Both the position numbers and the translations under genes were made by a program. A model generated the notes under the pieces. The model was not told the DNA's origin. It did no database searches and saw only the letters and a list, made by a program, of their open reading frames with translations. Source: Casimicrobiaceae bacterium (lineage in GTDB: Bacteria; Pseudomonadota; Gammaproteobacteria; Burkholderiales; Casimicrobiaceae). From it: a DNA stretch of 64,000 nucleotides. The stretch is from NCBI GenBank assembly GCA_035623155.1, contig DASPTZ010000093.1, positions 3,367 through 67,366 on the forward strand, in the 5' to 3' direction. Shown in pieces: positions 1-64,000 of this stretch. The stretch's first letter is position 1; each line of letters starts with the position of its first letter.

Positions 1-223
1 CAACGCGATGACGACGATTTCCGCGGTGGTCTTCCTCTATGCGCCCAAGACGACGCTGGTGTCGATCTCGATCGTCAAGCTGGACGAGGCGGGAAGCGTC
101 GGTCCGGCTGCAGCCGTCGCGACTCTGATCGTCGCCACGTCGGCGGTCGTGACCGTGGCGTCGCTCGCCGCCGAAGGCTGGCTCCTGCGCCGTACGCAGG
201 CGTGGCGGCGGGCCGCCCAATGA
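1..223 (+). CDS. ABC transporter permease, C-terminal fragment (gene runs off left edge)
   Basis: Frame is open from the window edge to the stop at 221-223. Hydrophobic TM-like tail ([22 protein letters not shown]). Lies directly upstream of phnW, as in 2-aminoethylphosphonate uptake operons. Confidence 0.55.
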
Positions 224-263
224 CATTGTTCCTTACGCCCATCTCGCTTTCCGGAGAACTTCG

Positions 264-1403
264 ATGAGCCTCTTTTCCCGCGACCCGATCCTGCTCACGC
301 CGGGCCCGCTCACTACCTCGCTCGCGACCAAGGCGGCGATGCTGCGCGATTGGGGATCCTGGGACAGCAACTTCAACGCGGTAACCGCGCGCGTGCGCGA
401 GCGTCTCACTGCGATCATCGACGGGGCGGCGAGCCACGTGTGCGTGCCGATGCAGGGCAGCGGCACGTTCTCGGTTGAGGCGGCCGTCAACACGCTGGTC
501 CCGCGCGACGGCCACGTGCTGGTTCTGGTCAACGGCGCCTACGGCAAGCGCATGGCGCGGCTCACCGAAATGATGGGCCGCAGGCTGTCCGTGATCGAAG
601 CCGCCGACGACGCCGTGATCACCGGTGCAGACGTCGCCCGCGCGCTCGACGCCGACCGCTCGATCACCCACGTCGGGCTCATCCACTGCGAGACTTCCAC
701 CGGCATCCTCAATCCGCTGCCGGAGATCGCAGCGGCCGTCGCCGGCCGCGGCCGCAGCCTGATCGTCGACGCGATGAGCTCCTTCGGCGCCATCGCCATC
801 GACGCGACCAGGGTGCCGTTCGATGCGCTGGTGGCTGCGTCCGGCAAGTGCATCGAGGGACCGCCGGGAATGGGTTTCGTCTTCGTCCGCAAGGCCGTGC
901 TCGAGAAGAGTGCGGGAAACTCGACGTCGCTCTCGCTCGATCTTCACGACCAGTGGCAGTACATGGAGAAGACTACCCAGTGGCGCTATACGCCGCCGAC
1001 CCACGTCGTCGCGGCAGTCGATGCGGCGCTCGAGCAGTATCGCGCGGAGGGCGGTCAGCCGACCCGGCTCGCCCGCTACACGGCGAATTGCGAGACGCTC
1101 ATCGCCGGCATGAAGGAGCTCGGGTTCAAGGTCTTTCTCGATCCGAGGGTCCAGGCGCCGATCATCGTCACCTTCCATGCTCCGCCCGACGCCAGATACG
1201 CATTCAAGGCGTTCTACGAGCGCGTACGCGACAAGGGTTTCATCCTCTACCCGGGCAAGCTCACGCAGGCGGAGACCTTTCGGGTCGGCTGCATCGGAGC
1301 GATCGGGCCGGAGGAGATGCGCCACGCGGTCAACGCGGTGCGCGACAGCCTGCGCGAGCTCGGCATCAAGCAGGTCACGCCCGCGGCGGTCAAGGCCGCT
1401 TGA
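264..1403 (+). CDS. phnW: 2-aminoethylphosphonate--pyruvate transaminase
   Basis: 379-aa ORF. N-terminus '[31 protein letters not shown]' and the class-V aminotransferase layout are typical of PhnW. Confidence 0.9.
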
Positions 1404-1462
1404 GCGCAGCGTAGCCCGGGGGGAGCCGAAGCCGAAGCCCGGGGTCGTCGCGCCGCGCTCGC

Positions 1463-1500
1463 CCTGGGTTTCCCCGGGTCGAGTCCGGGGTCAACCCAGG
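1463..1500. terminator. Stem-loop between convergent phnW and Nudix genes (possible bidirectional terminator)
   Basis: cctgggtt/aacccagg (8 bp) enclosing ccccgg/ccgggg (6 bp) with a 7-nt loop. No U-tract. Overlaps the Nudix stop codon. Confidence 0.3.
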
Positions 1501-2414
1501 CCGCAGACAGGATCCAGTGTCGGGTACCTCAAACGGCAAAGCACCGCGTAGTCGGAACAACCGGTCGCGATAACGCCGTGACGGATCAGGCAGTCGACGA
1601 TCACCAGGCTGGCATCGGCGGTGACGACATCGGGGCCCCGCCGGTTCGCTACCAACGCGCCGGCATCGCAGAGCGTTACCAAGCGGTGGCCAACGACCTC
1701 TCGATCCTGGCACGCCGGAGTGAAGCTCGCGTCGAGCCACAGGTCGTGTACGAAGATCGTCTCGCGCTGCAACCCGTCTGCTTGCGCGCGGCATACATGC
1801 ACCGTTCCATGCGGCTGCGCTTGTGCCGCGACGGTCCCGGGAATACCGGCTTCCTCCCACGCTTCCTTGACGAGCGTCGCCAGAACGCTCACGCCGGCGG
1901 CGATTCCGCCTCCCACCAGGTTGTCGAGCCGCCCAGGATCGATGGCTTTGCGAGGACTGCGTCGCGCGATCCACATGCGCGTTGCATCATCCCGGCCCAC
2001 GAGGCCGTTGACATGCGCGGCAAACGTGCGGATCCCGAAATAGCGCGCCGCGGCACGCTCGAGCTCGAAATGCGGAACGCCGCCGTATTCTCCGACCACG
2101 GCGTAGCGCTCATTGCGCCAGGCGCTGAGCGACCGCTCCTGCGCAAGCGTCCGAGCGACGCGATCCACCGCCAGCGTCCGCTCGGGAGGCTCGACCAATG
2201 CATCGACGAAGCTGATCGTGCGTTCGTCGACCACGAAAACATCGCGAAACGCAGCGAGTCGTCTCGCCCGCTCGTCGTCTACCCATCCGACGCTCTCGCA
2301 GTCGACGACCAGAGGCCGATAGCGCCCGCGCGGCGCAGCCAGAACGTCCTCTAGACGCGCACGCAGGGCGGTTACAATAGAGGCGATGTCCACGCCGGAA
2401 TTGTAGCGTTCCAT
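1491..2414 (-). CDS. Nudix-family hydrolase with N-terminal DUF4743-like domain
   Basis: ORF 1491-2453. Start chosen at ATG 2414 (MERYNSG...); an alternative GTG lies at 2392. Nudix-box-like 'GGGIAAGVSVLATLVKEAWEEAGI'. Confidence 0.75.
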   Translation of the reverse strand: MERYNSGVDIASIVTALRARLEDVLAAPRGRYRPLVVDCESVGWVDDERARRLAAFRDVFVVDERTISFVDALVEPPERTLAVDRVARTLAQERSLSAWRNERYAVVGEYGGVPHFELERAAARYFGIRTFAAHVNGLVGRDDATRMWIARRSPRKAIDPGRLDNLVGGGIAAGVSVLATLVKEAWEEAGIPGTVAAQAQPHGTVHVCRAQADGLQRETIFVHDLWLDASFTPACQDREVVGHRLVTLCDAGALVANRRGPDVVTADASLVIVDCLIRHGVIATGCSDYAVLCRLRYPTLDPVCGLG

Positions 2415-3081
2415 GCCTGCCGACGTTCTAGCCTTGTTCGATCTTGACCACACGCTGATTGCTCACGACAGCGACGAGCAGTGGGTCGACTTCCTGGTGG
2501 AGCAAGGCGCGCTCGACCCGGTTCGCTACGAGACCGCAAATCGCGACCTCATCGCGCGCTACAACCGGGGTGAAGCCAGCACCCTGGAATTCACCGAGTT
2601 CTACCTCTCGACGCTGCAAGGGTTCGACGAAGCCGAGTTGCTGCTATGGCGCGACAAGTATCTGGCTCGGAAGATCCGCCCGCGCATCACTCAGCGGGCG
2701 CGAGCACTCGTCGAGCGCCACCGTGCCGCCGGCGATCTGCGCGTCGTAACGACCGCGGTCTTTCGATTCCTCTCGGAACCGATCGCCGCGGAGTTCGGCA
2801 TCGAACACGTCATCGCGACCGAGGCCGAGCGGATCAACGGGCGGTACACCGGACGGGTCGCCGGTGTGCCCAATGTCCGGGAAGGGAAATACGAACGACT
2901 CGTCGGCTGGCTCGCTGACCGCGGGTTGACGCTTGGCGATTTTCGCCAAAGCTGGTTCTACGGTGATTCGATCAACGATCTCTCGCTGTTCTCGCGTGTG
3001 ACGCATCCCGTCGCCGTCAACGCGGACCCGACGCTCGCCGCCGCCCGCCACATGGGCTGGCCCGAGATGCGCGTCGCCTGA
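2413..3081 (+). CDS. HAD-IB family hydrolase (SerB/YfhB-like phosphatase), paralog 1
   Basis: Motif I 'LFDLDHTLI' and motif IV 'GDSINDL'. 222 aa. Confidence 0.8.
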   Translation: MPADVLALFDLDHTLIAHDSDEQWVDFLVEQGALDPVRYETANRDLIARYNRGEASTLEFTEFYLSTLQGFDEAELLLWRDKYLARKIRPRITQRARALVERHRAAGDLRVVTTAVFRFLSEPIAAEFGIEHVIATEAERINGRYTGRVAGVPNVREGKYERLVGWLADRGLTLGDFRQSWFYGDSINDLSLFSRVTHPVAVNADPTLAAARHMGWPEMRVA

Positions 3082-3083
3082 AC

Positions 3084-3767
3084 GTGGACGCCGCGGTGTC
3101 CCGGGAAGTCCTCGCACTGTTCGACCTGGACCGCACGCTTCTCTTCAACGACTGCGACGAAGCGTGGATTGAATTCCTGATCGATCGAGGTGTGCTCGAC
3201 CGTGCCGAGTTCGAGGAACGCAACCGCGTGGTGGTCGATCGCTACCGCCACGGGGTGGTTGGAACCATCGAATACACCGAGTTCTATGTGTCGACGCTGG
3301 CGTCGCATCCCATGAGCCGGCTAGAAGCGTGGCGCGGCGAGTACATGCAAACCAAGATTCTGCCGGCGATCTCCGTCGCGGCGCGCGAGCTGGTCGATCG
3401 TCACCGTGCCGCCGGCGATCTGACCATCCTCACCACCGCCGCGAGCCGCTTCCTGACCGCGCCGATCGCCCGCGAATTCGGCTTCGAGCACCTCATCGCC
3501 ACCGAGCCTGAGACGCGCAACGGCGTCTACACGGGCAAGGTGGCCGGCACGCCCAACATGCGCGAGGGCAAGATCGCGCGGCTCGATGCGTGGCTGGAAT
3601 CGCACGGCGGTTCCTTCGCCGGATTTCGCCGCAGCTGGTTCTACAGCGATTCGCGCAACGACATCCCGCTGCTTTCTCGCGTCACCGATCCGGTCGCCGT
3701 CAACCCGGACCCGACCCTTGCCGCGCTCGCCGCAGAGCGAGGCTGGCGGGTACTGACGATCGGGTAG
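3084..3767 (+). CDS. HAD-IB family hydrolase, paralog 2 (tandem duplicate)
   Basis: GTG start 2 nt after the paralog 1 stop. 'LFDLDRTLL' and 'SDSRNDI'. Collinear with paralog 1 over its full length. Confidence 0.8.
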   Translation: MDAAVSREVLALFDLDRTLLFNDCDEAWIEFLIDRGVLDRAEFEERNRVVVDRYRHGVVGTIEYTEFYVSTLASHPMSRLEAWRGEYMQTKILPAISVAARELVDRHRAAGDLTILTTAASRFLTAPIAREFGFEHLIATEPETRNGVYTGKVAGTPNMREGKIARLDAWLESHGGSFAGFRRSWFYSDSRNDIPLLSRVTDPVAVNPDPTLAALAAERGWRVLTIG

Positions 3768-3793
3768 AATCCGCCCTTTTTTCGGAGAGCTCG

Positions 3794-4732
3794 ATGGCCG
3801 CTCGCTTGATTGATGGCAAGGCCTGCGCTGCGCGCATCACCGCGGAGGTCTCCAGGCAAGCCGCGCTGCGCTCGGCAACGAGCAAGTCGACTCCGGGGCT
3901 CGCGGTCATCCTGGTCGGGGACAACGCGGCTTCGCAGGTGTACGTTCGCAACAAGCGTGCGACGACGGAGGCGGTAGGCATGCGGTCGCTCTCCTTCGAT
4001 CTGCCGGCGACGGTACCGCAGGCGGAGCTTCTTTCGCTGATCGACAAGCTGAACGCCGACGCTTCGGTGCACGGGATCCTCGTACAACTGCCGCTACCCA
4101 AGCACATCGACGCCGACGTGATCACCGAGCGAATCGACCCCCTCAAAGACGTCGATGGGCTCACTCCCTACAACATGGGCCGCCTGCTGCTCAAGCGGCC
4201 GGTGCTGCGGCCGTGCACGCCGCAGGGCTGCATGCGCCTGCTTCGCGAAACCGGCGAGGATCTCGTCGGCAAGCACGCGGTGATCATCGGACAGTCGAAC
4301 ATCGTCGGCCGCCCGATGGCGCTGGAGCTGCTGATGGCGCGCTGCACGGTGACGGTGTGCCACACCGGAACACGTGATCTGCCGGGTGTGGTGGCGACCG
4401 CGGAAATCCTGGTCGCGGCGATGGGCAAGCTTCGATTCGTGCAGGGCGAGTGGATCAAGCCGGGCGCCATCGTCATCGACGTCGGAACCAACCGCACTCC
4501 CGAGGGCAAGCTGCGCGGCGACGTCGATTTCGACGCTGCGAAGGAGCGAGCGGCCTGGATCACGCCGGTGCCGGGCGGTGTCGGCCCGATGACCATCGCC
4601 ATGCTGCTCGCCAACACCTTGAGGGCGGCAGAGCTTCGCGATGTGGCCGGGTCAAGCCCCGCGCAGGTGCCAGGCCTTGGGACGCGTGAAGGTCTGGATG
4701 CCGTAGGTCGACAGCGTCAGCCCGATGCCTGA
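3794..4732 (+). CDS. folD: Bifunctional methylenetetrahydrofolate dehydrogenase/methenyl-THF cyclohydrolase
   Basis: Start chosen at ATG 3794 (MAARLIDGK). Motifs 'GLAVILVGDNAASQVYVRNK', 'GQSNIVGRPMA' and 'PVPGGVGPMTIAML'. Carries a C-terminal tail of about 25 aa beyond the usual end. Confidence 0.9.
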   Translation: MAARLIDGKACAARITAEVSRQAALRSATSKSTPGLAVILVGDNAASQVYVRNKRATTEAVGMRSLSFDLPATVPQAELLSLIDKLNADASVHGILVQLPLPKHIDADVITERIDPLKDVDGLTPYNMGRLLLKRPVLRPCTPQGCMRLLRETGEDLVGKHAVIIGQSNIVGRPMALELLMARCTVTVCHTGTRDLPGVVATAEILVAAMGKLRFVQGEWIKPGAIVIDVGTNRTPEGKLRGDVDFDAAKERAAWITPVPGGVGPMTIAMLLANTLRAAELRDVAGSSPAQVPGLGTREGLDAVGRQRQPDA

Positions 4733-6022
4733 ATGGCCGACGCCGGACCAGGGCAGGCGGGGGCTGACGCGGTCGCAGCAGTTCCAGTAGACCGAGCCCG
4801 AGTGAACCTGGGCGAGGATCCTGCGCGCGCGCTTCTCGTCGGCTGTGTAAACGCCTGCCGTTAGCCCGTATTCGGTATCGTTCATCAGCGCCACGGCTTC
4901 GGCGTCGTCTTTGACCTTCTGAATGCCGATGATGGGACCGAAGCTCTCGTCCTTCATCAGCGCCATGCGGTGATCGGCGTCGACGAACACGGTGGGCTCG
5001 AACCAGTTGCCCTTGCCTTTGATCGCGTGGCCGCCGGCGAGCAGCCTGGCGCCCTTCTTTTTCGCGTCAGCGACCTGGCGCCTCAACACCTCGATCTGAG
5101 GCCGGCGTGTGATCGGGCCGATGTAGGTCGACTCGTCCATCGGATCGCCGGTCCGGTAGCCCTTGACCTCGGCCACGAACGCCGAGACGAATGCATCGTG
5201 GACTTTTTCGTGGACGTAAATGCGCTCGACCGAGCAGCACGACTGGCCGGTGTTGTAGAAAGCCCCGTCGGCGATGGACGCGGCCGCGGTTCCTGCGTCG
5301 ACGTCATCGCAGACGTAAACCGGATCTTTGCCGCCCAGCTCGAGCTGCACCTTGATCATCTTGCGCCCTGCGGCTGCACCGACCTTGGCGCCGGTTGAGT
5401 AAGAGCCCGTGAAAAATACGCCGTCGACGGGCTGTCGCAGGAGTGCAGCGCCGGTCGCACCGCCGCCGATCACCGGGACGAACACGTCCTTGGGGATGCC
5501 TGCCTCGTCGAGCATCTCGGCGATGTGCAAGCCCGTGAGCGTCGCGTACTCCGAAGGCTTGTACAGCACCGCGTTACCGGCGATCAGCGCCGGCACGAAC
5601 ACGTTGCTGCCGACGAAGTAGGGATAGTTCCACGCCGAGATGTTGGCGATGACGCCGAGCGGCTCGTGCGAGATCCGCTCCTCGAGCTTGTGCTCGGCAT
5701 CGGCATACACCTTCTCATCGCGCAGCACGCGCGCCGCTTCGGCGAGGAAGAAGTCGACGCGGACGAGCAACCCGTCGAGCTCATTGCGCGACTGCCTGAT
5801 CGGCTTGCCGACTTCCTGCGTGAGCGTTCGCGCCAGCGTTTCGCGCATCGCGGTGATGCGCTCGCGGAAAGCACGAATGGCGTCGAGCCGCTTCCTGATC
5901 GGAGTGGCCGCCCACGCGGGCTGCGCGGCCCGGGCGCGCAGATACTTGGTCTTGACCGCGCCTGCGGCGTCTTCCGCGATTTCGGCGATGACGGCGTTGG
6001 TGGCGGGATTCAAGACCTTCAC
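4652..6022 (-). CDS. NAD(P)-dependent aldehyde dehydrogenase
   Basis: GTG start at 6022 overlaps the upstream stop (GTGA). 'ELGGKDP' and 'FYNTGQSCCSVERIYV' (catalytic Glu and Cys motifs). Confidence 0.85.
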   Translation of the reverse strand: MKVLNPATNAVIAEIAEDAAGAVKTKYLRARAAQPAWAATPIRKRLDAIRAFRERITAMRETLARTLTQEVGKPIRQSRNELDGLLVRVDFFLAEAARVLRDEKVYADAEHKLEERISHEPLGVIANISAWNYPYFVGSNVFVPALIAGNAVLYKPSEYATLTGLHIAEMLDEAGIPKDVFVPVIGGGATGAALLRQPVDGVFFTGSYSTGAKVGAAAGRKMIKVQLELGGKDPVYVCDDVDAGTAAASIADGAFYNTGQSCCSVERIYVHEKVHDAFVSAFVAEVKGYRTGDPMDESTYIGPITRRPQIEVLRRQVADAKKKGARLLAGGHAIKGKGNWFEPTVFVDADHRMALMKDESFGPIIGIQKVKDDAEAVALMNDTEYGLTAGVYTADEKRARRILAQVHSGSVYWNCCDRVSPRLPWSGVGHSGIGLTLSTYGIQTFTRPKAWHLRGA

Positions 6023-6792
6023 GGTCGGTGCCTGGCGTGCGCGAGAAAGTCGTCGAGCAGCGGCGTGTCGTCGATGAACGAGCGGTCCTCGGCATCGTGG
6101 AATTCCGGGTGCCATTGCACCGCGAAGACGTAGGAAGGGCCGGTCCAGCGCAGCGCCTCGACCACGCGATCGGGCTCGGACCACGCCTCGAGCACCAGGT
6201 CGCGGCCGAGGTCCTTCACCGCCTGATGGTGCACCGAGTTGGTCTTGGTCAGCTCAAGCCCGGGGTAGAGGGCGGCGAGCCCCGACCCGGGGACGATCGA
6301 GGTGGCGTGGCAGTTCTCGGCATAGATGTCCCAGTTGCGGTGATTGAGCGACCCGCGGAGCTGGGTCGGCAGGTCCTGATACAGCGTCCCGCCGAAGGCG
6401 ACGTTGATGACCTGGGCGCCGCGGCAGATTCCTAGTACGGGCTTTCCCCCGGCCATGAAGCCGCGCAAAAGCGCGATCTCGTAGTCGTCACGGATCCGGT
6501 CTCCGTTCCATTCGGGCTTGATCGCGCGCTCTCCATAGGTTTCCGGGCAGACGTCGGAGCCTCCCATGAGCACCAGCGCGTCGAGCTCGTGCGCGTAGTC
6601 GGCCACGCCGACACTGCTCGACCCGCGCCGCGTCTCGCCGTCGGGCGAGGGAATCATCAGCGCCATGGCATCCCTCTGCATCACCCAGTGCGCCATGTTC
6701 TGCTCGATGTACTGCAGCGTCATGCCCTTGAAAATCGGACGCTTGGGATCGGCGTGGAAGAAGCACGCGGAAATGCCGACCTTCAGCATCAT
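6019..6792 (-). CDS. Class I glutamine amidotransferase-like gamma-glutamyl-amide hydrolase (peptidase C26, PuuD-like)
   Basis: Start MMLKVG at 6792 (ATGA overlap with the upstream stop). 'GICRGAQVINVAFGGTLYQDL' (nucleophile Cys) and 'VQWHPE' (His). Confidence 0.85.
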   Translation of the reverse strand: MMLKVGISACFFHADPKRPIFKGMTLQYIEQNMAHWVMQRDAMALMIPSPDGETRRGSSSVGVADYAHELDALVLMGGSDVCPETYGERAIKPEWNGDRIRDDYEIALLRGFMAGGKPVLGICRGAQVINVAFGGTLYQDLPTQLRGSLNHRNWDIYAENCHATSIVPGSGLAALYPGLELTKTNSVHHQAVKDLGRDLVLEAWSEPDRVVEALRWTGPSYVFAVQWHPEFHDAEDRSFIDDTPLLDDFLAHARHRP

Positions 6793-7958
6793 GACATCGC
6801 CGCCGTAAAGATCTGCTCGAAGTCCGCTCGAGTGCACTTCCGCGGATTGGTTTGATGGCAGGTGTCGTTGATGGCAACCTCGACGAGCGCGGGAATGTCG
6901 GCGCGGGTGACGAGACGCGTCGCCTGGTAGGCGCGCAGCGTCGAAGGAATCGCCAGGTCGGATTTGAGCGCCGCGAGCCAGTCGATGAACGCCTCCGCGC
7001 TGGCCTCGGGCAATGCACCAGATACATCGGCACCAACCACGTGCGCGAGCTCCGCCAGCTTGGTGATTGCCGAGGGCAGGTTGAAGCGCATGACGTGGTC
7101 GATCATGATGCCGTTGGCGAGCCCGTGGTGCAGGTCGGCCACCGTGGAGAGGGCGTGCGCGCACGAGTGCACAGCCCCCACGTCCTTCTGGAAGGCGACC
7201 GCTCCCATCATCGAAGCCATCAACATGTCCGAGCGCGCATCGAGGTCGTGAGGTTCGCGCACCGCCTTCCGGAGCGACTTGGAGGCGATGCGCGCGCCTT
7301 CCAGCGCGATGCCATCGCACAGAGGGTGGTACGCCGGCGACAGGTACGATTCCACGTTGTGGGTGAGCGCGTCCATTCCGGTCGCGGCGGTGATGCCGGG
7401 CGGCAGGTCGAGCGTGAGCTCAGGGTCGGCGAACACCGCCTTGGCGAGCAGCTTGGGCGAGAAGATGATCTTCTTGATGTGCGTCCGGTCGTCCGAGATG
7501 ACGCTCGAGCGGCCGACCTCGGAGCCCGTGCCGGCGGTGGTCGGCAGCGCGATGAAGTAAGGCAGCTCGCGTTCGATCGGCCGGACCTGCGGATGGTCCC
7601 AGGCGTACTCGAGGACGTCGCCCGGATGCGTGGCCATCAGCGCGATCGCCTTGGCGACGTCGAGTGCCGCGCCTCCGCCCAAACCGATGATCGCGTCCGC
7701 CCGATGCGCCTTGAACGCCTCGACGCCGCCGTCGACCTGGCTCCTCACCGGGTTGCCCCAGATGTCCGAGTACACGGCGACGCTCAAGCCGGCGAGCCCC
7801 CCGAGGAAATTGGAGAGCAGCGGCAACGGCGCGATGCCTCGGTCGGTGACGATGAGCGGGCGTTGAAGGCCCTGCGATCGCAGATGCTCCGCGACGAGCT
7901 GGCGCGCGCCCGGACCGAAGTGGATCGTGGTCGGGAAGGCGAACCGCGACAGGGTCAT
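6789..7958 (-). CDS. Iron-containing (group III) alcohol dehydrogenase
   Basis: Start MTLSRF at 7958 (ATGA overlap). 'GLGGGAALDVAKAIA', 'PTTAGTGSEV' and 'HSCAHALS...HHGLANG' metal-site histidines. Confidence 0.85.
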   Translation of the reverse strand: MTLSRFAFPTTIHFGPGARQLVAEHLRSQGLQRPLIVTDRGIAPLPLLSNFLGGLAGLSVAVYSDIWGNPVRSQVDGGVEAFKAHRADAIIGLGGGAALDVAKAIALMATHPGDVLEYAWDHPQVRPIERELPYFIALPTTAGTGSEVGRSSVISDDRTHIKKIIFSPKLLAKAVFADPELTLDLPPGITAATGMDALTHNVESYLSPAYHPLCDGIALEGARIASKSLRKAVREPHDLDARSDMLMASMMGAVAFQKDVGAVHSCAHALSTVADLHHGLANGIMIDHVMRFNLPSAITKLAELAHVVGADVSGALPEASAEAFIDWLAALKSDLAIPSTLRAYQATRLVTRADIPALVEVAINDTCHQTNPRKCTRADFEQIFTAAMS

Positions 7959-9540
7959 TTGGCTTCGCGTCCCGCCAGCGGGCCTGCGCCGATCTGCACG
8001 AAGCGAAGTTCGAGGATGTCGCTGGGCCACTGCGCGACGCTGATGTCGGGACGCATTACCCAGGTGAGCGTCCGTCGATATAGCGGGATCAGCGGCAGGT
8101 CGGCGTTCATGATGCGCAGCGCGTCGCCGATCAGCTGGCGGCGGTGGTTGATGTCGGGATCCACTCGGATGGCTTCGATGATGCCGTCGAGTCGCGGGTT
8201 CGAATAGCGCCCTCCGTTGAAGGTGCCGGCGCCGTCCGGGCCGTTGCTGCGGACGATCGCATAGAGCGTCCCCCACGGGTCGGTCCCCGGCGACCAGCCG
8301 AACTCGAAAAAGCTGGTCGTAGCCTGGGTGAGCTTGGGGAAGAACGTGGCCGTCGGCCACGACTGGAAACTCGTGCGGATCCCCACCTGCGCGAGCATGC
8401 CGGCGATCGCCTGGCAGACCGCGGCGCGATACGAGGCATTGACGCAATCCAGCGTCACCGCGAAGCCGTCGGGATATCCGGCATCCTTGAGCAGGGCCTT
8501 GGCCGCGGCGGGATCGTAGGGAAGACGCCGGTCGAGCTCGGCCACGTAGCCGTCGAGCAGTCGCGAGACATAGGAGCCGGTCGGCGTGGCTTGTCCCCGC
8601 AGGACCTTCGCCACGATCGTGTCGACGTCGATCGCCTGATACACGGCGCGGCGCACGCGCAGGTCCTTGAACGGGTTGCGTCCCTTGACGTCGGCGAACT
8701 CGAGCTCGGCGCGGGCCTGGTCGAAGCCGAGATACTGCGTGCCGATGTCGGTCGTCTCGGCGAGCTTGAAGCGGCCCTCCTGCTTGAGCCGTGGTATGTC
8801 CTGGAACGGCGGATCGATCACGAAATCCACCTGGCCCGATACCAGTGCCGCGAGCCGTGTCGCATCCGACTGTATGACCACGTAGATGGCCTCGTCGACG
8901 TTGCCGCGCCGCCCCCACCAGAGCGGGTTCGCGGTGAGCACGGTCCGCGCATCGGACTCGTAGACCTTGAGCATGTACGGGCCGGTGCCGTTGGTGTTGC
9001 GCACCGCATAGGTCTCCTGCTTGGCGTTGTAGTTCTGCGGCTCCGAGACGCCGTGCGCGGCGCACCACGCCCTGCTCATGATCGCCAGGTAGACGAGCTT
9101 TTCCGGCAACACCGCGTCGGGCGCGGAGAGGATCAAGTCGACCGTGAGATCGTCCACCTTGCGCGCCTCGACGACTCCACGGAGCTGGAAGGCGCGCTGC
9201 GAGTTCTTGGCGAGCGCCCGTCCGATGGAGAAGACGACGTCGTCGGCGGTGAACGGCGTTCCGTCGTGGAACTTGACTCCGGCACGCAGCTTGAACCGCC
9301 AGCGCGTCGGCTCGACGGCCTGCCACGACACCGCGAGCGCCGGTTCGAGCGCGAAATTGCGGTCGCGGAACACCAGCGACTCGTAGATCTGGCTCCAGAT
9401 CCGCGCCTGGTACAGCAGCGCCAGCGCGTGCGGGTCCAGCGATTGAGGGTCGAATCCGCTGGCGAAGCGCAGCGTCGCGGCGGCGAGCGGGCCCGTGAAC
9501 AGCAGAGCTGCAATCAGCAGCAGTGGTGCAAGTCGTCGCG

Positions 9541-9544
<4 letters not shown>
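7955..9544 (-). CDS. ABC transporter substrate-binding protein, family 5 (peptide/opine/nickel type)
   Basis: Start MTRRLAPLLLIAALLFTGPLAAA (signal peptide) at 9544 (ATGA overlap). About 529 aa, DppA/OppA-like length and composition. Confidence 0.8.
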
Positions 9545-10914
<1,370 letters not shown>

Positions 10915-11046
10915 GCTCCCCCTCCCAGTCGTTTGGCCGGCGCGGTGGACAAGCCATCTGCCGCCGCCGGCGATTGTAACCCGGTTGCCGCGACCCGGTT
11001 GGCGCTACTGCCCGCAGCGGGATGGCCACCACACGAGGGTGGCACA

Positions 11047-11934
11047 ATGCGGCGAATGGACGAAGCTTCCACGCACGCATCATCGCAAGGCGGATCGCGA
11101 CGCGGTGCGCTGGCCTTGCTGCATTTTGCCGTGCTGCTGTTCGGCTTCGCCGGCGTCTTCGGCAAGTGGATCGCGCTGCCGTCGGCGACGATCGTTCTCG
11201 GGCGAACGAGCATTGCCGCTGTAGCGCTCGGCGTGATGCTGGCGCTCCGTCGGCCGTCCAGCGTTCGCTTAGAGTGGAGGCTCGCTGCCAACGGCGCTTT
11301 GCTCGCCGTTCACTGGGTCGCATTCTTCCAGGCGGTGCAGACTTCGAGCGTCGCGATCGGACTTCTCGGGTACGCGAGCTTTCCGCTCTTCGTCCTTCCC
11401 ATGGAGGCGCTGCTCCTCGGGCGGCGGCCACGAGCAAGCGAATGGGCTTGCGCGGTGATCGTGGCAGCGGGCCTCGCACTGCTCGTTCCCGAATTCGATC
11501 TCGACAATCGCGTTGTCCGAGGCGTTCTGTGGGGCGTGCTCTCCGGGTTCACCTTCGCACTGCTCGCGTTGGGCAACCGCTCGCTCGCGGCGCGGCGCGA
11601 CGCCCGCGAGATCGCCTTCTGGCAGAATGCTGCTGCCGCGGCTTGCCTGTTGCCGGCGCTGCTGGTAGACCCCGTGCTTCCAAGCGCGCGCGATCTGGCG
11701 GCGCTCGTTGTGCTCGGGCTCGCGTGCACTGCGCTCGCTCACACGCTTTTCATCCGCAGCCTGCGCGCGGTGTCGGCGCACGCCGCAAGCATCGTCGCCG
11801 CGCTGGAGCCGGTATACGGCATCGCCCTCGCGGCGTTGCTGCTGGGCGAATTTCCCGACGCGAGAACGCTCGTCGGTGCGGCCCTGATCGTCGGCGCGAC
11901 GCTGTGGGCGAGCGCGCGGGCGCGCCTGGCGTAG
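11047..11934 (+). CDS. EamA/DMT-family transporter
   Basis: Real part of ORF 9523-11934. ATG at 11047, with an alternative at 11056. About 10 hydrophobic segments and a duplicated EamA-like architecture. Confidence 0.75.
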   Translation: MRRMDEASTHASSQGGSRRGALALLHFAVLLFGFAGVFGKWIALPSATIVLGRTSIAAVALGVMLALRRPSSVRLEWRLAANGALLAVHWVAFFQAVQTSSVAIGLLGYASFPLFVLPMEALLLGRRPRASEWACAVIVAAGLALLVPEFDLDNRVVRGVLWGVLSGFTFALLALGNRSLAARRDAREIAFWQNAAAAACLLPALLVDPVLPSARDLAALVVLGLACTALAHTLFIRSLRAVSAHAASIVAALEPVYGIALAALLLGEFPDARTLVGAALIVGATLWASARARLA

Positions 11935-12007
11935 CGCTGGCGCACGCGCTTGTGTAGGATCGCAGCAGCGAGCCTCGCGCTTCGACATAACGTTACAGGC
12001 CAACAGC

Positions 12008-12496
12008 GTGATCGTCGTTCTCATGGGCGTGTCGGGCAGCGGCAAGACGACCCTCGGGCGTGCGCTGGCCGAGGAGCTTGGCTGGACTTTTCTCGACGCC
12101 GACGATTTCCACCCGCCGGCCAATGTCGCCAAGATGGCTGCAGGCGCCGCGTTGAGCGACGAGGACCGCTGGCCGTGGCTCGATCGCCTCGCCGACGAGT
12201 TGCGCACCCTGGATGGGCGCGGACGCCACGTCGTGCTTGCGTGCTCGGCGCTCAAGCAGGCGTATCGCGATCGTCTCAAGCGAGCGGGAGAGTTGCGCTG
12301 GGCCTATCTCAGGGGAGACGCCGCGACAATCGAGCCGCGTCTGGCGGCGCGGCGCGGCCACTACATGCCGGCCTCGCTGCTGGCCAGCCAGTTCGCGACG
12401 CTGGAGGAGCCCGCCGAGGCGATCGTCGTCGACATCCGCAAGAGCATCGCCGCGCAGGTCGCGCAGATCGCCGCGAGCCTCCGCTCAACGGTATGA
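12008..12496 (+). CDS. gntK: Gluconokinase
   Basis: 'VLMGVSGSGKTT' P-loop, 'FLDADDFHPPANVAKMAAGAALSDEDRWPWL' and 'ACSALKQAYRD' are collinear with GntK. Confidence 0.85.
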   Translation: MIVVLMGVSGSGKTTLGRALAEELGWTFLDADDFHPPANVAKMAAGAALSDEDRWPWLDRLADELRTLDGRGRHVVLACSALKQAYRDRLKRAGELRWAYLRGDAATIEPRLAARRGHYMPASLLASQFATLEEPAEAIVVDIRKSIAAQVAQIAASLRSTV

Positions 12497-13671
12497 GCGG
12501 CGAGAAGCCTCGCAAGCCGGCGACCGCGGTTGCTCACCTGGGTCGCGATCCCGCCAAGCACATCGGCACGGTCAACACGCCGGTGTATCGCGCGACGACG
12601 ATTCTGTTCGATACCGTTGCCGATCTCGAAGCGGCGGACCGCGGCGAATATCCGGGCTTGACTTACGGCTTGCACGGGCTGCCGACGGTCGCCGACCTGC
12701 AATCCGCGTACGCCGCGCTCGAGGGAGCGCACGCCGCGCTGGCCGTTCCTTCGGGGCTCGCGGCGATCACTCTGGCGCTGGTCGGTACCGTGCACACCGG
12801 AGACCACGTGCTGGTCACCGACTCGGTGTATGGGCCGACGCGTCGGTTTTGCGAGAACCAGCTCAAGCGGCTGGGCGTGGAGGTGAGCTACTACGATCCG
12901 TGCGCCGGCGAGGGGATCGAGCGCGAGCTGAAATCCAACACCAAGGTCGTGTTCACGGAGTCGCCGGGCTCGCTCACGTTCGAAGTGCAGGACATTCCGG
13001 CGATCGCCGGGGTCGCGCACCATCACGGCGCGCTGGTGCTCATGGACAACACCTGGGCCACTCCGCTGGGTTTCCAGGCTTTCGCCCACGGCGTCGACGT
13101 CTCGATTCACGCCGGGACCAAGTATCTGGGCGGCCATTCGGACGTGCTGATCGGCCTCATCAGCTGCAACGAGGCGACCTACCCGCGCCTTCACCGCCTG
13201 TGGACGGACATGGGTGTGGCCGCGTCCAGCGACGATTGCTTCCTCGCACTGCGCGGCTTGCGCACGCTTTCCGTTCGCCTGCAGCGGCACACCGAAAGCG
13301 CGCTGTCCATCGCCAACTGGCTCGAGGGACGGCCGGAGGTCGACGAGGTGATCTTTCCTGCGTTGCCCGGCGCCCGCGGTCACGCGCTGTGGAAGCGCGA
13401 CTTCACCGGCGCATGCGGACTCTTCGGAGTCGTCCTCAAGCCGGTCGCCAAAGCGCGGCTCGATGCGATGCTCAACGGCATGCGGCTGTTCAAGATGGGA
13501 TACAGCTGGGGAGGCTTCGAAAGCCTGATCCTGCCGGTTGATCCCGGGCGAACCCGCACCGCGACTTCGTGGCAGGCGGCCGGGCCGTACCTGCGCCTGC
13601 ACGTGGGTCTCGAGGACTGCGGCGACCTGATCGCCGATCTTGCCGACGGCCTTGCCCGCCTGCACGGCTAG
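12493..13671 (+). CDS. metC: Cystathionine beta-lyase (PLP-dependent)
   Basis: Start MSGEKP at 12493 (ATGA overlap with the gntK stop). 'ESPGSLTFEVQDIPAI', 'DNTWATPL' and 'SIHAGTKYLGGHSDVLIG' (PLP lysine). Confidence 0.85.
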   Translation: MSGEKPRKPATAVAHLGRDPAKHIGTVNTPVYRATTILFDTVADLEAADRGEYPGLTYGLHGLPTVADLQSAYAALEGAHAALAVPSGLAAITLALVGTVHTGDHVLVTDSVYGPTRRFCENQLKRLGVEVSYYDPCAGEGIERELKSNTKVVFTESPGSLTFEVQDIPAIAGVAHHHGALVLMDNTWATPLGFQAFAHGVDVSIHAGTKYLGGHSDVLIGLISCNEATYPRLHRLWTDMGVAASSDDCFLALRGLRTLSVRLQRHTESALSIANWLEGRPEVDEVIFPALPGARGHALWKRDFTGACGLFGVVLKPVAKARLDAMLNGMRLFKMGYSWGGFESLILPVDPGRTRTATSWQAAGPYLRLHVGLEDCGDLIADLADGLARLHG

Positions 13672-13698
13672 GCTGCGTCACCGGCACGTCGCTCGGGG

Positions 13699-14400
13699 TC
13701 AGATTCCCAGGTAGCGGGCCTTGGCATCGGCATCGCGCTCCAATTGCGCGAGCGTGCCTTCGAAGCGCAGGTGCCCTCCTTCGAGGACGCAGGCTCGGTC
13801 GGCGATCGCTTCGGCGAAGCGCAGGTTCTGCTCGCAAAGCAGCATCGACACGCCTTCGCCCTTGAGCCTGCGCAGGGCCGCTGACAATTGCTCGACCAGC
13901 ACCGGCGCTAAGCCCTCGCTCGGTTCGTCGAGTAGCAGCAGCAACGGGTTGCCCATCAGGGTACGCGCGATTGCCAGCATCTGCTGCTCGCCGCCGGAGA
14001 TGCGTCCGCCGGGGCGGTCGCGCAGCTCGCGCAGGTTCGGAAACAGCGCGTGCACGCGCTCTGGCGTCCACGCGGCACGATTGGATCGTGACGCGTGCCG
14101 CCCCACCTCCAGATTCTCGTTAACCGTCAGGTCGGCGAATATGCGGCGGGTGTCGGGCACGTAACCGACTCCGGCGCGCGCGATTCGATACGAAGGCCAG
14201 CGGTCGATGCGCGCGTCCGCGAAACGCACTTCCCCGCGCCACGCCGGCACCAGGCCGGCGATCGTCTTCAGAGTCGTCGACTTGCCGGCGCCGTTGCGCC
14301 CGAAGAGCACCAGCACCTCGCCGTCGCCGACCGAGAGCGAGATATCGAACAGGATCTGCGCGCGGCCGTAGCCCGCGCACACGGCGCGCAGCTCAAGCAT
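13699..14400 (-). CDS. livF: Branched-chain amino acid ABC transporter ATP-binding protein
   Basis: Walker A 'GRNGAGKST', signature 'ISGGEQQML' and Walker B 'LLLLDEPS'. Confidence 0.85.
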   Translation of the reverse strand: MLELRAVCAGYGRAQILFDISLSVGDGEVLVLFGRNGAGKSTTLKTIAGLVPAWRGEVRFADARIDRWPSYRIARAGVGYVPDTRRIFADLTVNENLEVGRHASRSNRAAWTPERVHALFPNLRELRDRPGGRISGGEQQMLAIARTLMGNPLLLLLDEPSEGLAPVLVEQLSAALRRLKGEGVSMLLCEQNLRFAEAIADRACVLEGGHLRFEGTLAQLERDADAKARYLGI

Positions 14401-15169
14401 CGCGCAACGTCCCCGGCTGGGTGGACGGGCCGAGATACACCCGGCGCACGTGAGGATCGGTGCGCACTGCTGCGGGCGGCCCCGCCGAAATGAGCCGGCC
14501 GCGATTGAGCACCAGCACCCGGTCGGCGTGCGCGAAAACGACGTCCATGTCGTGCTCGGTGAACAGCAGCGCGACCTCGCCGGTCGCGGCCAGCTCGACG
14601 ACCAGCCGCATCAGGCTCGCCCGCTCGGCGGGCGCCAGTCCGGCCGTGGGCTCGTCCATGAGCAGCAGGCGCGGGCGGCAGGCAAGCGCAATGGCAAGCT
14701 CCACGCGCTTGAGATCGCCGTAGGCCAGGGTCGCGCAGGATCGCTCCGCCAGCGACGCGATGCCGGTGCGCTCGAGCACGGCGCTCGCCTCGCGTGTATC
14801 GAGCGCGCGCGAGCCGGCGAGGGGTGAACGCAGCCCGTTGCGGCGGGCGGCCAGGGCAAGCTGCACGTTCTCCCGCACCGTCATCGATGCGAAGGTCGCA
14901 GGAACCTGGAAGGTGCGGCCAACACCGCGACGCGCGATCACCTGCGGCTCGAGACCGGTGATCGGCGCGGCTTCGAACAGCACAGTCCCCGAGTCGGCCG
15001 CGAGCTGGCCGTTGAGAACGTTGAACAGCGTGGTCTTGCCCGCTCCGTTGGGGCCGATCACCGCGACCTTCTCGCCGGCGTGTACCGAGAAGCTCAACTC
15101 GCGCAGCGCGTGCACGCCTCCGTAGGATTTGGAGAGGCGGTCGACGAGAAGCACCGGGGACGGCTTCAT
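14393..15169 (-). CDS. livG: Branched-chain amino acid ABC transporter ATP-binding protein
   Basis: Start MKPSPV at 15169 (ATGA overlap). 'GPNGAGKTT', 'LAYGDLKRVELA' and 'LLLMDEPTAGL'. 8-nt overlap with livF. Confidence 0.85.
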   Translation of the reverse strand: MKPSPVLLVDRLSKSYGGVHALRELSFSVHAGEKVAVIGPNGAGKTTLFNVLNGQLAADSGTVLFEAAPITGLEPQVIARRGVGRTFQVPATFASMTVRENVQLALAARRNGLRSPLAGSRALDTREASAVLERTGIASLAERSCATLAYGDLKRVELAIALACRPRLLLMDEPTAGLAPAERASLMRLVVELAATGEVALLFTEHDMDVVFAHADRVLVLNRGRLISAGPPAAVRTDPHVRRVYLGPSTQPGTLRDA

Positions 15170-17040
15170 GCTCGGTCGCCCCGCAGCCCGGCAGCGCGCC
15201 TGAACATGCCGGCGAGCCCGGTCGGAAAGAAGACCACCAGCGCGATCACTGCCGCGCCGAGCATGGCGCGCCAGTACTCGGAGTGACGGATGATCGTATC
15301 TTGCAGCGCGGTTAGAGCCGCCGCGCCCACGACCGGGCCGATCAGCGTCTGCAATCCGCCGAGCAGGACCATCACCAGAGCGTCGATCGAGCGCGGAATC
15401 GACAGCGCCTCCGGGGAAATGCTGCCCTTGGAGAACGCGTAGAGGGCTCCCGCGACTCCGGCGAAGAGCCCGGCGATGCTGAAGCCCGCCCACCGCACCG
15501 AGCGCGGGTCGATGCCGATAGCTGCCGCGCGCAAGGCGGAATCGCGGGAGGCGCGCAATGCGTAGCCGAAGGGCGAGTAGATCATTCGCCACAGCACGGC
15601 GATCGCCGCCCCGCTCACCGCAAGCGTGAGCAAGTAGTACGCGCTGCGGCTCGAAAGCCACATCGCCGGCCACACGCCGGTCAGGCCGTTGCTGCCGCCG
15701 GTCACCGCGTCCCACTCGTAGGCGATCGACCAGGTGATCTGCGCGAATGCCAGCGTCAGCATGGCCAGGTAGACGCCCGAAAGGCGCACGCAGAACCATC
15801 CGTAGACGATCGCCGCGACGCCCGCGAACAACGGAGCGGCGATCAACGCAAGCTCCATCGGCGCGCCTCGCGCAAGCAGAGCGGAAGCGTACGCGGCCAG
15901 TCCGAAATAGGCAGCGTGGCCGAAGGAGGCCATGCCGCCCGGGCCCATCATGAAGTGCAGGCTCGCCGCGAACAAGGCGAAGACGCAGATGTCGGCGAGC
16001 AACACCAGGCTATATTCGTCGGCGACGAGCGGCAGCGCCGCCAGCAAAACGAAGACGCCGGCGGCGATGAGAACGAAGCGGGGCCCAGGAGGCTTGAGCA
16101 GCTCTCGTTGCTCGGACGGCGGCGGAGCTGCGGGCGGGCGTCCGAACAATCCCCACGGGCGCACCGCGAGCACGATCGCCATCACGATGAATTCCGCGAC
16201 CAGCGTGAGCTTAGGGAAGGAGAATGCGATGCCGAAGGCGCGGACCTCGCCGATCGCGACACACAGCGCCTTGGCGATGCCGATGATCAATGCCGCAACG
16301 AACGCTCCCGGGATGCTGCCCAGGCCGCCGACGACGGTGACGACGAAGACCTCGGCGATGACCGACAGGTCGATGTTCAGATTCGCTGGTTCGCGCGGCA
16401 ATTGAAGCGCGCCTGCAAGCCCGGCGAGCAACGCCCCGAGAAAGAACACTCCCGAGAAGAGCCATGTCTGGTTCACTCCCAACAAGGCCGTCATCTCGCG
16501 GTCCTCGCTCGCTGCGCGCACCAGGACGCCCCAGCGCGTTCGCCTGAGCAGCCAGGTGAGCAGCACCAGCACCAGCGGCCCCAAGGCGATGAGCAACAGA
16601 TCGTACTCGGGGATGGCGCGGCCCAGGATGTCGATCGACCCGCGGAACCCGGGTGCGCGCGGCCCGAGCAGGTCCTCGGGGCCCCATCCGGCCAGCACGG
16701 CATCCTTGACGATGAGCACCACGCCAAAGGTGGCGGTGAGCTGCAGCAGTTCGGGCGCGGCGTAGAGCCGCCGCAGCAGCAGGCGCTCGATCAGCACGCC
16801 GATGCCGGCGACCGCGAGCCCTGCGAGGAGCACGGCTGCCCAATAACCTGCGGCGCCGCCACCGAGGCGAGCGATCAGGCTGTGGGCGAGGTACGCCCCC
16901 AGCATCATCAGCGAGCCGTGCGCGAAGTTGACGATGCGCGTGACGCCGAAGATCAGCGACAGGCCGGCCGCGACCAGGAACAGCGACGACGCGCCGGCCA
17001 GGCCGTTGAGCAGCTGGATGAGGAGGGCGGACAGAGTCAC
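15166..17040 (-). CDS. Fused LivH-LivM type branched-chain amino acid ABC permease
   Basis: 624-aa polytopic protein. The N-terminal half is LivH-like and the C-terminal half LivM-like. Confidence 0.8.
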   Translation of the reverse strand: MTLSALLIQLLNGLAGASSLFLVAAGLSLIFGVTRIVNFAHGSLMMLGAYLAHSLIARLGGGAAGYWAAVLLAGLAVAGIGVLIERLLLRRLYAAPELLQLTATFGVVLIVKDAVLAGWGPEDLLGPRAPGFRGSIDILGRAIPEYDLLLIALGPLVLVLLTWLLRRTRWGVLVRAASEDREMTALLGVNQTWLFSGVFFLGALLAGLAGALQLPREPANLNIDLSVIAEVFVVTVVGGLGSIPGAFVAALIIGIAKALCVAIGEVRAFGIAFSFPKLTLVAEFIVMAIVLAVRPWGLFGRPPAAPPPSEQRELLKPPGPRFVLIAAGVFVLLAALPLVADEYSLVLLADICVFALFAASLHFMMGPGGMASFGHAAYFGLAAYASALLARGAPMELALIAAPLFAGVAAIVYGWFCVRLSGVYLAMLTLAFAQITWSIAYEWDAVTGGSNGLTGVWPAMWLSSRSAYYLLTLAVSGAAIAVLWRMIYSPFGYALRASRDSALRAAAIGIDPRSVRWAGFSIAGLFAGVAGALYAFSKGSISPEALSIPRSIDALVMVLLGGLQTLIGPVVGAAALTALQDTIIRHSEYWRAMLGAAVIALVVFFPTGLAGMFRRAAGLRGDRA

Positions 17041-17167
17041 GTCGGCGATGAACGCGACGAGCGACTACTACATTGGATGGAAATCCCTTGACCCCTTGAG
17101 GGGCGGAGTCTAGCAGGCTCGATGCGGGTGACGCGTGCCGTGGCTGCCTGAACGGCCCACAGAGGCG

Positions 17168-18358
17168 TCAATCCGCGGGCCGGTGGGCGCGCACCCAGTC
17201 GTCGGAGGGGAGGTAATCTGCGCCGTTGGCGTACTTCCACTCCACCATCCCGCCCTTGCCTTCCTTCACCGCAATGCGCCCGACGTAGGCGCCCATGGTC
17301 GACTGGTGGTCGAGGGCGCGAAAGCTGACCGGGCCGAAGGGCGTGTCGACGACGAGCCCCTGCATGGCGGCGATGAGCTTGTCGGTGTCGGTCGAACGGG
17401 CCCTGCGAATCGCAGCGGCGGCGGTCATGACGATGCTGTAGCCGACGACGGATCCCTGGCGCGGGTAGTCCTGATACTTCGCGCGATAGGCGTCGAGAAA
17501 ACGCTGGTGCTCGGGGGTGGCGATGGCTGACCAGGGATAGCCCGTGACGTACCATCCCGCGGGCGCCTCGGCCTTCAAAGGGTCCAGATATTCCGGCTCG
17601 CCACCGAGCAAATTGAACACGGGTCGATCGCGAAACAGGCCACGCAGTTCACCCTCGCGCACGAACTTAGCGAGATCGGCCGCGAACAGCGAGGAGAAAA
17701 TCGCGTCGGGTCGAGCCTCCGCCATCGCCTGCACCACGGGACCTGCGTCGAGCTTGCCTAGCGGAACCGGAAATTCGACGAACTCGATCGCCGAGGGCTG
17801 CAGCGCAATCATCTGCTGCTTGAACGCCGCCGTCGCCGACTTCCCGTACTCGTAGTCGGGGTAGACGATGGCCCAGCGGCGCTTGCCGAGCCTCGCCGCG
17901 TCGGGAACGAGCATCGCCGTCTGCATGTACGTCGACGGGCGCAGGCGAAAGGTGTACCGGTTTCCGTTCTCCCACACGATCTTGTCGGTGAGCGGTTCGG
18001 AGGCGAGAAACAGGAACCGGCGCTGCTTGGCAAAGTCGGCGACGGCGAGCCCGACGGCCGACGAAAAGGTTCCCATCAGCACGTGGACCTTCTCTCGGGC
18101 GATCAGCTCCTCGGCGGCGCGCACCGCGTCGCCAGCATTGCCATTGTCGTCACGCACGATGAGCTCGACGGGGCGCCCGAGCAGACCACCCGCGCGGTTG
18201 ATCTCCTCGACCGCGAGCTCCATGCCCCTCTTGTAGGGCTCCAGGAACGCCGGAAAGGTCTTGTAGCTGTTTAGCTCGCCGAGCTTGATGGATTGCGCGG
18301 CGGCCGGCAGCGCCAGTATGGCGGCGGTGAAGATCGAGACTGTGAGGCGTCGAAGCAT
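17168..18358 (-). CDS. Periplasmic amino acid (Leu/Ile/Val-type) ABC substrate-binding protein
   Basis: Start MLRRLTVSIFTAAILALPAAAQ (signal peptide) at 18358. 'ELIVRDDNGNAGDAVRAAEELI' is typical of the LivK/amide-binding family. Confidence 0.8.
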   Translation of the reverse strand: MLRRLTVSIFTAAILALPAAAQSIKLGELNSYKTFPAFLEPYKRGMELAVEEINRAGGLLGRPVELIVRDDNGNAGDAVRAAEELIAREKVHVLMGTFSSAVGLAVADFAKQRRFLFLASEPLTDKIVWENGNRYTFRLRPSTYMQTAMLVPDAARLGKRRWAIVYPDYEYGKSATAAFKQQMIALQPSAIEFVEFPVPLGKLDAGPVVQAMAEARPDAIFSSLFAADLAKFVREGELRGLFRDRPVFNLLGGEPEYLDPLKAEAPAGWYVTGYPWSAIATPEHQRFLDAYRAKYQDYPRQGSVVGYSIVMTAAAAIRRARSTDTDKLIAAMQGLVVDTPFGPVSFRALDHQSTMGAYVGRIAVKEGKGGMVEWKYANGADYLPSDDWVRAHRPAD

Positions 18359-18569
18359 CGTTTTTCCGCGGTTGTCGCGCCGGTGCCGGCCGCGCTTGAA
18401 TGGGGATGATAGCTGCCGCGCGCGTTCGAGGGAACCGGAGCCGCGCTGCCACCGGTTGCTTCTATGCTTATGCTCTCGGAAGAGCCTGACGCGAGGAACC
18501 CGCGACCGGTAAAATATACGATTTGTCTGCCATGCGATCGCCTGTGCATCCGCAGGCGAATCACGGAAT

Positions 18570-21500
18570 GTGCTGATGCTGAACCCGCAATCGGGCCTGA
18601 GCTTCGCGGATCTGTACTCCGTCACCGGTCTGGCCCGCATCGACGCCGCATTCAAGGCGCACCTCGCCGACGCCGATCGTGAGCTGTGCGCGCGCTTCGA
18701 CGCCGCGCGCGCCGAACCGACTTCGCTCGACCGGCTGGGCGAATCAGAGCTGCTGGTCGCGCTCGCGCCCCACCTTGAGGACTTCCTCGCCCGCTTGTTC
18801 GCGATCGAATCGCAGGTCGCCGCCCTGCAGGCAGCGCAGCATGAGCTGGCGCCGCTTTTCGCGTGCAAGCGGCAGGTCGTCCAGCGCAAGGCGCTCAACC
18901 GCTACAAAGCCGATGTTGCTGCCGGCTTCGACGGCGCCGCATTGCGCGCCCAACTCGAGGCGAAGCTGGGCGTTCCACTGCAGGGAATCCCCGGCGAGCT
19001 GGCCTTTGCACGGCGAGTCGGCGAATGGGGACGCGACGAGGAGGTCCACGCGGCAGAGATCGACCTCGCGTTGCGCTATGCGGCGTGGGCCACGCAGACA
19101 TCCGAGGGCAAGGCCCTGCACAAGTCGGGAGTGCTGTTCAAGGCGCCGCGCAAGCTCGACTTCCTGCGCCTGATCCCGGTGGAGCACGAGCGGCGGCACG
19201 GCCTCGATATGTGGCGCCTTCCGGCAACCCACTTGCGTCGCCGCGAAGGCTTTGCGCTCACCGACGCGGGCACCGACCTGGCTGGCGGCCTCGATCAGGC
19301 CCACTACTGCATCTGGTGCCACGAGCAGCAGAAGGATTCCTGCAGCTCCGGCATGCGCGAGAAGAAGCCCGCCGACGGCTCCGCGGCGCCGTTCAAGAAG
19401 TCGCCCTTCGGAGAGCCCCTCACTGGGTGCCCGCTGGAGGAAAAGATCTCCGAGTTCAACAAGCTCCGTGCCGACGGCCTCGCGCTGGGGGCGCTGGCGA
19501 TGATCTGCGTGGACAACCCCCTGGTCGCAGCGACCGGGCACCGCATCTGCAACGACTGCATGAAGGCCTGCATCTATCAGAAGCAGGATCCGGTGGACAT
19601 CCCGCAGTCGGAAACGCGGGTGCTCAAGGACGTGCTGGAGCTGCCCTGGGGGTTCGAGATCTATTCTCTGCTCACGCGTTGGAATCCGCTGAACCTGCGC
19701 CGACCCCTGCCGCTCGCGCCGACGGGCAAGCGCGTTCTGGTGGTCGGCATGGGGCCTGCGGGCTTCACGCTAGCGCATCACCTGCTCAACGACGGGCACA
19801 CCGTCGTCGGCGTCGACGGCCTCAAGATCGAGCCGCTCGCCCCTTCGCTATCCGGAGTCACTGCAGGCGGCGAGCGCGTCGCCTTCGCTCCGGTGCGCGA
19901 TATCGCCGTCCTCCGCGAGAGTCTCGACGACCGGGTGATGGCGGGCTTCGGCGGCGTTGCCGAGTACGGCATCACGGTTCGCTGGGACAAGAATTTCCTG
20001 AAACTCATCCGCCTGTTATTGGAGCGGCGCGAACGCTTCGCGCTTTTCGGCGGCGTGCGCTTCGGCGGCACGCTCGATGTCTCCGGCGCATTCGCGCTGG
20101 GCTTCGACCACATCGCGCTGTGCGCGGGTGCAGGCAAGCCCACAGTGCTCGACCTTCCCAACGGGCTCGCCAACGGCGTGCGCACCGCGTCGGATTTCCT
20201 CATGGCGCTGCAGCTTACCGGCGCCGCCAAGCGCGATTCCCTGGCGAACATGCAGCTGCGGCTGCCGGTAGTCGTCGTGGGAGGAGGACTGACCGCCATC
20301 GACACCGCGACCGAGTCTCTCGCCTACTACCCGGTGCAGGTCGAGAAATTCCTGTCGCGCCACGAGAAGCTCCAGAGCGAAGGCGACGGCCGGGCGGTCG
20401 AGGAGGCGTGGACGCCCGATGAGCGGGAAATCGCCTTGGAGTATCTCGCGCACGCCAGGGCGATACGCGCGGAGCGAGAAGCGGCCCAGCGCGAAGGCAG
20501 GGCGGCGCACATCTTCGAGCTGCTCGACGCCTGGGGGGGAGCGACCATTGCCTATCGACGCCGGTTGATCGACAGCCCTTCGTACACGCTGAATCACGAG
20601 GAGGTCGAGAAAGCCCTGCAGGAAGGCATCCGCTTCGCCGAGGGCCTGACCCCCGTTGCGGTGGAAACCGATGCGAGCGGCCGCGCCAGCGCGCTGCTCG
20701 CATCGGTGCAACACAACGACGGCGACGGCGTCTGGCACGAGACCGGGCACGCCCGTCTGCCCGCTCGCACCATTCTCATCGCCGCCGGTACGCAGCCGAA
20801 CACCATCGCCGCCCGCGAGGACCCGCTGCACTTCAAGCTCGACGGTCGCTACTTCCGCGCCCTTGACGAAGTGGGGCAGCCCGTCAGGCCGGAAAAGGGG
20901 CTCGCCAAGCCGCAGACGGTGCACGTGCTGACCGCGCTCGAGCCCGACGGCCGTGCGGTGAGCTTCTTCGGCGATCTCCATCCGTCGTTCTCGGGCAACG
21001 TGGTCAAGGCGATGGCGAGCGCGACTCTCGGCTATCGCGTCGTCAGCCGGATGCTCGGCCGCGTGGGAGCTTCATCTCCGCTTTCCGATGAAGCGTTTCT
21101 CGCCGCCCTCGACGATCAGCTGCGCCCGCGCGTCGAGCGCATCGAACGCCTGACGCCGACCATCATCGAGGTCGTGGTGCGCGCCCCTGCGGCGGCGCGG
21201 CGTTTCGCTCCGGGACAGTTCTACCGCCTGCAGAACTTCGAAACGCTCTCGGCCAAACTCAACGGCACGCGTCTGGCGATGGAGGGACTCGCGCTCACCG
21301 GCGCGTGGGTCGATCGCGAGCGAGGCCTGGTGTCGACGATCGTGCTCGAGATGGGCGGGTCCTCGAACCTCTGCGCTCGGCTGAAGCCGGGCGAACCGGT
21401 CGTACTGATGGGTCCGACGGGGACGCCGAGTGAAATCGGAGCGCGCGAGACGGTAATCCTCGCCGGCGGCGGGCTGGGCAACGCGGTGCTGTTCTCGATC

Positions 21501-22091
21501 GGCCAGGCGTTTCGCCAGGCGCGCTCCCGCGTGCTGTACTTTGCCGGCTACCGTAGGATGCTCGACCGCTACAAGGTCGCCGACATCGAGGCTGCTGCCG
21601 ATATCATCGTCTGGTGCAGCGACGAGGCCCCCGGGTTCGTTCCCGGCCGTGCGCAGGACAAGAGCTTCGTCGGCGACATCGTTCAGGCAATGCTCGCCTA
21701 TGCGGAGGGGAAGCTCGGTGAGCAGCCGATTCGCTTCGCCGATGCCGACCGTCTGATCGCCATCGGTTCAGACCGCATGATGGCGGCCGTGGCCGCGGCG
21801 AAGAATGGGTCTCTCGCGGCGCATCTCAAGCCGGAATGCCGGACCATCGCGTCGATCAACTCGCCCATGCAGTGCATGATGAAGGAAATCTGCGCGCAGT
21901 GCCTGCAGCTGCAGCGCGATCCGGTCAGCGGCAAGGTCTCCTTCGTGTTTTCCTGCTTCAACCAGGACCAGCCCATGGACCAGGTCGACTTCACGGCGCT
22001 CGCGGCGCGGCTGGATCAGAACAGCGTGCAGGAGAAGCTGACCGCGCAATGGATCGACCACTGCCTGCGTCGCGTCAGCGCTGAGCCGTGA
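18570..22091 (+). CDS. Large multi-domain Fe-S flavoprotein oxidoreductase (unknown N-domain + Cys clusters + GltD-like FAD/NAD(P) module + PyrK-like reductase with C-terminal [2Fe-2S]-type motif)
   Basis: 1173 aa. 'CIWCHEQQKDSC' and 'CNDCMKACIYQ' Cys clusters. 'VLVVGMGPAGFTLAHHL' and 'VVVVGGGLTAIDTA' dinucleotide folds. 'FAPGQFYRL', 'ILAGGGLGNAVL' and 'CMMKEICAQC...FSCFNQDQP' resemble the PyrK end. Confidence 0.75.
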   Translation: MLMLNPQSGLSFADLYSVTGLARIDAAFKAHLADADRELCARFDAARAEPTSLDRLGESELLVALAPHLEDFLARLFAIESQVAALQAAQHELAPLFACKRQVVQRKALNRYKADVAAGFDGAALRAQLEAKLGVPLQGIPGELAFARRVGEWGRDEEVHAAEIDLALRYAAWATQTSEGKALHKSGVLFKAPRKLDFLRLIPVEHERRHGLDMWRLPATHLRRREGFALTDAGTDLAGGLDQAHYCIWCHEQQKDSCSSGMREKKPADGSAAPFKKSPFGEPLTGCPLEEKISEFNKLRADGLALGALAMICVDNPLVAATGHRICNDCMKACIYQKQDPVDIPQSETRVLKDVLELPWGFEIYSLLTRWNPLNLRRPLPLAPTGKRVLVVGMGPAGFTLAHHLLNDGHTVVGVDGLKIEPLAPSLSGVTAGGERVAFAPVRDIAVLRESLDDRVMAGFGGVAEYGITVRWDKNFLKLIRLLLERRERFALFGGVRFGGTLDVSGAFALGFDHIALCAGAGKPTVLDLPNGLANGVRTASDFLMALQLTGAAKRDSLANMQLRLPVVVVGGGLTAIDTATESLAYYPVQVEKFLSRHEKLQSEGDGRAVEEAWTPDEREIALEYLAHARAIRAEREAAQREGRAAHIFELLDAWGGATIAYRRRLIDSPSYTLNHEEVEKALQEGIRFAEGLTPVAVETDASGRASALLASVQHNDGDGVWHETGHARLPARTILIAAGTQPNTIAAREDPLHFKLDGRYFRALDEVGQPVRPEKGLAKPQTVHVLTALEPDGRAVSFFGDLHPSFSGNVVKAMASATLGYRVVSRMLGRVGASSPLSDEAFLAALDDQLRPRVERIERLTPTIIEVVVRAPAAARRFAPGQFYRLQNFETLSAKLNGTRLAMEGLALTGAWVDRERGLVSTIVLEMGGSSNLCARLKPGEPVVLMGPTGTPSEIGARETVILAGGGLGNAVLFSIGQAFRQARSRVLYFAGYRRMLDRYKVADIEAAADIIVWCSDEAPGFVPGRAQDKSFVGDIVQAMLAYAEGKLGEQPIRFADADRLIAIGSDRMMAAVAAAKNGSLAAHLKPECRTIASINSPMQCMMKEICAQCLQLQRDPVSGKVSFVFSCFNQDQPMDQVDFTALAARLDQNSVQEKLTAQWIDHCLRRVSAEP

Positions 22092-22217
22092 GACCGCCGA
22101 GGGCGACCTTGTAAGATTTACTCGCCTGCAAGATCCGGTTACAAAATAAGTCGCAGGAACCGCGAACCTCCTCCGGGCAGCGCAGTCGCAACGGGGTCAT
22201 CGCTTGTTGCGCGCTGA

Positions 22218-23264
22218 ATGCCGACACTCGATTGGACGGTCGCCGGAGAGAACGCCGCCGGGCACGCTAGGCCGGATGTCGTCCATCTGATCAATCCGCT
22301 GTGGGACAGCAACGGCGGCGGCGACTGGCGCACCTACGAGATGTACCGGATGCTCGGGCGTCATTGCCCGGTGCACATTTGGAGTGGTTTCTCGCCCGCA
22401 ACGGATTTTGCAAAACGCTGCCCGGTGCGCTTGATAAGGCCCTGGCTCGGTAGATTCCCGATCGGCGGCACCTTCATTTTCGTCGGCGCCTATTTCCGGA
22501 TGGGGCATTGGTTCAAGGCGTCGTTCCCCCGACGGATCATCCTCATCTACAACACATTCCAGCCTGATCGCCTCGAAAAAGCGATCAGGCGGCTCGGAGC
22601 TTGGCATCGCGCTCCAGTCGAGCTCGTCTATACGTCTCCTTTGCTGCGAAAGCTGTCGTCGTACCCCGGGCGAGTCATCGAAAGCCCGATAGACATCGCG
22701 CGCTTCGTGCCGCGCTCCGCTGCCCCACGAGACGCCGCGCGGTTTCGCGTCGGTCGGCTCTCGCGAGACATCACCACCAAGCATCACGAGCGAGACCGTG
22801 AAGTCTATTCGGCGCTTGCTGCTGCCGGTGTCGAGGTACGGATCATGGGCGGCACCTGCTTGCGCGATCGAGTCGGCGGATCAGCCGCGCCGGCATTGTT
22901 GGCGGCGGGCGCCGAGCCCGCTGTCGACTTCCTTCAGGACCTCGATTGCTTCTACTACCGGACCAGCGACCAGTGGCTGGAGGCCTACGGCCGAGTCGTC
23001 TTCGAGGCGATGGCGTGTGGTTTGCCGGTCGTATGCGGGCGGCGTGGCGGCTACGCGGACTACATCGTTCACGGCGTTAACGGGTTTCTCTTCGACAGCA
23101 CCGAGCAAGCCGTCTCGCTGATCCTGAGGCTGCGAGATGATCCCGCGCTCCGCCTGCGCGTCGGTCGTGCTGCGCGCCTGACGGTCGAGAGCATGTACCG
23201 CGGCAGCGCATGGCAGCAGAAGCAGACCTTCTTCCTTTCTTTCCCCGAGCCGCAACGAGCGTAG
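22218..23264 (+). CDS. Glycosyltransferase, GT-B fold (family 1/4-like)
   Basis: C-terminal 'EAYGRVVFEAMACGLPVVCGRRGGYADYIVHGVNGFLF' (E-x7-E region). Confidence 0.75.
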   Translation: MPTLDWTVAGENAAGHARPDVVHLINPLWDSNGGGDWRTYEMYRMLGRHCPVHIWSGFSPATDFAKRCPVRLIRPWLGRFPIGGTFIFVGAYFRMGHWFKASFPRRIILIYNTFQPDRLEKAIRRLGAWHRAPVELVYTSPLLRKLSSYPGRVIESPIDIARFVPRSAAPRDAARFRVGRLSRDITTKHHERDREVYSALAAAGVEVRIMGGTCLRDRVGGSAAPALLAAGAEPAVDFLQDLDCFYYRTSDQWLEAYGRVVFEAMACGLPVVCGRRGGYADYIVHGVNGFLFDSTEQAVSLILRLRDDPALRLRVGRAARLTVESMYRGSAWQQKQTFFLSFPEPQRA

Positions 23265-23546
23265 CCGGCCCGACACTTGGGCGCTGGCAAGGGGTTCTCG
23301 AAGTGTTCGCACCGGTAGCGCTGCGTCGGGTCCGTTGACGCATCTCCAGGCAGCCTCAAGTTTGCCGGCGAGGTATGCCGCCAGGCACGCTTTCTGCTGC
23401 TTTGCTGCACGACCGAGCATTAAGTCGTAATGGCAGCGTCGGGCGGCAAGAGTTACCGCGACGACTGTAAATCTTGCGCCGGGACCGCTGGTAGTTTTCC
23501 CGCCGTTGGATTCGGTGGCTGCTCGGCAACGGGGCAAGGAGAAGCT

Positions 23547-24029
23547 ATGTCACCGATTATTGCCGGACATTTCGCTTTGGAACGAGACGCTCAGCGCGCG
23601 GTGGAGGGGCTCAGGCGTCAAGGCTTCGCCCAGGATGACGTTACGTGCATCGCGGTCAACCCGCTCGCTCAGAGCGCGAGAGATTCGCCGCGCAGCGAGT
23701 GCGATCCTGCGAGCGTGGAGTCGGGCGAATTCGGGCAATCAGTTGGCACCTTGGCGAGGCGTAGTGCGGCGGGCGAGGCAACTGTCTGCGTACTGCATTC
23801 CAGGCCGCGGCGCCGGGCGGGAACGCTGGTTGCCGTGCGCGCGGCCGAGTACGCGAAACGTCTGATCGCGGTCAACGTTCTTCAGGCGTACGGCGCACGC
23901 GACGTCGAGCGGGCGGACGGCACATGGATCGCGGGCCGGTGGATCGATTTCGACCCGTCTATCCCACCGCGGCTGGTGGATCCGCCAGTGGCGTGTGAGC
24001 AGTGGATATCGCGGAGGGAGCCAAGATAA
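23547..24029 (+). CDS. Hypothetical protein (two short general-stress-like repeats)
   Basis: ATG 23547 is preceded by 'aaggagaagct'. High GC3. No family recognised with confidence. Confidence 0.45.
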   Translation: MSPIIAGHFALERDAQRAVEGLRRQGFAQDDVTCIAVNPLAQSARDSPRSECDPASVESGEFGQSVGTLARRSAAGEATVCVLHSRPRRRAGTLVAVRAAEYAKRLIAVNVLQAYGARDVERADGTWIAGRWIDFDPSIPPRLVDPPVACEQWISRREPR

Positions 24030-24079
24030 GCGCGCCCCCCAGGCGCGATGCCGCAGCAGCATCCAACGAGGAGACTGCC

Positions 24080-24307
24080 ATGAACGTTGTCCTGAGCGTG
24101 GGACCGCTGATCTCGATGATTGCGGGCATCCTCATCTTGATCATGCCCAGGCTCCTTAATTACATCGTCGCGCTCTATCTGATAATCATCGGCGGGCTGG
24201 GCCTACTGGGTCACGCCAATACCCGCGTGGCGACGGAGCCGCCTGCGGCCGCCGCGAAGGCTTCTCCTCCGGTCTGGGCTGGCCCGCCCGGTTCCGGCCG
24301 CACGTAG
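24080..24307 (+). CDS. Small membrane protein, DUF3096-like
   Basis: ATG 24080 after 'gaggagact'. Two TM segments 'GPLISMIAGILILIMPRLLNYIVALYLIIIGGLGLLG', then a Pro/Ala-rich tail. Confidence 0.5.
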   Translation: MNVVLSVGPLISMIAGILILIMPRLLNYIVALYLIIIGGLGLLGHANTRVATEPPAAAAKASPPVWAGPPGSGRT

Positions 24308-24534
24308 ATAATTCCGCGAAGACCGGCCTAGCGTCCCTTCGGGCTCGCCCTGGTCCTCGGCATGACCCGCGGAACCGACGGGGCCACCGGACGTTTCACT
24401 TGAGGGAACTGTCCGGGCTGGCCGCCCTTGGGGTTCTTGCCCTGGAATCCGGTTTTGCCTTTGCCCATGGTAGCCTTCGTAGAGTGGTCGTCTCGTCAAT
24501 CGTACTCGTCCCGCGGCATCGCGCAAGGGCGGCC

Positions 24535-26058
24535 TCACGCTTCGGCAGTAAGCAGCGAAACGCCGAGCCGTGCGCGGCGCTGGAGCCAGATGCTCGGGCG
24601 ATAGCGCGGATCGCCATAGGCGCGGTGCAACTCCTGCAGGATCTGCAGTACCCGCAGCGGACCCAGTGCGTCGCCCCAGGCGAGCGGCCCCTGCGGGTAG
24701 CCAAGCCCGAGCCTTACCGCGAGGTCGATGTCGGCCGGGCTCGCGATGCGCTGCTGCGCGATGTCGCAGGCAACGTTGACGATGTGCGCTATCACGCGCT
24801 GCACGACGAAACCGGGGCTGTCGTGAATCACGTCGACGCCGGGCTCGTCGGCGGCGAACAGCGCTCGCGCCTCCTCGCGCCGAACCGGATCGGTCAGCGG
24901 CGTGGTCATCAGCGTTCGGTGATGGGCGAGGTCGGGCAGCGTGTCGAGGGCGATGGTGCGCGTCGGATCGAGTTCTTCTTCGAGCGCGGCGGTCGTCGCA
25001 TCGCAGCCCAGCGGCAGAACGAGGCACAACGCGTCGGGATGCGGTGTCGCGCCAGCGTCGAGCTTCGCGCCGAGCACCCTCAGGCGCTCACCGACACGGG
25101 CTTGCGCCTCGGCGCGTCGCCCGCTGATCCATACGAGCGATGCGGGGCGCGCCTGCGGCGCAGGCGCTTTCGGCGCCGGTTGCGCTCCCGCAGGGTAGTC
25201 GTAGAACCCGCGTCCCGACTTGCGCCCGAGAACACCGGCGGCGAGGCGCTGCGCGGTAAGAGGCGATGGGCGAAAGCGCGGCTCCTCGTAGAACTGGTGG
25301 TAGATCGATTCCATCGCCGGATGCGACACATCGAGCCCGGTCAAATCGAACAGCTCGAACGGCCCCATACGAAATCCGGCTGCAAGCTTCAGGATGCGAT
25401 CGATGGTCGCATAATCGGCGATGCCTTCTCCGGCGATGCGTAGCGCCTCGGTGCCGTAGCCGCGTCCGGCGTGATTGACGATGAACCCCGGCGTGTCCTT
25501 GGCCTGCACGGGCGTGTGGCCCAGCGCGGCAGCGAACTCGAGCAGACGCGGCACGATGTCGGGCGCGATCTTGAGTCCGGCGATGACCTCGACGACCTTC
25601 ATCAGCGGCACCGGGCTGAAAAAGTGCAAGCCTGCGACGCGCGCCGGATTGGCGCAGGCGCTTGCGATCGCGGTCACCGACAGCGAGGAAGTGTTAGTCG
25701 CCAGAATGCAGTCATCGCCCACGATGGGCTCGAGCGATGCAAGAAGCGTCTGCTTGGCGTCCAGCCGCTCGACGATGGCCTCGATGACCAGGCTGCATCC
25801 GGCGAGATCGGCGAACGCGTCGGGCAGCACGATGCGGGCGACCGCGTCCTCTGCACTCGCCTGAGCGATCTTGCCCTTCGCCGCCAGCGAGGAGAGCGTG
25901 TCGGCGATCGAGCGCTTGGCGTCGGCGGCGGCGCCGGGCTTGGCGTCGAGCAGGCGCACTTCGAACCCCGCTTGCGCAGTGATTTGGGCGATTCCGCGTC
26001 CCATCAATCCGGCGCCGACGATGCCGACCACGCGAGTGCGGGAAGATGCCTGCATCAA
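24535..26058 (-). CDS. 3-hydroxyacyl-CoA dehydrogenase (long form with duplicated C-terminal domain)
   Basis: 'VGIVGAGLMGRGIAQ' Rossmann motif. 'ATNTSSLSV' and 'HFFSPVPLMKVVE' HCDH motifs. 507 aa. Confidence 0.85.
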   Translation of the reverse strand: MMQASSRTRVVGIVGAGLMGRGIAQITAQAGFEVRLLDAKPGAAADAKRSIADTLSSLAAKGKIAQASAEDAVARIVLPDAFADLAGCSLVIEAIVERLDAKQTLLASLEPIVGDDCILATNTSSLSVTAIASACANPARVAGLHFFSPVPLMKVVEVIAGLKIAPDIVPRLLEFAAALGHTPVQAKDTPGFIVNHAGRGYGTEALRIAGEGIADYATIDRILKLAAGFRMGPFELFDLTGLDVSHPAMESIYHQFYEEPRFRPSPLTAQRLAAGVLGRKSGRGFYDYPAGAQPAPKAPAPQARPASLVWISGRRAEAQARVGERLRVLGAKLDAGATPHPDALCLVLPLGCDATTAALEEELDPTRTIALDTLPDLAHHRTLMTTPLTDPVRREEARALFAADEPGVDVIHDSPGFVVQRVIAHIVNVACDIAQQRIASPADIDLAVRLGLGYPQGPLAWGDALGPLRVLQILQELHRAYGDPRYRPSIWLQRRARLGVSLLTAEA

Positions 26059-26133
26059 ACGCCTTTGTGCAAGAAGAGGAGAGCGGCGGTATTATGTTCG
26101 AAAGCGCCGAACCGCGCGAGGAAGACTGCTGGC

Positions 26134-27333
26134 ATGGCGCACGGCCGGCCGAGCAAGTCACTTGCACAATTCACCAGCATGATTCGCGACGCCGACACGC
26201 TTGCGCTGCTGACCGAGAGCATCGGCCGCTTCGTGCGCGAGCGGCTGATTCCCAACGAAGCGCTGGTCGCCGAGACCGATGTTGTCCCGGAGCCGATCAT
26301 AGCCGAGATGAAGAAGCTCGGACTGTTCGGCCTGTCGATTCCCGAGGCTTACGGCGGCCTGGGCCTCACCATGGAAGAGGAAGTCGAGGTTGCCTTTGTA
26401 CTGGGAGGAACCTCACCCGCGTTCCGCTCGCTCATCGGCACCAACAACGGCATCGGCTCGCAGGGCATTATTCTCGACGGCACGGATGAGCAGAAGGCGC
26501 GGTATCTGCCAAGACTCGCGTCGGGCGAGCTCGTCGCGGCGTTCGCGCTGACCGAGCCCGGTTCCGGCTCCGACGCTGCGGCGCTGTCGACGACCGCGGT
26601 GCGCAGCGACGGGTACTATGTGCTCAACGGCACCAAGCGCTACATCACCAACGCTCCGGAGGCCGGGATCTTCACGGTGATGGCGCGCACGGATCCTGCC
26701 GACAAGAGCGCCCACGGCATCTCGGCGTTCATCGTCGAGCGCAGCACGCCGGGCCTGTCGCTGGGCAAGTTGGACCGCAAGATGGGGCAGCGCGGGGCGC
26801 ACACCTGCGACGTGATTTTCGAGGACTGCCGCGTGCCCGCGACTCAGCTCATAGGTGGCCGCGAAGGCGTGGGCTTCAGGACCGCGATGAAAGTGCTCGA
26901 CAAGGGTCGGCTTCACATCGCCGCGGTGTGCGTCGGTGTGTCCGAGCGCATGCTCTCCGACGCCCTTCGCTATTCGCTGGAGCGCAAGCAGTTCGGGCAG
27001 GCGATCGCCGAGTTTCAGCTGGTGCAGGCGATGCTCGCCGACAGCAAGACCGAGATCTACGCCGCGCGCTCGATGGTGCTGGACGCGGCGCGCCGCCGCG
27101 ACGAAGGACGCGACGTGGCGACCGAGGCCGCGTGCGCCAAGCTCTTCGCGTCGGAAATGTGCGGCCGTGTCGCTGATCGCGCGGTGCAGATCCACGGCGG
27201 CGCCGGCTACGTCAGCGACTACGCGATCGAGCGCTTCTACCGCGACGTGCGATTGTTCCGCATCTACGAAGGCACCAGCCAGATCCAGCAGCTCGTGATC
27301 GCGCGCAGCATGATCCGCGCGGCGAAGGCGTGA
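26134..27333 (+). CDS. Acyl-CoA dehydrogenase
   Basis: ATG 26134 with GAGGAAG 9 nt upstream; alternative ATG at 26179. '[15 protein letters not shown]', 'GTKRYITNA' and '[34 protein letters not shown]'. Confidence 0.85.
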
Positions 27334-27396
27334 AGAGGACTTTCCCTCCGGGACGGCGGAGCGCTTCCGGCAGAATTCACGGCGGCGAGACGGCGC

Positions 27397-28071
27397 ATGA
27401 GAGATTTCCCGGGCATCATCCTGACCGCCACGGTCTGGGCCTACTGGCTCGGGGCAGGCGGCATGGTCGTCCGCCTTCGCAGAAAATCACGGAGCTCGGC
27501 GGGGCTGATTCCCGAGCAACCGCTGGAGCGCCTGATGTGGCTTGTCTGGGTGCCGTTGGTCGTCGCCTGGAACGTCTTGCCGTATCTCGCGGTGGTGCGC
27601 CGTGTCCCATCGCTGCGCGTTCCGAATTTCGCTCTGGAAGAGCCCGCCTATGCCGCGCTTCGCGCCGCCGCCGCGCTCGCGGCGACCGTCTGCGTGATCC
27701 TGACGGCCTGGTGCTGGGCGCGCATGGGCAAGAGCTGGAGCATGGCGGTGAGCGAGCGCAACCGCGGCGAGCTTATCACCGACGGGTTGTTCGCGCGGGT
27801 GCGGCACCCGATCTATTCGCTGTCGATGCTGCTCATGGTGTGCTCGGCGGTGGTCGTTCCAACCCCGCCGGTGGTGGCCATTGCGCTCGTTCACATCTGG
27901 CTGATGCGCCTCAAGGCACGCAGCGAGGAGCGGCACCTGCTGAAAGTGCACGGCGACGCATACGCAAGCTACTTACGGCGCACGGGTCGTTTCGTGCCTC
28001 GCTTCGGCGCGACCGGTCCGGAGCCTCGCGCTGGCCCATGCCCACCCGATTCGCCGCGGTGCGGGCACTGA
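27397..28071 (+). CDS. Isoprenylcysteine carboxyl methyltransferase (ICMT)/phospholipid methyltransferase-family membrane protein
   Basis: Polytopic protein. 'ELITDGLFARVRHPIYSLSML' and 'RSEERHLLKVHGDAYASYLRRTGRFVP' form the ICMT/PEMT C-terminal signature. Confidence 0.75.
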   Translation: MRDFPGIILTATVWAYWLGAGGMVVRLRRKSRSSAGLIPEQPLERLMWLVWVPLVVAWNVLPYLAVVRRVPSLRVPNFALEEPAYAALRAAAALAATVCVILTAWCWARMGKSWSMAVSERNRGELITDGLFARVRHPIYSLSMLLMVCSAVVVPTPPVVAIALVHIWLMRLKARSEERHLLKVHGDAYASYLRRTGRFVPRFGATGPEPRAGPCPPDSPRCGH

Positions 28072-29087
28072 TCGGCGCGATCCTCGCCGCCGCCGCGGCG
28101 CTGCTATCGCTCGCATGCCCTGCATCGGACGGCTCAGGCGTCTCGGCACGGCTCGCGGCGCTTCCGCCGATCGACCCCGCGATCGAGGCACGTATTCTGG
28201 CTCTCGAGCCCGGCCGCATCACCGCCGAGGACGTTCGCGATCTCCTGTCGAAGGCGCCCGCGCCGCGGATCATCGGACTGCAGGGCAGCATTCCGCTGGT
28301 CACCATGCGTCCGTTCGCCGAGTTCCTGATCGCCATGGGATATCCGGAGTCGCGGCTGCGCGACCCGGCGGACGGTAGCCTCTCGCAGTCGAGCTTCGTC
28401 GACAGCGAAAAGCTCGCGGGCACGCTGGCGTGGTATTGCGAGCACGAAGGCATGATGCCCATGCTAATCGGCCACAGCCAGGGCGGGATGGCGGTGATCA
28501 AGGTGCTCTACGAGCTCGTCGGCGAGTTCAACGAGAAGATCTCCGTCTTTAATCCGATGACTGATATGTCCGAGCACCGCACAACGATCATCGATCCGCT
28601 CGACGGCAAGGAACGGCCGGTGGTCGGGCTCAAGGTTCCCTACGCCGCCGCGCTCGCCACCGGCAGGCTGCTGCGGATCCTGCTCGGCCAATGGACGATG
28701 GTGAGCCGGCTGCGGGCGATCCCCGACAGCGTCGATGAATTCACCGGCTTCATCATCGAGTGGGACTTGATTGCGCTCGGAGGCGACGAACCCTACCGCG
28801 GCGTCGGAGAAGCCAAGGTTCGCACGGTCAGACTGCCGGCGTCGACCAGCCATATCGGCATGCCGCTGACGAAGGAGCTCGCGTTGAACCCGCTCACCCG
28901 GTCCTGGATCGACAGCTATAGACCGGACGACGCCGCTGCGCCGCCTGTGGACGCCGGCATCGACACGTCCAATATCGTCCACGCCGCGGACATCTGGTAC
29001 AGCGTCAAGAAGCATTGGGCGCTCGAAGCGCAGAAACTCATTCGCGCGCGCCATGAGGGCAGCGTGGCGAAGAGCAGAGGTGAATGA
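28038..29087 (+). CDS. Lipoprotein, alpha/beta-hydrolase-like (GHSQGG), paralog A
   Basis: ATG 28038. Signal peptide plus lipobox 'LLSLAC'. Nucleophile elbow 'LIGHSQGGMA'. Paralogous to 30370-31443. Confidence 0.7.
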   Translation: MPTRFAAVRALIGAILAAAAALLSLACPASDGSGVSARLAALPPIDPAIEARILALEPGRITAEDVRDLLSKAPAPRIIGLQGSIPLVTMRPFAEFLIAMGYPESRLRDPADGSLSQSSFVDSEKLAGTLAWYCEHEGMMPMLIGHSQGGMAVIKVLYELVGEFNEKISVFNPMTDMSEHRTTIIDPLDGKERPVVGLKVPYAAALATGRLLRILLGQWTMVSRLRAIPDSVDEFTGFIIEWDLIALGGDEPYRGVGEAKVRTVRLPASTSHIGMPLTKELALNPLTRSWIDSYRPDDAAAPPVDAGIDTSNIVHAADIWYSVKKHWALEAQKLIRARHEGSVAKSRGE

Positions 29088-30370
29088 GACGGCTCAACCT
29101 GTTCCAGGCGACCATGCTGCGCTGGCGCGAGCTCTATCCCTACAGCGCCGTGCATGCAGTCCGGGTAAGCCAGCCGCTCGACGCGCCGCGCCTCGAGAGC
29201 AGAATCAATCGAGCGCTGGAAAGCTTCGGCTTGACCGGTCTTGCGCTCGATTCCGCTGCTCGCCGCTACGCCTGGCTCGGCGGTGCCGCGGCCGTCAAGC
29301 TCCACGTCCTTGCCGGCGGGCCCGACCCTTCCGCCGCCCGGGACGGTGAGATCGAGCGCCAGCTCAACATCGCATTCGATGCCGACGGGCGCATCGACCC
29401 GTTCCGTTTCTTTGCGATCGATGCCGATACGTCCTTCCATCTTGGCATCGGCTACGATCACTTCGTGGCGGCCGGCGACGCCATTGTGCGGCTCCTGAAG
29501 AACATCATCGACGGGGCCGCCGATGCGCGCCCCGCAGCGGCGCGGCCGAATCCGTATGCCCCGTCCTACGCGCACTTGTTCTGGCGCGAGAAGAGCGCAC
29601 TGCTCGCGGGGCTGGGGAGTCTGCAGAGGCTTGCCGCCGAGTGCCGCCGCGCGGCGCGGCCGCGATATCAGTCGCCCGAGGACGGCTACAACGCGTTCAC
29701 AAGCTTTAAAATCGAGCCGGCCGAGCGCGCCACGCTCGCGCGCGTTGCCGCGACGTGGCAGGTGTCTCTGCACGATCTTCTCCTGGCAATCTCGCTGGCA
29801 GCGTTCTCGACGCTTGCGCCGGAGCGGCGCAGCGCGCCGCGCCGCCGCGACATCGCGCTTGCGTCGATCGTGAACATTCGTGGCCAGATGGGGCGCGAAG
29901 CCGCGGACACGGTAGGCCCGTGCCTCGCGTCGTTTCGCGTGGGGCACAGCGTTCCGTCCGACATCAGCCTGCGCGAGCTGACGGCCGCCGTGCACGCGCA
30001 GACCGATCGCATCATGCGGCGCAAGCTCCACCTGCAGACGCTTCTGGCCATGGCCGTTGCGGGCTTGGAGTGGCGCTTCCTGTCGAGGGAACAGCGGCTG
30101 TGCTTCTACGCCAAGCACTACCCCGTTTGGGCAGGAATCACGTCGCTGAACATCAGCTCCCTGTGGGGCGGGCAGGGCGAGGCGGCGACGCCTCCGCAGT
30201 ACGTGCGCGCTGGATCGACCGGTCCTCTTGCGCCGATGACCATCGCCCTGACGACTTCCGGCGAGACGATCGAAGCAGGGCTCTCGTTTCGGACGACGGT
30301 GTACAGCCGCGACGTTGCGCAAAGGATTGCTGCTGGTATGCTTGCCTCGATCCGGTGTCTCGAACATTGA
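29084..30370 (+). CDS. Stand-alone condensation-domain-like acyltransferase (NRPS C / PapA5 / WS-DGAT superfamily)
   Basis: ATGA overlap with the upstream stop. 428 aa. 'HLGIGYDHFVAAGDA' is a variant of the HHxxxDG motif at the expected position, about 135 aa from the N-terminus. Confidence 0.6.
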   Translation: MRRLNLFQATMLRWRELYPYSAVHAVRVSQPLDAPRLESRINRALESFGLTGLALDSAARRYAWLGGAAAVKLHVLAGGPDPSAARDGEIERQLNIAFDADGRIDPFRFFAIDADTSFHLGIGYDHFVAAGDAIVRLLKNIIDGAADARPAAARPNPYAPSYAHLFWREKSALLAGLGSLQRLAAECRRAARPRYQSPEDGYNAFTSFKIEPAERATLARVAATWQVSLHDLLLAISLAAFSTLAPERRSAPRRRDIALASIVNIRGQMGREAADTVGPCLASFRVGHSVPSDISLRELTAAVHAQTDRIMRRKLHLQTLLAMAVAGLEWRFLSREQRLCFYAKHYPVWAGITSLNISSLWGGQGEAATPPQYVRAGSTGPLAPMTIALTTSGETIEAGLSFRTTVYSRDVAQRIAAGMLASIRCLEH

Positions 30371-31443
30371 TGATCGTGCACTTTTCGCTGCTGCGCGCGG
30401 CCCACGTGTTGGCGATGGCGCTCTTCGTGTCCGGCTGCGCCACGACGCCCGGTCGGTTAAACGAAGCCGCGCCTCCATCCGTGGTCGAACCCGGCTCGGT
30501 GTTGCGGTCGCTCGCGCTGGATCGCTCGGTCGAGGATCGCCTTCTCGCGCTCGACCCCGAACGCATCACCGAACGGGACGTAAGGACGACGCTCGCTCTC
30601 GTGCCGTCGCCGAGGATCATGCTGCTTCACGGCGGTCTCTATCCGACGCATCTGGTCATGGCTACCTTCGCCAGGTTCCTCATCGACCTCGGATATCCCG
30701 AGGCGAAGATCCGAGACCCCGTCGACCGCGAATACTCCTATAGTCCTTACGGTGACAGCTGGAGCAGCGCCGGCGCCATCGCCTGGTACTACGAACACGA
30801 CGGGGTGCGGCCGATGATGATCGGTCACAGCCAGGGCGGCATCCAGGCGATCAAGATCCTCTACGAGCTCGTCGGCTCGTACCGAAAGCAGATCGCGGTC
30901 TGGAATCCCCTCATTGGCTCCGCGGAAGACCGCTTCTCGATCACGGATCCGCTCACGGGCGCGGAACGCCCCGTGGTCGGCGGTGTGTGGGTGTCGTATA
31001 CCTCGGTCGTGGGCGCGGGTGGCGCCGCGCTCATGCTTCCGAACCAGTGGAGCATGATCAGCCGTTTGCACAAGATCCCGGATTCCGTCGAGGATTTCAC
31101 GGGGTTTGCGATTAATGTCGATTTGCTGGCTTGGGACTTCGGCGCGGACAAGGATCAGTACGGCCCGAACGGCACCGCACACGTGCGCAACGTGCAGTTG
31201 CCCGGGACATACAACCACGTGCTCATTCCGCTAACTGAGCGCGTCAAGGACGATCAGCGCATGCGCGACTGGGTCAACGCCTACGTCCCCGGCGCGGAGA
31301 ACCCCGAGCCGCCCGGCCTGACCGAGGGCAAGGCCTACAACGCCTTGTGGACTGCCGACGTCTGGTTCAGCATCAAGAAGCACTGGTGCCTCGAGGCGCA
31401 GCGCCTGGTTCGTGCGAAGAGGGCGCTGCTGGGCAAGAAGTGA
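30370..31443 (+). CDS. Lipoprotein, alpha/beta-hydrolase-like (GHSQGG), paralog B
   Basis: ATG 30370 shares 1 nt with the upstream TGA. Lipobox 'LFVSGC'. 'MIGHSQGGIQA', 'IPDSVEDFTGF' and 'WFSIKKHWCLEAQRLVRA' are shared with paralog A. Confidence 0.7.
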   Translation: MIVHFSLLRAAHVLAMALFVSGCATTPGRLNEAAPPSVVEPGSVLRSLALDRSVEDRLLALDPERITERDVRTTLALVPSPRIMLLHGGLYPTHLVMATFARFLIDLGYPEAKIRDPVDREYSYSPYGDSWSSAGAIAWYYEHDGVRPMMIGHSQGGIQAIKILYELVGSYRKQIAVWNPLIGSAEDRFSITDPLTGAERPVVGGVWVSYTSVVGAGGAALMLPNQWSMISRLHKIPDSVEDFTGFAINVDLLAWDFGADKDQYGPNGTAHVRNVQLPGTYNHVLIPLTERVKDDQRMRDWVNAYVPGAENPEPPGLTEGKAYNALWTADVWFSIKKHWCLEAQRLVRAKRALLGKK

Positions 31444-31582
31444 TGCGCGGGGCAGGAACGTTGCCCCGAAGAGCGGAGCGTGGGAAAATAACAATTTTTC
31501 CGAAGCGCCGCGCGGGCCGCCGGCCCGCGGCCGCCCATCCCGGTGCGCGTGGCTCGGGATAAATCCTCAGGTTCCTCGATCG

Positions 31583-32338
31583 ATGTCAGGCGCCCTCGCC
31601 GGAAAAGTTGCGCTCGTCACTGGCGCGTCGCGCGGCATCGGCCGCGCCGTCGCGCGCAAGCTGGCGTCGGCCGGCTGCGACGTGGCGGTGAACTACTACA
31701 ACAGCCACGACGAGGCGCAGCAGCTGTGCGTCGAGCTGCGCAGCCTGGGCCGCCGCGCCCACGCGGTCCAGGGCAGCGTCGGGGTGCCGGACAGCGTCGA
31801 CGAGATGTTCGCGGAGGTGCGCAAGCACTTCGATCGCATCGACATCGTGGTGAGCAACGCCGCATCGGGCGTGCTCAAGCCGGCGATGGAGATGTCACTC
31901 AAGCACTGGCGCTGGTGCCTGGAGACCAACGCCTTCGCGCTGGATCTGCTCGCGCAGCGGGCGGTACCGCTGATGAAGGACGGTGGCCGCATCATCGCCA
32001 TGTCAAGCCTGGGAGCCCAGCGGGCGATGCCCGACTACGGCTTCATCGGCGCGTCGAAGGCGGCGCTGGAGTCGCTGGCGCGAACGCTGGCGCAGGAGCT
32101 GGGTCCAAGGAACATCCGTGTCAACGTGGTGAGCGCGGGGGTGGTGGACACCGACGCGCTGGCCTACTTTCCCAATCGGGAGCAGCTGCTGGCCAACTTC
32201 GCGCAGCGCGCGCCAGCGGGGCCGGTGCTCACGCCAGACGACGTCGCCGGCGCGGTGTACCTGCTGTGCCTTCCCGAAGCGGCGATGATCAACGGGCACA
32301 CGCTCGTCGTCGACGGCGGCTTCTGCATATCGGGATGA
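31583..32338 (+). CDS. Enoyl-[ACP] reductase, FabL-like SDR
   Basis: 'VTGASRGIGRA'. Y-x6-K spacing 'PDYGFIGASKAALE', as in enoyl reductases, unlike the Y-x3-K of FabG. 'NAASGVLKPAMEMSLKHW' and 'DTDALAYFPNREQL' resemble B. subtilis FabL as I recall it. Confidence 0.7.
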   Translation: MSGALAGKVALVTGASRGIGRAVARKLASAGCDVAVNYYNSHDEAQQLCVELRSLGRRAHAVQGSVGVPDSVDEMFAEVRKHFDRIDIVVSNAASGVLKPAMEMSLKHWRWCLETNAFALDLLAQRAVPLMKDGGRIIAMSSLGAQRAMPDYGFIGASKAALESLARTLAQELGPRNIRVNVVSAGVVDTDALAYFPNREQLLANFAQRAPAGPVLTPDDVAGAVYLLCLPEAAMINGHTLVVDGGFCISG

Positions 32339-33105
32339 GCACGCCGATGCTCGTCGATTCCGGGCTCGCCGGCAAGGTCGCGATCGTGACCGGCGGCAGC
32401 CGCGGCATAGGCCGCGCCATCGTCGAGCTGCTGGCAGACGAGGGCGCCGACGTCACCTTCTTCTATCGGGGCAACGCAACCGCCGCGGCGGAGGTCGTCA
32501 CTGGCGGCCGTGCGGCGGGGCACAGCGTCGCTTCGGAGCAGGTCGATGTGCGCGACGCGAAGGCATGCGCGAGCGCCGTCGAGCGCGTCGCGGATCGCGC
32601 GGGGCGCGTCGACATCCTGGTGAACAACGCGGGGCTGATCCGCGACAACCAGCTCGCGGCGATGGAAGACGAGGACGTCGAGCTGGTCCTCGACACCAAC
32701 GTCGGCGGCGTGTTCAACATGACGCGCGCGGTCGTGCCGCATATGATCGTGCAGCGCTCGGGCAAGATCATCAATGTATCGTCGGTTGCGGGAGAGAAGG
32801 GCGGGCGCGGGCAGACCAACTACGCGGCGAGCAAGGGGGCGATCAATGCGTTCACGCGTTCGCTGGCGGTGGAGCTGGCACCGCGAAACGTGACCGTGAA
32901 CTGTGTCGCTCCTGGCGTTATCGACACCGAAATGTCGCAAGCGGTTCGCGACATGGCCGGAAACGAGGTAACTTCGCGCATCCTGCTCAAGCGCTACGGC
33001 AAGCCGCAGGAAGTAGCGTACGCGGTATGCTTTCTGGCTTCGCGCTACGCCGATTACATCACAGGACAGGTTTTCGCCGTCGACGGCGGCTTCAAGATGG
33101 AGTGA
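32335..33105 (+). CDS. fabG: 3-oxoacyl-[ACP] reductase
   Basis: ATGA overlap. 'VTGGSRGIGRA', 'NNAGLIRD', 'NYAASKGAINAFTRSLA' and 'VNCVAPGVIDTEM'. Confidence 0.85.
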   Translation: MSTPMLVDSGLAGKVAIVTGGSRGIGRAIVELLADEGADVTFFYRGNATAAAEVVTGGRAAGHSVASEQVDVRDAKACASAVERVADRAGRVDILVNNAGLIRDNQLAAMEDEDVELVLDTNVGGVFNMTRAVVPHMIVQRSGKIINVSSVAGEKGGRGQTNYAASKGAINAFTRSLAVELAPRNVTVNCVAPGVIDTEMSQAVRDMAGNEVTSRILLKRYGKPQEVAYAVCFLASRYADYITGQVFAVDGGFKME

Positions 33106-33110
33106 GGGAA

Positions 33111-33533
33111 ATGGGGCAAAACGACATCACCAAGGACGAGATCATGGCGGTCTATCCCAAGGTCGCCGAAACCATGGCCGACGCGCTCGGCTGCGACGTC
33201 GAGGACGTGAAGCTCGACGTGTCGCTGATCGAGGGGCTGGACGCGGAATCGATCGATTTCCTGGACATGGTCTTTCGCCTCGAGCGTGCGTTCAAGATCA
33301 AGATTCCGCGCGGGAAGATCGTCGAGAATGCCCGCGGCGATTTGCCCGAAGCCGAATTCGAGCAGAAGGGCATCGTCACCGACAAGGGCCTGGCGCAGCT
33401 CAAGGCCTATCTTTCCGAGATTCCCGCGGAGCGTTTCAAGACGCCGATGAAGGTCGCCGACATTCCGCGCCTTTTCACGCCGGAAACCTTCTGCAAGCTG
33501 GTCGTTCGCGCGCAGAAGGAGGCGGCGGCGTGA
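33111..33533 (+). CDS. Acyl carrier protein, atypically long (140 aa)
   Basis: ATG 33111. Phosphopantetheine-site region 'IEGLDAESIDFLDMVFRLERAF'. About 60 extra C-terminal residues. Confidence 0.75.
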   Translation: MGQNDITKDEIMAVYPKVAETMADALGCDVEDVKLDVSLIEGLDAESIDFLDMVFRLERAFKIKIPRGKIVENARGDLPEAEFEQKGIVTDKGLAQLKAYLSEIPAERFKTPMKVADIPRLFTPETFCKLVVRAQKEAAA

Positions 33534-33708
33534 GCAGGGAGCAGGGACCCGCGAAGCGGGATGCGACCGGCAGCGAATCGCCGCCTGCCGCCGACACGCT
33601 AGCGGGCCGTGCATTGCAGCCGATGCAAGGAGGCGGCGGCGTGAGCAGGGAGCAGGGACCCGCGAAGCGGGATGCGACCGGCAGCGAATCGCCGCCTGCC
33701 GCCGACAC
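33516..33708 (+). repeat. 82-nt perfect direct repeat (copies 33516-33597 and 33627-33708, 111 nt apart) duplicating the RBS/stop/start junction
   Basis: Both copies read aaggaggcggcggcgtgagcagggagcagggacccgcgaagcgggatgcgaccggcagcgaatcgccgcctgccgccgacac, compared base by base. Confidence 0.95.
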
Positions 33709-34552
33709 ACTGGCGGAGCATTTCGCGGCGTTCTCCTTCGTCGATCGCATCACCGAGCTCGAGCCGGCGAAGCGGGCGCGCGGGGTGTTCGCGATTCCTT
33801 CCGGCATCGGCGAGTTTCCGCGATGCCTCATTGCCGAAGCGGTGGGCCAGCTCGCGGCGTGGGTGTCGATGAGCGCGATCGAATATCGGGGGCGTCCGGT
33901 GGCGGCGCTCGCCGCAGAGACGCGCTTCTTCGGAGACGTTCGACCCGGCGAGACTCTCTCGCTTGGAGTCGAGATCGACAGCTGCGACGACGAGGCCGTT
34001 GCCTATGGCGGGTGGGCCAACGTAGGCGGCAAGCGCGTCCTCGAGCTCGCGCATTGCCTGGGGCCAATGCTGCCCGCAGCCGACTTCGACGCCCCCGAGG
34101 CGCTCCGCGAGCGCTTCGCGCTGCTCTGCGGCGCCGGTGCGCCGGCGGGGCGCTTTCACGGCGTGCAGCTTCCCACGCCCGAGGTGATCCGGCACGAGCC
34201 GGGCCGGTCGATCGCTGCGAGGCTGCAGGTGCCGGCGGCGGCGCCGTTCTTTGCTGATCATTTTCCGCGAAGGCCGGTGTTTCCAGCGACGCTTCTGCTC
34301 GATGCGCAGATCCGTCTGGCGACGCGACTCGTTCGCGAAGCGTCGACTGGCGGCGAGGGCGAGCTCGGCCTGCAGCGCATGACCAACGTCAAGGTGCGTT
34401 CCTTCACCCCGCCAGGCCAGGCACTCGAGCTCGGAGCCGAAGCGACCGTGCGCAACGACGGGCTGCGTGTCGCGCTGTCGGCGAGCGCCGCGGGCAAATC
34501 TGTCGCCACTGCGCGCGTCGAGTTCGGCCGCGCCACGGTGTTCGCCTCATGA
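33530..34552 (+). CDS. Double hot-dog fold (3R)-hydroxyacyl-ACP dehydratase (FabA/FabZ-like)
   Basis: GTG 33530 (GTGA overlap with the ACP stop). An identical alternative RBS+GTG lies at 33641 in repeat copy 2. Catalytic motif 'FFADHFPRRPVFPATLLLDA' sits in the second hot-dog. Confidence 0.75.
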   Translation: MSREQGPAKRDATGSESPPAADTLAGRALQPMQGGGGVSREQGPAKRDATGSESPPAADTLAEHFAAFSFVDRITELEPAKRARGVFAIPSGIGEFPRCLIAEAVGQLAAWVSMSAIEYRGRPVAALAAETRFFGDVRPGETLSLGVEIDSCDDEAVAYGGWANVGGKRVLELAHCLGPMLPAADFDAPEALRERFALLCGAGAPAGRFHGVQLPTPEVIRHEPGRSIAARLQVPAAAPFFADHFPRRPVFPATLLLDAQIRLATRLVREASTGGEGELGLQRMTNVKVRSFTPPGQALELGAEATVRNDGLRVALSASAAGKSVATARVEFGRATVFAS

Positions 34553-35865
34553 GCTCCGCACGGCGCCGGGTCGCGATCACAGGCTTGGGGCTGGTGACGC
34601 CAGTCGGCAACGACGTCGCCACCAGTTGGGCTGGGTTGCTTCACGGCCGCAGCGGCGTCGCCTCGATCAGCTTGTTCGACGCGAGCGGCTTCAGCACCCG
34701 CATCGCCGCCGAAGTGAAGAACTTCAGCGATAAGGCCATAACCGCCGAGCGCAAGCTGCTCAAATTGGCGGGCCGCTCGCATCGCTTTGCGCTGGCCGCG
34801 GCCGAGCAAGCTTTTCGCGACGCGGGTATCGCACCCACGCCAGAGAATGCTCATCGCTGGGGTTGCTCGGTCGGAACCGGCATGATGGGTGTGGCCTACG
34901 AGGATCTCGCGGCGATCCAGCGGCACTCGGCGGCCGACGGCGAGCTGCACCCCGATCGGCTGCTGGACGATGACGCCGCCAACGATCCGCTGGTGTTTTG
35001 CCGCAGCCAGTCGACAACAGGCGTGTCTTTGCTCACCAGACGCTTCGGGATCTGCGGCTACGCGACCTCGGTCCACACGGCTTGCGCTTCAGGCGGGCAG
35101 GCGATCGGCACCGCGCTCAAGATCATTCGCCGCGGCAATGCCGACTACGCGCTCGCCGGCGGCTTCGACTCGATGGTGAGCCCCGTCGGCTTGGCCGGCT
35201 TCTGCCTGCTCTCCGCGGTCTCGGCGGACAACGACACGCCCGAGCGCGCGAGCCGTCCCTTCGACCGCACGCGCAACGGCTTCGTGTTGGGCGAGGGCGC
35301 CGGCTTTCTGGTCCTCGAGGAATGGGAGTCCGCCCGGCGCCGCGGCGCTCGCATCTACGCCGAGCTGGCGGGCGACGGGAACTCGCTTTCCTCCTACCGC
35401 ATCACCGATTCTCCTCCCGACGGCGACGGGCCCATCCAGTCCATGCGCGCGGCGCTCGCCGACGCCGGCGCATCGCCGGCGGACGTCGACTACATCAATG
35501 CCCACGGCACCTCGACCTTCATGAACGACAAGAGCGAGTCGGCGGCGATTCATGTTGTCTTTGGCCAGAAGACCGATCGCGTCTCGGTGAGCTCGACCAA
35601 GAGCACCATGGGACATCTCATTGCCGCGGCCGGCGCGGTCGAGGTCGTCGCCTGCGCGCTCGCGATCCATCACGGCGAGATGCCCGTCAACGCCAATCTG
35701 CTCGAGCGCGATCCGGATTGCGACTTGAACCTGGTCGTCGGCGGGCCGCAACAAAGGCGGCTGCGCATGACGCTGTCCAACTCCTTCGGCTTCGGCGGCT
35801 CCAACAGTTGCGTCGCGCTGCGCGACCCCGAGGAAGTAGATGGCGCCGGTGCGACGCGCGCCTGA
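34549..35865 (+). CDS. Beta-ketoacyl-[ACP] synthase (KAS I/II family)
   Basis: ATGA overlap. 'VAITGLGLVTPVG', active-site 'HTACASGGQA', 'NAHGTSTFMND' and 'SSTKSTMGHLIAAAG'. Confidence 0.85.
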   Translation: MSSARRRVAITGLGLVTPVGNDVATSWAGLLHGRSGVASISLFDASGFSTRIAAEVKNFSDKAITAERKLLKLAGRSHRFALAAAEQAFRDAGIAPTPENAHRWGCSVGTGMMGVAYEDLAAIQRHSAADGELHPDRLLDDDAANDPLVFCRSQSTTGVSLLTRRFGICGYATSVHTACASGGQAIGTALKIIRRGNADYALAGGFDSMVSPVGLAGFCLLSAVSADNDTPERASRPFDRTRNGFVLGEGAGFLVLEEWESARRRGARIYAELAGDGNSLSSYRITDSPPDGDGPIQSMRAALADAGASPADVDYINAHGTSTFMNDKSESAAIHVVFGQKTDRVSVSSTKSTMGHLIAAAGAVEVVACALAIHHGEMPVNANLLERDPDCDLNLVVGGPQQRRLRMTLSNSFGFGGSNSCVALRDPEEVDGAGATRA

Positions 35866-35881
35866 GTTGTCATAGTCTCGC

Positions 35882-37156
35882 ATGGCTGGCGAACGAGTCC
35901 TGATCACCGGCTCCGGTGCAGTCTGCGGCTCGGGCACCTCTCCGGACGCGATCATCTCGGCGGTGCGCGCGGGACGCTCGGCCATCGGCACGATCCGGCA
36001 ATGGGACACGAGCGGGTGGCCGGTCACCATCGCTGCGGAGATGCCTGACTTCAATCCGCGGGCTCTGGTCGAGGATCGCAAGCTGCACAAGTTCATTCGC
36101 CGCACCGACATGTTCGGCATTTACGCCGGCAGCCAGGCGGTCGACGCGGCAGGTTTCAGCGCTTACCGCGACTCGCTCGACGCGACCACCGCCGCGCAGT
36201 TCTCGGATCGCAGCGGTGTGTACGTCGGCTCCGGCGGCGGCGCCTACAACACGCAGTACGAGTATTTCCCGCTGATGAGCGAGGCCCATGGAGATATGGG
36301 GGCGTTCGGCCGCGATCTCGCCAGCGTGGTGAATCCCATGTGGCTGCTGCGCACGCTGCCCAACAACGTGCTCTGCCACGTCGGGATCAAGTACAACCTG
36401 AAGGGCGCGAACGCCTGCATTACCAATCACAGCTGTGGCGGCACGCTGGCCGTGATCGAGGCGGCCGAGGCGCTGCGTGAGGGCGAGGCCGATCGCGCGG
36501 TGGCCGTCGGCCACGACGCGCTCATCGAGCCGCAGATGGTGCTCTACTATCACCAGTGCGGATTGCTTGCGCAGGACACGATCCGTCCATTCGACGCGCG
36601 ACGCAGCGGCAGCGTCTTCGGCGAGGGGGCGGGGGCGCTTACGCTGGAAACCGAGGGCTCGGCGAAGGAGCGCAACGCCAAGGTGATCGGTGAGGTGCTC
36701 GGCGGCGGCTACGCCGCGGAGGCGCTGGGTCTGCTCGCGATCCGCGACGATGGCGACGGGCTCGAGCGCGCGATTCGCCAGGCTCTCGCCGGCGCAGGGC
36801 TCGCGCCGGCTGACATCGGCATGATCGTCACCCATGGCAACGGCACGCCGCAATCCGATGCGTCCGAAGCTGCCGCCATCCGCAACGTCTTCGGCGGCGA
36901 CGCGCCGCCGGCCACCGCATTCAAGTGGTCGATCGGGCACCTGATCGCCGGTGCTGGCATCGTCGAGACCGTGCTGGCGCTTGGCTGCCTGCGCCAAGGC
37001 GTCGTTCCGGGCGTGGCAACGCTGGAGGAGCCCGATCCGGTGTGCGAAGGCGTGCGTGTCACGAAGGCCGAGCAACAGCCGCGCAGCGACACCGCAATCA
37101 TCCTCTGCCGCGGCTTTGCTGGCACCAACGCGGCGCTCATCGTCCGTTCGGTTTGA
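35882..37156 (+). CDS. Beta-ketoacyl-[ACP] synthase paralog (divergent; Cys and both His retained)
   Basis: 'VLITGSGAVCGSG', 'ITNHSCGGTLA', 'THGNGTPQSD' and 'KWSIGHLIAGAG'. Confidence 0.75.
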   Translation: MAGERVLITGSGAVCGSGTSPDAIISAVRAGRSAIGTIRQWDTSGWPVTIAAEMPDFNPRALVEDRKLHKFIRRTDMFGIYAGSQAVDAAGFSAYRDSLDATTAAQFSDRSGVYVGSGGGAYNTQYEYFPLMSEAHGDMGAFGRDLASVVNPMWLLRTLPNNVLCHVGIKYNLKGANACITNHSCGGTLAVIEAAEALREGEADRAVAVGHDALIEPQMVLYYHQCGLLAQDTIRPFDARRSGSVFGEGAGALTLETEGSAKERNAKVIGEVLGGGYAAEALGLLAIRDDGDGLERAIRQALAGAGLAPADIGMIVTHGNGTPQSDASEAAAIRNVFGGDAPPATAFKWSIGHLIAGAGIVETVLALGCLRQGVVPGVATLEEPDPVCEGVRVTKAEQQPRSDTAIILCRGFAGTNAALIVRSV

Positions 37157-37160
37157 CCCG

Positions 37161-38414
37161 ATGCATGCCGCCGAACCGGCAGCCGGCGAGGCGACGCGTT
37201 GCGGCATCGACACCGTCGAAATCGTGCGCATAGAGCGGTTGCTTGCCGACGCCGCTCCCGACGAGTTGACCAAGATCTTCTCGGCGCAAGAAATACTAGA
37301 CAGCGGCGAGGGACCGGGACGGGCGGCGAGCCTGGCGGCGCGCTTCGCCGCCAAGGAGGCGTGCGCCAAGCTCTTTCCGCGCGAGCTTGCGCTGGGGCTG
37401 ATCGAGCAGGCGGACTTCTCGGTCGTGCGCGATGCCTACGGCGCGCCGCAGGTCGCATGCACACCGGGAGCGCAAGCGGTGCTCGACCAGCAGCGAATCC
37501 GGTCGATCGCCGTTTCGCTGACTCACGACCGCGTCAGCGCATCGGCGGTGGCGCTGGCACTGCCGGCGCAGGCTCACGTTGCATTCGCGGGCAAGCTCCT
37601 TTTCTACGCGCTGCCGGTGCGCCGCGCGGTGATCCTCGACAACCTGCGCCTCGTGTTCGGCGCGGCGGTGCCCGAGGCCGAGGTGAGGCGCCTTGCGCAG
37701 GCGCATTATGGGCACCTGTGGCGGCTCTTCTGCGAATTCCTGCGTTTCCGCTGGCTTTCCTCGGCTCGGCAGGCGGCGATCGTGAGCACCGAAGTCGACG
37801 CACTGAGCCGGGCCCTCGCTCTGCGCAAAGGCGTGCTGGTTCTCACCGGGCACTTCGGCAATTTCGAGGTTGCGACCATCGCCGGGCTCGCCAACTTTCC
37901 GCAAATGCACGGACGGATACACTTCGTGCGCCGGGCGATCAAGCCGCGCTGGCTCGATGCGATGGTTACGCGGCGCTTCAGGCGTGCAGGCTTCGGGGTG
38001 ATGGCCAAGCGCGGCTCGCTCGATGCGATCCTAGAGCGCCTCGCCGCCGGAGACGTGATCGTCTTCCCTTTCGATCAGCACGCGAGCCCGCCGGACGGCA
38101 TCGAGGTGGATTTCTTCGGGCATCCGGCGTGGACCTTCAAGAGTCTCGCCATTATCGCGCTCGCCACCGGAGCGCCCGTGCTGCCGGCAGCGAGCTGGCG
38201 CGAACCCGACGGACGGCACGTGCTGCGTTTCGAGGAGGCGCTGCCGCTGATCGAGTGCGAAAATGCGAACGAGGAGATTCGGCGCAACACGCGCTCGTAC
38301 AACGCAGCGCTGGAGCGGCTCGTGCTCCGCCATCCCGAGCAATGGTTCTGGGTGCATCGACGGTGGAAGCGCGTCGCCCGCAGCGGAGCCTCGGCAAAGT
38401 CGACACGCTCGTAG
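37161..38414 (+). CDS. Fusion protein: AcpS-type 4'-phosphopantetheinyl transferase + LpxL/HtrB-family (LPLAT) acyltransferase
   Basis: N-terminal part: 'GIDTVEIVRIERL', 'ARFAAKEACAKL' and 'VSLTHDR' (AcpS). C-terminal part: 'LTGHFGNFE' (H-x4-E) and 'HPEQWFWVHRRWK' (LpxL-family tail). Confidence 0.75.
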   Translation: MHAAEPAAGEATRCGIDTVEIVRIERLLADAAPDELTKIFSAQEILDSGEGPGRAASLAARFAAKEACAKLFPRELALGLIEQADFSVVRDAYGAPQVACTPGAQAVLDQQRIRSIAVSLTHDRVSASAVALALPAQAHVAFAGKLLFYALPVRRAVILDNLRLVFGAAVPEAEVRRLAQAHYGHLWRLFCEFLRFRWLSSARQAAIVSTEVDALSRALALRKGVLVLTGHFGNFEVATIAGLANFPQMHGRIHFVRRAIKPRWLDAMVTRRFRRAGFGVMAKRGSLDAILERLAAGDVIVFPFDQHASPPDGIEVDFFGHPAWTFKSLAIIALATGAPVLPAASWREPDGRHVLRFEEALPLIECENANEEIRRNTRSYNAALERLVLRHPEQWFWVHRRWKRVARSGASAKSTRS

Positions 38415-38514
38415 GATCCCAGTTTAAGTGTGGGCAGGTGCTTGGAGAGAGCCGCATGGGCGGCGTTCTGGCATATGATGCGAATTCGCGCGTGAGCGGC
38501 AGGAGGAGTGCGAC

Positions 38515-39411
38515 GTGAAGTGGCAAGACATGCGGGAAAGCGAAAATGTCGAAGAGCGTTCGGGCGGAGGTGGTGTCCCTTTCGGCGGCGGAATGCGTCT
38601 GGGAGGAGGGGCGATCCTCGTCATCGTGGTGGTGAGCGTGCTCCTCGGCAAGAATCCTCTGGAAATGCTCGCGTTGTTGGGCGGCGGCGGAGGCCCACCG
38701 GTTCAGACGCAGTCCGTGACTCCCGGACCCGCGGTCTCTGGTCCTCGGCCGGCGGAAGATCCGGAGCGCAGGTTCGTCGCCAAGGTGCTGGGCGACACGG
38801 AAGATTTCTGGAGCAACACCTTCAGCCAGATGGGTGCGCGCTACGAGGCTCCGAGGCTCGACCTGTTCAAGGACAGCGCAGATTCGGCATGCGGTCTCGC
38901 CCAGCCGGCGATCGGCCCGTTCTACTGTCCCGGCGATCGGGAGGTCTATCTCGAGCGCGACTTCTTTCGGGAGTTGTCGCAGCGCTTCGGTGCGCCGGGC
39001 GATTTTGCCCGTGCCTACGTGATAGCCCACGAGGTCGGCCATCATGTCCAGAATCAGCTTGGACTCATGGACAAAGCCCAGGCGAGGATGGCCGCTGCGT
39101 CGGGACCCCAACGCAACGCGCTATCGGTGCGTCTGGAGCTGCAGGCAGACTGCCTTGCCGGTGTATGGGGCAACTCCGCCGCGAAGCGAGGCCTGATCGA
39201 TGCGAGCGACGTCGACTCCGGCATCGCGGCGGCAATGGCTGTCGGCGACGATCGACTGCAGAGAGCCGCGGGCAGGAATGCCGTCGTTCCCGAGCAGTTC
39301 ACCCACGGCTCGTCGCAGCAGCGCGCCGAGTGGTTCAAGATCGGGCTCGAGTCCGGCGACATCAGACAGTGCAACACCTTCGCCTCGGCTGCGTCGGGCC
39401 GCAGCCGCTAG
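38515..39411 (+). CDS. ypfJ: YpfJ-family putative neutral zinc metallopeptidase
   Basis: GTG 38515 after AGGAGGAG. 'MKWQDMRESENVEERS', one TM segment and 'IAHEVGHHVQ' (HExxH). Confidence 0.85.
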   Translation: MKWQDMRESENVEERSGGGGVPFGGGMRLGGGAILVIVVVSVLLGKNPLEMLALLGGGGGPPVQTQSVTPGPAVSGPRPAEDPERRFVAKVLGDTEDFWSNTFSQMGARYEAPRLDLFKDSADSACGLAQPAIGPFYCPGDREVYLERDFFRELSQRFGAPGDFARAYVIAHEVGHHVQNQLGLMDKAQARMAAASGPQRNALSVRLELQADCLAGVWGNSAAKRGLIDASDVDSGIAAAMAVGDDRLQRAAGRNAVVPEQFTHGSSQQRAEWFKIGLESGDIRQCNTFASAASGRSR

Positions 39412-39489
39412 GATCGACTCGCCGGAGCTGGCGCCGCCGTCCGTCCATCGCGCTTTGCGCCGTCACCCGGGCTATAATTGGCAGCCATC

Positions 39490-40428
39490 ATGGATGCTAC
39501 GATACTCCAGAGCCTGCCCAATCTGCTCGCGCCCAAGTATTTCATCCTGTACGCGTTCATTGCGTCGGCCGTCTTCGTTCATTACCGCGGCCGGGTACGC
39601 CACCGCTTCTACCGCCAGCTCACCGATCACTCGACGTTCATGGCGCCGTACAACGTGCTCATGTACATGTTCTCGGCGGTGCCGAACAAGCCGTTCATCG
39701 AGGTCGACAAGTTCCCCGAGCTCAAGAAACTCACCGACAACTGGCAGACGCTGCGACAGGAGGCTCTGCAGCTCTTCGACGAGGGGTACATCCGCGCTGC
39801 GGCGAAGTACAACGACCTCGGGTTCAACTCGTTCTTTCGCCGCGGCTGGAAGCGCTTCTACGTCAAATGGTACGACGAGCCTCTGCCGTCGGCGAAGGCG
39901 CTGTGTCCCAAGACCGTCGAGCTGGTGCAGTCGATTCCGTCGGTGAATGGCGCGATGTTCGCGCTGCTGCCGCCCGGGGGCGACCTGGGGAGGCATCGCG
40001 ACCCCTTCGCCGGCTCGCTGCGCTATCACCTGGGTCTGTCGACGCCCAACTCGGAGAAATGCCGCATTTTCGTCGACGGCGAGCCGTACTACTGGCGCGA
40101 CGGCGAAGCGGTAGTCTTCGACGAGACCTTCATCCACTGGGCGGAGAACAAGACCGACCAGACACGCGTGATCCTGTTCTGCGACGTCGAGCGGCCGCTC
40201 AAGAGCCGGATCATGGCCAAGTTCAATCACTGGTACGAGAGCACGGTGATCCGGGCCAGCCAGACCGAGAACATGGAAGGCGACCGGGTCGGCGTGCTCA
40301 ACCACATCTTCAGCGTCGCGTACTACTTGCGTCTCCCCGGCAAGGCGCTCAAGCGCAAGAGCAAGCTGGCCTACTACGTGGTCAAGTGGGCGATCGTCCT
40401 CGGGCTGCTCTACCTGCTGTTCCGCTGA
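39490..40428 (+). CDS. lpxO: Aspartyl/asparaginyl beta-hydroxylase-family Fe(II)/2-OG dioxygenase, LpxO-like lipid hydroxylase
   Basis: N-terminal TM 'YFILYAFIASAVFVHYRGRVRHRF', 'GGDLGRHRDPFAGSLRYHLGL' and a C-terminal TM. Architecture matches LpxO/OlsC. Confidence 0.65.
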   Translation: MDATILQSLPNLLAPKYFILYAFIASAVFVHYRGRVRHRFYRQLTDHSTFMAPYNVLMYMFSAVPNKPFIEVDKFPELKKLTDNWQTLRQEALQLFDEGYIRAAAKYNDLGFNSFFRRGWKRFYVKWYDEPLPSAKALCPKTVELVQSIPSVNGAMFALLPPGGDLGRHRDPFAGSLRYHLGLSTPNSEKCRIFVDGEPYYWRDGEAVVFDETFIHWAENKTDQTRVILFCDVERPLKSRIMAKFNHWYESTVIRASQTENMEGDRVGVLNHIFSVAYYLRLPGKALKRKSKLAYYVVKWAIVLGLLYLLFR

Positions 40429-40474
40429 GCAGGGTCGAGTTCGTCGGAACCAAAGCGCCGGACACAGAGGTTGC

Positions 40475-41455
40475 GTGTCGCTCGCCGTGATCGCTCGCGT
40501 CGCCATTGCGCTGCTCGCGCCGTTGGTTCTGGCGGCGCCGGTTACTGCCCAGGACGCGTATCCCGCGAAAGCGATTGCGATCGTCGTTCCGTTTCCTCCG
40601 GGAGGCGTCGCCGACATCGTGGCGCGTCCAGTGGCCGAGGCGATGAGTCGCCTGATGGGCGTGCCGGTCATCGTCGAGAACAAGCCCGGCGCCGGCGGCG
40701 GCATCGGCATGAGCTACGTCGCCAAGGCCAAGCCCGATGGATACACGCTGCTGCTTGCGTTGTCCTCGATATCGATCCTGCCGGAGGCCGACAGAGTCAC
40801 CGGCCGCTCGCCCATGTATCAGCTCGGCGACTTCGTTCCGATCGCCCGACTGACGGCCGACCCCACCGTCCTCGCGGTGCGCAGCGACAGCCCGTGGAAG
40901 ACGCTGGCCGAGTTCGTCGCCGACGCCAAGAAGCGCCCCGGCGCGATCACTTACGGATCCTCGGGCAATTACGGCACCATGCACATGCCGATGGAGATGT
41001 TCGCGGCGAGCGCCGGCATCAAGTTGCTTCACGTACCATACACGGGAGGCGGTCCGGCGGTCGTCGGCTTGCTCGGCGGCAACGTCGACGCGCTTTCGAC
41101 CGGGCCGTCGACGGTGATCCAGCATGCGAAGGCGGGCAAAGTGCGCCTGCTCGCATCGTGGGGGGACAAGCGGCTCGCCTCGTTGCCCGACGTGCCGACG
41201 CTACTGGAATCCGGCTATGACGCGGTGTTCTTCCAGTGGTCCGGCCTGTTCGCGCCTATGGGCACCCCGGAGCCGATCCTCGCCAAGCTGCGCGAGGCGG
41301 CGCGCATCGCCGCGGCCGACCCGAAGTTCGTCGCCGCGATGGCGACCGTCGAGACGCCGGTTCAGTATCTCGACGCGGCCGATCTTCAGCGCTTCTGGGA
41401 CGTCGATGCGAAAAAGCTCGGCGAAGCCGTCAGGAGGGTCGGCAAGCTCGAGTGA
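40475..41455 (+). CDS. Bug/TctC-family tripartite tricarboxylate transporter substrate-binding protein
   Basis: Signal peptide. 'YPAKAIAIVVPFPPGGVADIVARP' and 'VENKPGAGGGIG' are hallmarks of the Bug family. Confidence 0.85.
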   Translation: MSLAVIARVAIALLAPLVLAAPVTAQDAYPAKAIAIVVPFPPGGVADIVARPVAEAMSRLMGVPVIVENKPGAGGGIGMSYVAKAKPDGYTLLLALSSISILPEADRVTGRSPMYQLGDFVPIARLTADPTVLAVRSDSPWKTLAEFVADAKKRPGAITYGSSGNYGTMHMPMEMFAASAGIKLLHVPYTGGGPAVVGLLGGNVDALSTGPSTVIQHAKAGKVRLLASWGDKRLASLPDVPTLLESGYDAVFFQWSGLFAPMGTPEPILAKLREAARIAAADPKFVAAMATVETPVQYLDAADLQRFWDVDAKKLGEAVRRVGKLE

Positions 41456-41525
41456 TCAGCGGCGGCTCGGGTCTGGCGCGCAATCGTTCGCGCATCGCTG
41501 CGGCTTGCGAATCGAAGGAGCGGGC

Positions 41526-41810
41526 CTACCGTCTCATGTCGCTGACGATCCAGATGACGAATCCCACGGCGATCGCCCCCCACAGGATCGCCATCATGCG
41601 CGACTGCGTGTAGTACTCCCACATCACCGTGTTGACGGAGCACAGGAACACCACCGCCACCTTGAGCAGGCGGGTGCCCGCCTCGTCATAGGTCAGTCTC
41701 TTCGACCTGACCGGCGGCACGTAGCTCGGCGGGCGGACCACCGGGCGAGCACCTGCCGCGCCAGGATCCCGGTCCCGATCCTTCGCGCGATAAATGCTGC
41801 GTAGCTTCAT
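41526..41810 (-). CDS. Hypothetical small membrane protein
   Basis: 94 aa with high GC3. Two C-terminal TM segments. Lies 40 nt downstream of the lipase gene on the same strand. Confidence 0.45.
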   Translation of the reverse strand: MKLRSIYRAKDRDRDPGAAGARPVVRPPSYVPPVRSKRLTYDEAGTRLLKVAVVFLCSVNTVMWEYYTQSRMMAILWGAIAVGFVIWIVSDMRR

Positions 41811-41850
41811 TTGTCGACTAGTTTAGCGCATCGGCAAACCGCTCGCCGAA

Positions 41851-42765
41851 TCAATTCTGGCGCTCCCGCAGAATTGCCGAGACATAGTTGATCGGCGCGT
41901 GATCCGCAGCATCGCGCAGCAAGACGTTGCCCGGCCGCCATGCATACCTGACGATGTAGCCCCACCGCGCACGGTTGCAATCGCGATCGATGGCATCCTG
42001 CGTCGGATCGACCAGCTCGACGCCATTGCGATCGATATACCGCGCCTTGCCGACGTGGGTATAGGTAAGTATTCTCGGCAGTCGCGTGATCACGTCGCAG
42101 CAGTTGACGAACCGGTGCACTTCCGTGCCGGCGAGCAGCGCCACGAACTGCTCGTCGCCGACCCGGGAGGATCCGAGCGTCACCAGCGTGCTCGGCTTGA
42201 GCACGGTCGCACAGAGCGTTGCCAGGCCGGCGCCCAGGCTGTGGCCGGCGAGCAGCAAGGGACGTCGCCCGATGCGCTCGTGCCATTCGCGCAGCGGCTC
42301 GCGCAACTCCTCGAACTGCCTGGCGAATCCCTCGTGGACATTTCCGCCCTCGGGCCATGGCGCCAGCAACAATTCCAGATCGATCTCGATGTCCTTGAAC
42401 TTGGTGGGCCGCGTGCCGCGAAACGCGATCAAGCCCTCGTTGCCGGACACGTGCACGGCCGCCATGGCGTGGCCTTTCTCCTTGCTGCCGGCGAAGTATT
42501 CGACGTGTTCGAAGCCGACGATGCGGAGCGCTGATTCGATGATCTGCCGGCTCTGCGCGTCCTCCTCGAACCTGAAGTAGGACAGCCGGGCCGCTTCCGC
42601 GCCGATCATGGCGCGGTCGTAGGTCTTCCCCGCCTGGAACCGCGGCGGTATCAACTCCGGGAAGCAGAGATCCTCGAGCGATGCATCGTAGTTCATGCCT
42701 ATATCCGATTCATCCGACGACCACCTCATCGCTCGCCTGCCGTGCGCGTACGGGGCCATCGCCAA
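41851..42765 (-). CDS. Class 3 lipase-family protein
   Basis: 'LIAFRGT' and 'LLLAGHSLGAGLATLCA' (GHSLG nucleophile). Start uncertain: 42765 or ATG 42696 (MNYDASL). Confidence 0.7.
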   Translation of the reverse strand: MAMAPYAHGRRAMRWSSDESDIGMNYDASLEDLCFPELIPPRFQAGKTYDRAMIGAEAARLSYFRFEEDAQSRQIIESALRIVGFEHVEYFAGSKEKGHAMAAVHVSGNEGLIAFRGTRPTKFKDIEIDLELLLAPWPEGGNVHEGFARQFEELREPLREWHERIGRRPLLLAGHSLGAGLATLCATVLKPSTLVTLGSSRVGDEQFVALLAGTEVHRFVNCCDVITRLPRILTYTHVGKARYIDRNGVELVDPTQDAIDRDCNRARWGYIVRYAWRPGNVLLRDAADHAPINYVSAILRERQN

Positions 42766-43649
42766 CGGGCCACGATGATACTACCCCGGCGAGGCATAGC
42801 TCGGCTCACCCGATCGGGTGACCTCACAGGGTGACTCGCCTCACCCGCCGATTCACCCTCCCCTGTCGTGATGAGAGAAACGGGCGACGAATTGCGGCTG
42901 CGATTCGACTAACCTGCACTCATGGATCGATTGCACGACGAAATCGAAGGACGCAGAAGCGGCGGCCCATCGATGAGCGCAGACCGATCCGTCCGCGGGC
43001 GATGAGTCGAGACAAAGGGCGAGGCAATGAATAGAGCAGCGAATCTACTGAGAGCAGTCGCATTCGTGCTTTCCACAGTCATCAGCGCTGGGATCTTCGG
43101 CGGCTTCGTGGTGTGGGCGGTCTCCACGCTGGACCCGGCGACGCAGGAAGTCATCGGGCTGGCGAGCTCACCGTGGTTCACCGCTCGGGCTTATGCGGGT
43201 CTCACACGCACGGGCAGTGGAAGCATTGGCGACCGGCGTGGCGAATCCAGGCCATCCTCGGCATCGGCAGTAGCACGGCCATAACGCTGCACCTCGTGGA
43301 GATTCGAGATCATGCGCATCCAACAAGCCACGCTCGCCGCCGCGGTCGCCTTATCGTCCTTTCCTTCTCCGACAGCGACGATCCTCGGCGCGTTGCTGTT
43401 CGCGGGGCTCGGCGGCTGGGCCAGGATGTCCGGGTCGCTTGGCGGCCTCCCACCGGAGGCACCACCCTTGAACTTGGCACGCCACGCGCAGAGCTAGGTT
43501 GCGCACCCGCAGTCGATCCTGCAAAGTACGCTCGGCGCGCGGTCATCGAACGGCCGCCGCGCAGCGTTCCGGGAGAAGGCTATGACCGCAAGGTCGCCGA
43601 TGTTGACCGCGCGCGACTATGTCGACGTGGTCCATGCCTGTGGGGCGCG

Positions 43650-44267
43650 ATGAAGAAGGACATCGACCGGGCATTCCGGAGCGGCAGCACGACTTATGGC
43701 GGGACGGCGTTCCTCGAGGGCCTGATGCGGGTGTGGAACGCCGACGCTCGCCTGACGCTGATCGGCCACAGTGCCGGCACGGTGTACATCGATCGCATGC
43801 TTAAGGCGATGGATCAGAGGCTTCCGCCCGAGATCAAGGCGGACATCGTGTTCATCGCCGCGGCGCTTGCCTTCGACAGGTTCGCCGCGACCATCGACAC
43901 GGCGGTCCTCCGGCGCCGAGTAAGGAATTACCGGTTGTTTGCGCTAAAGGAGGAGTGCGAAGCCGGTTACTGGGAGGTTCCGGGCGTCTACGACAAGTCG
44001 CTTCTTTACCTGCTCTCGGCGCTCTGCGAGTGCGATCCCGAGGCGGACAAGGCGCTTCTCGGGATGCAGCGCTATTGGAGCGGAACGCCGCCCTACAATA
44101 CGCCGGACATACGTACTGTGACGACACAGATTGTTCCGAGTGCTCGCGTCTGGTCGCCGACCGATCCCCTTGCGCCGGCCGGCTTTCGCGCCAATGCGCG
44201 CGAGCACGGCGGATTCGCGGAGGAGCCCAAGACGAACCAAAGCGTCCAGAGATTCCTCCGCTCATGA
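43650..44267 (+). CDS. Alpha/beta-hydrolase-like protein (GHSAG), short, possibly N-terminally truncated
   Basis: The high-GC3 frame begins at ATG 43650 (MKKDIDRAF). 'LTLIGHSAGTVYIDRML'. The upstream part of ORF 43113-44267 has poor GC3. Confidence 0.5.
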   Translation: MKKDIDRAFRSGSTTYGGTAFLEGLMRVWNADARLTLIGHSAGTVYIDRMLKAMDQRLPPEIKADIVFIAAALAFDRFAATIDTAVLRRRVRNYRLFALKEECEAGYWEVPGVYDKSLLYLLSALCECDPEADKALLGMQRYWSGTPPYNTPDIRTVTTQIVPSARVWSPTDPLAPAGFRANAREHGGFAEEPKTNQSVQRFLRS

Positions 44268-44277
44268 GATCCGCAAC

Positions 44278-45837
44278 ATGAGAGTCGGCATCATCTCGGT
44301 ATTCACCGACTACCACCGGCGAGGGCGGCATCACCGCGGGTTCCTGCAGCCGCAGGTCGGCGCGTTGATCGCCGCCTTGCTCCCCCCCGACGTCGACTGC
44401 GAACTTGTCAACGATACGTGGAGCGACCCGGACTTTTCGCGCGACTACGATCTGCTGTTCCTGTCCTGTCTGCATTCGGAATTCGACCGAGCTCGGCAAA
44501 TTTCGCACTACTGGCGCCGGAGTGGTGCCAAGACGGTGCTTGGCGGCCCGATGGCGACTCTGTACCCCGAGCTGTGCGAACCGTTCTTCGATGCGGTGGT
44601 GTGCGGCGACCCCGAAGGGACCGTCCCTGTCGTCCACCGAGACTTCTCCCGAAACGAGCTCAAGCGCCGCTACCGTGCGCCACAGACGGCGCGGCACGCT
44701 CCACCGACGCCGAGGTTCGATCTGATGGCACGCCAGCAGGTCGCACTGCAGAGCATGGAGATCACGCGGGGCTGTCCCTTCAGCTGCCGCTTCTGTACGC
44801 TCACCGCCACGGGCACGCGCTTCCTGACCCGCGATCTCGACGACGTGCGCCGCGACCTCCGGGCGGCGGCGCGCGTCGCCGCGCCCAGCCTGTCGCCGCT
44901 CAAGCGCGCCTTCGCGGCGTTCTACGACAACAATCTCGGAGGCAATCTCGCCTATCTTCGGGCGTTCTGTGCGGCCATCGAGCCCTTCGACCTCACGTGG
45001 GCAACGTGCGTCACCTTCAACGTCATCGCCCAGGAAGAGCTGGTCGCTACGATGGCGAGAAGCGGCTGCCGCTACCTCTTTGTGGGACTGGAGAGCTTCG
45101 ACCAGGAAACACTGGTGTCTATGGAGAAGCGTCAGAACGTGGTGCGCAAGGTCCGCGACGCCATCGAGCGTTGCCACCGCCATGGCATACTGCTTGCCTC
45201 CGGGCTGATGCTCAGTCCGGCCAACGACACCCGCGCCTACCTGGAATCGATCCCGAGTCGACTCGACGAATGCGGGCTGATCATGCCGGCGTACATCTCC
45301 TTCGAGACGCCGTTCCCCGGCACGCCGCATTTCCACGACATGGCACGCGATGGGCTCAAACTGCTGCCCAACGCGCTGCTGCAGGATTTCAACGCCTATA
45401 CGCTGGTCAGCGAGCCGCGTCACATGAGCGCGAACGAATTTGTCGCGGCCTATAAGCGGCTGCATAGCGAGGTGTATTCGCTGGGCCGCGCGTGCAGGAA
45501 GGTGACGAGCGATGTGGTTTCGCTCCTGCGCGGCGGGTCGATGTTCTCGCCGCTCGCCGCTGCCTACGAGTCGTTGTTCGACCGGCAGCCGTTGCCCGCG
45601 CACCGCGCGTTCATCACCGGCCAGGAGCCACCCTACCCGGAGGCGCACTCCGTGCCGCTCACCGATGCCGACTTCGATTCGGAACCGCAGCGCGCAGCGG
45701 TGATGGAGCCGTGGCGGGTGAGCGACGCGCGCGGCGAGATCTTGCCCATGTGGAAGAGCAGGGGGGAGGCGAAGGTGCTGCCCACCGGGCTTAAGCGCTC
45801 GCGAAGGAGTGGCGGCGTCTCGGTGGCGGTCCGATGA
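44278..45837 (+). CDS. Radical SAM protein with N-terminal B12-binding-like (Rossmann) domain
   Basis: ATG 44278, 10 nt after the hydrolase stop. 'EITRGCPFSCRFCT' (CxxxCxxC). The N-terminal roughly 130 aa are class-B-like. Confidence 0.8.
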   Translation: MRVGIISVFTDYHRRGRHHRGFLQPQVGALIAALLPPDVDCELVNDTWSDPDFSRDYDLLFLSCLHSEFDRARQISHYWRRSGAKTVLGGPMATLYPELCEPFFDAVVCGDPEGTVPVVHRDFSRNELKRRYRAPQTARHAPPTPRFDLMARQQVALQSMEITRGCPFSCRFCTLTATGTRFLTRDLDDVRRDLRAAARVAAPSLSPLKRAFAAFYDNNLGGNLAYLRAFCAAIEPFDLTWATCVTFNVIAQEELVATMARSGCRYLFVGLESFDQETLVSMEKRQNVVRKVRDAIERCHRHGILLASGLMLSPANDTRAYLESIPSRLDECGLIMPAYISFETPFPGTPHFHDMARDGLKLLPNALLQDFNAYTLVSEPRHMSANEFVAAYKRLHSEVYSLGRACRKVTSDVVSLLRGGSMFSPLAAAYESLFDRQPLPAHRAFITGQEPPYPEAHSVPLTDADFDSEPQRAAVMEPWRVSDARGEILPMWKSRGEAKVLPTGLKRSRRSGGVSVAVR

Positions 45838-47663
45838 AGCCTTCCGACTCGGTGCCGATAGCCGCCGGCGATACGTCTCTCGACGGCCTCGTCCAGGCCG
45901 AACAGGTTCGGCTGCTCTACGGCGGGCTGCTGGTTTCCACCTTCGGCGTGCTGCTGGCCGTCGCAGTCGTGGTTCTGGTGTTCTGGCGCGTCGTTCCTGC
46001 GCATCTGCTGGTCGGATGGGCCGCTTGCATGGTGGCCAATCAGATATGGCGCCTCTATCTGCGATATCGCTTCAGCCGCCATCGCCTCGACAAGCTTGAC
46101 CTCGGCCGCTGGTCGACGCTGTGGGCGATCGGCTCGGGGATTTCGGGGGTGCTTTGGGGCGCCGCCTCGTTCCTGCTGTTCGTGCCTGGCTCTCCCGTGC
46201 ACCAGGCCTTCCTGATGGCGATGGTGATCAGCGTCACCTCCGCCGGGGTGTTGCTGATCGGCGCGCATTTGCAATCCTTCTACGCGTTCATCGTGCCGGC
46301 GGTCGTCCCGCTGGTTTTTCGCAACCTGATCGAAGGAACCACGGACAGCCTCACCCTCGCGCTGATCGCATTCGTTTCGGGCTTGGCGCTCTTTTCCTTC
46401 GGGCGGAACTACAACCGCATCCTCACCGAGTCGCTGCGCAACCGGTTCCAGAATGAGGCGATGACGCGCCGGCTCGAGTCTCAGAACGAGGAGCTCGAGC
46501 GTGCGCGCAAGGCGGCCGAGGCCGCCCGGGCGCAGGCAGAAGCAGCCAACCGCTCCAGGACCCAGTTCTTCGCTGCGGCCAACCACGATCTGCGCCAGCC
46601 CCTTCATGCGATGGGGCTGCTCGCGGGCTCGCTCGCCGAGAAGGTGAAGGATCCCGACGTCGTCGCGCTCACCAACACGATCAGCGCGTCGATGGAGGCG
46701 CTGGAAGGATTGTTCAACGAGCTGCTGGACATGTCGAGGCTTGATTCCGGGACGATCACCCCGAACCCGTCCCACTTCCCGATTCGGCAGCTCTTCGAGA
46801 AACTACGGCTGGATTTCGAGGCAGAGGCCGCGATGAAGGGCCTGGCGCTTCGCTTTCGCGCTAACGGAAGGTTCCTGTACAGCGACCCGGTCCTTTTCGA
46901 GCGCATCCTGCGCAACCTGATTGCCAACGCCATTCGCTACACCGCAAGCGGCGGCGTGCTGGTCGCCTGCCGCAACCGCGGCGGACGTCCGTGGCTGGAG
47001 GTGTGGGATACGGGCTCGGGCATTCCCGAGGACCAGCGCGAGCGCGTTTTCGAGGAGTTCGTGCAGCTCGAGAATCCCGCGCGGGACCGACGCAAGGGAA
47101 TGGGGCTGGGGTTGTCGATTGTTCGCAGGCTGTGCAATCTCCTGGGACACGAGCTCGTGTTGGAGTCGCGCGTTGGAAAGGGGTCGGTGTTCCGCCTCCA
47201 GGTGCCGCCGGGAAGAGAGGTTGCCCGGCCGGCTCGGCGCGCGGCTGAAGCGGCGGCGCGTGCGGACCTGCTTGCCGGAAAGCGCGTCGTAGTCATCGAG
47301 GACGACGCCGAAGTCCAGGCCGGCATGACGGCCTTGCTCAGCGGCTGGGGCATGGAGGTCAGCGTCTATTCGAGCGCAGGCGATGCCGACACGGCTTGCT
47401 CCATGATGACCAAGGCGCCAGACCTGATCATCGCCGACTATCGGCTACCCGGTGCGAGGAACGGCCTTGACGCCGTCGAGTCGATCCGCGGGGCGATGGG
47501 ACATTCCATCCCCGCCATTCTCATGACCGGCAGCGCCGACCCCCAGATCGTGGCGATGGCCGAGGAGAAGGGCTTCCATTACCTGCTCAAGCCGGTGATG
47601 CCAGCCAAGCTGCGCACGCTGGTGAGCTTCAAGCTCAAGGGCAGCACAGCGGCGCACTATTGA
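45834..47663 (+). CDS. Hybrid sensor histidine kinase/response regulator with polytopic membrane sensor domain
   Basis: ATGA overlap with the radical SAM stop. About 6 TM segments. H-box 'FFAAANHDLRQPLHAM', 'WDTGSGIPEDQRERVFEEF', 'GMGLGLSIV' and receiver 'LIIADYRLPG...LLKP'. Confidence 0.85.
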   Translation: MKPSDSVPIAAGDTSLDGLVQAEQVRLLYGGLLVSTFGVLLAVAVVVLVFWRVVPAHLLVGWAACMVANQIWRLYLRYRFSRHRLDKLDLGRWSTLWAIGSGISGVLWGAASFLLFVPGSPVHQAFLMAMVISVTSAGVLLIGAHLQSFYAFIVPAVVPLVFRNLIEGTTDSLTLALIAFVSGLALFSFGRNYNRILTESLRNRFQNEAMTRRLESQNEELERARKAAEAARAQAEAANRSRTQFFAAANHDLRQPLHAMGLLAGSLAEKVKDPDVVALTNTISASMEALEGLFNELLDMSRLDSGTITPNPSHFPIRQLFEKLRLDFEAEAAMKGLALRFRANGRFLYSDPVLFERILRNLIANAIRYTASGGVLVACRNRGGRPWLEVWDTGSGIPEDQRERVFEEFVQLENPARDRRKGMGLGLSIVRRLCNLLGHELVLESRVGKGSVFRLQVPPGREVARPARRAAEAAARADLLAGKRVVVIEDDAEVQAGMTALLSGWGMEVSVYSSAGDADTACSMMTKAPDLIIADYRLPGARNGLDAVESIRGAMGHSIPAILMTGSADPQIVAMAEEKGFHYLLKPVMPAKLRTLVSFKLKGSTAAHY

Positions 47664-47691
47664 CTGCGGCGCTCTCGCGGGAAGTCCGCGC

Positions 47692-48408
47692 TTACGGCGA
47701 GTCGCTCGAACTGCTCCGCTGGTAATCGACGCGGAAGCCGCTGCGTTGCGCGGCGATCACCGCCTGGGTGCGGTTCGAGGCGTTGAGCGCGCGGAAGATC
47801 GCCCCGACGTGACTCTTGACGGTATTCGCCGAAAGGCCGAGCTCGCGGCAGATCAGCTTGTTGGGCATTCCCTTGACGAGCAGATTCAGCACGTCGCGCT
47901 GGCGCTTTGACAGGCTTGAGACTCCCGGCGACGGTCCATAGCGAGCGTCCAATTCCGGTTCACGGAGCACGGTTCCCTCGCGCCGCAATTGTTTTGCAGG
48001 ATGCACGGCGTGCTTCTCCAAAGCTTGCGGAGGAATGTAGATACCGCCCGCAAGCACGAGTTCGAGAGCACGCGTCAGCACTTCGCGGTGCGACGTCTTG
48101 GGGATGAAACCCATCGCTCCCAGGTCGAGCGCCTCGAGAACCGTCTCGCGGTCGTCGGAGGCCGAGATGACGACCACCGGCGTGACCGGCGCCAGGGAGC
48201 GGAAGCGATGCAGTGACTCGAGGTGGCCGTAGCCGGGTATGCCCAGGTCGAGCAGCACCAGGTCGAACGACTCACCGCTGCCGGCCGCCGCTTCGAATTT
48301 CTGGAGCGACTCGAAGCCGCTGACCGACGGCCTTCGCTCCATCGACGAAATGATGACGGACAACGCATCCAGCACGAAGGGATGGTCGTCGATGATCGCA
48401 AAGTGCAT
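47692..48408 (-). CDS. LuxR/FixJ-family response regulator
   Basis: Receiver 'FAIIDDHP...LVLLDLGIPG...FIPK'. HTH 'LSKRQRDVLNLLVKGMPNKLICRELGLSANTVKSHV'. Confidence 0.85.
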   Translation of the reverse strand: MHFAIIDDHPFVLDALSVIISSMERRPSVSGFESLQKFEAAAGSGESFDLVLLDLGIPGYGHLESLHRFRSLAPVTPVVVISASDDRETVLEALDLGAMGFIPKTSHREVLTRALELVLAGGIYIPPQALEKHAVHPAKQLRREGTVLREPELDARYGPSPGVSSLSKRQRDVLNLLVKGMPNKLICRELGLSANTVKSHVGAIFRALNASNRTQAVIAAQRSGFRVDYQRSSSSDSP

Positions 48409-48997
48409 TGTGCACGCGAGCAGCGAACGTTTGCGCGCCGCCTGCCCGCCCTCGATAATGCTCCGGTTCCTCTCTCTGGTTCATTGTACACTTGCCCGCC
48501 ATCACTCGGCCGAATGGCGAAGCTCTGGCCGCATCTTCGTTGTTGCCGGAGCATCATGCGCACGGTTATCTTGCGACAGTTCTGCTGATGAATCGTGAAC
48601 GTAGAGATCGACGACGAGACCGCGAGCGCTGCCTGAACCTTTACCCTGGGCACGCGCACCCGGGCAAGTTCCAGCAGACGGCTGCCGCGCACGAGCCTTC
48701 GCATCGAAGCGAAAACCGAGCCAGGTCGAGGGAATGCTCCGTGGAGGGCCAAGACGATCACCGATCGCGACGCCTGTCTACGCATCGCGCAGGAGAACTA
48801 CATTCGCGCGCTGGAGGAAAGCGGCAACAGCTCCCTGCAGGATTGACAGTCGACGGTTCCACTCAGTCCCGGCAGCGGCGATCCCTGCGCGGTCCCGTTC
48901 GGCGGCACGAAGTCGGCCGCTGACCTCACGCCACGGTTCGAAGGCGGAACCGCGGCGGGTGCGGCCGATCCAATTTACTGTTATGTAAGGGAGGTCA

Positions 48998-49371
48998 ATG
49001 TCGCACTACATCGACGCCATCGTCATCCCCGTTCCCCGTGCCAGCCTCGACACCTGCAAGCGCATGTCCGCGGAATGGGGCAAGGCCCACCTGCGCCACG
49101 GTGCTCTGTATTACTCCGACTCGATCAGCGACGACGCTCAGCCCAGCAAGGTCACGTCGTTTCCCCAAGTTGCGCAACTCAAGGACGACGAGGTAATCGC
49201 GTTGGCGTGGGTTGTGTATCGGGACAAGGGGGAGCGCGACCGCATCAACAAGGCGGTCATGGAGGATCCGCAGTTCAAGGAGTCGATGGACCTTCGAAGA
49301 TGCCCTTTGACGGCAAGCGCATGTTCTGGGGTGGCTTCGAGACCATCATCGGGCTCGCGTCCGGCTACTAA
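48998..49371 (+). pseudogene. DUF1428/YbaA-family protein gene interrupted by a 1-nt frameshift
   Basis: N-terminus 'MSHYIDAIVIPVP...EDPQFKESMD' is in one frame. The conserved C-terminus 'MPFDGKRMFWGGFETII' is in the -1 frame (ORF 49075-49371). The span is 374 nt, not a multiple of 3. RBS gggagg lies upstream. Confidence 0.65.
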
Positions 49372-49450
49372 CCGACCACCGAGGATCAGCACGCAAGCTG
49401 AGCTTGAACCCGTCTAGTCCGCATCCGCCATTTAGGGTCGGCGCTCAGGC

Positions 49451-49474
49451 GCTGATGAGCTCGAGCTCATCGGC
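49451..49474. terminator. Near-perfect palindromic stem-loop downstream of both the DUF1428 pseudogene and tRNA-Thr
   Basis: gctgatgagctcgagctcatcggc, about 10 bp of stem including one G.U pair. No U-tract on either strand. Confidence 0.3.
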
Positions 49475-49510
49475 GGGCCCGTATTCGTCGACCCGAGATC
49501 CGGGAACGGG

Positions 49511-49586
<76 letters not shown>

Positions 49587-49633
49587 CCGGAAGTGGGCGG
49601 AACCCAACGTGCGTCCGCCGCACTAAGCGCATA

Positions 49634-49639
49634 ATTATA
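49634..49639 (-). promoter_or_regulatory. Candidate -10 hexamer (TATAAT on minus strand) upstream of tRNA-Thr
   Basis: Perfect TATAAT in an AT island 48 nt upstream of the mature tRNA 5' end. No convincing -35. The same AT island could instead serve rlmB on the plus strand. Confidence 0.25.
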
Positions 49640-49695
49640 CGGGACCATATGCTCGTGCGCCACGGGAGCGCGCGTTCGCTCCGGGCCTTGTCATC

Positions 49696-50445
49696 ATGGG
49701 GAAAGCGACTCGCCAGCTCATCGGCTTTCACGCCGTCACCGCTCGCCTGCGTCAACATCCGCAGAGTGTGCGCACGATCTATGTCGACGCGGGACGGCGT
49801 GATCATCGCGCTAAGGAGCTGATCGAACGAGCGACACAAGCCGGAGTGGCAGTGCATGCCGCGGAATCTTCGAGACTGCAAGCGATCGCGGGCAGCGATC
49901 GCCACCAAGGCGTGGTCGCGACCGTCGATGATGCTCTCCCGCGCCAGGAGCTCGACGACGTATTGAACGCGCTCGCGAAGCCGCCGCTTCTGCTGGTGCT
50001 TGACGGCGTGACCGATCCACACAATCTCGGCGCGTGCCTACGCAGCGCGGACGCATTCGGCGCGCAGGCGGTGATCGTGCCCAAGGACCGCGCCGTGGGC
50101 TTGACCGCCACGGTGGCGAAGGCGGCATCCGGCGCAGCGGACGCGGTGCCGCTCGTTACAGTCACCAACCTCGCGCGCAGCCTTCGCGAAATGAAAGAGC
50201 GTGGGATATGGATCGTCGGCGCCGAAGCAGCCGGCGGCGAGAGTCTGCTCGATGCCGATGTGTCGGGTCCGATCGCGTGGGTGCTGGGCGCCGAAGGCAC
50301 CGGCATGCGACGCCTCACCCGCGATGCCTGCGATCGAATCGTGAGCATTCCGATGCTCGGCGCGGTGTCGTCGCTCAACGTCTCGGTCGCCGCCGGGGTT
50401 TGCTTGTTCGCGACGCAGCGACAAAGGCTGCACGTCGACCACTGA
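49696..50445 (+). CDS. rlmB: 23S rRNA (guanosine-2'-O-)-methyltransferase, SpoU/TrmH family
   Basis: 'LLLVLDGVTDPHNLGACLRSADAFGA', 'AWVLGAEGTGMRRLT' and 'IPMLGAVSSLNVSVAAGVCLF'. Confidence 0.85.
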   Translation: MGKATRQLIGFHAVTARLRQHPQSVRTIYVDAGRRDHRAKELIERATQAGVAVHAAESSRLQAIAGSDRHQGVVATVDDALPRQELDDVLNALAKPPLLLVLDGVTDPHNLGACLRSADAFGAQAVIVPKDRAVGLTATVAKAASGAADAVPLVTVTNLARSLREMKERGIWIVGAEAAGGESLLDADVSGPIAWVLGAEGTGMRRLTRDACDRIVSIPMLGAVSSLNVSVAAGVCLFATQRQRLHVDH

Positions 50446-50486
50446 GCTGCCGACGTCGGCAACGGTGCTTCCTGTGCTCGGGCGCC

Positions 50487-50524
50487 GTTTGATTTTCTAA
50501 ACGATCTGTACTAAAATACTAAAC
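50487..50524 (+). promoter_or_regulatory. Sigma70-type promoter (TTGATT-17 nt-TAAAAT) with embedded conserved operator, upstream of gabT
   Basis: -35 at 50489-50494 and -10 at 50512-50517. The block GTTTGATTTTCTAAACG...ACTA..ATACTAAAC is repeated at 58860-58897. Confidence 0.5.
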
Positions 50525-50600
50525 GGCGGTGGAAGATGGCCGGTCGGTTTACAACGGCCAGTGCCCGCTGGATGAACAAGGAGCGATCGAAGTGGACCGA

Positions 50601-51884
50601 ATGAGCTTGAACACCGAGTGGCAGAGCCGGAAGGAGCACGCGACCGCGCGCGGCGTCGGCGTGCTCACGCAGATCTTCGCGGCGCGCGCCGAGAACGCCG
50701 AAATCTGGGACGTCGAGGGCAGGCGCTACATCGACTTCGCCGGCGGCATCGGCGTGCTCAACACCGGGCATCGCCATCCCAAGGTGATGGCCGCCGCGGC
50801 CGAGCAGCTTCAGCGGTTCACGCACACCTGCTACCAGGTCATGCCCTATCCGGGTTACGTCGCGCTCGCGGAGAAGCTCAACGAGATCACCCCCGGCCGT
50901 TTCCCGAAGAAAACGATCTTCTTCTCGACCGGCGCGGAAGCGATCGAGAACGCAGTCAAGATAGCGCGCGCGGCGACCGGCCGAAGCGGGATCATCGCCT
51001 TCTCCGGGGCGTTTCACGGGCGGACGATGATGGCGATGGCGCTCACCGGCAAGGTGGCGCCGTACAAAGCTGGCTTCGGTCCCTTCCCGCCGGAGATCTA
51101 TCACGCGCCGTTCCCGATCGACCTCCACGGCGTCAGCGTCGAGCAGTCATTGAGCGCGCTGAGCACGCTGTTCAAGGCCGACATCGACCCCAAACGCGTC
51201 GCTGCTGTGGTCATCGAACCGGTTCAGGGCGAAGGTGGATTCTACGTCGTGCCGCATGAATTCATGCGCGCTCTGCGCGCGCTGTGCGACGAGCACGGCA
51301 TGCTGCTCATTGCCGACGAGATCCAGACCGGGTTTGCGCGAACTGGCAAGATGTTCGCGATGGAGCACTACGGCGTCGATCCGGACATCGTCGTCACAGC
51401 CAAGAGCCTGGCCGGCGGCTTTCCGCTGTCGGCCGTCACCGGGCGCGCGGAGATCATGAACGCTCCCCCGGCGGGCGGACTGGGCGGCACCTATGCGGGT
51501 AACCCGGTCGCGATCGCGGCCGCGCTCGCGGTCCTGGACGTTATGCGCGACGAACGCCTGGTCGAGCGTGCCAATCGGCTGGGCGAGGCGATAAGGACGC
51601 TGCTCGGCCGATTGAAGGGCGAGGTTCGGGAGATCGCGGATGTGCGCGGGCTGGGTGCGATGATCGGCGTGGAATTCGCCAGCGCGTCGACCGGCGAGCC
51701 GGACGCCGCGTTCGCGAAGAAAGTGCAGGCGAGGGCGCTGCAAGACGGGTTGCTGCTCCTGACCTGCGGCATACACTTCAACGTCATCCGGTTCCTGATG
51801 CCGCTCACGATTCCGGACGCCGTGTTCGCGGAAGCGCTGCAGGTCCTGGAGCGGTCGATCAGAAGCGCGGCGGCGACGGCCTGA
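50601..51884 (+). CDS. gabT: 4-aminobutyrate--2-oxoglutarate transaminase
   Basis: Start [11 protein letters not shown]. Collinear with GabT: '[38 protein letters not shown]', '[10 protein letters not shown]' and '[20 protein letters not shown]'. Confidence 0.9.
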
Positions 51885-52043
51885 CGGCAGTCGCCTGTGC
51901 CAGCCGAGCGATCCGCTCGCGCCGCGCTCGCCTGACGCCGGGGTTCATCGCGCTCCCCGCGCGCAACTCGCGCGCAAAGCAGTACACTGTATCTCGTTGC
52001 CCGGAAGCCAGGGCGACGCCGTCCGATCCGCCAAGTTGACCCG

Positions 52044-52982
52044 ATGACACCGTTTGCAATCGCGGGCATCCAGATGCCGGTCTCGGCCGAATCCGAGAAC
52101 ATCACCGCGATGGGCAGGCGCCTCAGCCATCTCATGCACCGCTTTCCCTGGGTGCAGATGGTTTTATTCAGCGAGCTGGCCGCGTTCGGCCCCGCGCCCA
52201 AGCACGCACAGCCGCTGCCGGGGCCCGCCGAAATCGCGTTCTGCCAGATGGCGGCGCACCATCACATATGGTTGATCCCGGGCTCGCTCTTCGAGCGTCG
52301 GGAGGACGGCATCTACAACGCGGCGCCGGTGATCGACCCGGGGGGAAACGTCATCGCGCGCTATCGCAAGATGTTCCCTTTCCAGCCCTACGAGATCGGT
52401 ATCCGGCCCGGGACGGAGTTCGTGGTGTTCGACGTGCCGAAAGTGGGGCGCTTCGGGATTTCGATCTGCTACGACATGTGGTTTCCGGAGACCACGCGGC
52501 AGCTCGCCGCGCTCGGTGCGGAAGTAATCCTGCACCCGACGCTCACCGATACGATCGACCGCGACGTCGAGCTGCCGATCGCCCGCGCCAGTGCGGCCAT
52601 CAACCAGTGCTATTTCTTCGACGTCAATGGCCTCGGCGACGGCGGGACCGGGCGATCGATCATCGTCGGGCCATCCGGGTATGTTATTCACGAAGCCGGC
52701 GCGGGGCCGGAATTCATCCCGGTCGAGATCGATCTGGATCGAGTGCGGCGCGAACGCGAACGCGGAGTGCGCGGTCTCGGCCAGACCTTGAAGAGCTTCC
52801 GCGACCGTGCGGTCAATTTTCCGGTCTATGATCGGAGCGAGGTCACGGAGGCTTACCTGCGCGGGCTGGGGCCGCTGGTCAAGCCGGCGCGCCGTGTCGA
52901 CGGGGCACAGCGCCCGGCGGAAGACGTCGGCGCGACACCCGGCGCGCACAGCAACGTCGGGTCGAAGGGGGACGCAGCATGA
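52044..52982 (+). CDS. Carbon-nitrogen hydrolase (nitrilase superfamily amidase)
   Basis: E-K-C triad contexts 'VLFSELAAFG', 'ARYRKMFPF' and 'GISICYDMWFPE'. Confidence 0.8.
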   Translation: MTPFAIAGIQMPVSAESENITAMGRRLSHLMHRFPWVQMVLFSELAAFGPAPKHAQPLPGPAEIAFCQMAAHHHIWLIPGSLFERREDGIYNAAPVIDPGGNVIARYRKMFPFQPYEIGIRPGTEFVVFDVPKVGRFGISICYDMWFPETTRQLAALGAEVILHPTLTDTIDRDVELPIARASAAINQCYFFDVNGLGDGGTGRSIIVGPSGYVIHEAGAGPEFIPVEIDLDRVRRERERGVRGLGQTLKSFRDRAVNFPVYDRSEVTEAYLRGLGPLVKPARRVDGAQRPAEDVGATPGAHSNVGSKGDAA

Positions 52983-55777
52983 AGCACAAACCGAAAGCCA
53001 CGCTGGAGCAGCGAGAGATCGCTATCAACCTCTACCGCAGCGTCTGGGAGGTTCGCAACGACGGCTGGATCCATCTGTCCGACAACGCGACCCGGCTGGT
53101 CGACGCCGAGACGCACGGGGGCGACATGGAACCGGCTCGCTCGCTGGTGGCCGAGACGCTGGATCTCCTCGAGCCGATCGAAAGCTACTGGGCATTCCCC
53201 GGACGAAGCGGGTTTCAGCGTCTGGCGGGACTGTTCCAGGACCGCGAGTACGAAGGATTCAACGATCTCGTCCACCGGATCAGCCGAGCGCTATCGAGCC
53301 AGTCGTATCGCCGCAGCTTCGTCTCGCTGCACTTGGACGAGAAGGCCGCTGTCGAGGAAGAGGAGCGGCGCGAGACCGAGGTGCGCACCGACCGGCCCTA
53401 TTTCGAGGTGTTAGTCGTGGACGAAATCTCGCCTCAGGAGGAGGAAGAGCTCCGCGAGCGCCTGCGCACCATGCGCCGCGAAGAGGACAAGTTCATCTAC
53501 GAACTGGTCGTGGTGCCCAGCTTCGAGGACGCGCTGATCGCGGTGCTGTTCAACTTCAACATCCAGGCGGTGGTGATCCGCTACGGCTTTCCTTTGAAAT
53601 CACGCTACAAGCTCGACATCCTGCGCAAGCTGGTCGAAGGCTACGAAGGGGAGGGGCTCGATGTCCTCGCCGAGAGCGAGCGCGGCTGCCTGCTCGGCAC
53701 CAAGATCGCTCAGCTGCGGCCCGAGCTCGATCTGTTCATGGTGACCGATGTGTCCGCCGAGGATATCGCCGGCAAGCTTTGCGAGAGCTTCCACCGCGTC
53801 TTCTATCGCGACGAGGACGACCACGAAAAGCATTTCTCGATCCTGCGCGCGATCGAGGACCGCTATCAGACGCCGTTCTTCACGGCGCTGCGCGAGTACA
53901 GCCAGCAGCCAACCGGGGTGTTCCACGCGCTGCCGATCTCGCGCGGCAAGTCGATCCTGCAGTCGCACTGGATCCAGGACATGATCCAGTTCTACGGCCT
54001 CGGGGTGTTCCTGGCCGAGACCTCGGCGACCTCCGGCGGACTCGATTCGCTGCTCGAGCCCACCGGTCCGATCAAGCTCGCGCAGGAGCTGGCGGCGCGC
54101 GCGTTCGGCGCCAAGCGCACCTTCTGGGTCACCAATGGCACCTCCACCGCCAACAAGATCGTCGTGCAGGCGCTGATCCAGCCGGGCGACATCGTGCTGC
54201 TCGACCGCAACTGCCACAAATCGCACCACTACGGCATGGTTCTCTCGGGCGCGCACGTGGTGTACCTCGACGCCTATCCGCTGAACGAGTACTCCATGTA
54301 CGGCGCGGTGCCGATCCGCTCGATCAAGCAGCGGCTTCTCGAGCTCAAGCGCGCGGGCCGGCTCGAACGCGTGAAGCTGGTCCTCCTCACCAACTGCACT
54401 TTCGATGGCATCGTCTACGACGTCGAGCGGGTGATGGAGGAGTGCCTCGCGATCAAGGCGGACTTGATCTTCCTCTGGGATGAAGCGTGGTTCGCCTTCG
54501 CGGGCTTCCATCCTACCTACCGGCGCAGGACCGGAATGGGCGCGGCGCATCGGCTGCGCGAGCGGTTCCGCGATCCCGAATACCGCGAGCGCTACGAAGC
54601 GTTCGCGAGGGACTATGGCAACGCCGACGACCAGCGCCTGCTCGACACTCGCCTGGTACCCGATCCCGACCGGGCGCGTATCCGCGTCTACGTGACTCAC
54701 TCGACGCACAAGACGCTCACCGCGCTGCGCCAGGGGTCGATGATCCATGTCTACGACCAGGATTTCAAGCAGAAGGTCGAGGAGGCGTTTCACGAGGCGT
54801 ACATGACCCACACCTCGACCTCGCCCAACTATCAGATTCTCGCCTCGCTCGACGTCGGCCGCCGCCAGGTCGAACTCGAGGGCTACGAGCTCGTGCAGAA
54901 GCAAGTCGACCACGCGATGGCGCTGCGCGAGCGCATTGCCACTCACTCGCTGCTCAAGAAATATTTCCGCTTCCTTACCACGGGCGACCTGATCCCGAAG
55001 CAGTACCGGCCATCGGGGATCGAGGCGTATTTCGATTCCGAGCAGCGCTGGGCGCGCATGGAGGAGTGCTGGCACACGGACGAGTTCGTCGTCGACCCAA
55101 CGCGGCTCACGCTCGCGATCGGTCCGACGGGCATCGACGGCGACACCTTCAAGCACAACTACCTGATGGAGAAGTACGGCATCCAGATCAACAAGACTTC
55201 GCGCAACACCGTCCTGTTCATGACCAACATCGGCACGACGCGGAGCTCGGTGGCGTACCTGATCGAGATCCTGGTGAAAATCGCGCAGGAGCTCGACGAG
55301 CGCAACGAGGACATGAGCCCTCCGGAGATGCGCCTGCATCAGCTCAAGGTCGAATCGCTGACCAAGCGGCTTCCGGCGCTTCCGGATTTCAGCCACTTCC
55401 ACCGCTACTTCCGCTGCAGCCTGGACTCGACTACGCCCGAGGGCGACATGCGCAAGGCTTATTTCATGGCCTACGACGAGGCGTTGTGCCGCTACATCAC
55501 GCTCAAGGATCTGCAGCAACGAGTCGCAGCCGGCGAAGAGGTGGTCTCCGCGATGTTCGTCATACCCTATCCACCCGGCTTCCCGATCCTGGTCCCGGGA
55601 CAGGTGATCAGCAAGGACATCCTCGGCTTCATCGAAGCGCTCGACACGCGCGAGATCCACGGCTATCGCCCCGAGCTGGGCTTTCGCGCATTCACGGAAG
55701 CCGCGATCGCGGTGGCTGCGCCCGCCGTCACCGGCGGTGCTGCGGTCACCCGCATCGCAGCAGCCAGGGCGGAGTAG
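52979..55777 (+). CDS. Orn/Lys/Arg decarboxylase family (fold-type I PLP) protein, unusually long (932 aa)
   Basis: ATGA overlap. Wing-like domain 'YFEVLVVDE...AVVIRYGF'. 'FWVTNGTSTANKIV' and 'VTHSTHKTLTALRQGSMIHV' (PLP Lys). Carries about 140 aa of extra N-terminus. Confidence 0.85.
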   Translation: MKHKPKATLEQREIAINLYRSVWEVRNDGWIHLSDNATRLVDAETHGGDMEPARSLVAETLDLLEPIESYWAFPGRSGFQRLAGLFQDREYEGFNDLVHRISRALSSQSYRRSFVSLHLDEKAAVEEEERRETEVRTDRPYFEVLVVDEISPQEEEELRERLRTMRREEDKFIYELVVVPSFEDALIAVLFNFNIQAVVIRYGFPLKSRYKLDILRKLVEGYEGEGLDVLAESERGCLLGTKIAQLRPELDLFMVTDVSAEDIAGKLCESFHRVFYRDEDDHEKHFSILRAIEDRYQTPFFTALREYSQQPTGVFHALPISRGKSILQSHWIQDMIQFYGLGVFLAETSATSGGLDSLLEPTGPIKLAQELAARAFGAKRTFWVTNGTSTANKIVVQALIQPGDIVLLDRNCHKSHHYGMVLSGAHVVYLDAYPLNEYSMYGAVPIRSIKQRLLELKRAGRLERVKLVLLTNCTFDGIVYDVERVMEECLAIKADLIFLWDEAWFAFAGFHPTYRRRTGMGAAHRLRERFRDPEYRERYEAFARDYGNADDQRLLDTRLVPDPDRARIRVYVTHSTHKTLTALRQGSMIHVYDQDFKQKVEEAFHEAYMTHTSTSPNYQILASLDVGRRQVELEGYELVQKQVDHAMALRERIATHSLLKKYFRFLTTGDLIPKQYRPSGIEAYFDSEQRWARMEECWHTDEFVVDPTRLTLAIGPTGIDGDTFKHNYLMEKYGIQINKTSRNTVLFMTNIGTTRSSVAYLIEILVKIAQELDERNEDMSPPEMRLHQLKVESLTKRLPALPDFSHFHRYFRCSLDSTTPEGDMRKAYFMAYDEALCRYITLKDLQQRVAAGEEVVSAMFVIPYPPGFPILVPGQVISKDILGFIEALDTREIHGYRPELGFRAFTEAAIAVAAPAVTGGAAVTRIAAARAE

Positions 55778-55806
55778 GTGGCGACCGGACGCCCGGGAGA
55801 GGAAAC

Positions 55807-57261
55807 ATGAAAAAGCTCACCACCATTTCCGACGTGCGGCTGTTCTTTCATCGCAACGAGCGGCCGATCTATTTCATCAGCGCGACCAACTTCAACCTCG
55901 CCGGAATCGACGAGCGGGTACAGCATTTCAAGTACATCAACCACATCGACTGCTTCGATGGACGGCACCCGAACGTGTTCGTGCCGAAGGAGGCGCCGCA
56001 CGCGGAGTTCGAGAGCATCGAGGACATCACCAACTATCTGCTCGAGCACAAAGAGGTCGTCGACTACATCAAGGGCCGCGGCGGCAAGCCGGTGGCGGTG
56101 TTCCTGATGTTCGACGAAAAGACCGAGGAGCTGTGTCGCGAGCTTGGGTTGGAGGTGTGGTTCCCATCGGCCGCGCTGCGCAGCCGCTGCGACAATAAGA
56201 TGGAAACGGTGCGCATCGGCAACAAGGCGGGCGTGCCGAGCGTTCCCAATGCGCTCTCGCGCGTAGAAAGCTACGAGCATCTGCTCAAGGTCAGCCGCGG
56301 CGGGGGCATCGGCAGCGATCTCGTCATCCAGACCGCGTTCGGCGACTCGGGCCACACCACGTTCTTCATCGCCAATGAGGCCGATTGGAAGAAGCACGCA
56401 GACGAGATCGTCGGCGAGTCGGAAGTGAAGATCATGAAGCGCATCAACTGCCGCGGCTCGACGCTGGAAGCATGCGTCACCCGCTGCGGCACGATCGTGG
56501 GACCTCTCCTGACCGAGATCGTGGGACAGAAGGAGCTCACCCCCTACAAAGGAGGCTGGTGCGGCAACGAAGTCTTTCCCGGGGCATTCACCGAGGGCGT
56601 GCGCGCCAAGGCGCGCGACATGGCGTTCAAGTTCGGCAACCAGCTCTGGAAGGAGGGCTACCGAGGCTACTTCGACCTCGATTTCTTGATCGACCAGGAC
56701 ACCGGCGACGTCTATCTCGGCGAGCTTAATCCGAGGGTGTGCGGCGCGAGCCCGATGACCAACCACGCCGCTTTCGCCTATGCAGACGTCCCGCTGTTCC
56801 TGTTCCACCTCTTGGAATTCTCGGGCCAGGACTTCGACCTCAACGTCGAAGCGCTCAATGCGCGCTGGGCCGACCCGGATTTCATCGACAGCTGGAGCCA
56901 GATCGTCATCAAGCACACCCAGGACAACGTCGACATCGTTACCCAGGCGCCGCCGAGCGGCATCTGGAAGCAGGCATCCGACGGGTCGGTGTCGTACCAC
57001 CGCTTCGATTACCACCGCGCTGCCGTGGAGACCGAGCGCGAGGCGTATTTCCTGCGCATCACCGGGGCCGGGGATTACCGCTACGAGGGTGCCGATCTCG
57101 GGATCCTGATCACCCGCGGGCGCTCCATGACCGACGAGTTCAAGCTCAACGCCCGGGCCGAGAACTGGATCAGGGGGCTCAAGTCGTACTACTACGGCAA
57201 GCCGCTGGGCGCCGTGCAGGAGCCTGTGGCGCCCGCGCCGGGAGCGTTCAAGATCCTCTAG
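55807..57261 (+). CDS. ATP-grasp family ligase (biotin-carboxylase-like fold)
   Basis: ATG 55807 after gggagagg. 'LVIQTAFGDSGHTTFFI' and 'GYFDLDFLIDQDTGDVYLGELNPRVCG' (E-x-N Mg/ATP motif). Confidence 0.75.
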   Translation: MKKLTTISDVRLFFHRNERPIYFISATNFNLAGIDERVQHFKYINHIDCFDGRHPNVFVPKEAPHAEFESIEDITNYLLEHKEVVDYIKGRGGKPVAVFLMFDEKTEELCRELGLEVWFPSAALRSRCDNKMETVRIGNKAGVPSVPNALSRVESYEHLLKVSRGGGIGSDLVIQTAFGDSGHTTFFIANEADWKKHADEIVGESEVKIMKRINCRGSTLEACVTRCGTIVGPLLTEIVGQKELTPYKGGWCGNEVFPGAFTEGVRAKARDMAFKFGNQLWKEGYRGYFDLDFLIDQDTGDVYLGELNPRVCGASPMTNHAAFAYADVPLFLFHLLEFSGQDFDLNVEALNARWADPDFIDSWSQIVIKHTQDNVDIVTQAPPSGIWKQASDGSVSYHRFDYHRAAVETEREAYFLRITGAGDYRYEGADLGILITRGRSMTDEFKLNARAENWIRGLKSYYYGKPLGAVQEPVAPAPGAFKIL

Positions 57262-57281
57262 GATTGCGCGGCCGAAGTCGC

Positions 57282-58253
57282 ATGGACTTCACTTTTCAGG
57301 CGGTCGCCGAGGAACAGCCGGGACCGAAGTGGCGCGCTCTGTTCGAGCGCTTCTGGCCTGCGTATGAGCGCTGGTTCTTGAGCGAGGGCGAGAAGGCGCG
57401 CCCCCGCTACCTCACATCGCTGCGCCAGCTCAAGGCGCATATGCCCGAGCTGGTTCCGACCTACGAGCGCCTCGTGGAGCTCGCCGGCAACAGCGATCTT
57501 GTCGCGCGCTTCCTGGCCTCGTTCTGTCCGCCGAGCTATCTCATCGCCTGCTCGCAGGCCGTGTGGGCCGATGGTGAGCCGTTCCTGGTGCGCAACTACG
57601 ATTACAGCCCGCAGCTGTGCGAAGGCGTCATCCTCGCCACGGCATGGAACGGCCGCCGCGTGATCGCGATGAGCGACGGGATGTGGGGCGTGCTCGACGG
57701 CATCAACGAGGATGGACTCGCGGTTTCGTTGAGCTTCGGCGGACGCCGCATCGAGGGTGTGGGCTTCGGGGTCCCGCTGATCCTGCGCTACATCCTGGAA
57801 TTCGCGGCCCGCACCGAGGAAGCGGTCGCCGTGCTCGAGCGCGTGCCGGTTCACATGTCGTACAACGTGACGGTGCTCGACGCCGCTGGCGAATTTGTCA
57901 CGGCCTATCTTCGTCCCGACTTTCCGGCGGTCGTGCACGCCGTGCCATACGCGGCCAATCATCAGGAGGAGATCGAGTGGGAGCAGCACGCGACGGCCAC
58001 CGCGACGTTGCAGCGCGAGCAGTTTCTTTACCGGCAGCTACGCGGCAGCGCACGCCACCCGGAAACGCTGGTTGCCTCGTTCCTTGAGCCGCCGCTGTAC
58101 GCCAACGCTTTCGCCAAAGGCTATGGCACGGTCTACACGGCGGTCTATCGGCCAACCGCCTCGCCGAGGGTCGAGTATCTGTGGCCGGGTTCGACCTGGG
58201 GCTTCGACTTCGACGCGTTCGAGGAAGGCTCGAGGACCGTGCAACTCGCCTAG
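57282..58253 (+). CDS. Ntn-hydrolase, peptidase C45/acyl-CoA:6-APA acyltransferase-like
   Basis: 'SYLIACSQAVW' (candidate nucleophile Cys), 'FLVRNYDY', 'GINEDGLAVSLSF' and 'YNVTVLD'. Confidence 0.65.
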   Translation: MDFTFQAVAEEQPGPKWRALFERFWPAYERWFLSEGEKARPRYLTSLRQLKAHMPELVPTYERLVELAGNSDLVARFLASFCPPSYLIACSQAVWADGEPFLVRNYDYSPQLCEGVILATAWNGRRVIAMSDGMWGVLDGINEDGLAVSLSFGGRRIEGVGFGVPLILRYILEFAARTEEAVAVLERVPVHMSYNVTVLDAAGEFVTAYLRPDFPAVVHAVPYAANHQEEIEWEQHATATATLQREQFLYRQLRGSARHPETLVASFLEPPLYANAFAKGYGTVYTAVYRPTASPRVEYLWPGSTWGFDFDAFEEGSRTVQLA

Positions 58254-58260
58254 TCTCGGT

Positions 58261-58827
58261 TCAGAACGTCGGCGGCGAGTTGGCGCTGACGATCTCGCAG
58301 GGCGTGCCCCCGACGTTGCGGAAGCGGTGCGGCAGCCGGCTTTCAAAGTAGTAGGCATCGCCCGGACCGAGAACCTTGACCTGGCTCGCCACCGTGATTT
58401 CGATCCGGCCCTTGGTGACCACCCCGCCTTCCTCCCCGGCGTGGCTCAGCATCTGCGGGCCGGTGTCGGCGCCGGGAGGGTAGACCTCGTGCAGAACCGA
58501 CATGGCACGATGACGGATGCCGGCGCCGACGAGAAAGATCGCCACGTCGCCGCTGCCCAGATCGGGGAGCTGCTTGCGTTCGAAAAAGAAATCGGTCGTC
58601 CCGCCGTCGTCGCTCGTAAAGAAATCAGCCAGCGACATCGACAGCACGTCCAGGATCTTCTTGAGCGATGCAATCGAGGGGCTGATCGAGTTCTGCTCGA
58701 TCTGCGATATGAGGCCGTTGGTGACCCCGGCTTTCTTGGCCAGTGCGCGCTGGGACAGGCCCTGGCGCAGCCGGCACTCCTTGAGCCGCTTGCCGATGTC
58801 GATATGCAGAGTAGGATGCGATTTCAT
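58261..58827 (-). CDS. XRE-family HTH + cupin transcriptional regulator (PuuR-like)
   Basis: 'IGKRLKECRLRQGLSQRALAKKAGVTNGLISQIEQN' HTH. C-terminal cupin 'GEEGGVVTKGRIEITV...GDAYYFESRLPHRFRN'. Confidence 0.85.
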   Translation of the reverse strand: MKSHPTLHIDIGKRLKECRLRQGLSQRALAKKAGVTNGLISQIEQNSISPSIASLKKILDVLSMSLADFFTSDDGGTTDFFFERKQLPDLGSGDVAIFLVGAGIRHRAMSVLHEVYPPGADTGPQMLSHAGEEGGVVTKGRIEITVASQVKVLGPGDAYYFESRLPHRFRNVGGTPCEIVSANSPPTF

Positions 58828-58859
58828 GGGCTCGCCTCCGTTGCACGGGGTGGCTCTCT

Positions 58860-58897
58860 GTTTGATTTTCTAAACGTGCAGGACTAGTATACTAAAC
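58860..58897 (+). promoter_or_regulatory. Sigma70-type promoter (TTGATT-17 nt-TAGTAT) with the same conserved operator block as 50487-50524
   Basis: -35 at 58862-58867 and -10 at 58885-58890. Lies in the divergent region between the regulator (start 58827) and the transporter (start 59032). Confidence 0.5.
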
Positions 58898-59031
58898 ACA
58901 GCCGGGAAGGGGGCAGCTCCCGAGGAGGCCTATTCTCGTCGGGCGCAGGAAACCCGGCCTGCCGGCGCCAGAGACGCGTGCGACCACAGCGCGCGGCCAT
59001 CACCAAATGATCGCGAGGAGGAGCTAACACC

Positions 59032-60315
59032 ATGAAGAAGATTAAGCTGACGACGTGGATCTTTTTGGCCATGATCGCGGGCATCGTCGTGGGCTGGATG
59101 GACCACGAGCTCCTGCCGACGCCGGAGTCGGCCAAGACGGTCGCGGGCTACATCTCGCTCTTCACTGACGTCTTCCTGCGATTGATCAAAATGATCATCG
59201 CGCCGCTGGTGTTCTCGACCCTTGTCGTAGGTGTTGCGCACATGGGCGATACGGCGGCGATCGGTCGCATCGGCCTCAAGACCATGGGCTGGTTCATCAC
59301 CGCGTCGTTCCTCTCGCTGGTACTGGGACTGATACTGGTCAACGTCCTCCAGCCCGGTGCATCGCTAAATCTCCCGTTGCCGGATGTCAACGCCTCGTCG
59401 AGCATCAAGACCTCGGGGATGTCGCTCAAGGAATTCGTGACACACCTTGTGCCGAGGAGCGCCTTCGAGGCGATGGCCAACAACGAGATCCTGCAGATCG
59501 TCGTCTTCTCGTTGTTCTTCGGCGTCGCCGCCGCGGCGTTCGGCGAAAAGACGAAGACCATAGTCAACTGGATCGAGGAGTTGTCCCACATCATGCTCAG
59601 GGTGACGAGTTATGTGATGGCGGTCGCGCCGGTCGCGGTGTTCGCGGCGATGGCGGCGACCGTCACGACCCAGGGACTGGGCATTCTCTGGACGTACGGC
59701 AAGTTCATGGGACAGTTCTATCTGGGCATCCTGATCCTCTGGTGCTTGCTCGCCCTGGCTGGCTTCCTGTTCCTAGGGCCGCGAATCGGCCGGCTCATCA
59801 GCCTCATCAGGGAGCCCATCTTGCTCGCATTCAGCACCGCGAGTAGCGAAGCCGCGTACCCGAAGACGCTGGAGCAGCTCGAGCGGTTCGGCGCGAGCAA
59901 GAAAATCACCAGCTTCGTGCTGCCGCTCGGCTATTCGTTCAATCTCGATGGGTCGATGATGTATTGCACGTTCGCCACCCTGTTCATCGCGCAGGCGTAC
60001 AAAATCCCGCTCGACCTCGGTCAACAGTTCACGATGCTGCTGATCCTGATGGTGACGAGCAAGGGCATGGCGGGCGTGCCGCGGGCTTCGCTGGTGATCA
60101 TCGCCGCCACGCTGGCGCAGTTCAACATCCCGGAAGCAGGGTTGCTGCTGATCCTGGGCATCGACCAGTTCCTCGACATGGGACGCTCTGCGACCAACGT
60201 AGTCGGCAACAGCATCGCCACCGCCGTGGTCGCGAAGTGGGAGGGCGAGCTGATACCAGAGCGCAAGGCGCAGGCGGAGATCGACCGCGACGAAGGACTG
60301 CCGGCCCCGGCCTGA
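59032..60315 (+). CDS. Dicarboxylate/amino acid:cation symporter (DctA/GltP family)
   Basis: 'FLRLIKMIIAPLVFSTLVVGVAHMGD', 'PLGYSFNLDGSMMY' and 'GIDQFLDMGRSATNVVGNSIATAVVAKWEGEL'. Confidence 0.85.
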   Translation: MKKIKLTTWIFLAMIAGIVVGWMDHELLPTPESAKTVAGYISLFTDVFLRLIKMIIAPLVFSTLVVGVAHMGDTAAIGRIGLKTMGWFITASFLSLVLGLILVNVLQPGASLNLPLPDVNASSSIKTSGMSLKEFVTHLVPRSAFEAMANNEILQIVVFSLFFGVAAAAFGEKTKTIVNWIEELSHIMLRVTSYVMAVAPVAVFAAMAATVTTQGLGILWTYGKFMGQFYLGILILWCLLALAGFLFLGPRIGRLISLIREPILLAFSTASSEAAYPKTLEQLERFGASKKITSFVLPLGYSFNLDGSMMYCTFATLFIAQAYKIPLDLGQQFTMLLILMVTSKGMAGVPRASLVIIAATLAQFNIPEAGLLLILGIDQFLDMGRSATNVVGNSIATAVVAKWEGELIPERKAQAEIDRDEGLPAPA

Positions 60316-60335
60316 AGGTGCGGAGGAGGATTCAA

Positions 60336-61262
60336 ATGAGCGCGAACACGTTGAAAACGTTGCTGGCCGCTGTGGCGGCGTGTCTGTTCGCAGGCACGTT
60401 TGCCACAGCAGCGCTTGCGCAGGACGCTGAAGGCATCACTCAGCTCACAGGAACGTTGAAGAAGATCAAGGCGAACAAGACGATCGTGATCGGCTACCGC
60501 GATGCCTCGGTCCCGTTCTCGTACCTCAACCCCGCCGGACAGCCGATCGGCTATTCGATCGACATTTGCAAGGAGATTGTCGAGGACATCCGTGCCGAGC
60601 TGGGCGACGATACGATCCAGGTGAAGTACGCGCCGGTCGACACCCAGACCCGGATTCCAAGCGTGGTCGATGGGACGGTCGATCTCGAGTGCGGGACGAC
60701 GACAAACAACACCGAGCGGCAGAAGCAGGTCGCTTTTTCGCCGATCATCTTCGTGAGCGGCACCAAGCTTGCGGTCAAGCGATCGTCGAAGTTCAGGTCG
60801 TACCGCGACCTCAAGGGCCGTACGGTAGCGGTCACACCCGCGAGCACCAACGAAGCGGCGATCAAGGCGCTGAATAACAAGCAGGGATTGAACATCGCGA
60901 TCAAGGTGGTCCCCGGCAACGCGCAGGCCTTCGAGGCCGTCGCCGCCGGTCAAGCCGATGCCTGGGCGGGCGATGACGCGGTGCTCTTCGCGGCGATCGC
61001 GGAGTCGAAGAACCCGCGCGAGTTCATGGTGCTCGATGAGTTCGTTTCCTACGATCCCTATGGGCTGATGTTCCGCAAGAACGACCCGGACTTCGGCGCT
61101 TTGGTGAAGCGCACGTTTGAACGGCTCGCCGAGGCGCGGGAGCTGGCGCGAATCTACGAGCAGTGGTTCCAGCGCAGGCTGCCTTCCGGCAGGACCCTGG
61201 GCATCGAAATGAGCCCGCAACTCGAGTCGATTTTCGAGTCGCTGGGCCAGCCGACCGAGTAA
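60336..61262 (+). CDS. Amino acid ABC transporter substrate-binding protein (Glu/Asp GltI-like)
   Basis: ATG 60336. Signal peptide. 'IVIGYRDASVPFSY', 'GYSIDICKEIV' and 'DLECGTTTNNTERQKQVAFS'. Confidence 0.8.
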   Translation: MSANTLKTLLAAVAACLFAGTFATAALAQDAEGITQLTGTLKKIKANKTIVIGYRDASVPFSYLNPAGQPIGYSIDICKEIVEDIRAELGDDTIQVKYAPVDTQTRIPSVVDGTVDLECGTTTNNTERQKQVAFSPIIFVSGTKLAVKRSSKFRSYRDLKGRTVAVTPASTNEAAIKALNNKQGLNIAIKVVPGNAQAFEAVAAGQADAWAGDDAVLFAAIAESKNPREFMVLDEFVSYDPYGLMFRKNDPDFGALVKRTFERLAEARELARIYEQWFQRRLPSGRTLGIEMSPQLESIFESLGQPTE

Positions 61263-61324
61263 GCAAGCTCCTTCGAAATGCGCCCTGCGCGACGCATCCC
61301 CGAACTCGATAGCAGGAGGACACC

Positions 61325-62416
61325 ATGAACGGATACTCTAGCCAAGCGCGCTTTGCTGCAGTGGCATCGGCGTGGCTCTTGTGCTTCGCGTGTTTCACGG
61401 CTCTGGCCGCCGAACCCGGCAAGCTGCCCAACGTGGTGATCCTCGCTACGGGCGGCACCATCGCCGGGACCGGCGCCTCCAGCACCGCGACCGTCGGCTA
61501 CCAGGCCGCGACGGTGGGCATACAGCGGTTGATCGAAGCAGTGCCGGAGCTGAAAAAGGTCGCCAACGTGGCCGGCGAGCAGGTGTTTCAGATCGCCAGC
61601 GAGAACATGAACAACGACTACTGGCTCAAGCTCGCCAAGCGGGTCAACGAATTGCTCGCACAGAGCGACGTCGACGGCATCGTCATCACCCATGGCACCG
61701 ATACGATCGAGGAGACGGCGTATTTCCTGAACCTCGTCGTAAAGAGCCGGAAGCCGGTGGTAATCGTCGGCGCCATGCGCCCATCAACCGCGATCTCCGC
61801 CGACGGTCCGATCAACCTCTACAACGCGGTGATTCTGGCCGGCAGCCCGGAAGCCGTGGGCAAGGGCGTGTTGGTAGTGCTCAACGATCAGATCAATGGT
61901 GCGCGCGAAGTGACCAAGACGAACACCGCGAACACCGACACCTTCCGCAGCTGGGAGCTCGGTTTCATGGGCTACATGCAGGACAACGCTCCGCACTTCT
62001 ATCGCGTGTCGACACGCAAGCACACGGCGGACACGGAGTTCGACGTGTCGAAGCTCGACGCGCTGCCGCAGGTGGACATCGTCTACGGGTACGCCAACAT
62101 GAACCGCATCGCCGTGGACGCCTTTGTGGCCGCCGGGGCGAAAGCGATCGTCCACGCCGGTGTTGGCGACGGCAGCCTGGCGCGGCCGGCGGTAGAGCCT
62201 GCGCTGATCGAGGCGCGCAAAAAGGGCGTGATCATCGTGCGCGCGAGCCGTGTGGGTAACGGCATTGTAGCCCGCAACGGCGAGGCCAAGGACGACGAGA
62301 TGGATTACGTCGTGTCGGACACGCTGAACGCGCAGAAGGCGCGCATCCTAGTGATGTTGGCGCTGACCAAGACGAACGATACCAAGGAAATCCAGCGCAT
62401 GTTCTACACCTACTAA
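61325..62416 (+). CDS. ansB: Periplasmic type II L-asparaginase/glutaminase-asparaginase
   Basis: Signal peptide. 'VVILATGGTIAG', 'GIVITHGTDTIEETAYFLNL' and 'VIVGAMRPSTAISADGPINLYNAV'. Confidence 0.9.
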   Translation: MNGYSSQARFAAVASAWLLCFACFTALAAEPGKLPNVVILATGGTIAGTGASSTATVGYQAATVGIQRLIEAVPELKKVANVAGEQVFQIASENMNNDYWLKLAKRVNELLAQSDVDGIVITHGTDTIEETAYFLNLVVKSRKPVVIVGAMRPSTAISADGPINLYNAVILAGSPEAVGKGVLVVLNDQINGAREVTKTNTANTDTFRSWELGFMGYMQDNAPHFYRVSTRKHTADTEFDVSKLDALPQVDIVYGYANMNRIAVDAFVAAGAKAIVHAGVGDGSLARPAVEPALIEARKKGVIIVRASRVGNGIVARNGEAKDDEMDYVVSDTLNAQKARILVMLALTKTNDTKEIQRMFYTY

Positions 62417-62468
62417 GGAAAAACGTCCGCACCTCGATCCCGAACCGCGCGCCGCAGGAGAATCCGCC

Positions 62469-63572
62469 ATGCCAGCCCGTGACGCCGAGCCGCTGATCAG
62501 CTTTCGCAACATCCAGAAGACGTACGACGGCGTCAACTTGATCGTGCGCGAGCTCAACCTCGACATCGAGCGTGGCGAGTTCCTGACGCTGCTCGGGCCG
62601 TCGGGCTCGGGCAAAACCACTTGCCTCACGATGCTCGCCGGCTTCGAGACCCCTACTGCGGGCGAGATCCGTCTGGCCGGCCGCGTCATCAACCGCGTCC
62701 CGCCGCATCAGCGCAACATCGGGATGGTGTTCCAGAACTACGCGCTGTTTCCGCATCTCACCGTAACCGATAACCTGCGCTTTCCGCTGGTCGTGCGCAA
62801 GCTTCCCGCCGCGGACATCGACGCCAAGGTGGAAAAGGCGCTAGCGATGGTGCGGATGGAAGGATTCGGCGCCCGCTATCCCCAGCAGCTCTCCGGCGGG
62901 CAGCAGCAGCGGATCGCTCTGGCGCGGGCGCTGGTTTTCGAGCCGCAGCTCGTGCTGATGGACGAGCCGCTGGGCGCTCTCGACAAGCAGCTCCGAGAGC
63001 ACATGCAGATCGAGATCAGGCACATCCACGAATCGCTCGGAGTCACCTTCATCTTCGTGACCCACGACCAGAGCGAGGCGCTGACCATGTCGGACCGGAT
63101 CGCCGTCTTCGACAAGGGCGTTATCCAGCAGGTCGACACGGCCGGCAAGCTCTACGAGGAGCCGGCGAACGCATTCGTTGCCGGATTCATCGGCGAGAGC
63201 AACACGCTTCATGGAACGGTCGAGCGCCTCGACGGCGGCCGCTGCGGCGTGCGGCTGGACGCAGGCGGCGGCGTCAGCGCCCGAGTCGGCGACGTCGCTG
63301 CGGTCGGCGCTCGGACGCTGCTCTCGATCCGGCCCGAGCGCGTGTTCCTGAACGGAGCGTCGGAGCGCTGCGAGAACCGGTTCAGCGCCACCGTGCAGGA
63401 ATTGATCTACCTCGGCGACCACGTGCGCGTGCGTATGGACGTTGCCGGCAACTCCAGTTTCACCGCCAAGGTCGCGATCGCGGATCTCGGCCATGCGTTG
63501 AAACCCGGCGAGCGCGTCACGGCCGGCGTCGCGGCCGACCATGTCCGGGCGTTCCAGCCGCCGGAGGCGTGA
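62469..63572 (+). CDS. ABC transporter ATP-binding protein (PotA/spermidine-putrescine type, with C-terminal TOBE-like domain)
   Basis: 'GPSGSGKTT', 'LSGGQQQRIALARAL' and 'LMDEPLGALD'. 367 aa. Confidence 0.85.
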   Translation: MPARDAEPLISFRNIQKTYDGVNLIVRELNLDIERGEFLTLLGPSGSGKTTCLTMLAGFETPTAGEIRLAGRVINRVPPHQRNIGMVFQNYALFPHLTVTDNLRFPLVVRKLPAADIDAKVEKALAMVRMEGFGARYPQQLSGGQQQRIALARALVFEPQLVLMDEPLGALDKQLREHMQIEIRHIHESLGVTFIFVTHDQSEALTMSDRIAVFDKGVIQQVDTAGKLYEEPANAFVAGFIGESNTLHGTVERLDGGRCGVRLDAGGGVSARVGDVAAVGARTLLSIRPERVFLNGASERCENRFSATVQELIYLGDHVRVRMDVAGNSSFTAKVAIADLGHALKPGERVTAGVAADHVRAFQPPEA

Positions 63573-63656
63573 CCTAGTCTACGGCGCGGCGGCGCGAAAG
63601 CCACGCCGCTGCCCGACTCGAGAGAAGTTCCATTTCACAAGCGGAGGCAAAACACA

Positions 63657-64000
63657 ATGGCAACGAAATGTAGTCAGGCAGTAAGCATGCTTGCGTTCAG
63701 CGCGGCGGCGCTGGCTATCTCGCCGGCGCTAGCCGAGGTGACCGTGATCTCTTTTGGTGGCGCCGTGCAGAAGGCGCAGCAGAAGGCGTACTACGAGCCG
63801 CTGGACAAGGGCGGACTCAAGGTCGTCCCTGGTGAGTACAACGGCGAGCAGGCGAAGATCAAGGCGATGGTCGAGGCCAAGAACGTCACCTGGGACGTGG
63901 TCGAAGTTGAATCCGCGGAGCTGCAGCGCGGGTGCGAGGAAGGGCTGTTCGAGAAGCTGGATTACGCGAAGATCGGCGACAAGAAGGATTTCGTCCCGAA
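63657..64000 (+). CDS. Extracellular solute-binding protein (PotD/PotF-like), N-terminal fragment running off the right edge
   Basis: ATG 63657. Signal peptide 'MLAFSAAALAISPALAEV'. 'VISFGGAVQKAQQKAYYEP' is typical of family-1 SBPs. Confidence 0.7.
   Translation, partial: MATKCSQAVSMLAFSAAALAISPALAEVTVISFGGAVQKAQQKAYYEPLDKGGLKVVPGEYNGEQAKIKAMVEAKNVTWDVVEVESAELQRGCEEGLFEKLDYAKIGDKKDFVP

Follow-up and report, generated by a model that had tools for sequence, protein, structure and literature searches.

The window, a 64,000-nt stretch of Casimicrobiaceae DNA, contains at positions 27397-38414 eleven open reading frames (g1-g11), all on the + strand and with clean translations; the other features described below lie on the same strand. 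Neighbouring genes overlap by 34 nt at 28038, by ATGA at 29084, 32335 and 34549, by GTGA at 33530 and by 1 nt at 30370. The remaining junctions are gaps of 4-16 nt, except for a 139-nt gap at 31444-31582. GC3 is 0.80-0.90 for each ORF. This layout, described in an earlier note on the DNA, was reproduced by ORF translation, and every motif quoted there was found (PDYGFIGASK, FFADHFPRRPVFPATLL, HTACASGG, NHSCGG, HFGNFE, YDHFVAAGD and two copies of GHSQGG). Nearly all of its domain calls were upheld by HMM or fold searches; the acyl carrier protein (ACP) gene begins at the ATG at 33111 and not at 33114.

Genes g5-g10 encode a private type II fatty-acid synthase. The product of g5 (31583..32338, 251 aa) is a FabL-type enoyl-ACP reductase, as had been claimed: it passes the NCBIfam FabL equivalog (347 bits, cutoff 328), the Tyr and Lys of its Y-x6-K motif are invariant in 70/70 homologs, and identity across loci is 70-95%. 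The FabG-like 3-oxoacyl-ACP reductase g6 (32335..33105, 256 aa; adh_short 1e-61) scores 273 bits with TIGR01830 (cutoff 298) and passes the FabG subfamily model NF009466 (241 > 222). A public gene call on the same contig starts it 12 nt downstream, at 32347. The ACP, g7 (33111..33533, 140 aa; PP-binding 4e-8), has ~50 aa extra past helix II/III, and ACPs from the PDB align with its residues 8-75 only. Ser47, within LDAESID, is invariant in 70/70 homologs; no NCBIfam ACP equivalog cutoff is reached.

A 111-nt tandem duplication (33516..33716; TRF, 1.8 copies, 97% match) covers the ACP stop and the RBS and GTG start of the dehydratase gene, g8 (33530..34552). It repeats this junction, and the dehydratase may start at either 33530 or 33641. 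The duplication also gives the window's protein a repeated 25-aa N-terminal peptide; its length is 340 aa versus 268-292 aa in homologs. It is a double hot-dog enzyme of FabA/FabZ type (Pfam FabA 3e-14 in two stretches, FabZ 6e-18) whose homologs match the ApeI-like family PF22818, and the active-site His of DHFP is kept in 59/60 of them. Pfam upholds the earlier assignments of ketoreductase, ACP and dehydratase alike.

Two condensing enzymes follow. KS1 (g9, 34549..35865) is FabF-like (fabF TIGR03150, 441 bits) and passes the PRK07314 subfamily model (429 > 387); it is nearest to housekeeping FabF and stays below the cutoffs of the other, non-FabF ketosynthase models in NCBIfam. Its Cys-His-His triad, in HTACASGG, HGTST and GHL (His), is invariant in 58/58 homologs. 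An ungapped BLASTP alignment sets the T-A-C of KS1 against N-H-S of KS2 (g10, 35882..37156), with Ser184 at the catalytic-Cys position. This column holds Ser in 47 of 51 homologs, Cys in two (L089, L092) and Gly in two. Cys185, in NHSCGG, is one residue off the catalytic position and variable (C17/A14/I10/V10), while His318 and His353 are retained in 51/51. The earlier claim that both enzymes keep Cys/His/His thus stands for KS1 and for the two His of KS2, not for its Cys. With Ser at that position, the two resemble a KS/CLF-like pair, nearer to aryl-polyene or type II PKS logic than to two active FabF enzymes. The elongation cycle, said to be complete, has KS, KR, DH, ER and ACP and lacks FabD and FabH.

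The last gene, g11 (37161..38414), is the fusion previously proposed, of an AcpS-type phosphopantetheinyl transferase (aa 14-133; Pfam ACPS 1e-8) and an LpxL/PatA-family acyltransferase (aa 141-404; Lip_A_acyltrans 5e-38). AcpS, PatA and LpxM from the PDB each match at about 1e-7. Across 44 homologs, distant ones included, the catalytic residues of both halves (G15, D17, K65, E66, K70, H122, H231, G233 and E236) do not vary, and since those of the AcpS domain are kept, g11 is predicted to be able to activate the 140-aa ACP. In NCBIfam the C-terminal half comes closest to lipid A late acyltransferases, with no lipid A acyltransferase cutoff reached (best 119 bits vs 248). The protein has no hydrophobic segment, hence no predicted membrane anchor; an N-terminal anchor is typical of LpxL and LpxM.

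Downstream of g11, a YpfJ-like zinc metallopeptidase gene (38515..39411; Pfam Zn_peptidase 2.5e-100, NCBIfam equivalog passed) was rejected as a cluster member: it is a lineage-specific insertion, found after g11 in only 2/50 loci. A frequent twelfth gene, overlooked in the earlier note, encodes an LpxO-like Fe2+/2-oxoglutarate acyl 2-hydroxylase with two terminal TM segments (39478..40428; Pfam Asp_Arg_Hydrox 1e-47). It lies immediately downstream of g11 in 28/50 loci despite differing outer flanks, and is missing in 20/50. Its product scores 464 bits with the NCBIfam lipid_A_LpxO model (cutoff 500) and 114 bits with OlsC.

Gene g3 (29084..30370, 428 aa), the hub of the cluster family and, across phyla, the one with the closest linkage to the synthase, encodes a stand-alone enzyme of condensation-domain (C) fold without TM segment or signal peptide. 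Its AF2 model (pLDDT 88) matches NRPS C domains in the PDB by Foldseek (4e-19; AzeD, TM 0.77), as well as SgcC5 and the enacyloxin C domain. The earlier C-domain assignment therefore holds for the fold and fails for the HMM: there is no match to Pfam Condensation, and PapA_C gives 16 bits against a cutoff of 30. The motif Y-D-H-x3-(G/A)-G-D aligns with HHxxxDG, and its His is retained in every common form of the motif in both clades (335 aligned sequences). Like PapA5, VibH, SgcC5, enacyloxin Bamb_5915 and the AzeD ‘C_standalone’ clade, g3 is a free-standing protein of ~430 aa with the two lobes of the CAT/C-domain fold, and the second His of HHxxxDG is conserved in it; unlike them it has Asp or Phe for the first His and, in the Casimicrobiaceae clade, Gly/Ala for the Asp, and its partner is a fatty-acid synthase rather than an NRPS or PKS. 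By analogy with such enzymes its donor is presumed to be carrier-protein-bound. C-fold proteins can, however, catalyse chemistry other than acyl transfer: the closest structure, AzeD, is that of a dehydratase.

The genes around g3 form a 5' module. The first, g1 (27397..28071, 224 aa), encodes an integral-membrane methyltransferase of the ICMT/PEMT family, a call borne out by Pfam (ICMT 9e-10, PEMT 1e-7) and by at least four hydrophobic segments; the NCBIfam isoprenylcysteine methyltransferase model gives 70.8 bits, under its 160 cutoff, LmtA matches weakly, and identity among loci is 38-73%. Two lipoprotein paralogs, g2 (28038..29087, 349 aa) and g4 (30370..31443, 357 aa), are 43% identical and look like divergent alpha/beta-hydrolases. 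The lipobox Cys and the Ser of GHSQGG are invariant in the family, which agrees with the earlier description of twin lipoproteins, as are the rest of the GHS nucleophile elbow, one Asp and one His. For g2, which has a single, N-terminal hydrophobic segment, neither Pfam nor NCBIfam gave a match; the AF2 model of g4 (pLDDT 79) has weak alpha/beta-hydrolase fold matches (E about 3e-3). Two lipoprotein copies occur in 40 loci and one in 17 (n=57).

The 139-nt gap between g4 and g5 is, judged by its sequence, a conserved sigma-70 promoter. The putative site (31461..31489; -35 TTGCCC, 17-nt spacer, -10 GAAAAT) would leave a 5' UTR of about 90 nt. A TTGNNN-N16-18-GATAAT-like motif lies upstream of FabL in 36/68 loci, against 0.05 expected from shuffles; a generic promoter scan did not pick up the site. 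The three hairpins noted earlier in the gap exist as inverted repeats, with a stability no better than chance (z = -0.98; 27/200 shuffles fold as well), and an Rfam search of the gap gave no match.

Relatives of g3 were found in 253 species-level genomes, so the cluster is not the orphan it had been called. Carriers are hundreds of uncultured soil and sludge bacteria. Loci were viewed to 10 kb either side of each hit. The nine non-lipoprotein genes have identical order in 56/57 loci of sufficient length; for independent loci this is an arrangement far beyond chance, and the 27.4-31.4 kb and 31.6-38.4 kb halves are co-conserved. Rearranged versions occur in MAGs labelled Verrucomicrobiae, whose clusters likewise carry ACPs of 140-146 aa. 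The core shared across phyla comprises the C-fold enzyme, FabL, FabG, the 140-aa ACP, the ApeI-like dehydratase, KS, CLF-like KS and the AcpS::LpxL fusion. Outside it, the ICMT-like methyltransferase and the lipoprotein hydrolases make an accessory module, and the triad of ICMT, lipoprotein and C-fold genes is also found without synthase genes, a point that had escaped the earlier note. Synthase genes are 70-95% identical across loci versus 44-63% for g3, a strong constraint that is as expected of a core envelope component. An AMP-ligase gene is present in 7/57 loci and a carbamoyltransferase gene in 4/57, and in locus L088 a PLP-dependent (PALP) gene lies immediately upstream of the g3 homolog. 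No variant examined has transporter genes, no locus has fabH, fabD, plsX or acc genes within the 10 kb each side, and the cluster has no conserved gene for head-group biosynthesis. Literature and database searches gave no characterised cluster of the same composition, in line with the earlier statement.

The gene order ACP-DH-KS-KS-...-LpxL-type transferase does match that of the rhizobial/Agrobacterium acpXL-fabZXL-fabF2XL-fabF1XL-adhA2XL-lpxXL cluster, as previously pointed out, which is experimentally defined and serves very-long-chain acylation of lipid A (PMC11901934). In both, a dehydratase gene and two FabF-family genes follow that of a dedicated ACP, an LpxL/MsbB-family acyltransferase comes last, and one strand carries two transcription units (here predicted from sequence) (PMC11901934). 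The window's cluster adds an enoyl reductase, a ketoreductase, the C-fold enzyme and the PPTase fused to the transferase, and differs in its double hot-dog ApeI-like dehydratase, 140-aa ACP, CLF-like KS2 and transferase without membrane anchor. The family often carries the ICMT-like gene, lipoprotein hydrolases and LpxO, and lacks adhA2XL.

Tentatively, we favour a reading in which acyl chains made by a private, fully reducing type II synthase go to lipid A in a late acylation of LpxL type, and in which the C-fold enzyme serves as the second off-loader. This would be a two-promoter pathway for an envelope lipid. KS1 would work with KS2, the latter as a chain-length or initiation factor; KS2 may decarboxylate malonyl-ACP and so prime synthesis, which would explain the missing FabH, and primary metabolism would supply FabD. 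The chain on the private ACP would be saturated, with a set length that may be unusual. The cluster encodes two cytoplasmic enzymes of ACP-dependent acyl-transfer families, the LpxL-type domain of g11 and g3. The earlier proposal, in which lipid A and/or a head group with an amine or alcohol receives such a chain, is plausible. On the inner side of the inner membrane, the LpxL-type domain would attach the chain to lipid A or its precursor as a secondary (acyloxyacyl) substituent; rhizobial LpxXL transfers AcpXL-bound acyl chains likewise. Where present, LpxO would hydroxylate the transferred chain at C2, and g3 would move a second ACP-bound acyl group to this lipid, onto a further hydroxyl or amine. 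Methylation of a phosphate or carboxylate may fall to the ICMT-like g1, on the cytoplasmic side, where LmtA, a lipid A phosphate methyltransferase of the ICMT superfamily, also acts. The lipoprotein serine hydrolases would work in the periplasm, trimming an ester or transferring it.

Domain assignments with conserved catalytic residues, the rhizobial gene order, the lipid A late acyltransferases as best matches of g11, the hydroxylase far nearer LpxO than OlsC and the LmtA membership of the ICMT superfamily (a weak match of g1) all point towards lipid A, and the lack of a transporter in any variant fits export by the general MsbA/Lpt route. Other observations argue against it. C-domain enzymes have no known role in lipid A synthesis, although g3 is the most synthase-linked gene across phyla, and its fold allows other chemistry. 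The unanchored g11 stays under the NCBIfam lipid A acyltransferase cutoffs, and its match to LpxM is no better than that to PatA, an enzyme outside lipid A synthesis. LpxO is missing in 20/50 loci and in Verrucomicrobiae-type clusters, adhA2XL has no counterpart, and the ICMT-lipoprotein-C triad also stands alone.

Somewhat less likely is a pathway of the ornithine-lipid type, a fourth way, reached by convergence, of making acyloxyacyl amino lipids. The private synthase would supply 3-hydroxyacyl-ACP, with which the C-fold enzyme would N-acylate an amine or amino acid; the saturated acyl-ACP, once finished, would be used by the LpxL-type domain to esterify the 3-hydroxyl. Tailoring would consist of hydroxylation (LpxO/OlsC type) and methylation (ICMT/PEMT type), and periplasmic lipoprotein esterases would process the lipid after flipping. 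The cross-phylum core has exactly two off-loaders, one of an amide-forming and one of an acyloxyacyl-ester family; g3 resembles free-acceptor stand-alone C enzymes (SgcC5, enacyloxin); and the missing anchor of g11, the PALP gene in L088 and the synthase-free triad, expected if housekeeping acyl-ACP can be the donor, fit as well. We know of no Lip_A_acyltrans member that acts on an amino lipid and of no C-domain enzyme in amino-lipid synthesis, both of which count against this route, as do the LpxO-like rather than OlsC-like hydroxylase and the want of a conserved head-group gene. Ornithine-lipid pathways (OlsBA, OlsF, OlsH-OlsG-OlsI; OlsC/OlsD) share with the cluster one N-acylating and one O-acylating activity, and each accessory enzyme class has a precedent there: a PEMT/ICMT-like methyltransferase, an alpha/beta hydrolase and an LpxO-family 2-hydroxylase (PMC12493201, PMC12971839). 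LpxO has homologs in OlsC and OlsD, and the PEMT-like methyltransferase is OlsG (PMC12971839); the O-acyltransferase OlsI belongs to the alpha/beta-hydrolases, and the OlsH-OlsG-OlsI operon indicates that non-homologous enzymes converged on ornithine lipid (PMC12493201). As secreted lipoproteins, however, g2 and g4 cannot be cytoplasmic O-acyltransferases like OlsI, the known pathways run on housekeeping AcpP and need no private synthase, and by Pfam annotation no variant has a PlsC-type (OlsA-like) or GH3-type (OlsH-like) protein.

The KS/CLF-type pair and the ApeI-like dehydratase raise the rather improbable case of a saturated-chain cousin of the aryl-polyene (APE) clusters, whose LPLAT-type domain would anchor a specialised acyl chain to a glycerolipid or lyso-lipid, not lipid A, with the C-fold enzyme adding or releasing a head group to give a specialised membrane lipid or lipid-anchored metabolite. 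APE clusters such as E. coli CFT073 apeA-apeS combine similar enzyme classes: private ACPs, a type II KS with a Cys-less partner (CLF), KR, dehydratases with an ApeI-type one among them, an LPLAT (ApeD) that links the chain to its anchor in the membrane, the lipoprotein ApeA and the SAM methyltransferase ApeB (PMC8253772). The AMP-ligase and carbamoyltransferase of some loci are typical tailoring or loading genes. Against this, the FabL equivalog in every variant implies a reduced, not a polyenic, chain, KS1 is nearest housekeeping FabF, an aromatic-starter ligase is missing in most loci, and thioesterase, glycosyltransferase and LolA/LolB-like or RND export genes are lacking. The methyltransferase here is of the membrane ICMT family, and the C-fold enzyme and AcpS fusion are not among E. 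coli APE gene functions (PMC8253772). That the synthase half is simply a housekeeping one, beside unrelated envelope genes by chance, is very improbable: FabL, FabG, ACP and KS1 are indeed very strongly conserved, and KS1, FabG and FabL score near or over primary-metabolism models, but the ACP with its large insertion is unlike AcpP, KS2 lacks the catalytic Cys, fabH, fabD, plsX and acc are absent from the loci viewed, and g3 and the AcpS::LpxL fusion accompany the synthase in every case, also in other phyla and in rearranged clusters.

In sum, the cluster has 11-12 genes, with its own fatty-acid synthesis and two acyl-transfer enzymes. It probably makes a lipid of the cell envelope, the likeliest candidate being lipid A in a modified form.

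The cluster consists of eleven open reading frames on the forward strand (27397-38414) that are uninterrupted on translation, with GC3 values of 0.80-0.90 in a window of approximately 66% G+C; ENA also has this sequence, as a metagenome contig. We number them g1 (methyltransferase), g2 and g4 (lipoproteins), g3 (a stand-alone enzyme of condensation-domain fold, here C-fold), g5-g10 (a type II fatty-acid synthase, with ketosynthases KS1 and KS2 as g9 and g10) and g11 (an AcpS::LpxL fusion). Their junctions are as first described: overlaps of 34, 4, 1, 4, 4 and 4 nt, gaps of 4-16 nt and one 139-nt gap. The start first given for the acyl carrier protein (ACP) gene, g7, was corrected to 33111.

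The 3′ end of the ACP gene with its stop codon, an AAGGAGG ribosome-binding site and a GTG start all recur in a tandem duplication with a 111-nt period (33516-33716; 1.8 copies, 97% match), and the start of the dehydratase gene g8 is therefore ambiguous. The duplication yields a repeated 25-aa peptide and two possible dehydratase starts; homologous dehydratases have 268-292 aa, compared with 340 aa in the window. The final ~25 codons of g1 (27997-28071, the last 34 nt overlapping g2) are specific to this contig, g1 homologs being 193-212 aa long and stopping upstream of the lipoprotein gene or where it begins. A 660-aa frame at 38508-40490 was rejected as spurious, its tblastn matches being off-frame shadows of the downstream LpxO-like gene.

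The synthase genes cover the whole elongation cycle. The enoyl reductase g5 scores above the FabL equivalog cutoff of NCBIfam (347 versus 328 bits), and all 70 homologs compared keep the Tyr and Lys of its Y-x6-K motif. It is followed by the FabG-like g6 and by g7, an ACP of 140 aa with an invariant Ser47, whose first 75 residues only are aligned by solved ACPs; its best ACP equivalog model gives 45.6 bits, under the cutoff of 66. The dehydratase g8 is a double hot-dog protein of FabZ/FabA type with homologs matching the ApeI-like family. KS1 is FabF-like, with its Cys, His and His all invariant. For KS2 an intact catalytic Cys had been claimed in the earlier note, and this does not hold: the Cys quoted is a neighboring residue that varies among C, A, I and V. 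In an ungapped alignment T-A-C of KS1 lies opposite N-H-S of KS2, and among 51 homologs the true position holds Ser in 47, Gly in 2 and Cys in 2, the last both from rearranged clusters (L089 and L092); both His residues are retained. Judged by these residues, KS2 is a chain-length-factor-like (CLF-like) partner of KS1. It possibly acts as a malonyl-ACP decarboxylase that primes synthesis, which would explain the missing FabH.

The last gene, g11, joins an AcpS domain to a domain of the LpxL/PatA family, and 44 homologs keep every catalytic residue of the two halves. Its N-terminal half matches Pfam ACPS at 35.7 bits (cutoff 25) and TIGR00556 at 51.6 bits (cutoff 45.35); the invariant residues here are D17, E66, K65 and K70, presumably the Mg-binding Asp/Glu and the Lys residues of an AcpS-type phosphopantetheinyl transferase. 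The C-terminal half matches Lip_A_acyltrans at 5e-38 and has an invariant H-x4-E motif. Its best lipid A acyltransferase equivalog model reaches 119 bits, under the cutoff of 248, and PatA and LpxM are matched equally well. An N-terminal transmembrane anchor is a defining feature of LpxL and LpxM; in g11 no 19-residue window reaches a Kyte-Doolittle value of 1.6, and the Pfam match begins at profile position 39. In one long-read MAG (L084, 16939-18232) the AcpS and LpxL halves are called separately with a 175-nt gap, which may be a frameshift or assembly error instead of a true split.

The enzyme g3 was assigned by structure. Window g3 has no PF00668 match in Pfam at E <= 0.01; PF00668 is annotated on many g3 homologs in a precomputed table. 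The predicted model (pLDDT 88) has the two-lobed, CAT-like fold of condensation domains and matches those of NRPSs in Foldseek at E 4e-19, probability 1.0. The best TM-score, 0.77, is to AzeD, a stand-alone C-family dehydratase, and because this nearest solved structure is a dehydratase, acyl transfer by g3 is our inference. In a profile alignment Y-D-H-F-V-A-G-G-D coincides with the HHxxxDG motif. Among 335 family members aligned, all common forms of the motif retain the second His; the first His position is occupied by Asp, or by Phe in a clade labeled Verrucomicrobiae, and the motif Asp is Gly or Ala in the Casimicrobiaceae clade and retained in the Verrucomicrobiae-labeled one (Y-F-H-x3-D).

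The neighbors of g3 are an ICMT/PEMT-family protein with at least four hydrophobic segments (g1) and two lipoproteins 43% identical to each other (g2 and g4). The lipoproteins have no match in Pfam or NCBIfam, and 24 aligned family members searched at E <= 1 gave just sporadic traces of Abhydrolase_6 or LCAT. Invariant across the 24 are the lipobox Cys, the GHS of GHSQGG, one Asp and one His; Foldseek with an AlphaFold model (pLDDT 79) yields weak alpha/beta-hydrolase fold matches only. They are best described as a new family of secreted lipoprotein serine hydrolases or transferases.

The g3 family is large. More than 600 close relatives occur in a database clustered at 90% identity, those with names being from Casimicrobiaceae or Betaproteobacteria MAGs, and a profile search of 1.8 billion representatives gave 397 family clusters (50% identity) at E <= 1e-30. 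Sampled members are named ‘hypothetical’, ‘condensation domain-containing’ or ‘NRPS condensation-like uncharacterized protein’, none of these names being functional. In a scan with each GTDB species represented by a single genome, g3 relatives turned up in 253 places, the best 80 of which are all in MAGs of Casimicrobiaceae/Betaproteobacteria; no plasmid homologs of g3 or g4 were found by tblastn against 72,556 plasmids. Each related locus was taken as the match plus 10 kb on either side and searched by tblastn with the eleven proteins. Where the flanking DNA sufficed (57 loci), g1, g3 and g5-g11 were all present in 56, in conserved order, with two lipoprotein genes in 40 loci and one in 17. 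Identity across loci is 70-95% for the synthase genes, against 44-63% for g3.

Some loci carry additional genes or only part of the set. Among the Casimicrobiaceae clusters, 4 of the 57 loci have a carbamoyltransferase of NodU/CmcH type between the lipoprotein gene and FabL, and in 7 of the 57 the ICMT gene is closely preceded by a gene for an AMP-binding ligase; L083 has these variants at 12502-14700 and 6675-8270, and others are in L019, L041, L054 and L055. Such variants hint that the predicted product has a hydroxyl or amine left free, and that its starter can be loaded in another way. A MAG labeled Verrucomicrobiae and a related contig have, in order, a hexapeptide-repeat protein, the C-fold enzyme, two SDR proteins, a 144-aa ACP, an ApeI-like dehydratase, two ketosynthases and ACPS::LpxL, with neither an ICMT nor a lipoprotein gene in either cluster. 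In two other loci the C-fold gene, lipoprotein gene(s) and ICMT gene precede the synthase, a low-GC gammaproteobacterial MAG has only C-fold, lipoprotein and ICMT genes amid housekeeping genes, and some g3 homologs stand alone or adjoin a PLP enzyme gene. From these variants we take the conserved core to be C-fold enzyme, synthase and AcpS::LpxL, which in the Verrucomicrobiae type (as in L089) makes a minimal set of eight genes. The ICMT and lipoprotein genes are then an accessory module that goes with the C-fold gene.

When L089 and L091 are compared with 31583-37156, the synthase genes of Casimicrobiaceae and of a MAG labeled Verrucomicrobiae are 55-70% identical (65-70% in one comparison), against ~33% for the C-fold enzyme. 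MAG taxon labels may carry binning errors; this similarity suggests that either the synthase module was transferred horizontally or the MAG was mis-binned. In these rearranged clusters the hexapeptide-repeat gene is directly upstream of the C-fold gene (L089, 9299-9850; L091, 3964-4539); its product is 81% identical between the two, the g3 homologs of which are only ~33-35% identical to that of the window, and we take it to resemble the gamma-carbonic-anhydrase/PaaY family.

Alignment of the regions upstream of FabL across related loci revealed a conserved sigma-70 promoter. Of 68 loci, 36 have a TTGNNN-N16-18-GATAAT-like motif, where 0.05 would be expected, at a median of 86 nt before the ATG, so the cluster has an internal promoter before its synthase half. 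Read from the sequence of the 139-nt gap, its elements in the window are TTGCCC (31461-31466) and GAAAAT (31484-31489) on the forward strand. The hairpins earlier noted in this gap were rejected as a feature (folding z = -0.98); Rfam gave no match at E <= 1 across 25-42 kb, and a generic promoter and terminator scan found nothing above shuffle background, missing the promoter found by comparison. Many loci (L005-L035) have a -10-like element GCAGTAAAAT, GGTAAAAT or TTGCCC-N17-TACCCT, some 50-90 nt upstream of the ICMT gene, pointing to another conserved promoter that would serve the cluster from its 5′ end. The region upstream of g1 in the window is just 63 nt, and the element is not clearly matched there.

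A frequent twelfth gene lies at 39478-40428. Its product matches residues 1-296 of the 297-residue lipid A LpxO model at 464 bits (cutoff 500), compared with 114 bits for OlsC, and it directly follows g11 in 28 of 50 loci, despite differing outer flanks. In the window the two are separated by a gene for a YpfJ-like zinc metallopeptidase (38515-39411), which occurs there in just 2 of 50 loci and thus looks like a recent insertion into the cluster. On the other side, 18513-23264 and 24535-27333 encode a 1192-aa Pyr_redox_2 flavoprotein, a GT4 glycosyltransferase, DUF3096, a 3-hydroxyacyl-CoA dehydrogenase (reverse strand) and an acyl-CoA dehydrogenase. The last (26134-27333) was rejected as a cluster member, being conserved in the two closest loci only; in L083 the flavoprotein, glycosyltransferase and 3-hydroxyacyl-CoA dehydrogenase genes are syntenic with the window and an AMP-ligase replaces the acyl-CoA dehydrogenase. 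A few kb downstream are genes for a class-3 lipase (41851-42765, reverse strand) and a B12-binding radical-SAM protein (44122-45837, forward strand), for which no evidence of linkage was found.

Two known systems resemble the cluster. The AcpXL/LpxXL cluster has, all on one strand, genes for a private ACP, a FabZ-type dehydratase and two FabF-family enzymes, as in g7-g8-g9-g10 (PMC11901934), and an LpxL/MsbB-family acyltransferase as last gene, as g11. It differs in that g7 and g11 fall under the curated ACP and lipid A acyltransferase equivalog cutoffs, and in having an adhA2XL-type dehydrogenase between ketosynthase genes and transferase, whereas g11 here starts 4 nt after g10; no such dehydrogenase was found in the window cluster or any variant locus. 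Aryl-polyene clusters likewise pair a ketosynthase with a partner that has no catalytic Cys, as in KS2 with its Ser, but they have no enoyl reductase and make a polyenic chain, whereas a FabL equivalog is present here. No LolA/LolB-like, RND export, thioesterase or glycosyltransferase gene was found in the window cluster or six variant loci, and aryl-polyene identity was rejected because FabL is present and the export genes are missing. On these comparisons the cluster works like both systems, with a private ACP and type II synthase feeding an LPLAT-type acyltransferase, and is a member of neither. Literature searches on the cluster composition, its Pfam families, COG4908 and Casimicrobium lipids gave no characterized equivalent; the earlier note had known of none, which the literature and plasmid searches bear out. 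The C-fold hub enzyme, the AcpS::LpxL fusion, the long ACP and the ICMT-lipoprotein module are features for which no characterized precedent was found.

From their sequences the genes are predicted to encode a self-activating private ACP system with all four elongation-cycle activities, including the enoyl reductase, and a KS/CLF-like pair; two cytoplasmic enzymes of families that off-load carrier-bound acyl groups; a member of a membrane SAM-methyltransferase family; and secreted lipoprotein hydrolases. A saturated chain of defined length would be built de novo on the private ACP, with FabD borrowed from primary metabolism, and the finished chain would be handed to acceptors by g11 and g3. 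A housekeeping fatty-acid synthase is considered very improbable.

Lipid A is our favored acceptor, proposed tentatively and at somewhat less than even confidence. In its favor, the genes are ordered much as in the proven acpXL-lpxXL cluster (PMC11901934), the transferase half is matched best by lipid A late acyltransferases, a near-equivalog of LpxO travels with the cluster, relatives of the ICMT protein include the lipid A phosphate methyltransferase LmtA, and no exporter is encoded. Against it, a C-fold enzyme, universal here, is not known from lipid A, g11 is without the LpxL anchor and fits PatA as well as LpxM, and LpxO is missing from many variants. The main rival, possible and the less probable of the two, is an acyloxyacyl amide lipid resembling ornithine lipid: its two bonds are exactly those formed by C-type and LpxL-type enzymes, and the enzymes known to assemble and tailor ornithine lipid (OlsC/OlsD, OlsG and OlsI) fall in the classes to which LpxO, g1 and g2/g4 belong (PMC12971839, PMC12493201). 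As judged from Pfam annotation, neither a PlsC-type protein (the type of OlsA) nor a GH3-type one (that of OlsH) was found in the window cluster or variant loci. A saturated cousin of the aryl-polyene lipids is ranked below both and seems unlikely.

A further reading, to which we give a low probability, is a convergent pathway to a methylated acyloxyacyl amide lipid, in which the C-domain and anchor-less LpxL-type enzymes would replace OlsB/OlsA and use the private ACP. The triad of C-fold enzyme, ICMT-like methyltransferase and periplasmic lipoprotein esterase would here form a methyl-ester mask-unmask cycle: carboxyl methylation in the cytoplasm would neutralize the lipid and let it cross the inner membrane without a transporter, and the periplasmic esterase would restore the charged lipid, trapping it in the envelope. 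Such a cycle can be likened to the ICMT/methylesterase pair acting on prenylcysteine and to the BioC/BioH pair of biotin synthesis.

Casimicrobiaceae and soil Verrucomicrobia are abundant, with few cultured members, and belong to the core of soil and activated-sludge communities; Casimicrobium huifangae SJ-1 is in culture and can be transformed (PMC13515534). Once identified, the product would be a new envelope lipid of these groups or a new modification of their lipid A. Its identity would also tell what two protein families do, the large one of stand-alone C-domain proteins and that of the lipoprotein hydrolases without a Pfam entry, and reveal how a KS/CLF-type system became a fully reducing, chain-length-defined fatty-acid synthase. 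The cluster offers a concrete test of whether C-domain enzymes serve in membrane-lipid assembly as opposed to the assembly of secondary metabolites.

Follow-up and report, generated by a model that had tools for sequence, protein, structure and literature searches.

In a 64,000-nucleotide stretch of Casimicrobiaceae DNA (hereafter the window), four co-directional genes downstream of gabT encode a C-N hydrolase of the nitrilase superfamily (CN-hydrolase), a long PLP-dependent decarboxylase, an ATP-grasp ligase, and a C45-family amidase. The question raised by this locus is which substrate these enzymes share, and what an ATP-dependent ligase and two amidases contribute next to a decarboxylase and a GABA transaminase. 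In the first-pass annotation it was suggested that lysine, ornithine, or arginine is decarboxylated, that the resulting diamine or agmatine is conjugated by the ATP-grasp enzyme, and that the amidases and the transaminase serve its turnover, as an analogue of the Puu pathway.

Organization of the locus

The layout described previously, with four genes on one strand 3' of gabT and beside a PuuR-like regulator, was confirmed by the ORF coordinates and by direct reading of the sequence (Table 1). The gabT reading frame is open from a GTG at 50529, and the Met codon at 50601 agrees with homologues; 159 nt separate the end of this gene from the CN-hydrolase start. The decarboxylase start and the CN-hydrolase stop share a 4-nt ATGA overlap, with GGGGGA upstream of the decarboxylase. 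A 29-nt gap, with the ribosome-binding site GGAGAGG, precedes the ATP-grasp gene, a gap of 20 nt follows it, and the C45 gene ends 7 nt from the convergent regulator. Longer reading frames for the ATP-grasp (54487-57261) and C45 (56739-58253) proteins, as given by the ORF lister, were rejected as high-GC artefacts; homologues back the shorter starts, which had also been chosen in the first-pass annotation.

The regulator scored 153 bits with the PuuR model NF007408, under the cut-off of 211. Further downstream in the window, a DctA/GltP-type symporter, a Glu/Asp-binding protein, and a type II asparaginase/glutaminase are encoded. A PotA-like ATPase is also found downstream of the cluster. No GabD gene was detected near the cluster, the sole match in the window being a 32%-identical aldehyde dehydrogenase at 4658-6025.

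Table 1. Features of the locus, with positions in the window
Feature	Coordinates	Strand	Evidence
gabT, 4-aminobutyrate:2-oxoglutarate transaminase	50601..51884	+	TIGR00700 628 bits (cut-off 507), Aminotran_3 441 bits
CN-hydrolase, nitrilase-superfamily C-N hydrolase (amidase), 312 aa	52044..52982	+	CN_hydrolase 104 bits
Long-form fold-I PLP decarboxylase, predicted L-glutamate decarboxylase, 932 aa	52979..55777	+	Rv2531c match
ATP-grasp ligase, biotin-carboxylase-like fold, 484 aa	55807..57261	+	NF005096 783 bits (cut-off 684)
C-terminal arm of ATP-grasp protein, tip G-A-F-K482-I-L-stop	57205..57258	+	Tip conservation
C45-family Ntn (Cys) amidase/acyltransferase, predicted autoproteolytic, 323 aa	57282..58253	+	AAT (PF03417) 97 bits (cut-off 23), NF040521 167 bits (cut-off 85)
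HTH_3 + cupin regulator, PuuR-like, convergent	58261..58827	-	HTH_3 52 bits, Cupin_2 67 bits

The decarboxylase resembles a glutamate decarboxylase of M. tuberculosis

The window decarboxylase matched the M. tuberculosis protein Rv2531c (PDB 9n0n/9n0o) with E = 2.4e-257. One alignment runs from residue 25 to 918 in the window protein and from 25 to 909 in 9n0n, and the identity to Rv2531c is 46.6% over 888 residues. The OKR_DC_1 and OKR_DC_1_C profiles were found with 265 and 25 bits, respectively, and OKR_DC_1_N was not detected in this protein by profile search. The roughly 130-140 extra N-terminal residues that had been remarked upon earlier are real: they align with the four-helix N-terminal domain (residues 1-131) of the Rv2531c cryoEM structures (PDB 9N0N/9N0O/9N0P; PMC12329521). 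Both proteins share the same four domains, namely the four-helix NTD, a receiver-like domain, the PLP catalytic domain, and a CTD.

Rv2531c, which acts alone in M. tuberculosis, was reported in PNAS in 2026 to convert L-glutamate to GABA; it was inactive on Lys, Orn, and Arg, both in vitro and by metabolomics, and showed a K0.5 for free glutamate of 509 mM, a Mg2+ requirement, and hysteresis (PMC13506015). Such a K0.5 agrees with the idea that enzymes of this type use free glutamate poorly. When the Rv2531c active-site residues H405, K406, K570, R576, T606, R718, and N731 were compared, the window enzyme carried identical residues at H413, K414, R584, T614, and N738 and the PLP lysine at K578, and had K725 in place of R718. 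Among 108 cluster-type homologues, S381, H405, K406, S567, K570, R576, T606, S607, and N731 (Rv2531c numbering) are invariant. We predict the window enzyme to be a long-form L-glutamate decarboxylase of the Rv2531c type, a subfamily within IPR000310 (OKR_DC_1). This assignment and the GABA context described below are drawn from homology and gene context, the activity being known from Rv2531c alone.

The window enzyme belongs to a clade separate from that of Rv2531c (43-50% identity), and the active site is the same in both. Both enzymes are tied to GABA catabolism, in the window with GabT physically adjacent. What sets the clades apart is their neighbourhood: the window's clade had the partner genes in 25 of 26 decarboxylase-seeded loci, compared to none of eight in the Rv2531c-like actinobacterial clade. 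The window's clade, for which glutamate decarboxylation is predicted, is thus almost always encoded with ATP-grasp, C45, and amidase genes; the stand-alone clade is apparently that of the Actinomycetota.

Conservation and gene neighbourhood

In 44 of 52 informative loci, which came from Alpha-, Beta-, and Gammaproteobacteria, Bacteroidota, Planctomycetota, and Verrucomicrobiota, the four genes lie side by side. This is far beyond chance, and it upholds the earlier view of a functional unit that matches no characterized pathway and whose decarboxylase, ATP-grasp, and C45 genes stay together elsewhere. Same-strand adjacency with tight spacing or overlaps was held over at least six phyla despite reordering (CNH-GRASP-C45-DC in Accumulibacter), and in 68 of 72 loci the C45 gene is the next one after the ATP-grasp gene. 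We found no publications describing the trio of ATP-grasp, C45, and CN-hydrolase genes.

The most frequent context is that of the GABA shunt. A GabT-type gene adjoins the cluster in 31 of the 52 ATP-grasp-seeded loci, including those from Bacteroidota, Planctomycetota, and Verrucomicrobiota, so the omega-transaminase that had been named as a partner is indeed a frequent one. GabD (TIGR01780, 731 bits, cut-off 646) is a neighbour in 21 of the 52 related loci, and many relatives also have genes for Glu/Asp uptake alongside. The closest loci (L014, L041, L120, L134) have the same HTH+cupin regulator next to the cluster; more distant ones have a MocR/GabR-type regulator in its place. In two loci, L037 and L162, the ATP-grasp-C45(-CNH) set is located inside an operon for the conversion of arginine via 4-guanidinobutyrate to GABA, which makes GABA the metabolite common to both settings. 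Furthermore, a Dpp/Opp-type peptide ABC transporter follows the cluster on a Roseobacter ponti plasmid. Locus L031 contains a PuuC-like aldehyde dehydrogenase.

Some loci deviate in their enzymes. The long decarboxylase is absent from the trio-type loci L020, L031, L037, and L162. In L042 it is replaced by a fold-III PLP decarboxylase (LysA-like) beside the ATP-grasp gene, and in L104 an amidase-signature enzyme substitutes for the CN-hydrolase. Such exchange of a partner for an unrelated enzyme of like activity counts for functional coupling.

These data bear on a reading with no joint pathway, in which a normal GABA shunt of decarboxylase and GabT happens to lie next to ATP-grasp, C45, and CN-hydrolase genes that have nothing to do with it. 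Occurrence of the trio without the long decarboxylase (L020, L031, L037) and the solitary Rv2531c of M. tuberculosis would fit this; however, the tight same-strand adjacency over at least six phyla (44/52 and 25/26) and the phylogenetic distinctness of the trio-bearing decarboxylase clade from the trio-less one make it the least probable explanation of all those considered.

The polyamine route proposed in the first-pass annotation fares hardly better, and we regard it as very improbable. Rv2531c acts on glutamate and not on Lys, Orn, or Arg, its active-site residues are kept here, and the partners are GabT, GabD, and GabR-type proteins and transporters of the Glu/Asp type rather than putrescine enzymes. 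Homologues of PuuA, PuuB, and PuuD, as well as agmatine deiminase, were absent in profile searches of the window and in the related neighbourhoods. In its favour are the KOR-decarboxylase fold, the PuuR-like regulator, the PotA-like ATPase downstream, the PuuC-like dehydrogenase in L031, the LysA-like decarboxylase in L042, and AguB as the best NCBIfam match of the CN-hydrolase, albeit far under the cut-off. Because of the activity of Rv2531c, the conserved active site, and the GABA-type neighbours, the module appears to be centred on glutamate and GABA and not on diamines or polyamines. The other part of the earlier proposal, in which the substrate or the product of the decarboxylation is linked to an amine by an amide bond at the expense of ATP, with amidases for its release, still offers the most plausible logic; conjugation of a diamine or polyamine does not.

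The ATP-grasp protein is a biotin carboxylase in fold and carries a lysine-tipped arm

The ATP-grasp protein belongs to a family with thousands of members that is labelled 'biotin carboxylase' in every RefSeq genome, both by NCBIfam (NF005096) and by PGAP. True biotin-carboxylase models reached at most 25 bits, and the only Pfam match was a weak one to CPSase_L_D2 (E = 0.0025). An AF2 model (pLDDT 82.7, pTM 0.85) gave biotin carboxylases, PurD, and PurK as top Foldseek matches, with TM values of 0.5-0.6 at 12-15% identity; biotin carboxylases align over approximately 490 columns and share the three-domain fold with the E-x-N Mg/ATP motif. K208, E306, N308, and R310 are invariant in the homologues, which are 60-96% identical across phyla. 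The most unusual feature of the module, an invariant C-terminal lysine arm on this protein, had been overlooked in the first-pass annotation.

The arm's tip, [FY]-K-[ILMF]-[LMIV]-stop, is shared by 78 of the 79 homologues from the loci and by each of the 120 database matches; in the window, the lysine codon is located at 57250-57252. In more distant subfamilies, a lysine within the last four residues is retained in the best six 50%-cluster representatives. The lysine is constant, what follows it differs or is missing, and the linker, which consists of 23% Ala, 14% Pro, and approximately 1% Lys+Arg, varies in length. In the AF2 monomer model, the arm is disordered and undocked from the active site. 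As a flexible, Ala/Pro-rich structure with a lysine, it recalls BCCP.

The closest fold raises the possibility of bicarbonate chemistry, in which carboxyphosphate is formed, an amine or amide is N-carboxylated, with the lysine arm possibly acting as a biotin-free CO2 carrier, and an amidase hydrolyses the activated product. This would follow the logic of urea carboxylase and allophanate hydrolase, where an ATP-grasp enzyme is paired with an amidase as at this locus. The best three-domain structural matches (biotin carboxylases and PurK), the sole Pfam match and the NCBIfam name, the amidase-signature enzyme of the allophanate hydrolase family in L104, and the presence of a decarboxylase in every context are consistent with it. 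Several points nevertheless render it quite improbable. Unlike biotin carboxylase, the protein has neither a biotinyl domain nor an AMKM motif, and BCCP or carboxyltransferase genes were found neither in the window nor in any of approximately 130 related loci. At the position of the catalytic base, the family motif is ELNPR-V/I-C/T-G-A-S, which differs from the E-M-N-T-R-I-Q-V-E-H of the E. coli enzyme, where E296 is the base. Moreover, lysine carbamates are labile, and both partner enzymes are Cys-nucleophile amidases, for which we know of no CO2 transfer. The family has almost certainly been misnamed 'biotin carboxylase'.

The two amidases

The catalytic residues E44, K109, C142, and E149 of the CN-hydrolase are kept in 54 homologues, and the conserved Glu-Lys-Cys triad places the protein in the nitrilase superfamily. 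No NCBIfam equivalog cut-off was reached that would assign a specific enzyme: AguB gave 73 bits (cut-off 410), deaminated glutathione amidase (Nit1-type) 59 (355), and formamidase 60 (406). Among solved structures, PH0642, Nit2, and Nit3 are the closest. The C45 protein contains the motif PP-x-Y-x-x-(G/A)|C-(S/T)-Q followed by R-N-Y-D, with predicted cleavage at A89|C90. Its predicted autoprocessing Cys, the absence of which would have told against the earlier proposal, is kept in 69 of 69 aligned homologues. The roles that we propose below for the two amidases are guesses from family resemblance at 25-30% identity.

Amides of GABA and beta-alanine, including those with lysine, are made by carnosine synthase, itself an ATP-grasp enzyme, and Tan of the fly is a C45 enzyme that hydrolyses beta-alanyl-amines. 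Both would suit a cycle of soluble conjugates, in which free glutamate is decarboxylated to GABA, the ATP-grasp enzyme joins GABA or glutamate to an amine or amino acid in solution to yield a GABA-amide or gamma-glutamyl compound like homocarnosine or gamma-Glu-GABA, and the amidases hydrolyse the conjugate; the lysine tail would then merely be a pseudo-substrate, lid, or docking peptide. The identical decarboxylase active sites in the stand-alone and trio-linked clades, the location of the trio downstream of other GABA-producing routes, and the peptide transporter of R. ponti argue for such a cycle. It leaves unexplained, however, why an invariant lysine sits on a Lys/Arg-free Ala/Pro arm whose flanks and linker length vary; a ligase and a hydrolase acting on one bond would be futile unless separately regulated, and no acceptor-supplying gene is conserved in the cluster neighbourhood. 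We consider this explanation, the most probable of the rivals, somewhat unlikely.

Proposed function of the operon

The reading that we prefer, at a probability somewhat below even, is that the operon is a widespread, uncharacterized glutamate-to-GABA unit which feeds the GABA shunt and uses the ligase arm for tethering. Specifically, the ATP-grasp enzyme, with the fold of a biotin carboxylase and another function, would spend ATP on linking a C4/C5 acid, through an amide bond, to the epsilon-amine of the lysine on its own C-terminal swinging arm. The acid loaded would be glutamate, via its gamma-carboxyl, or GABA, via its carboxyl group. In the former case, the decarboxylase would strip the alpha-carboxyl from the tethered gamma-glutamyl group and leave a 4-aminobutyryl arm. 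The C45 Cys-Ntn amidase, a relative of isopenicillin-N acyltransferase, might then free the arm by release of GABA or by acyl transfer, and the CN-hydrolase (Nit1/Nit2-like) might clear another amide or mono-amide adducts of dicarboxylates (2-oxoglutaryl, succinyl). With tethering, a decarboxylase that binds free glutamate very poorly could run at normal glutamate levels, and the flux would come under ATP control. The invariant lysine on a disordered, Ala/Pro-rich linker, the coupling of the four genes, and the high K0.5 of Rv2531c for free glutamate speak for the model. The more specific claim, that the ATP-grasp enzyme is its own carrier and that decarboxylase, C45 protein, and CN-hydrolase act on arm-bound glutamate or GABA, seems somewhat unlikely as it stands.

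Several observations weigh against this tethering model, among them the arm left outside the active site in the AF2 monomer. The trio clade retains R576 and the other residues for which contact with the gamma-carboxylate of free glutamate has been proposed, as would be expected if free glutamate is also a substrate. One ATP would be spent per glutamate on a reaction that needs none, a cost whose rationale is unproven. Loci L162, L031, and L020 lack the long decarboxylase and would have no obvious decarboxylase for a tethered-glutamate step, which favours GABA over glutamate as the ligase substrate and would deprive tethering of an obvious purpose.

Comparison with known tethering and amide systems

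Side-chain-tethered decarboxylation of Glu or Asp is known for BtrJ/BtrI/BtrK in butirosin biosynthesis, CtaD/E/F, and FlvN/L/O (PMC11350588). In the butirosin system, an ATP-using ligase links the side-chain carboxyl of glutamate to a carrier, and BtrK, a PLP decarboxylase of the 'basic amino acid' family, removes the alpha-carboxyl of gamma-glutamyl-BtrI to give a tethered 4-aminobutyryl group; both steps are proposed here likewise. Dedicated enzymes of this AHBA pathway release or transfer the tethered group, for which we propose the amidases. BtrK is a fold-III PLP decarboxylase, and the decarboxylase beside the ATP-grasp gene in L042 has the same fold. The window enzyme, in contrast, belongs to fold I, and the putative tethering would serve primary catabolism (GabT/GabD) instead of antibiotic biosynthesis. 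Whereas butirosin formation relies on an acyl carrier protein and a phosphopantetheine thioester, ligase and PLP decarboxylase are co-inherited at the present loci with no ACP, and the candidate carrier would be the lysine of the ligase tail with an amide link.

Attachment of metabolites to protein tails is also familiar from ATP-grasp enzymes of the LysW/LysX and RimK/tubulin-tyrosine-ligase type, which couple a metabolite, by an amide bond, to a conserved residue of a flexible protein C-terminus. In the LysW system, later enzymes process the tethered metabolite and a hydrolase frees it. There, a carboxylate of the protein tail (Glu or the C-terminus) is joined to the amine of the metabolite, whereas the amine of a conserved lysine would be used here; LysW is a separate carrier, and the tail of the present enzyme is part of the ligase.

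The Puu pathway of E. coli (PuuA, PuuB, PuuC, PuuD, PuuE, PuuR) would be paralleled in its ATP-dependent amide formation, processing of the conjugate, and GABA-releasing amidase, and is paralleled in its GABA transaminase and PuuR-type HTH-cupin regulator. However, its substrate is putrescine, it contains no decarboxylase, and its ligase is glutamine-synthetase-like and its amidase of the C26 family, as opposed to ATP-grasp and C45 here.

Significance

It was only in 2026 that long-form 'KOR' decarboxylases were recognized as glutamate decarboxylases, on the basis of a single enzyme, the solitary one of M. tuberculosis. In all lineages sampled outside the clade of Rv2531c, an ATP-dependent ligase and two amidases are inherited together with the decarboxylase, and the ATP-grasp enzyme carries a lysine-tipped, Ala/Pro-rich, Lys/Arg-free arm that is described here for the first time. 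Since the cluster is present in model organisms, including Acinetobacter baylyi, Cupriavidus necator, Variovorax, and Bradyrhizobium, its function is directly testable. If the trio supplies a tethered or conjugated substrate, this would account for the poor handling of free glutamate by the decarboxylase, give the GABA shunt a control point gated by ATP, and represent a new type of covalent substrate carrier, the ligase's own lysine arm, of which there are few in primary metabolism. If the ligase does serve as its own carrier, the operon would be a protein-tethered entrance to the GABA shunt in primary metabolism, and most members of this decarboxylase family would not have free glutamate as their native substrate.

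Gene organization at the locus

The four co-directional genes that the first-pass annotation had described downstream of gabT were found again from ORF coordinates and by direct reading, and the families named there (CN_hydrolase, OKR_DC_1, AAT/C45, and GabT, with TIGR00700 at 628 bits for the last) were all matched in profile searches. The genes encode a CN-hydrolase, a long PLP-dependent decarboxylase, an ATP-grasp protein, and a C45-family protein (together, the tetrad). The features of the locus are summarized in the table. The window sequence originates from a peat metagenome, and its matches were limited to peat and soil metagenome DNA runs. Its nearest relatives, L014 and L041, are loci of uncultured soil betaproteobacteria, with 88–89% identity in the ATP-grasp protein.

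The end of gabT lies 159 nt upstream of the CN-hydrolase start, and no canonical terminator was found in this interval. A GC-rich 10-bp hairpin spans the gabT stop codon, with no T-run behind it. Upstream of gabT, an imperfect 17-nt inverted repeat (CGCCGTTTGATTTTCTA ... TAAAATACTAAACGGCG) overlaps the sole sigma-70-like promoter match there and may be the operator of the PuuR-like regulator. No Rfam elements were found in 50300–59200. The sensor kinase, the LuxR-type regulator, and RlmB, which lie farther upstream, appear unrelated to the tetrad. Two antisense ORFs on the minus strand (686 aa, 53600–55660; 450 aa, 55663–57015) were dismissed as non-coding, GC-rich artefacts because their homologue clusters mirror the sense genes. 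Apparent fusions of the CN-hydrolase to the decarboxylase (ORFs of 1134–1427 aa; related loci L018, L033, L074, L075, and L077) were rejected as upstream in-frame read-through in high-GC DNA.

Features of the tetrad and its surroundings in the window
Feature	Position	Strand	Remarks
Hybrid sensor kinase, NahK/ErcS family	45834-47663		NF041832, 369 bits
ErdR-like LuxR-type response regulator	47692-48408	-	convergent with the sensor kinase
RlmB	49696-50445
Inverted repeat upstream of gabT	50483-50528
Sigma-70-like promoter match	50489-50517
Hairpin over gabT stop codon	51872-51895
CN-hydrolase	52044-52982	+	312 aa; CN_hydrolase 104 bits
PLP decarboxylase	52979-55777	+	932 aa; ATG overlaps preceding TGA as ATGA; OKR_DC_1 265 bits, OKR_DC_1_C 25 bits
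ATP-grasp protein	55807-57261	+	484 aa; 29-nt gap before; strong GGAGAGG ribosome-binding site
C45-family protein	57282-58253	+	323 aa; 20-nt gap before; AAT 97 bits, C45_proenzyme 167 bits
HTH+cupin regulator	58261-58827	-	convergent; 7 nt past C45 stop
DctA/GltP-type symporter	59032-60315		downstream of regulator
Glu/Asp ABC substrate-binding protein	60336-61262		downstream of regulator
Type II (periplasmic-type) asparaginase/glutaminase	61325-62416		TIGR00520, 461 bits
PotA-like ABC ATPase	62469-63572		downstream of regulator

Conservation of the gene set

Counts seeded with the ATP-grasp protein covered the 52 loci in which each flank extends for at least 4.5 kb. The C45 gene was present in 49/52, the CN-hydrolase in 47/52, and the long decarboxylase in 50/52; all four genes occurred together in 44/52, so that the decarboxylase–ATP-grasp–C45 triad is conserved elsewhere. 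The C45 gene immediately followed the ATP-grasp gene on the 3' side in 68/72 loci. Carriers of the tetrad belong to the Alpha-, Beta-, and Gammaproteobacteria (among them Acinetobacter baylyi, Cupriavidus, Variovorax, Bradyrhizobium, and Ruegeria), Bacteroidota, Planctomycetota, and Verrucomicrobiota; loci bearing the ATP-grasp gene are also present in Actinomycetota. In Accumulibacter the order is GabT, CN-hydrolase, ATP-grasp, C45, decarboxylase, and as the gene order varies, it is the linkage itself that is preserved rather than mere synteny. The incomplete loci might be taken as a sign that the genes share no joint pathway, a reading that we consider hardly credible beside these counts.

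Two kinds of replacement were observed. In L042, a LysA-like fold-III PLP decarboxylase adjoins the ATP-grasp, C45, and CN-hydrolase genes (the trio), and in L104, L105, and L132 an amidase-signature enzyme takes the place of the CN-hydrolase. These swaps for unrelated enzymes underline that activities are retained, rather than particular genes. In the last three loci (L104, 9700–16416), GabT and GabD diverge from the long decarboxylase, which is followed by C45, a VOC/glyoxalase-like protein, the amidase-signature enzyme, the ATP-grasp protein (50% identical, C-terminus ...FGSKLF), and a 531-aa protein that is MttB-like by eye.

The trio also occurs without a decarboxylase in Acinetobacter sp. 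MB5 (L020, 4976–10447; order CN-hydrolase, ATP-grasp, C45), beside a Rep3-family replication initiator. This contig looks like a plasmid, which suggests that the trio is able to travel by plasmid as a self-contained unit. Copies at 57–64% identity were found in S. meliloti and on many R. leguminosarum plasmids. One from the symbiosis-type plasmid p3 of Rhizobium leguminosarum, near fixAB (L161, 6150–11727), was set aside as a decayed and uninformative copy: its PLP enzyme is shorter, the ATP-grasp gene is frameshifted just before a ...KIV tail, and C45 is truncated by IS30.

The decarboxylase and its clade

The decarboxylase matched PDB entries 9N0N, 9N0O, and 9N0P over residues 25–918 (E = 2.4e-257; 46.6% identity). 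All three are Rv2531c, the long-form PLP decarboxylase of M. tuberculosis and the only characterised relative. CryoEM of Rv2531c revealed four domains, one of them a unique four-helix N-terminal domain (residues 1–131), and the approximately 140 extra N-terminal residues noticed in the first-pass annotation are a domain of this type (PMC12329521). Rv2531c is inactive on Lys, Orn, and Arg; in pure form it turns L-glutamate into GABA, requires Mg2+, and shows a lag, a Hill number of 4, and a K0.5 of 509 mM (2026 PNAS, PMC13506015). Its deletion lowered cellular GABA by 84%, and 13C-glutamate labelling of GABA was wholly lost (PMC13506015).

Of the residues implicated in the Rv2531c papers, H413, K414, K578 (the PLP lysine), R584, T614, and N738 are kept in the window enzyme, and R718 of Rv2531c corresponds to K725. 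The conserved active site supports a putative glutamate-to-GABA type, and GABA is a better reading of the product of an Rv2531c-type enzyme than the diamine or agmatine assumed at first.

In a decarboxylase-seeded metagenome scan with an Rv2531c fragment as reference, partners were found in 0/8 loci with enough flank among the 22 nearest Rv2531c (51–89% identity); the sole characterised enzyme therefore falls in a stand-alone clade. The window's clade (43–50% identity to Rv2531c) had the ATP-grasp protein in 25/26, C45 in 25/26, and the CN-hydrolase in 22/26 informative loci. It is a distinct, partner-dependent lineage, and the window enzyme adds a member to a family that was described only recently. 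Gene neighbourhoods are discussed in neither Rv2531c paper (PMC13506015, PMC12329521). An alignment comparison revealed 13 positions that separate the stand-alone from the trio-linked clade, none of them a reported active-site residue. Four sit just after the active-site residue N731 (I735R, I741M, T743N, and W748R in Rv2531c numbering; Rv2531c 735–748 is window 742–755), giving the trio-linked clade two additional arginines.

Glutamate and GABA in the gene neighbourhood

A search of GTDB species genomes with the ATP-grasp protein gave 80 loci, and the ORFs surrounding them were clustered. Recurrent neighbours were GabT (TIGR00700-positive even in Bacteroidota and Planctomycetota), the succinate-semialdehyde dehydrogenase GabD (TIGR01780, 731 bits), a divergent regulator of MocR/GabR or PuuR type, and Glu/Asp transporters (GltP/DctA, GltI), with TRAP-TAXI transporters in Rhodobacterales. 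The window genes at 59032–63572 would serve the uptake of acidic amino acids and amides, consistent with glutamate being what the module takes in.

Neither L037 (a Rhizobiaceae MAG) nor L162 (plasmid NZ_CP084753.1, region 1–14000; recorded as Roseateles sp., an assignment marked as unverified) has the long decarboxylase. There the ATP-grasp–C45 pair lies amid enzymes leading from arginine via 2-ketoarginine and 4-guanidinobutyrate to GABA, including the 5-guanidino-2-oxopentanoate decarboxylase AruI (NF005712, 736 bits), an aldehyde dehydrogenase, an agmatinase-family ureohydrolase, a D-amino-acid dehydrogenase, and a racemase that carries a fused arginase-like domain. A permease, a USP, and RidA belong to the operon too, and the nearby CN-hydrolase is divergent together with an Lrp regulator. 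All these gene neighbourhoods have GABA as their shared metabolite.

The first-pass annotation had proposed that a basic amino acid is decarboxylated and the amine conjugated by ligation, for polyamine handling. The Orn/Lys/Arg-type scaffold of the decarboxylase speaks for such a route and the substrate range of Rv2531c against it, and the tetrad lies outside the Puu pathway; we regard the polyamine model as very unlikely. The module is probably centred on glutamate and GABA, not on polyamines.

The ATP-grasp protein and its C-terminal arm

Pfam barely detected the ATP-grasp protein (CPSase_L_D2, E = 0.0025), and NCBIfam NF005096, named 'biotin carboxylase', matched at 783 bits. The family is large (at least 5,876 members; 453 clusters of 50% identity at E ≤ 1e-30) and uncommonly well conserved, with 60–96% identity across phyla. 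A PDB sequence search returned marginal biotin-carboxylase matches only (E ~2e-3). The AF2 model has a confident fold (pLDDT 82.7, pTM 0.85) and is closest to biotin carboxylases over all three domains, then to PurD and PurK (TM 0.5–0.6; 12–15% identity). True biotin-carboxylase models nevertheless scored ≤25 bits, and the protein was rejected as a member of that family. The segment after its ELNPR motif is unlike the catalytic segment of biotin carboxylases, and no BCCP or carboxyltransferase gene was found near the ATP-grasp gene in any locus examined. Bicarbonate-dependent N-carboxylation, following the logic of urea amidolyase, would suit the fold and is improbable beside these results.

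A C-terminal lysine arm was missed in the first-pass account of this protein. After the last ordered strand follows a linker of 10–35 residues, variable in length and sequence, with 23% Ala, 14% Pro, and ~1% Lys+Arg (11% in the protein body). The tip x-F-K-[ILMF]-[LMIV]-stop was present in 120/120 database matches and in 78/79 locus homologues, where the remaining one is truncated at the edge of its contig; the window protein ends in GAFKIL-TAG. Distant subfamilies keep the lysine amid changed residues (FKFG, YKVF, SKLF, SFK-stop, IAK-stop), and farther ones have IKS or IKQ 6–8 residues from the end. Because the lysine persists through these changes, it is the conserved element, and not the C-terminal carboxylate or a hydrophobic plug. 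Lipoyl and biotinyl swinging arms share this design, being Ala/Pro-rich and otherwise uncharged with a single reactive lysine. In the AF2 model the arm is disordered and undocked, and self-acylation is neither supported nor excluded by it.

The two amidases

The Ntn-hydrolase signature PP-x-Y-x-x-(G/A)↓C-(S/T)-Q, followed by R-N-Y-D, was found in 69/69 C45 homologues. The autoprocessing Cys, on which the first-pass assignment of this protein hinged, is thus invariant, and self-cleavage is predicted between A89 and C90. A PDB sequence search with the C45 protein gave no useful match, and no co-variation of the last tail residues of the arm with the C45 processing-site residues was visible. C45 enzymes of characterised function act on omega-linked amino-acyl amides by cleavage or transfer: a delta-(alpha-aminoadipoyl) group is taken off by isopenicillin-N acyltransferase, and beta-alanyl amines are hydrolysed by Tan of Drosophila.

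The CN-hydrolase keeps the catalytic residues E44, K109, C142, and E149, and among solved structures it is closest to PH0642, Nit2, and Nit3. It scored far under the cut-offs of the NCBIfam models for AguB, nitrilase, formamidase, and deaminated-glutathione amidase, and by its sequence is classed as an amidase at large. Both enzymes are Cys-nucleophile amidases that act via acyl-thioester intermediates.

Proposed mechanism

The comparisons support co-inheritance of the four genes and a putative ligase with a conserved lysine arm. As a composite explanation we tentatively favour, at somewhat less than even confidence, a glutamate-to-GABA module with an arm-tethered substrate and release by amidases. 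The ATP-grasp ligase would join the arm lysine (K482 in the window) by an ATP-driven amide bond either to glutamate, at its gamma-carboxyl, or to GABA, at its carboxyl. The decarboxylase would work on the arm-bound gamma-glutamyl group, the 4-aminobutyryl group would be released or transferred by C45, and the CN-hydrolase would clear dicarboxylate mono-amide adducts or another amide. Such chemistry has a direct precedent in the biosynthesis of butirosin, closthioamide, and fluvirucin, where Glu or Asp is tied to a carrier by its side chain and PLP-dependent alpha-decarboxylation yields GABA or beta-alanine (PMC11350588). Tethering would explain the 'basic amino acid' scaffold of the decarboxylase, because a side chain tethered in this way would be long and carry no charge, and also the poor handling of free glutamate by Rv2531c.

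Several points stand against the arm model. The trio-linked clade retains the residues proposed to contact the free gamma-carboxylate, the arm is left undocked by AF2, and the ATP spent has no proven return. Furthermore, the trio is found without the long decarboxylase, which would be simpler if the substrate of the ligase were GABA. The specific tethering mechanism is possible but doubtful. The rival is a soluble cycle of GABA or Glu amides, in which the tail would act as a pseudo-substrate or as a peptide for docking; we consider it rather unlikely, if a possibility to be reckoned with.

The ligate-modify-release logic of the tetrad is similar to that of the Btr and Puu systems, but unlike Btr-like systems it operates without an ACP. 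Full-text literature searches returned no publications on the trio or the lysine arm, and RefSeq gives the genes no labels other than 'biotin carboxylase', 'C45 family peptidase', 'carbon-nitrogen hydrolase family protein', and 'aminotransferase class I/II-fold PLP-dependent enzyme'. The arm may represent a categorically new means of substrate carriage, which we hold to be a real, if minor, prospect. The tetrad works like an entry to the GABA shunt, and its genomic contexts support a module linked to GABA catabolism and glutamate supply.
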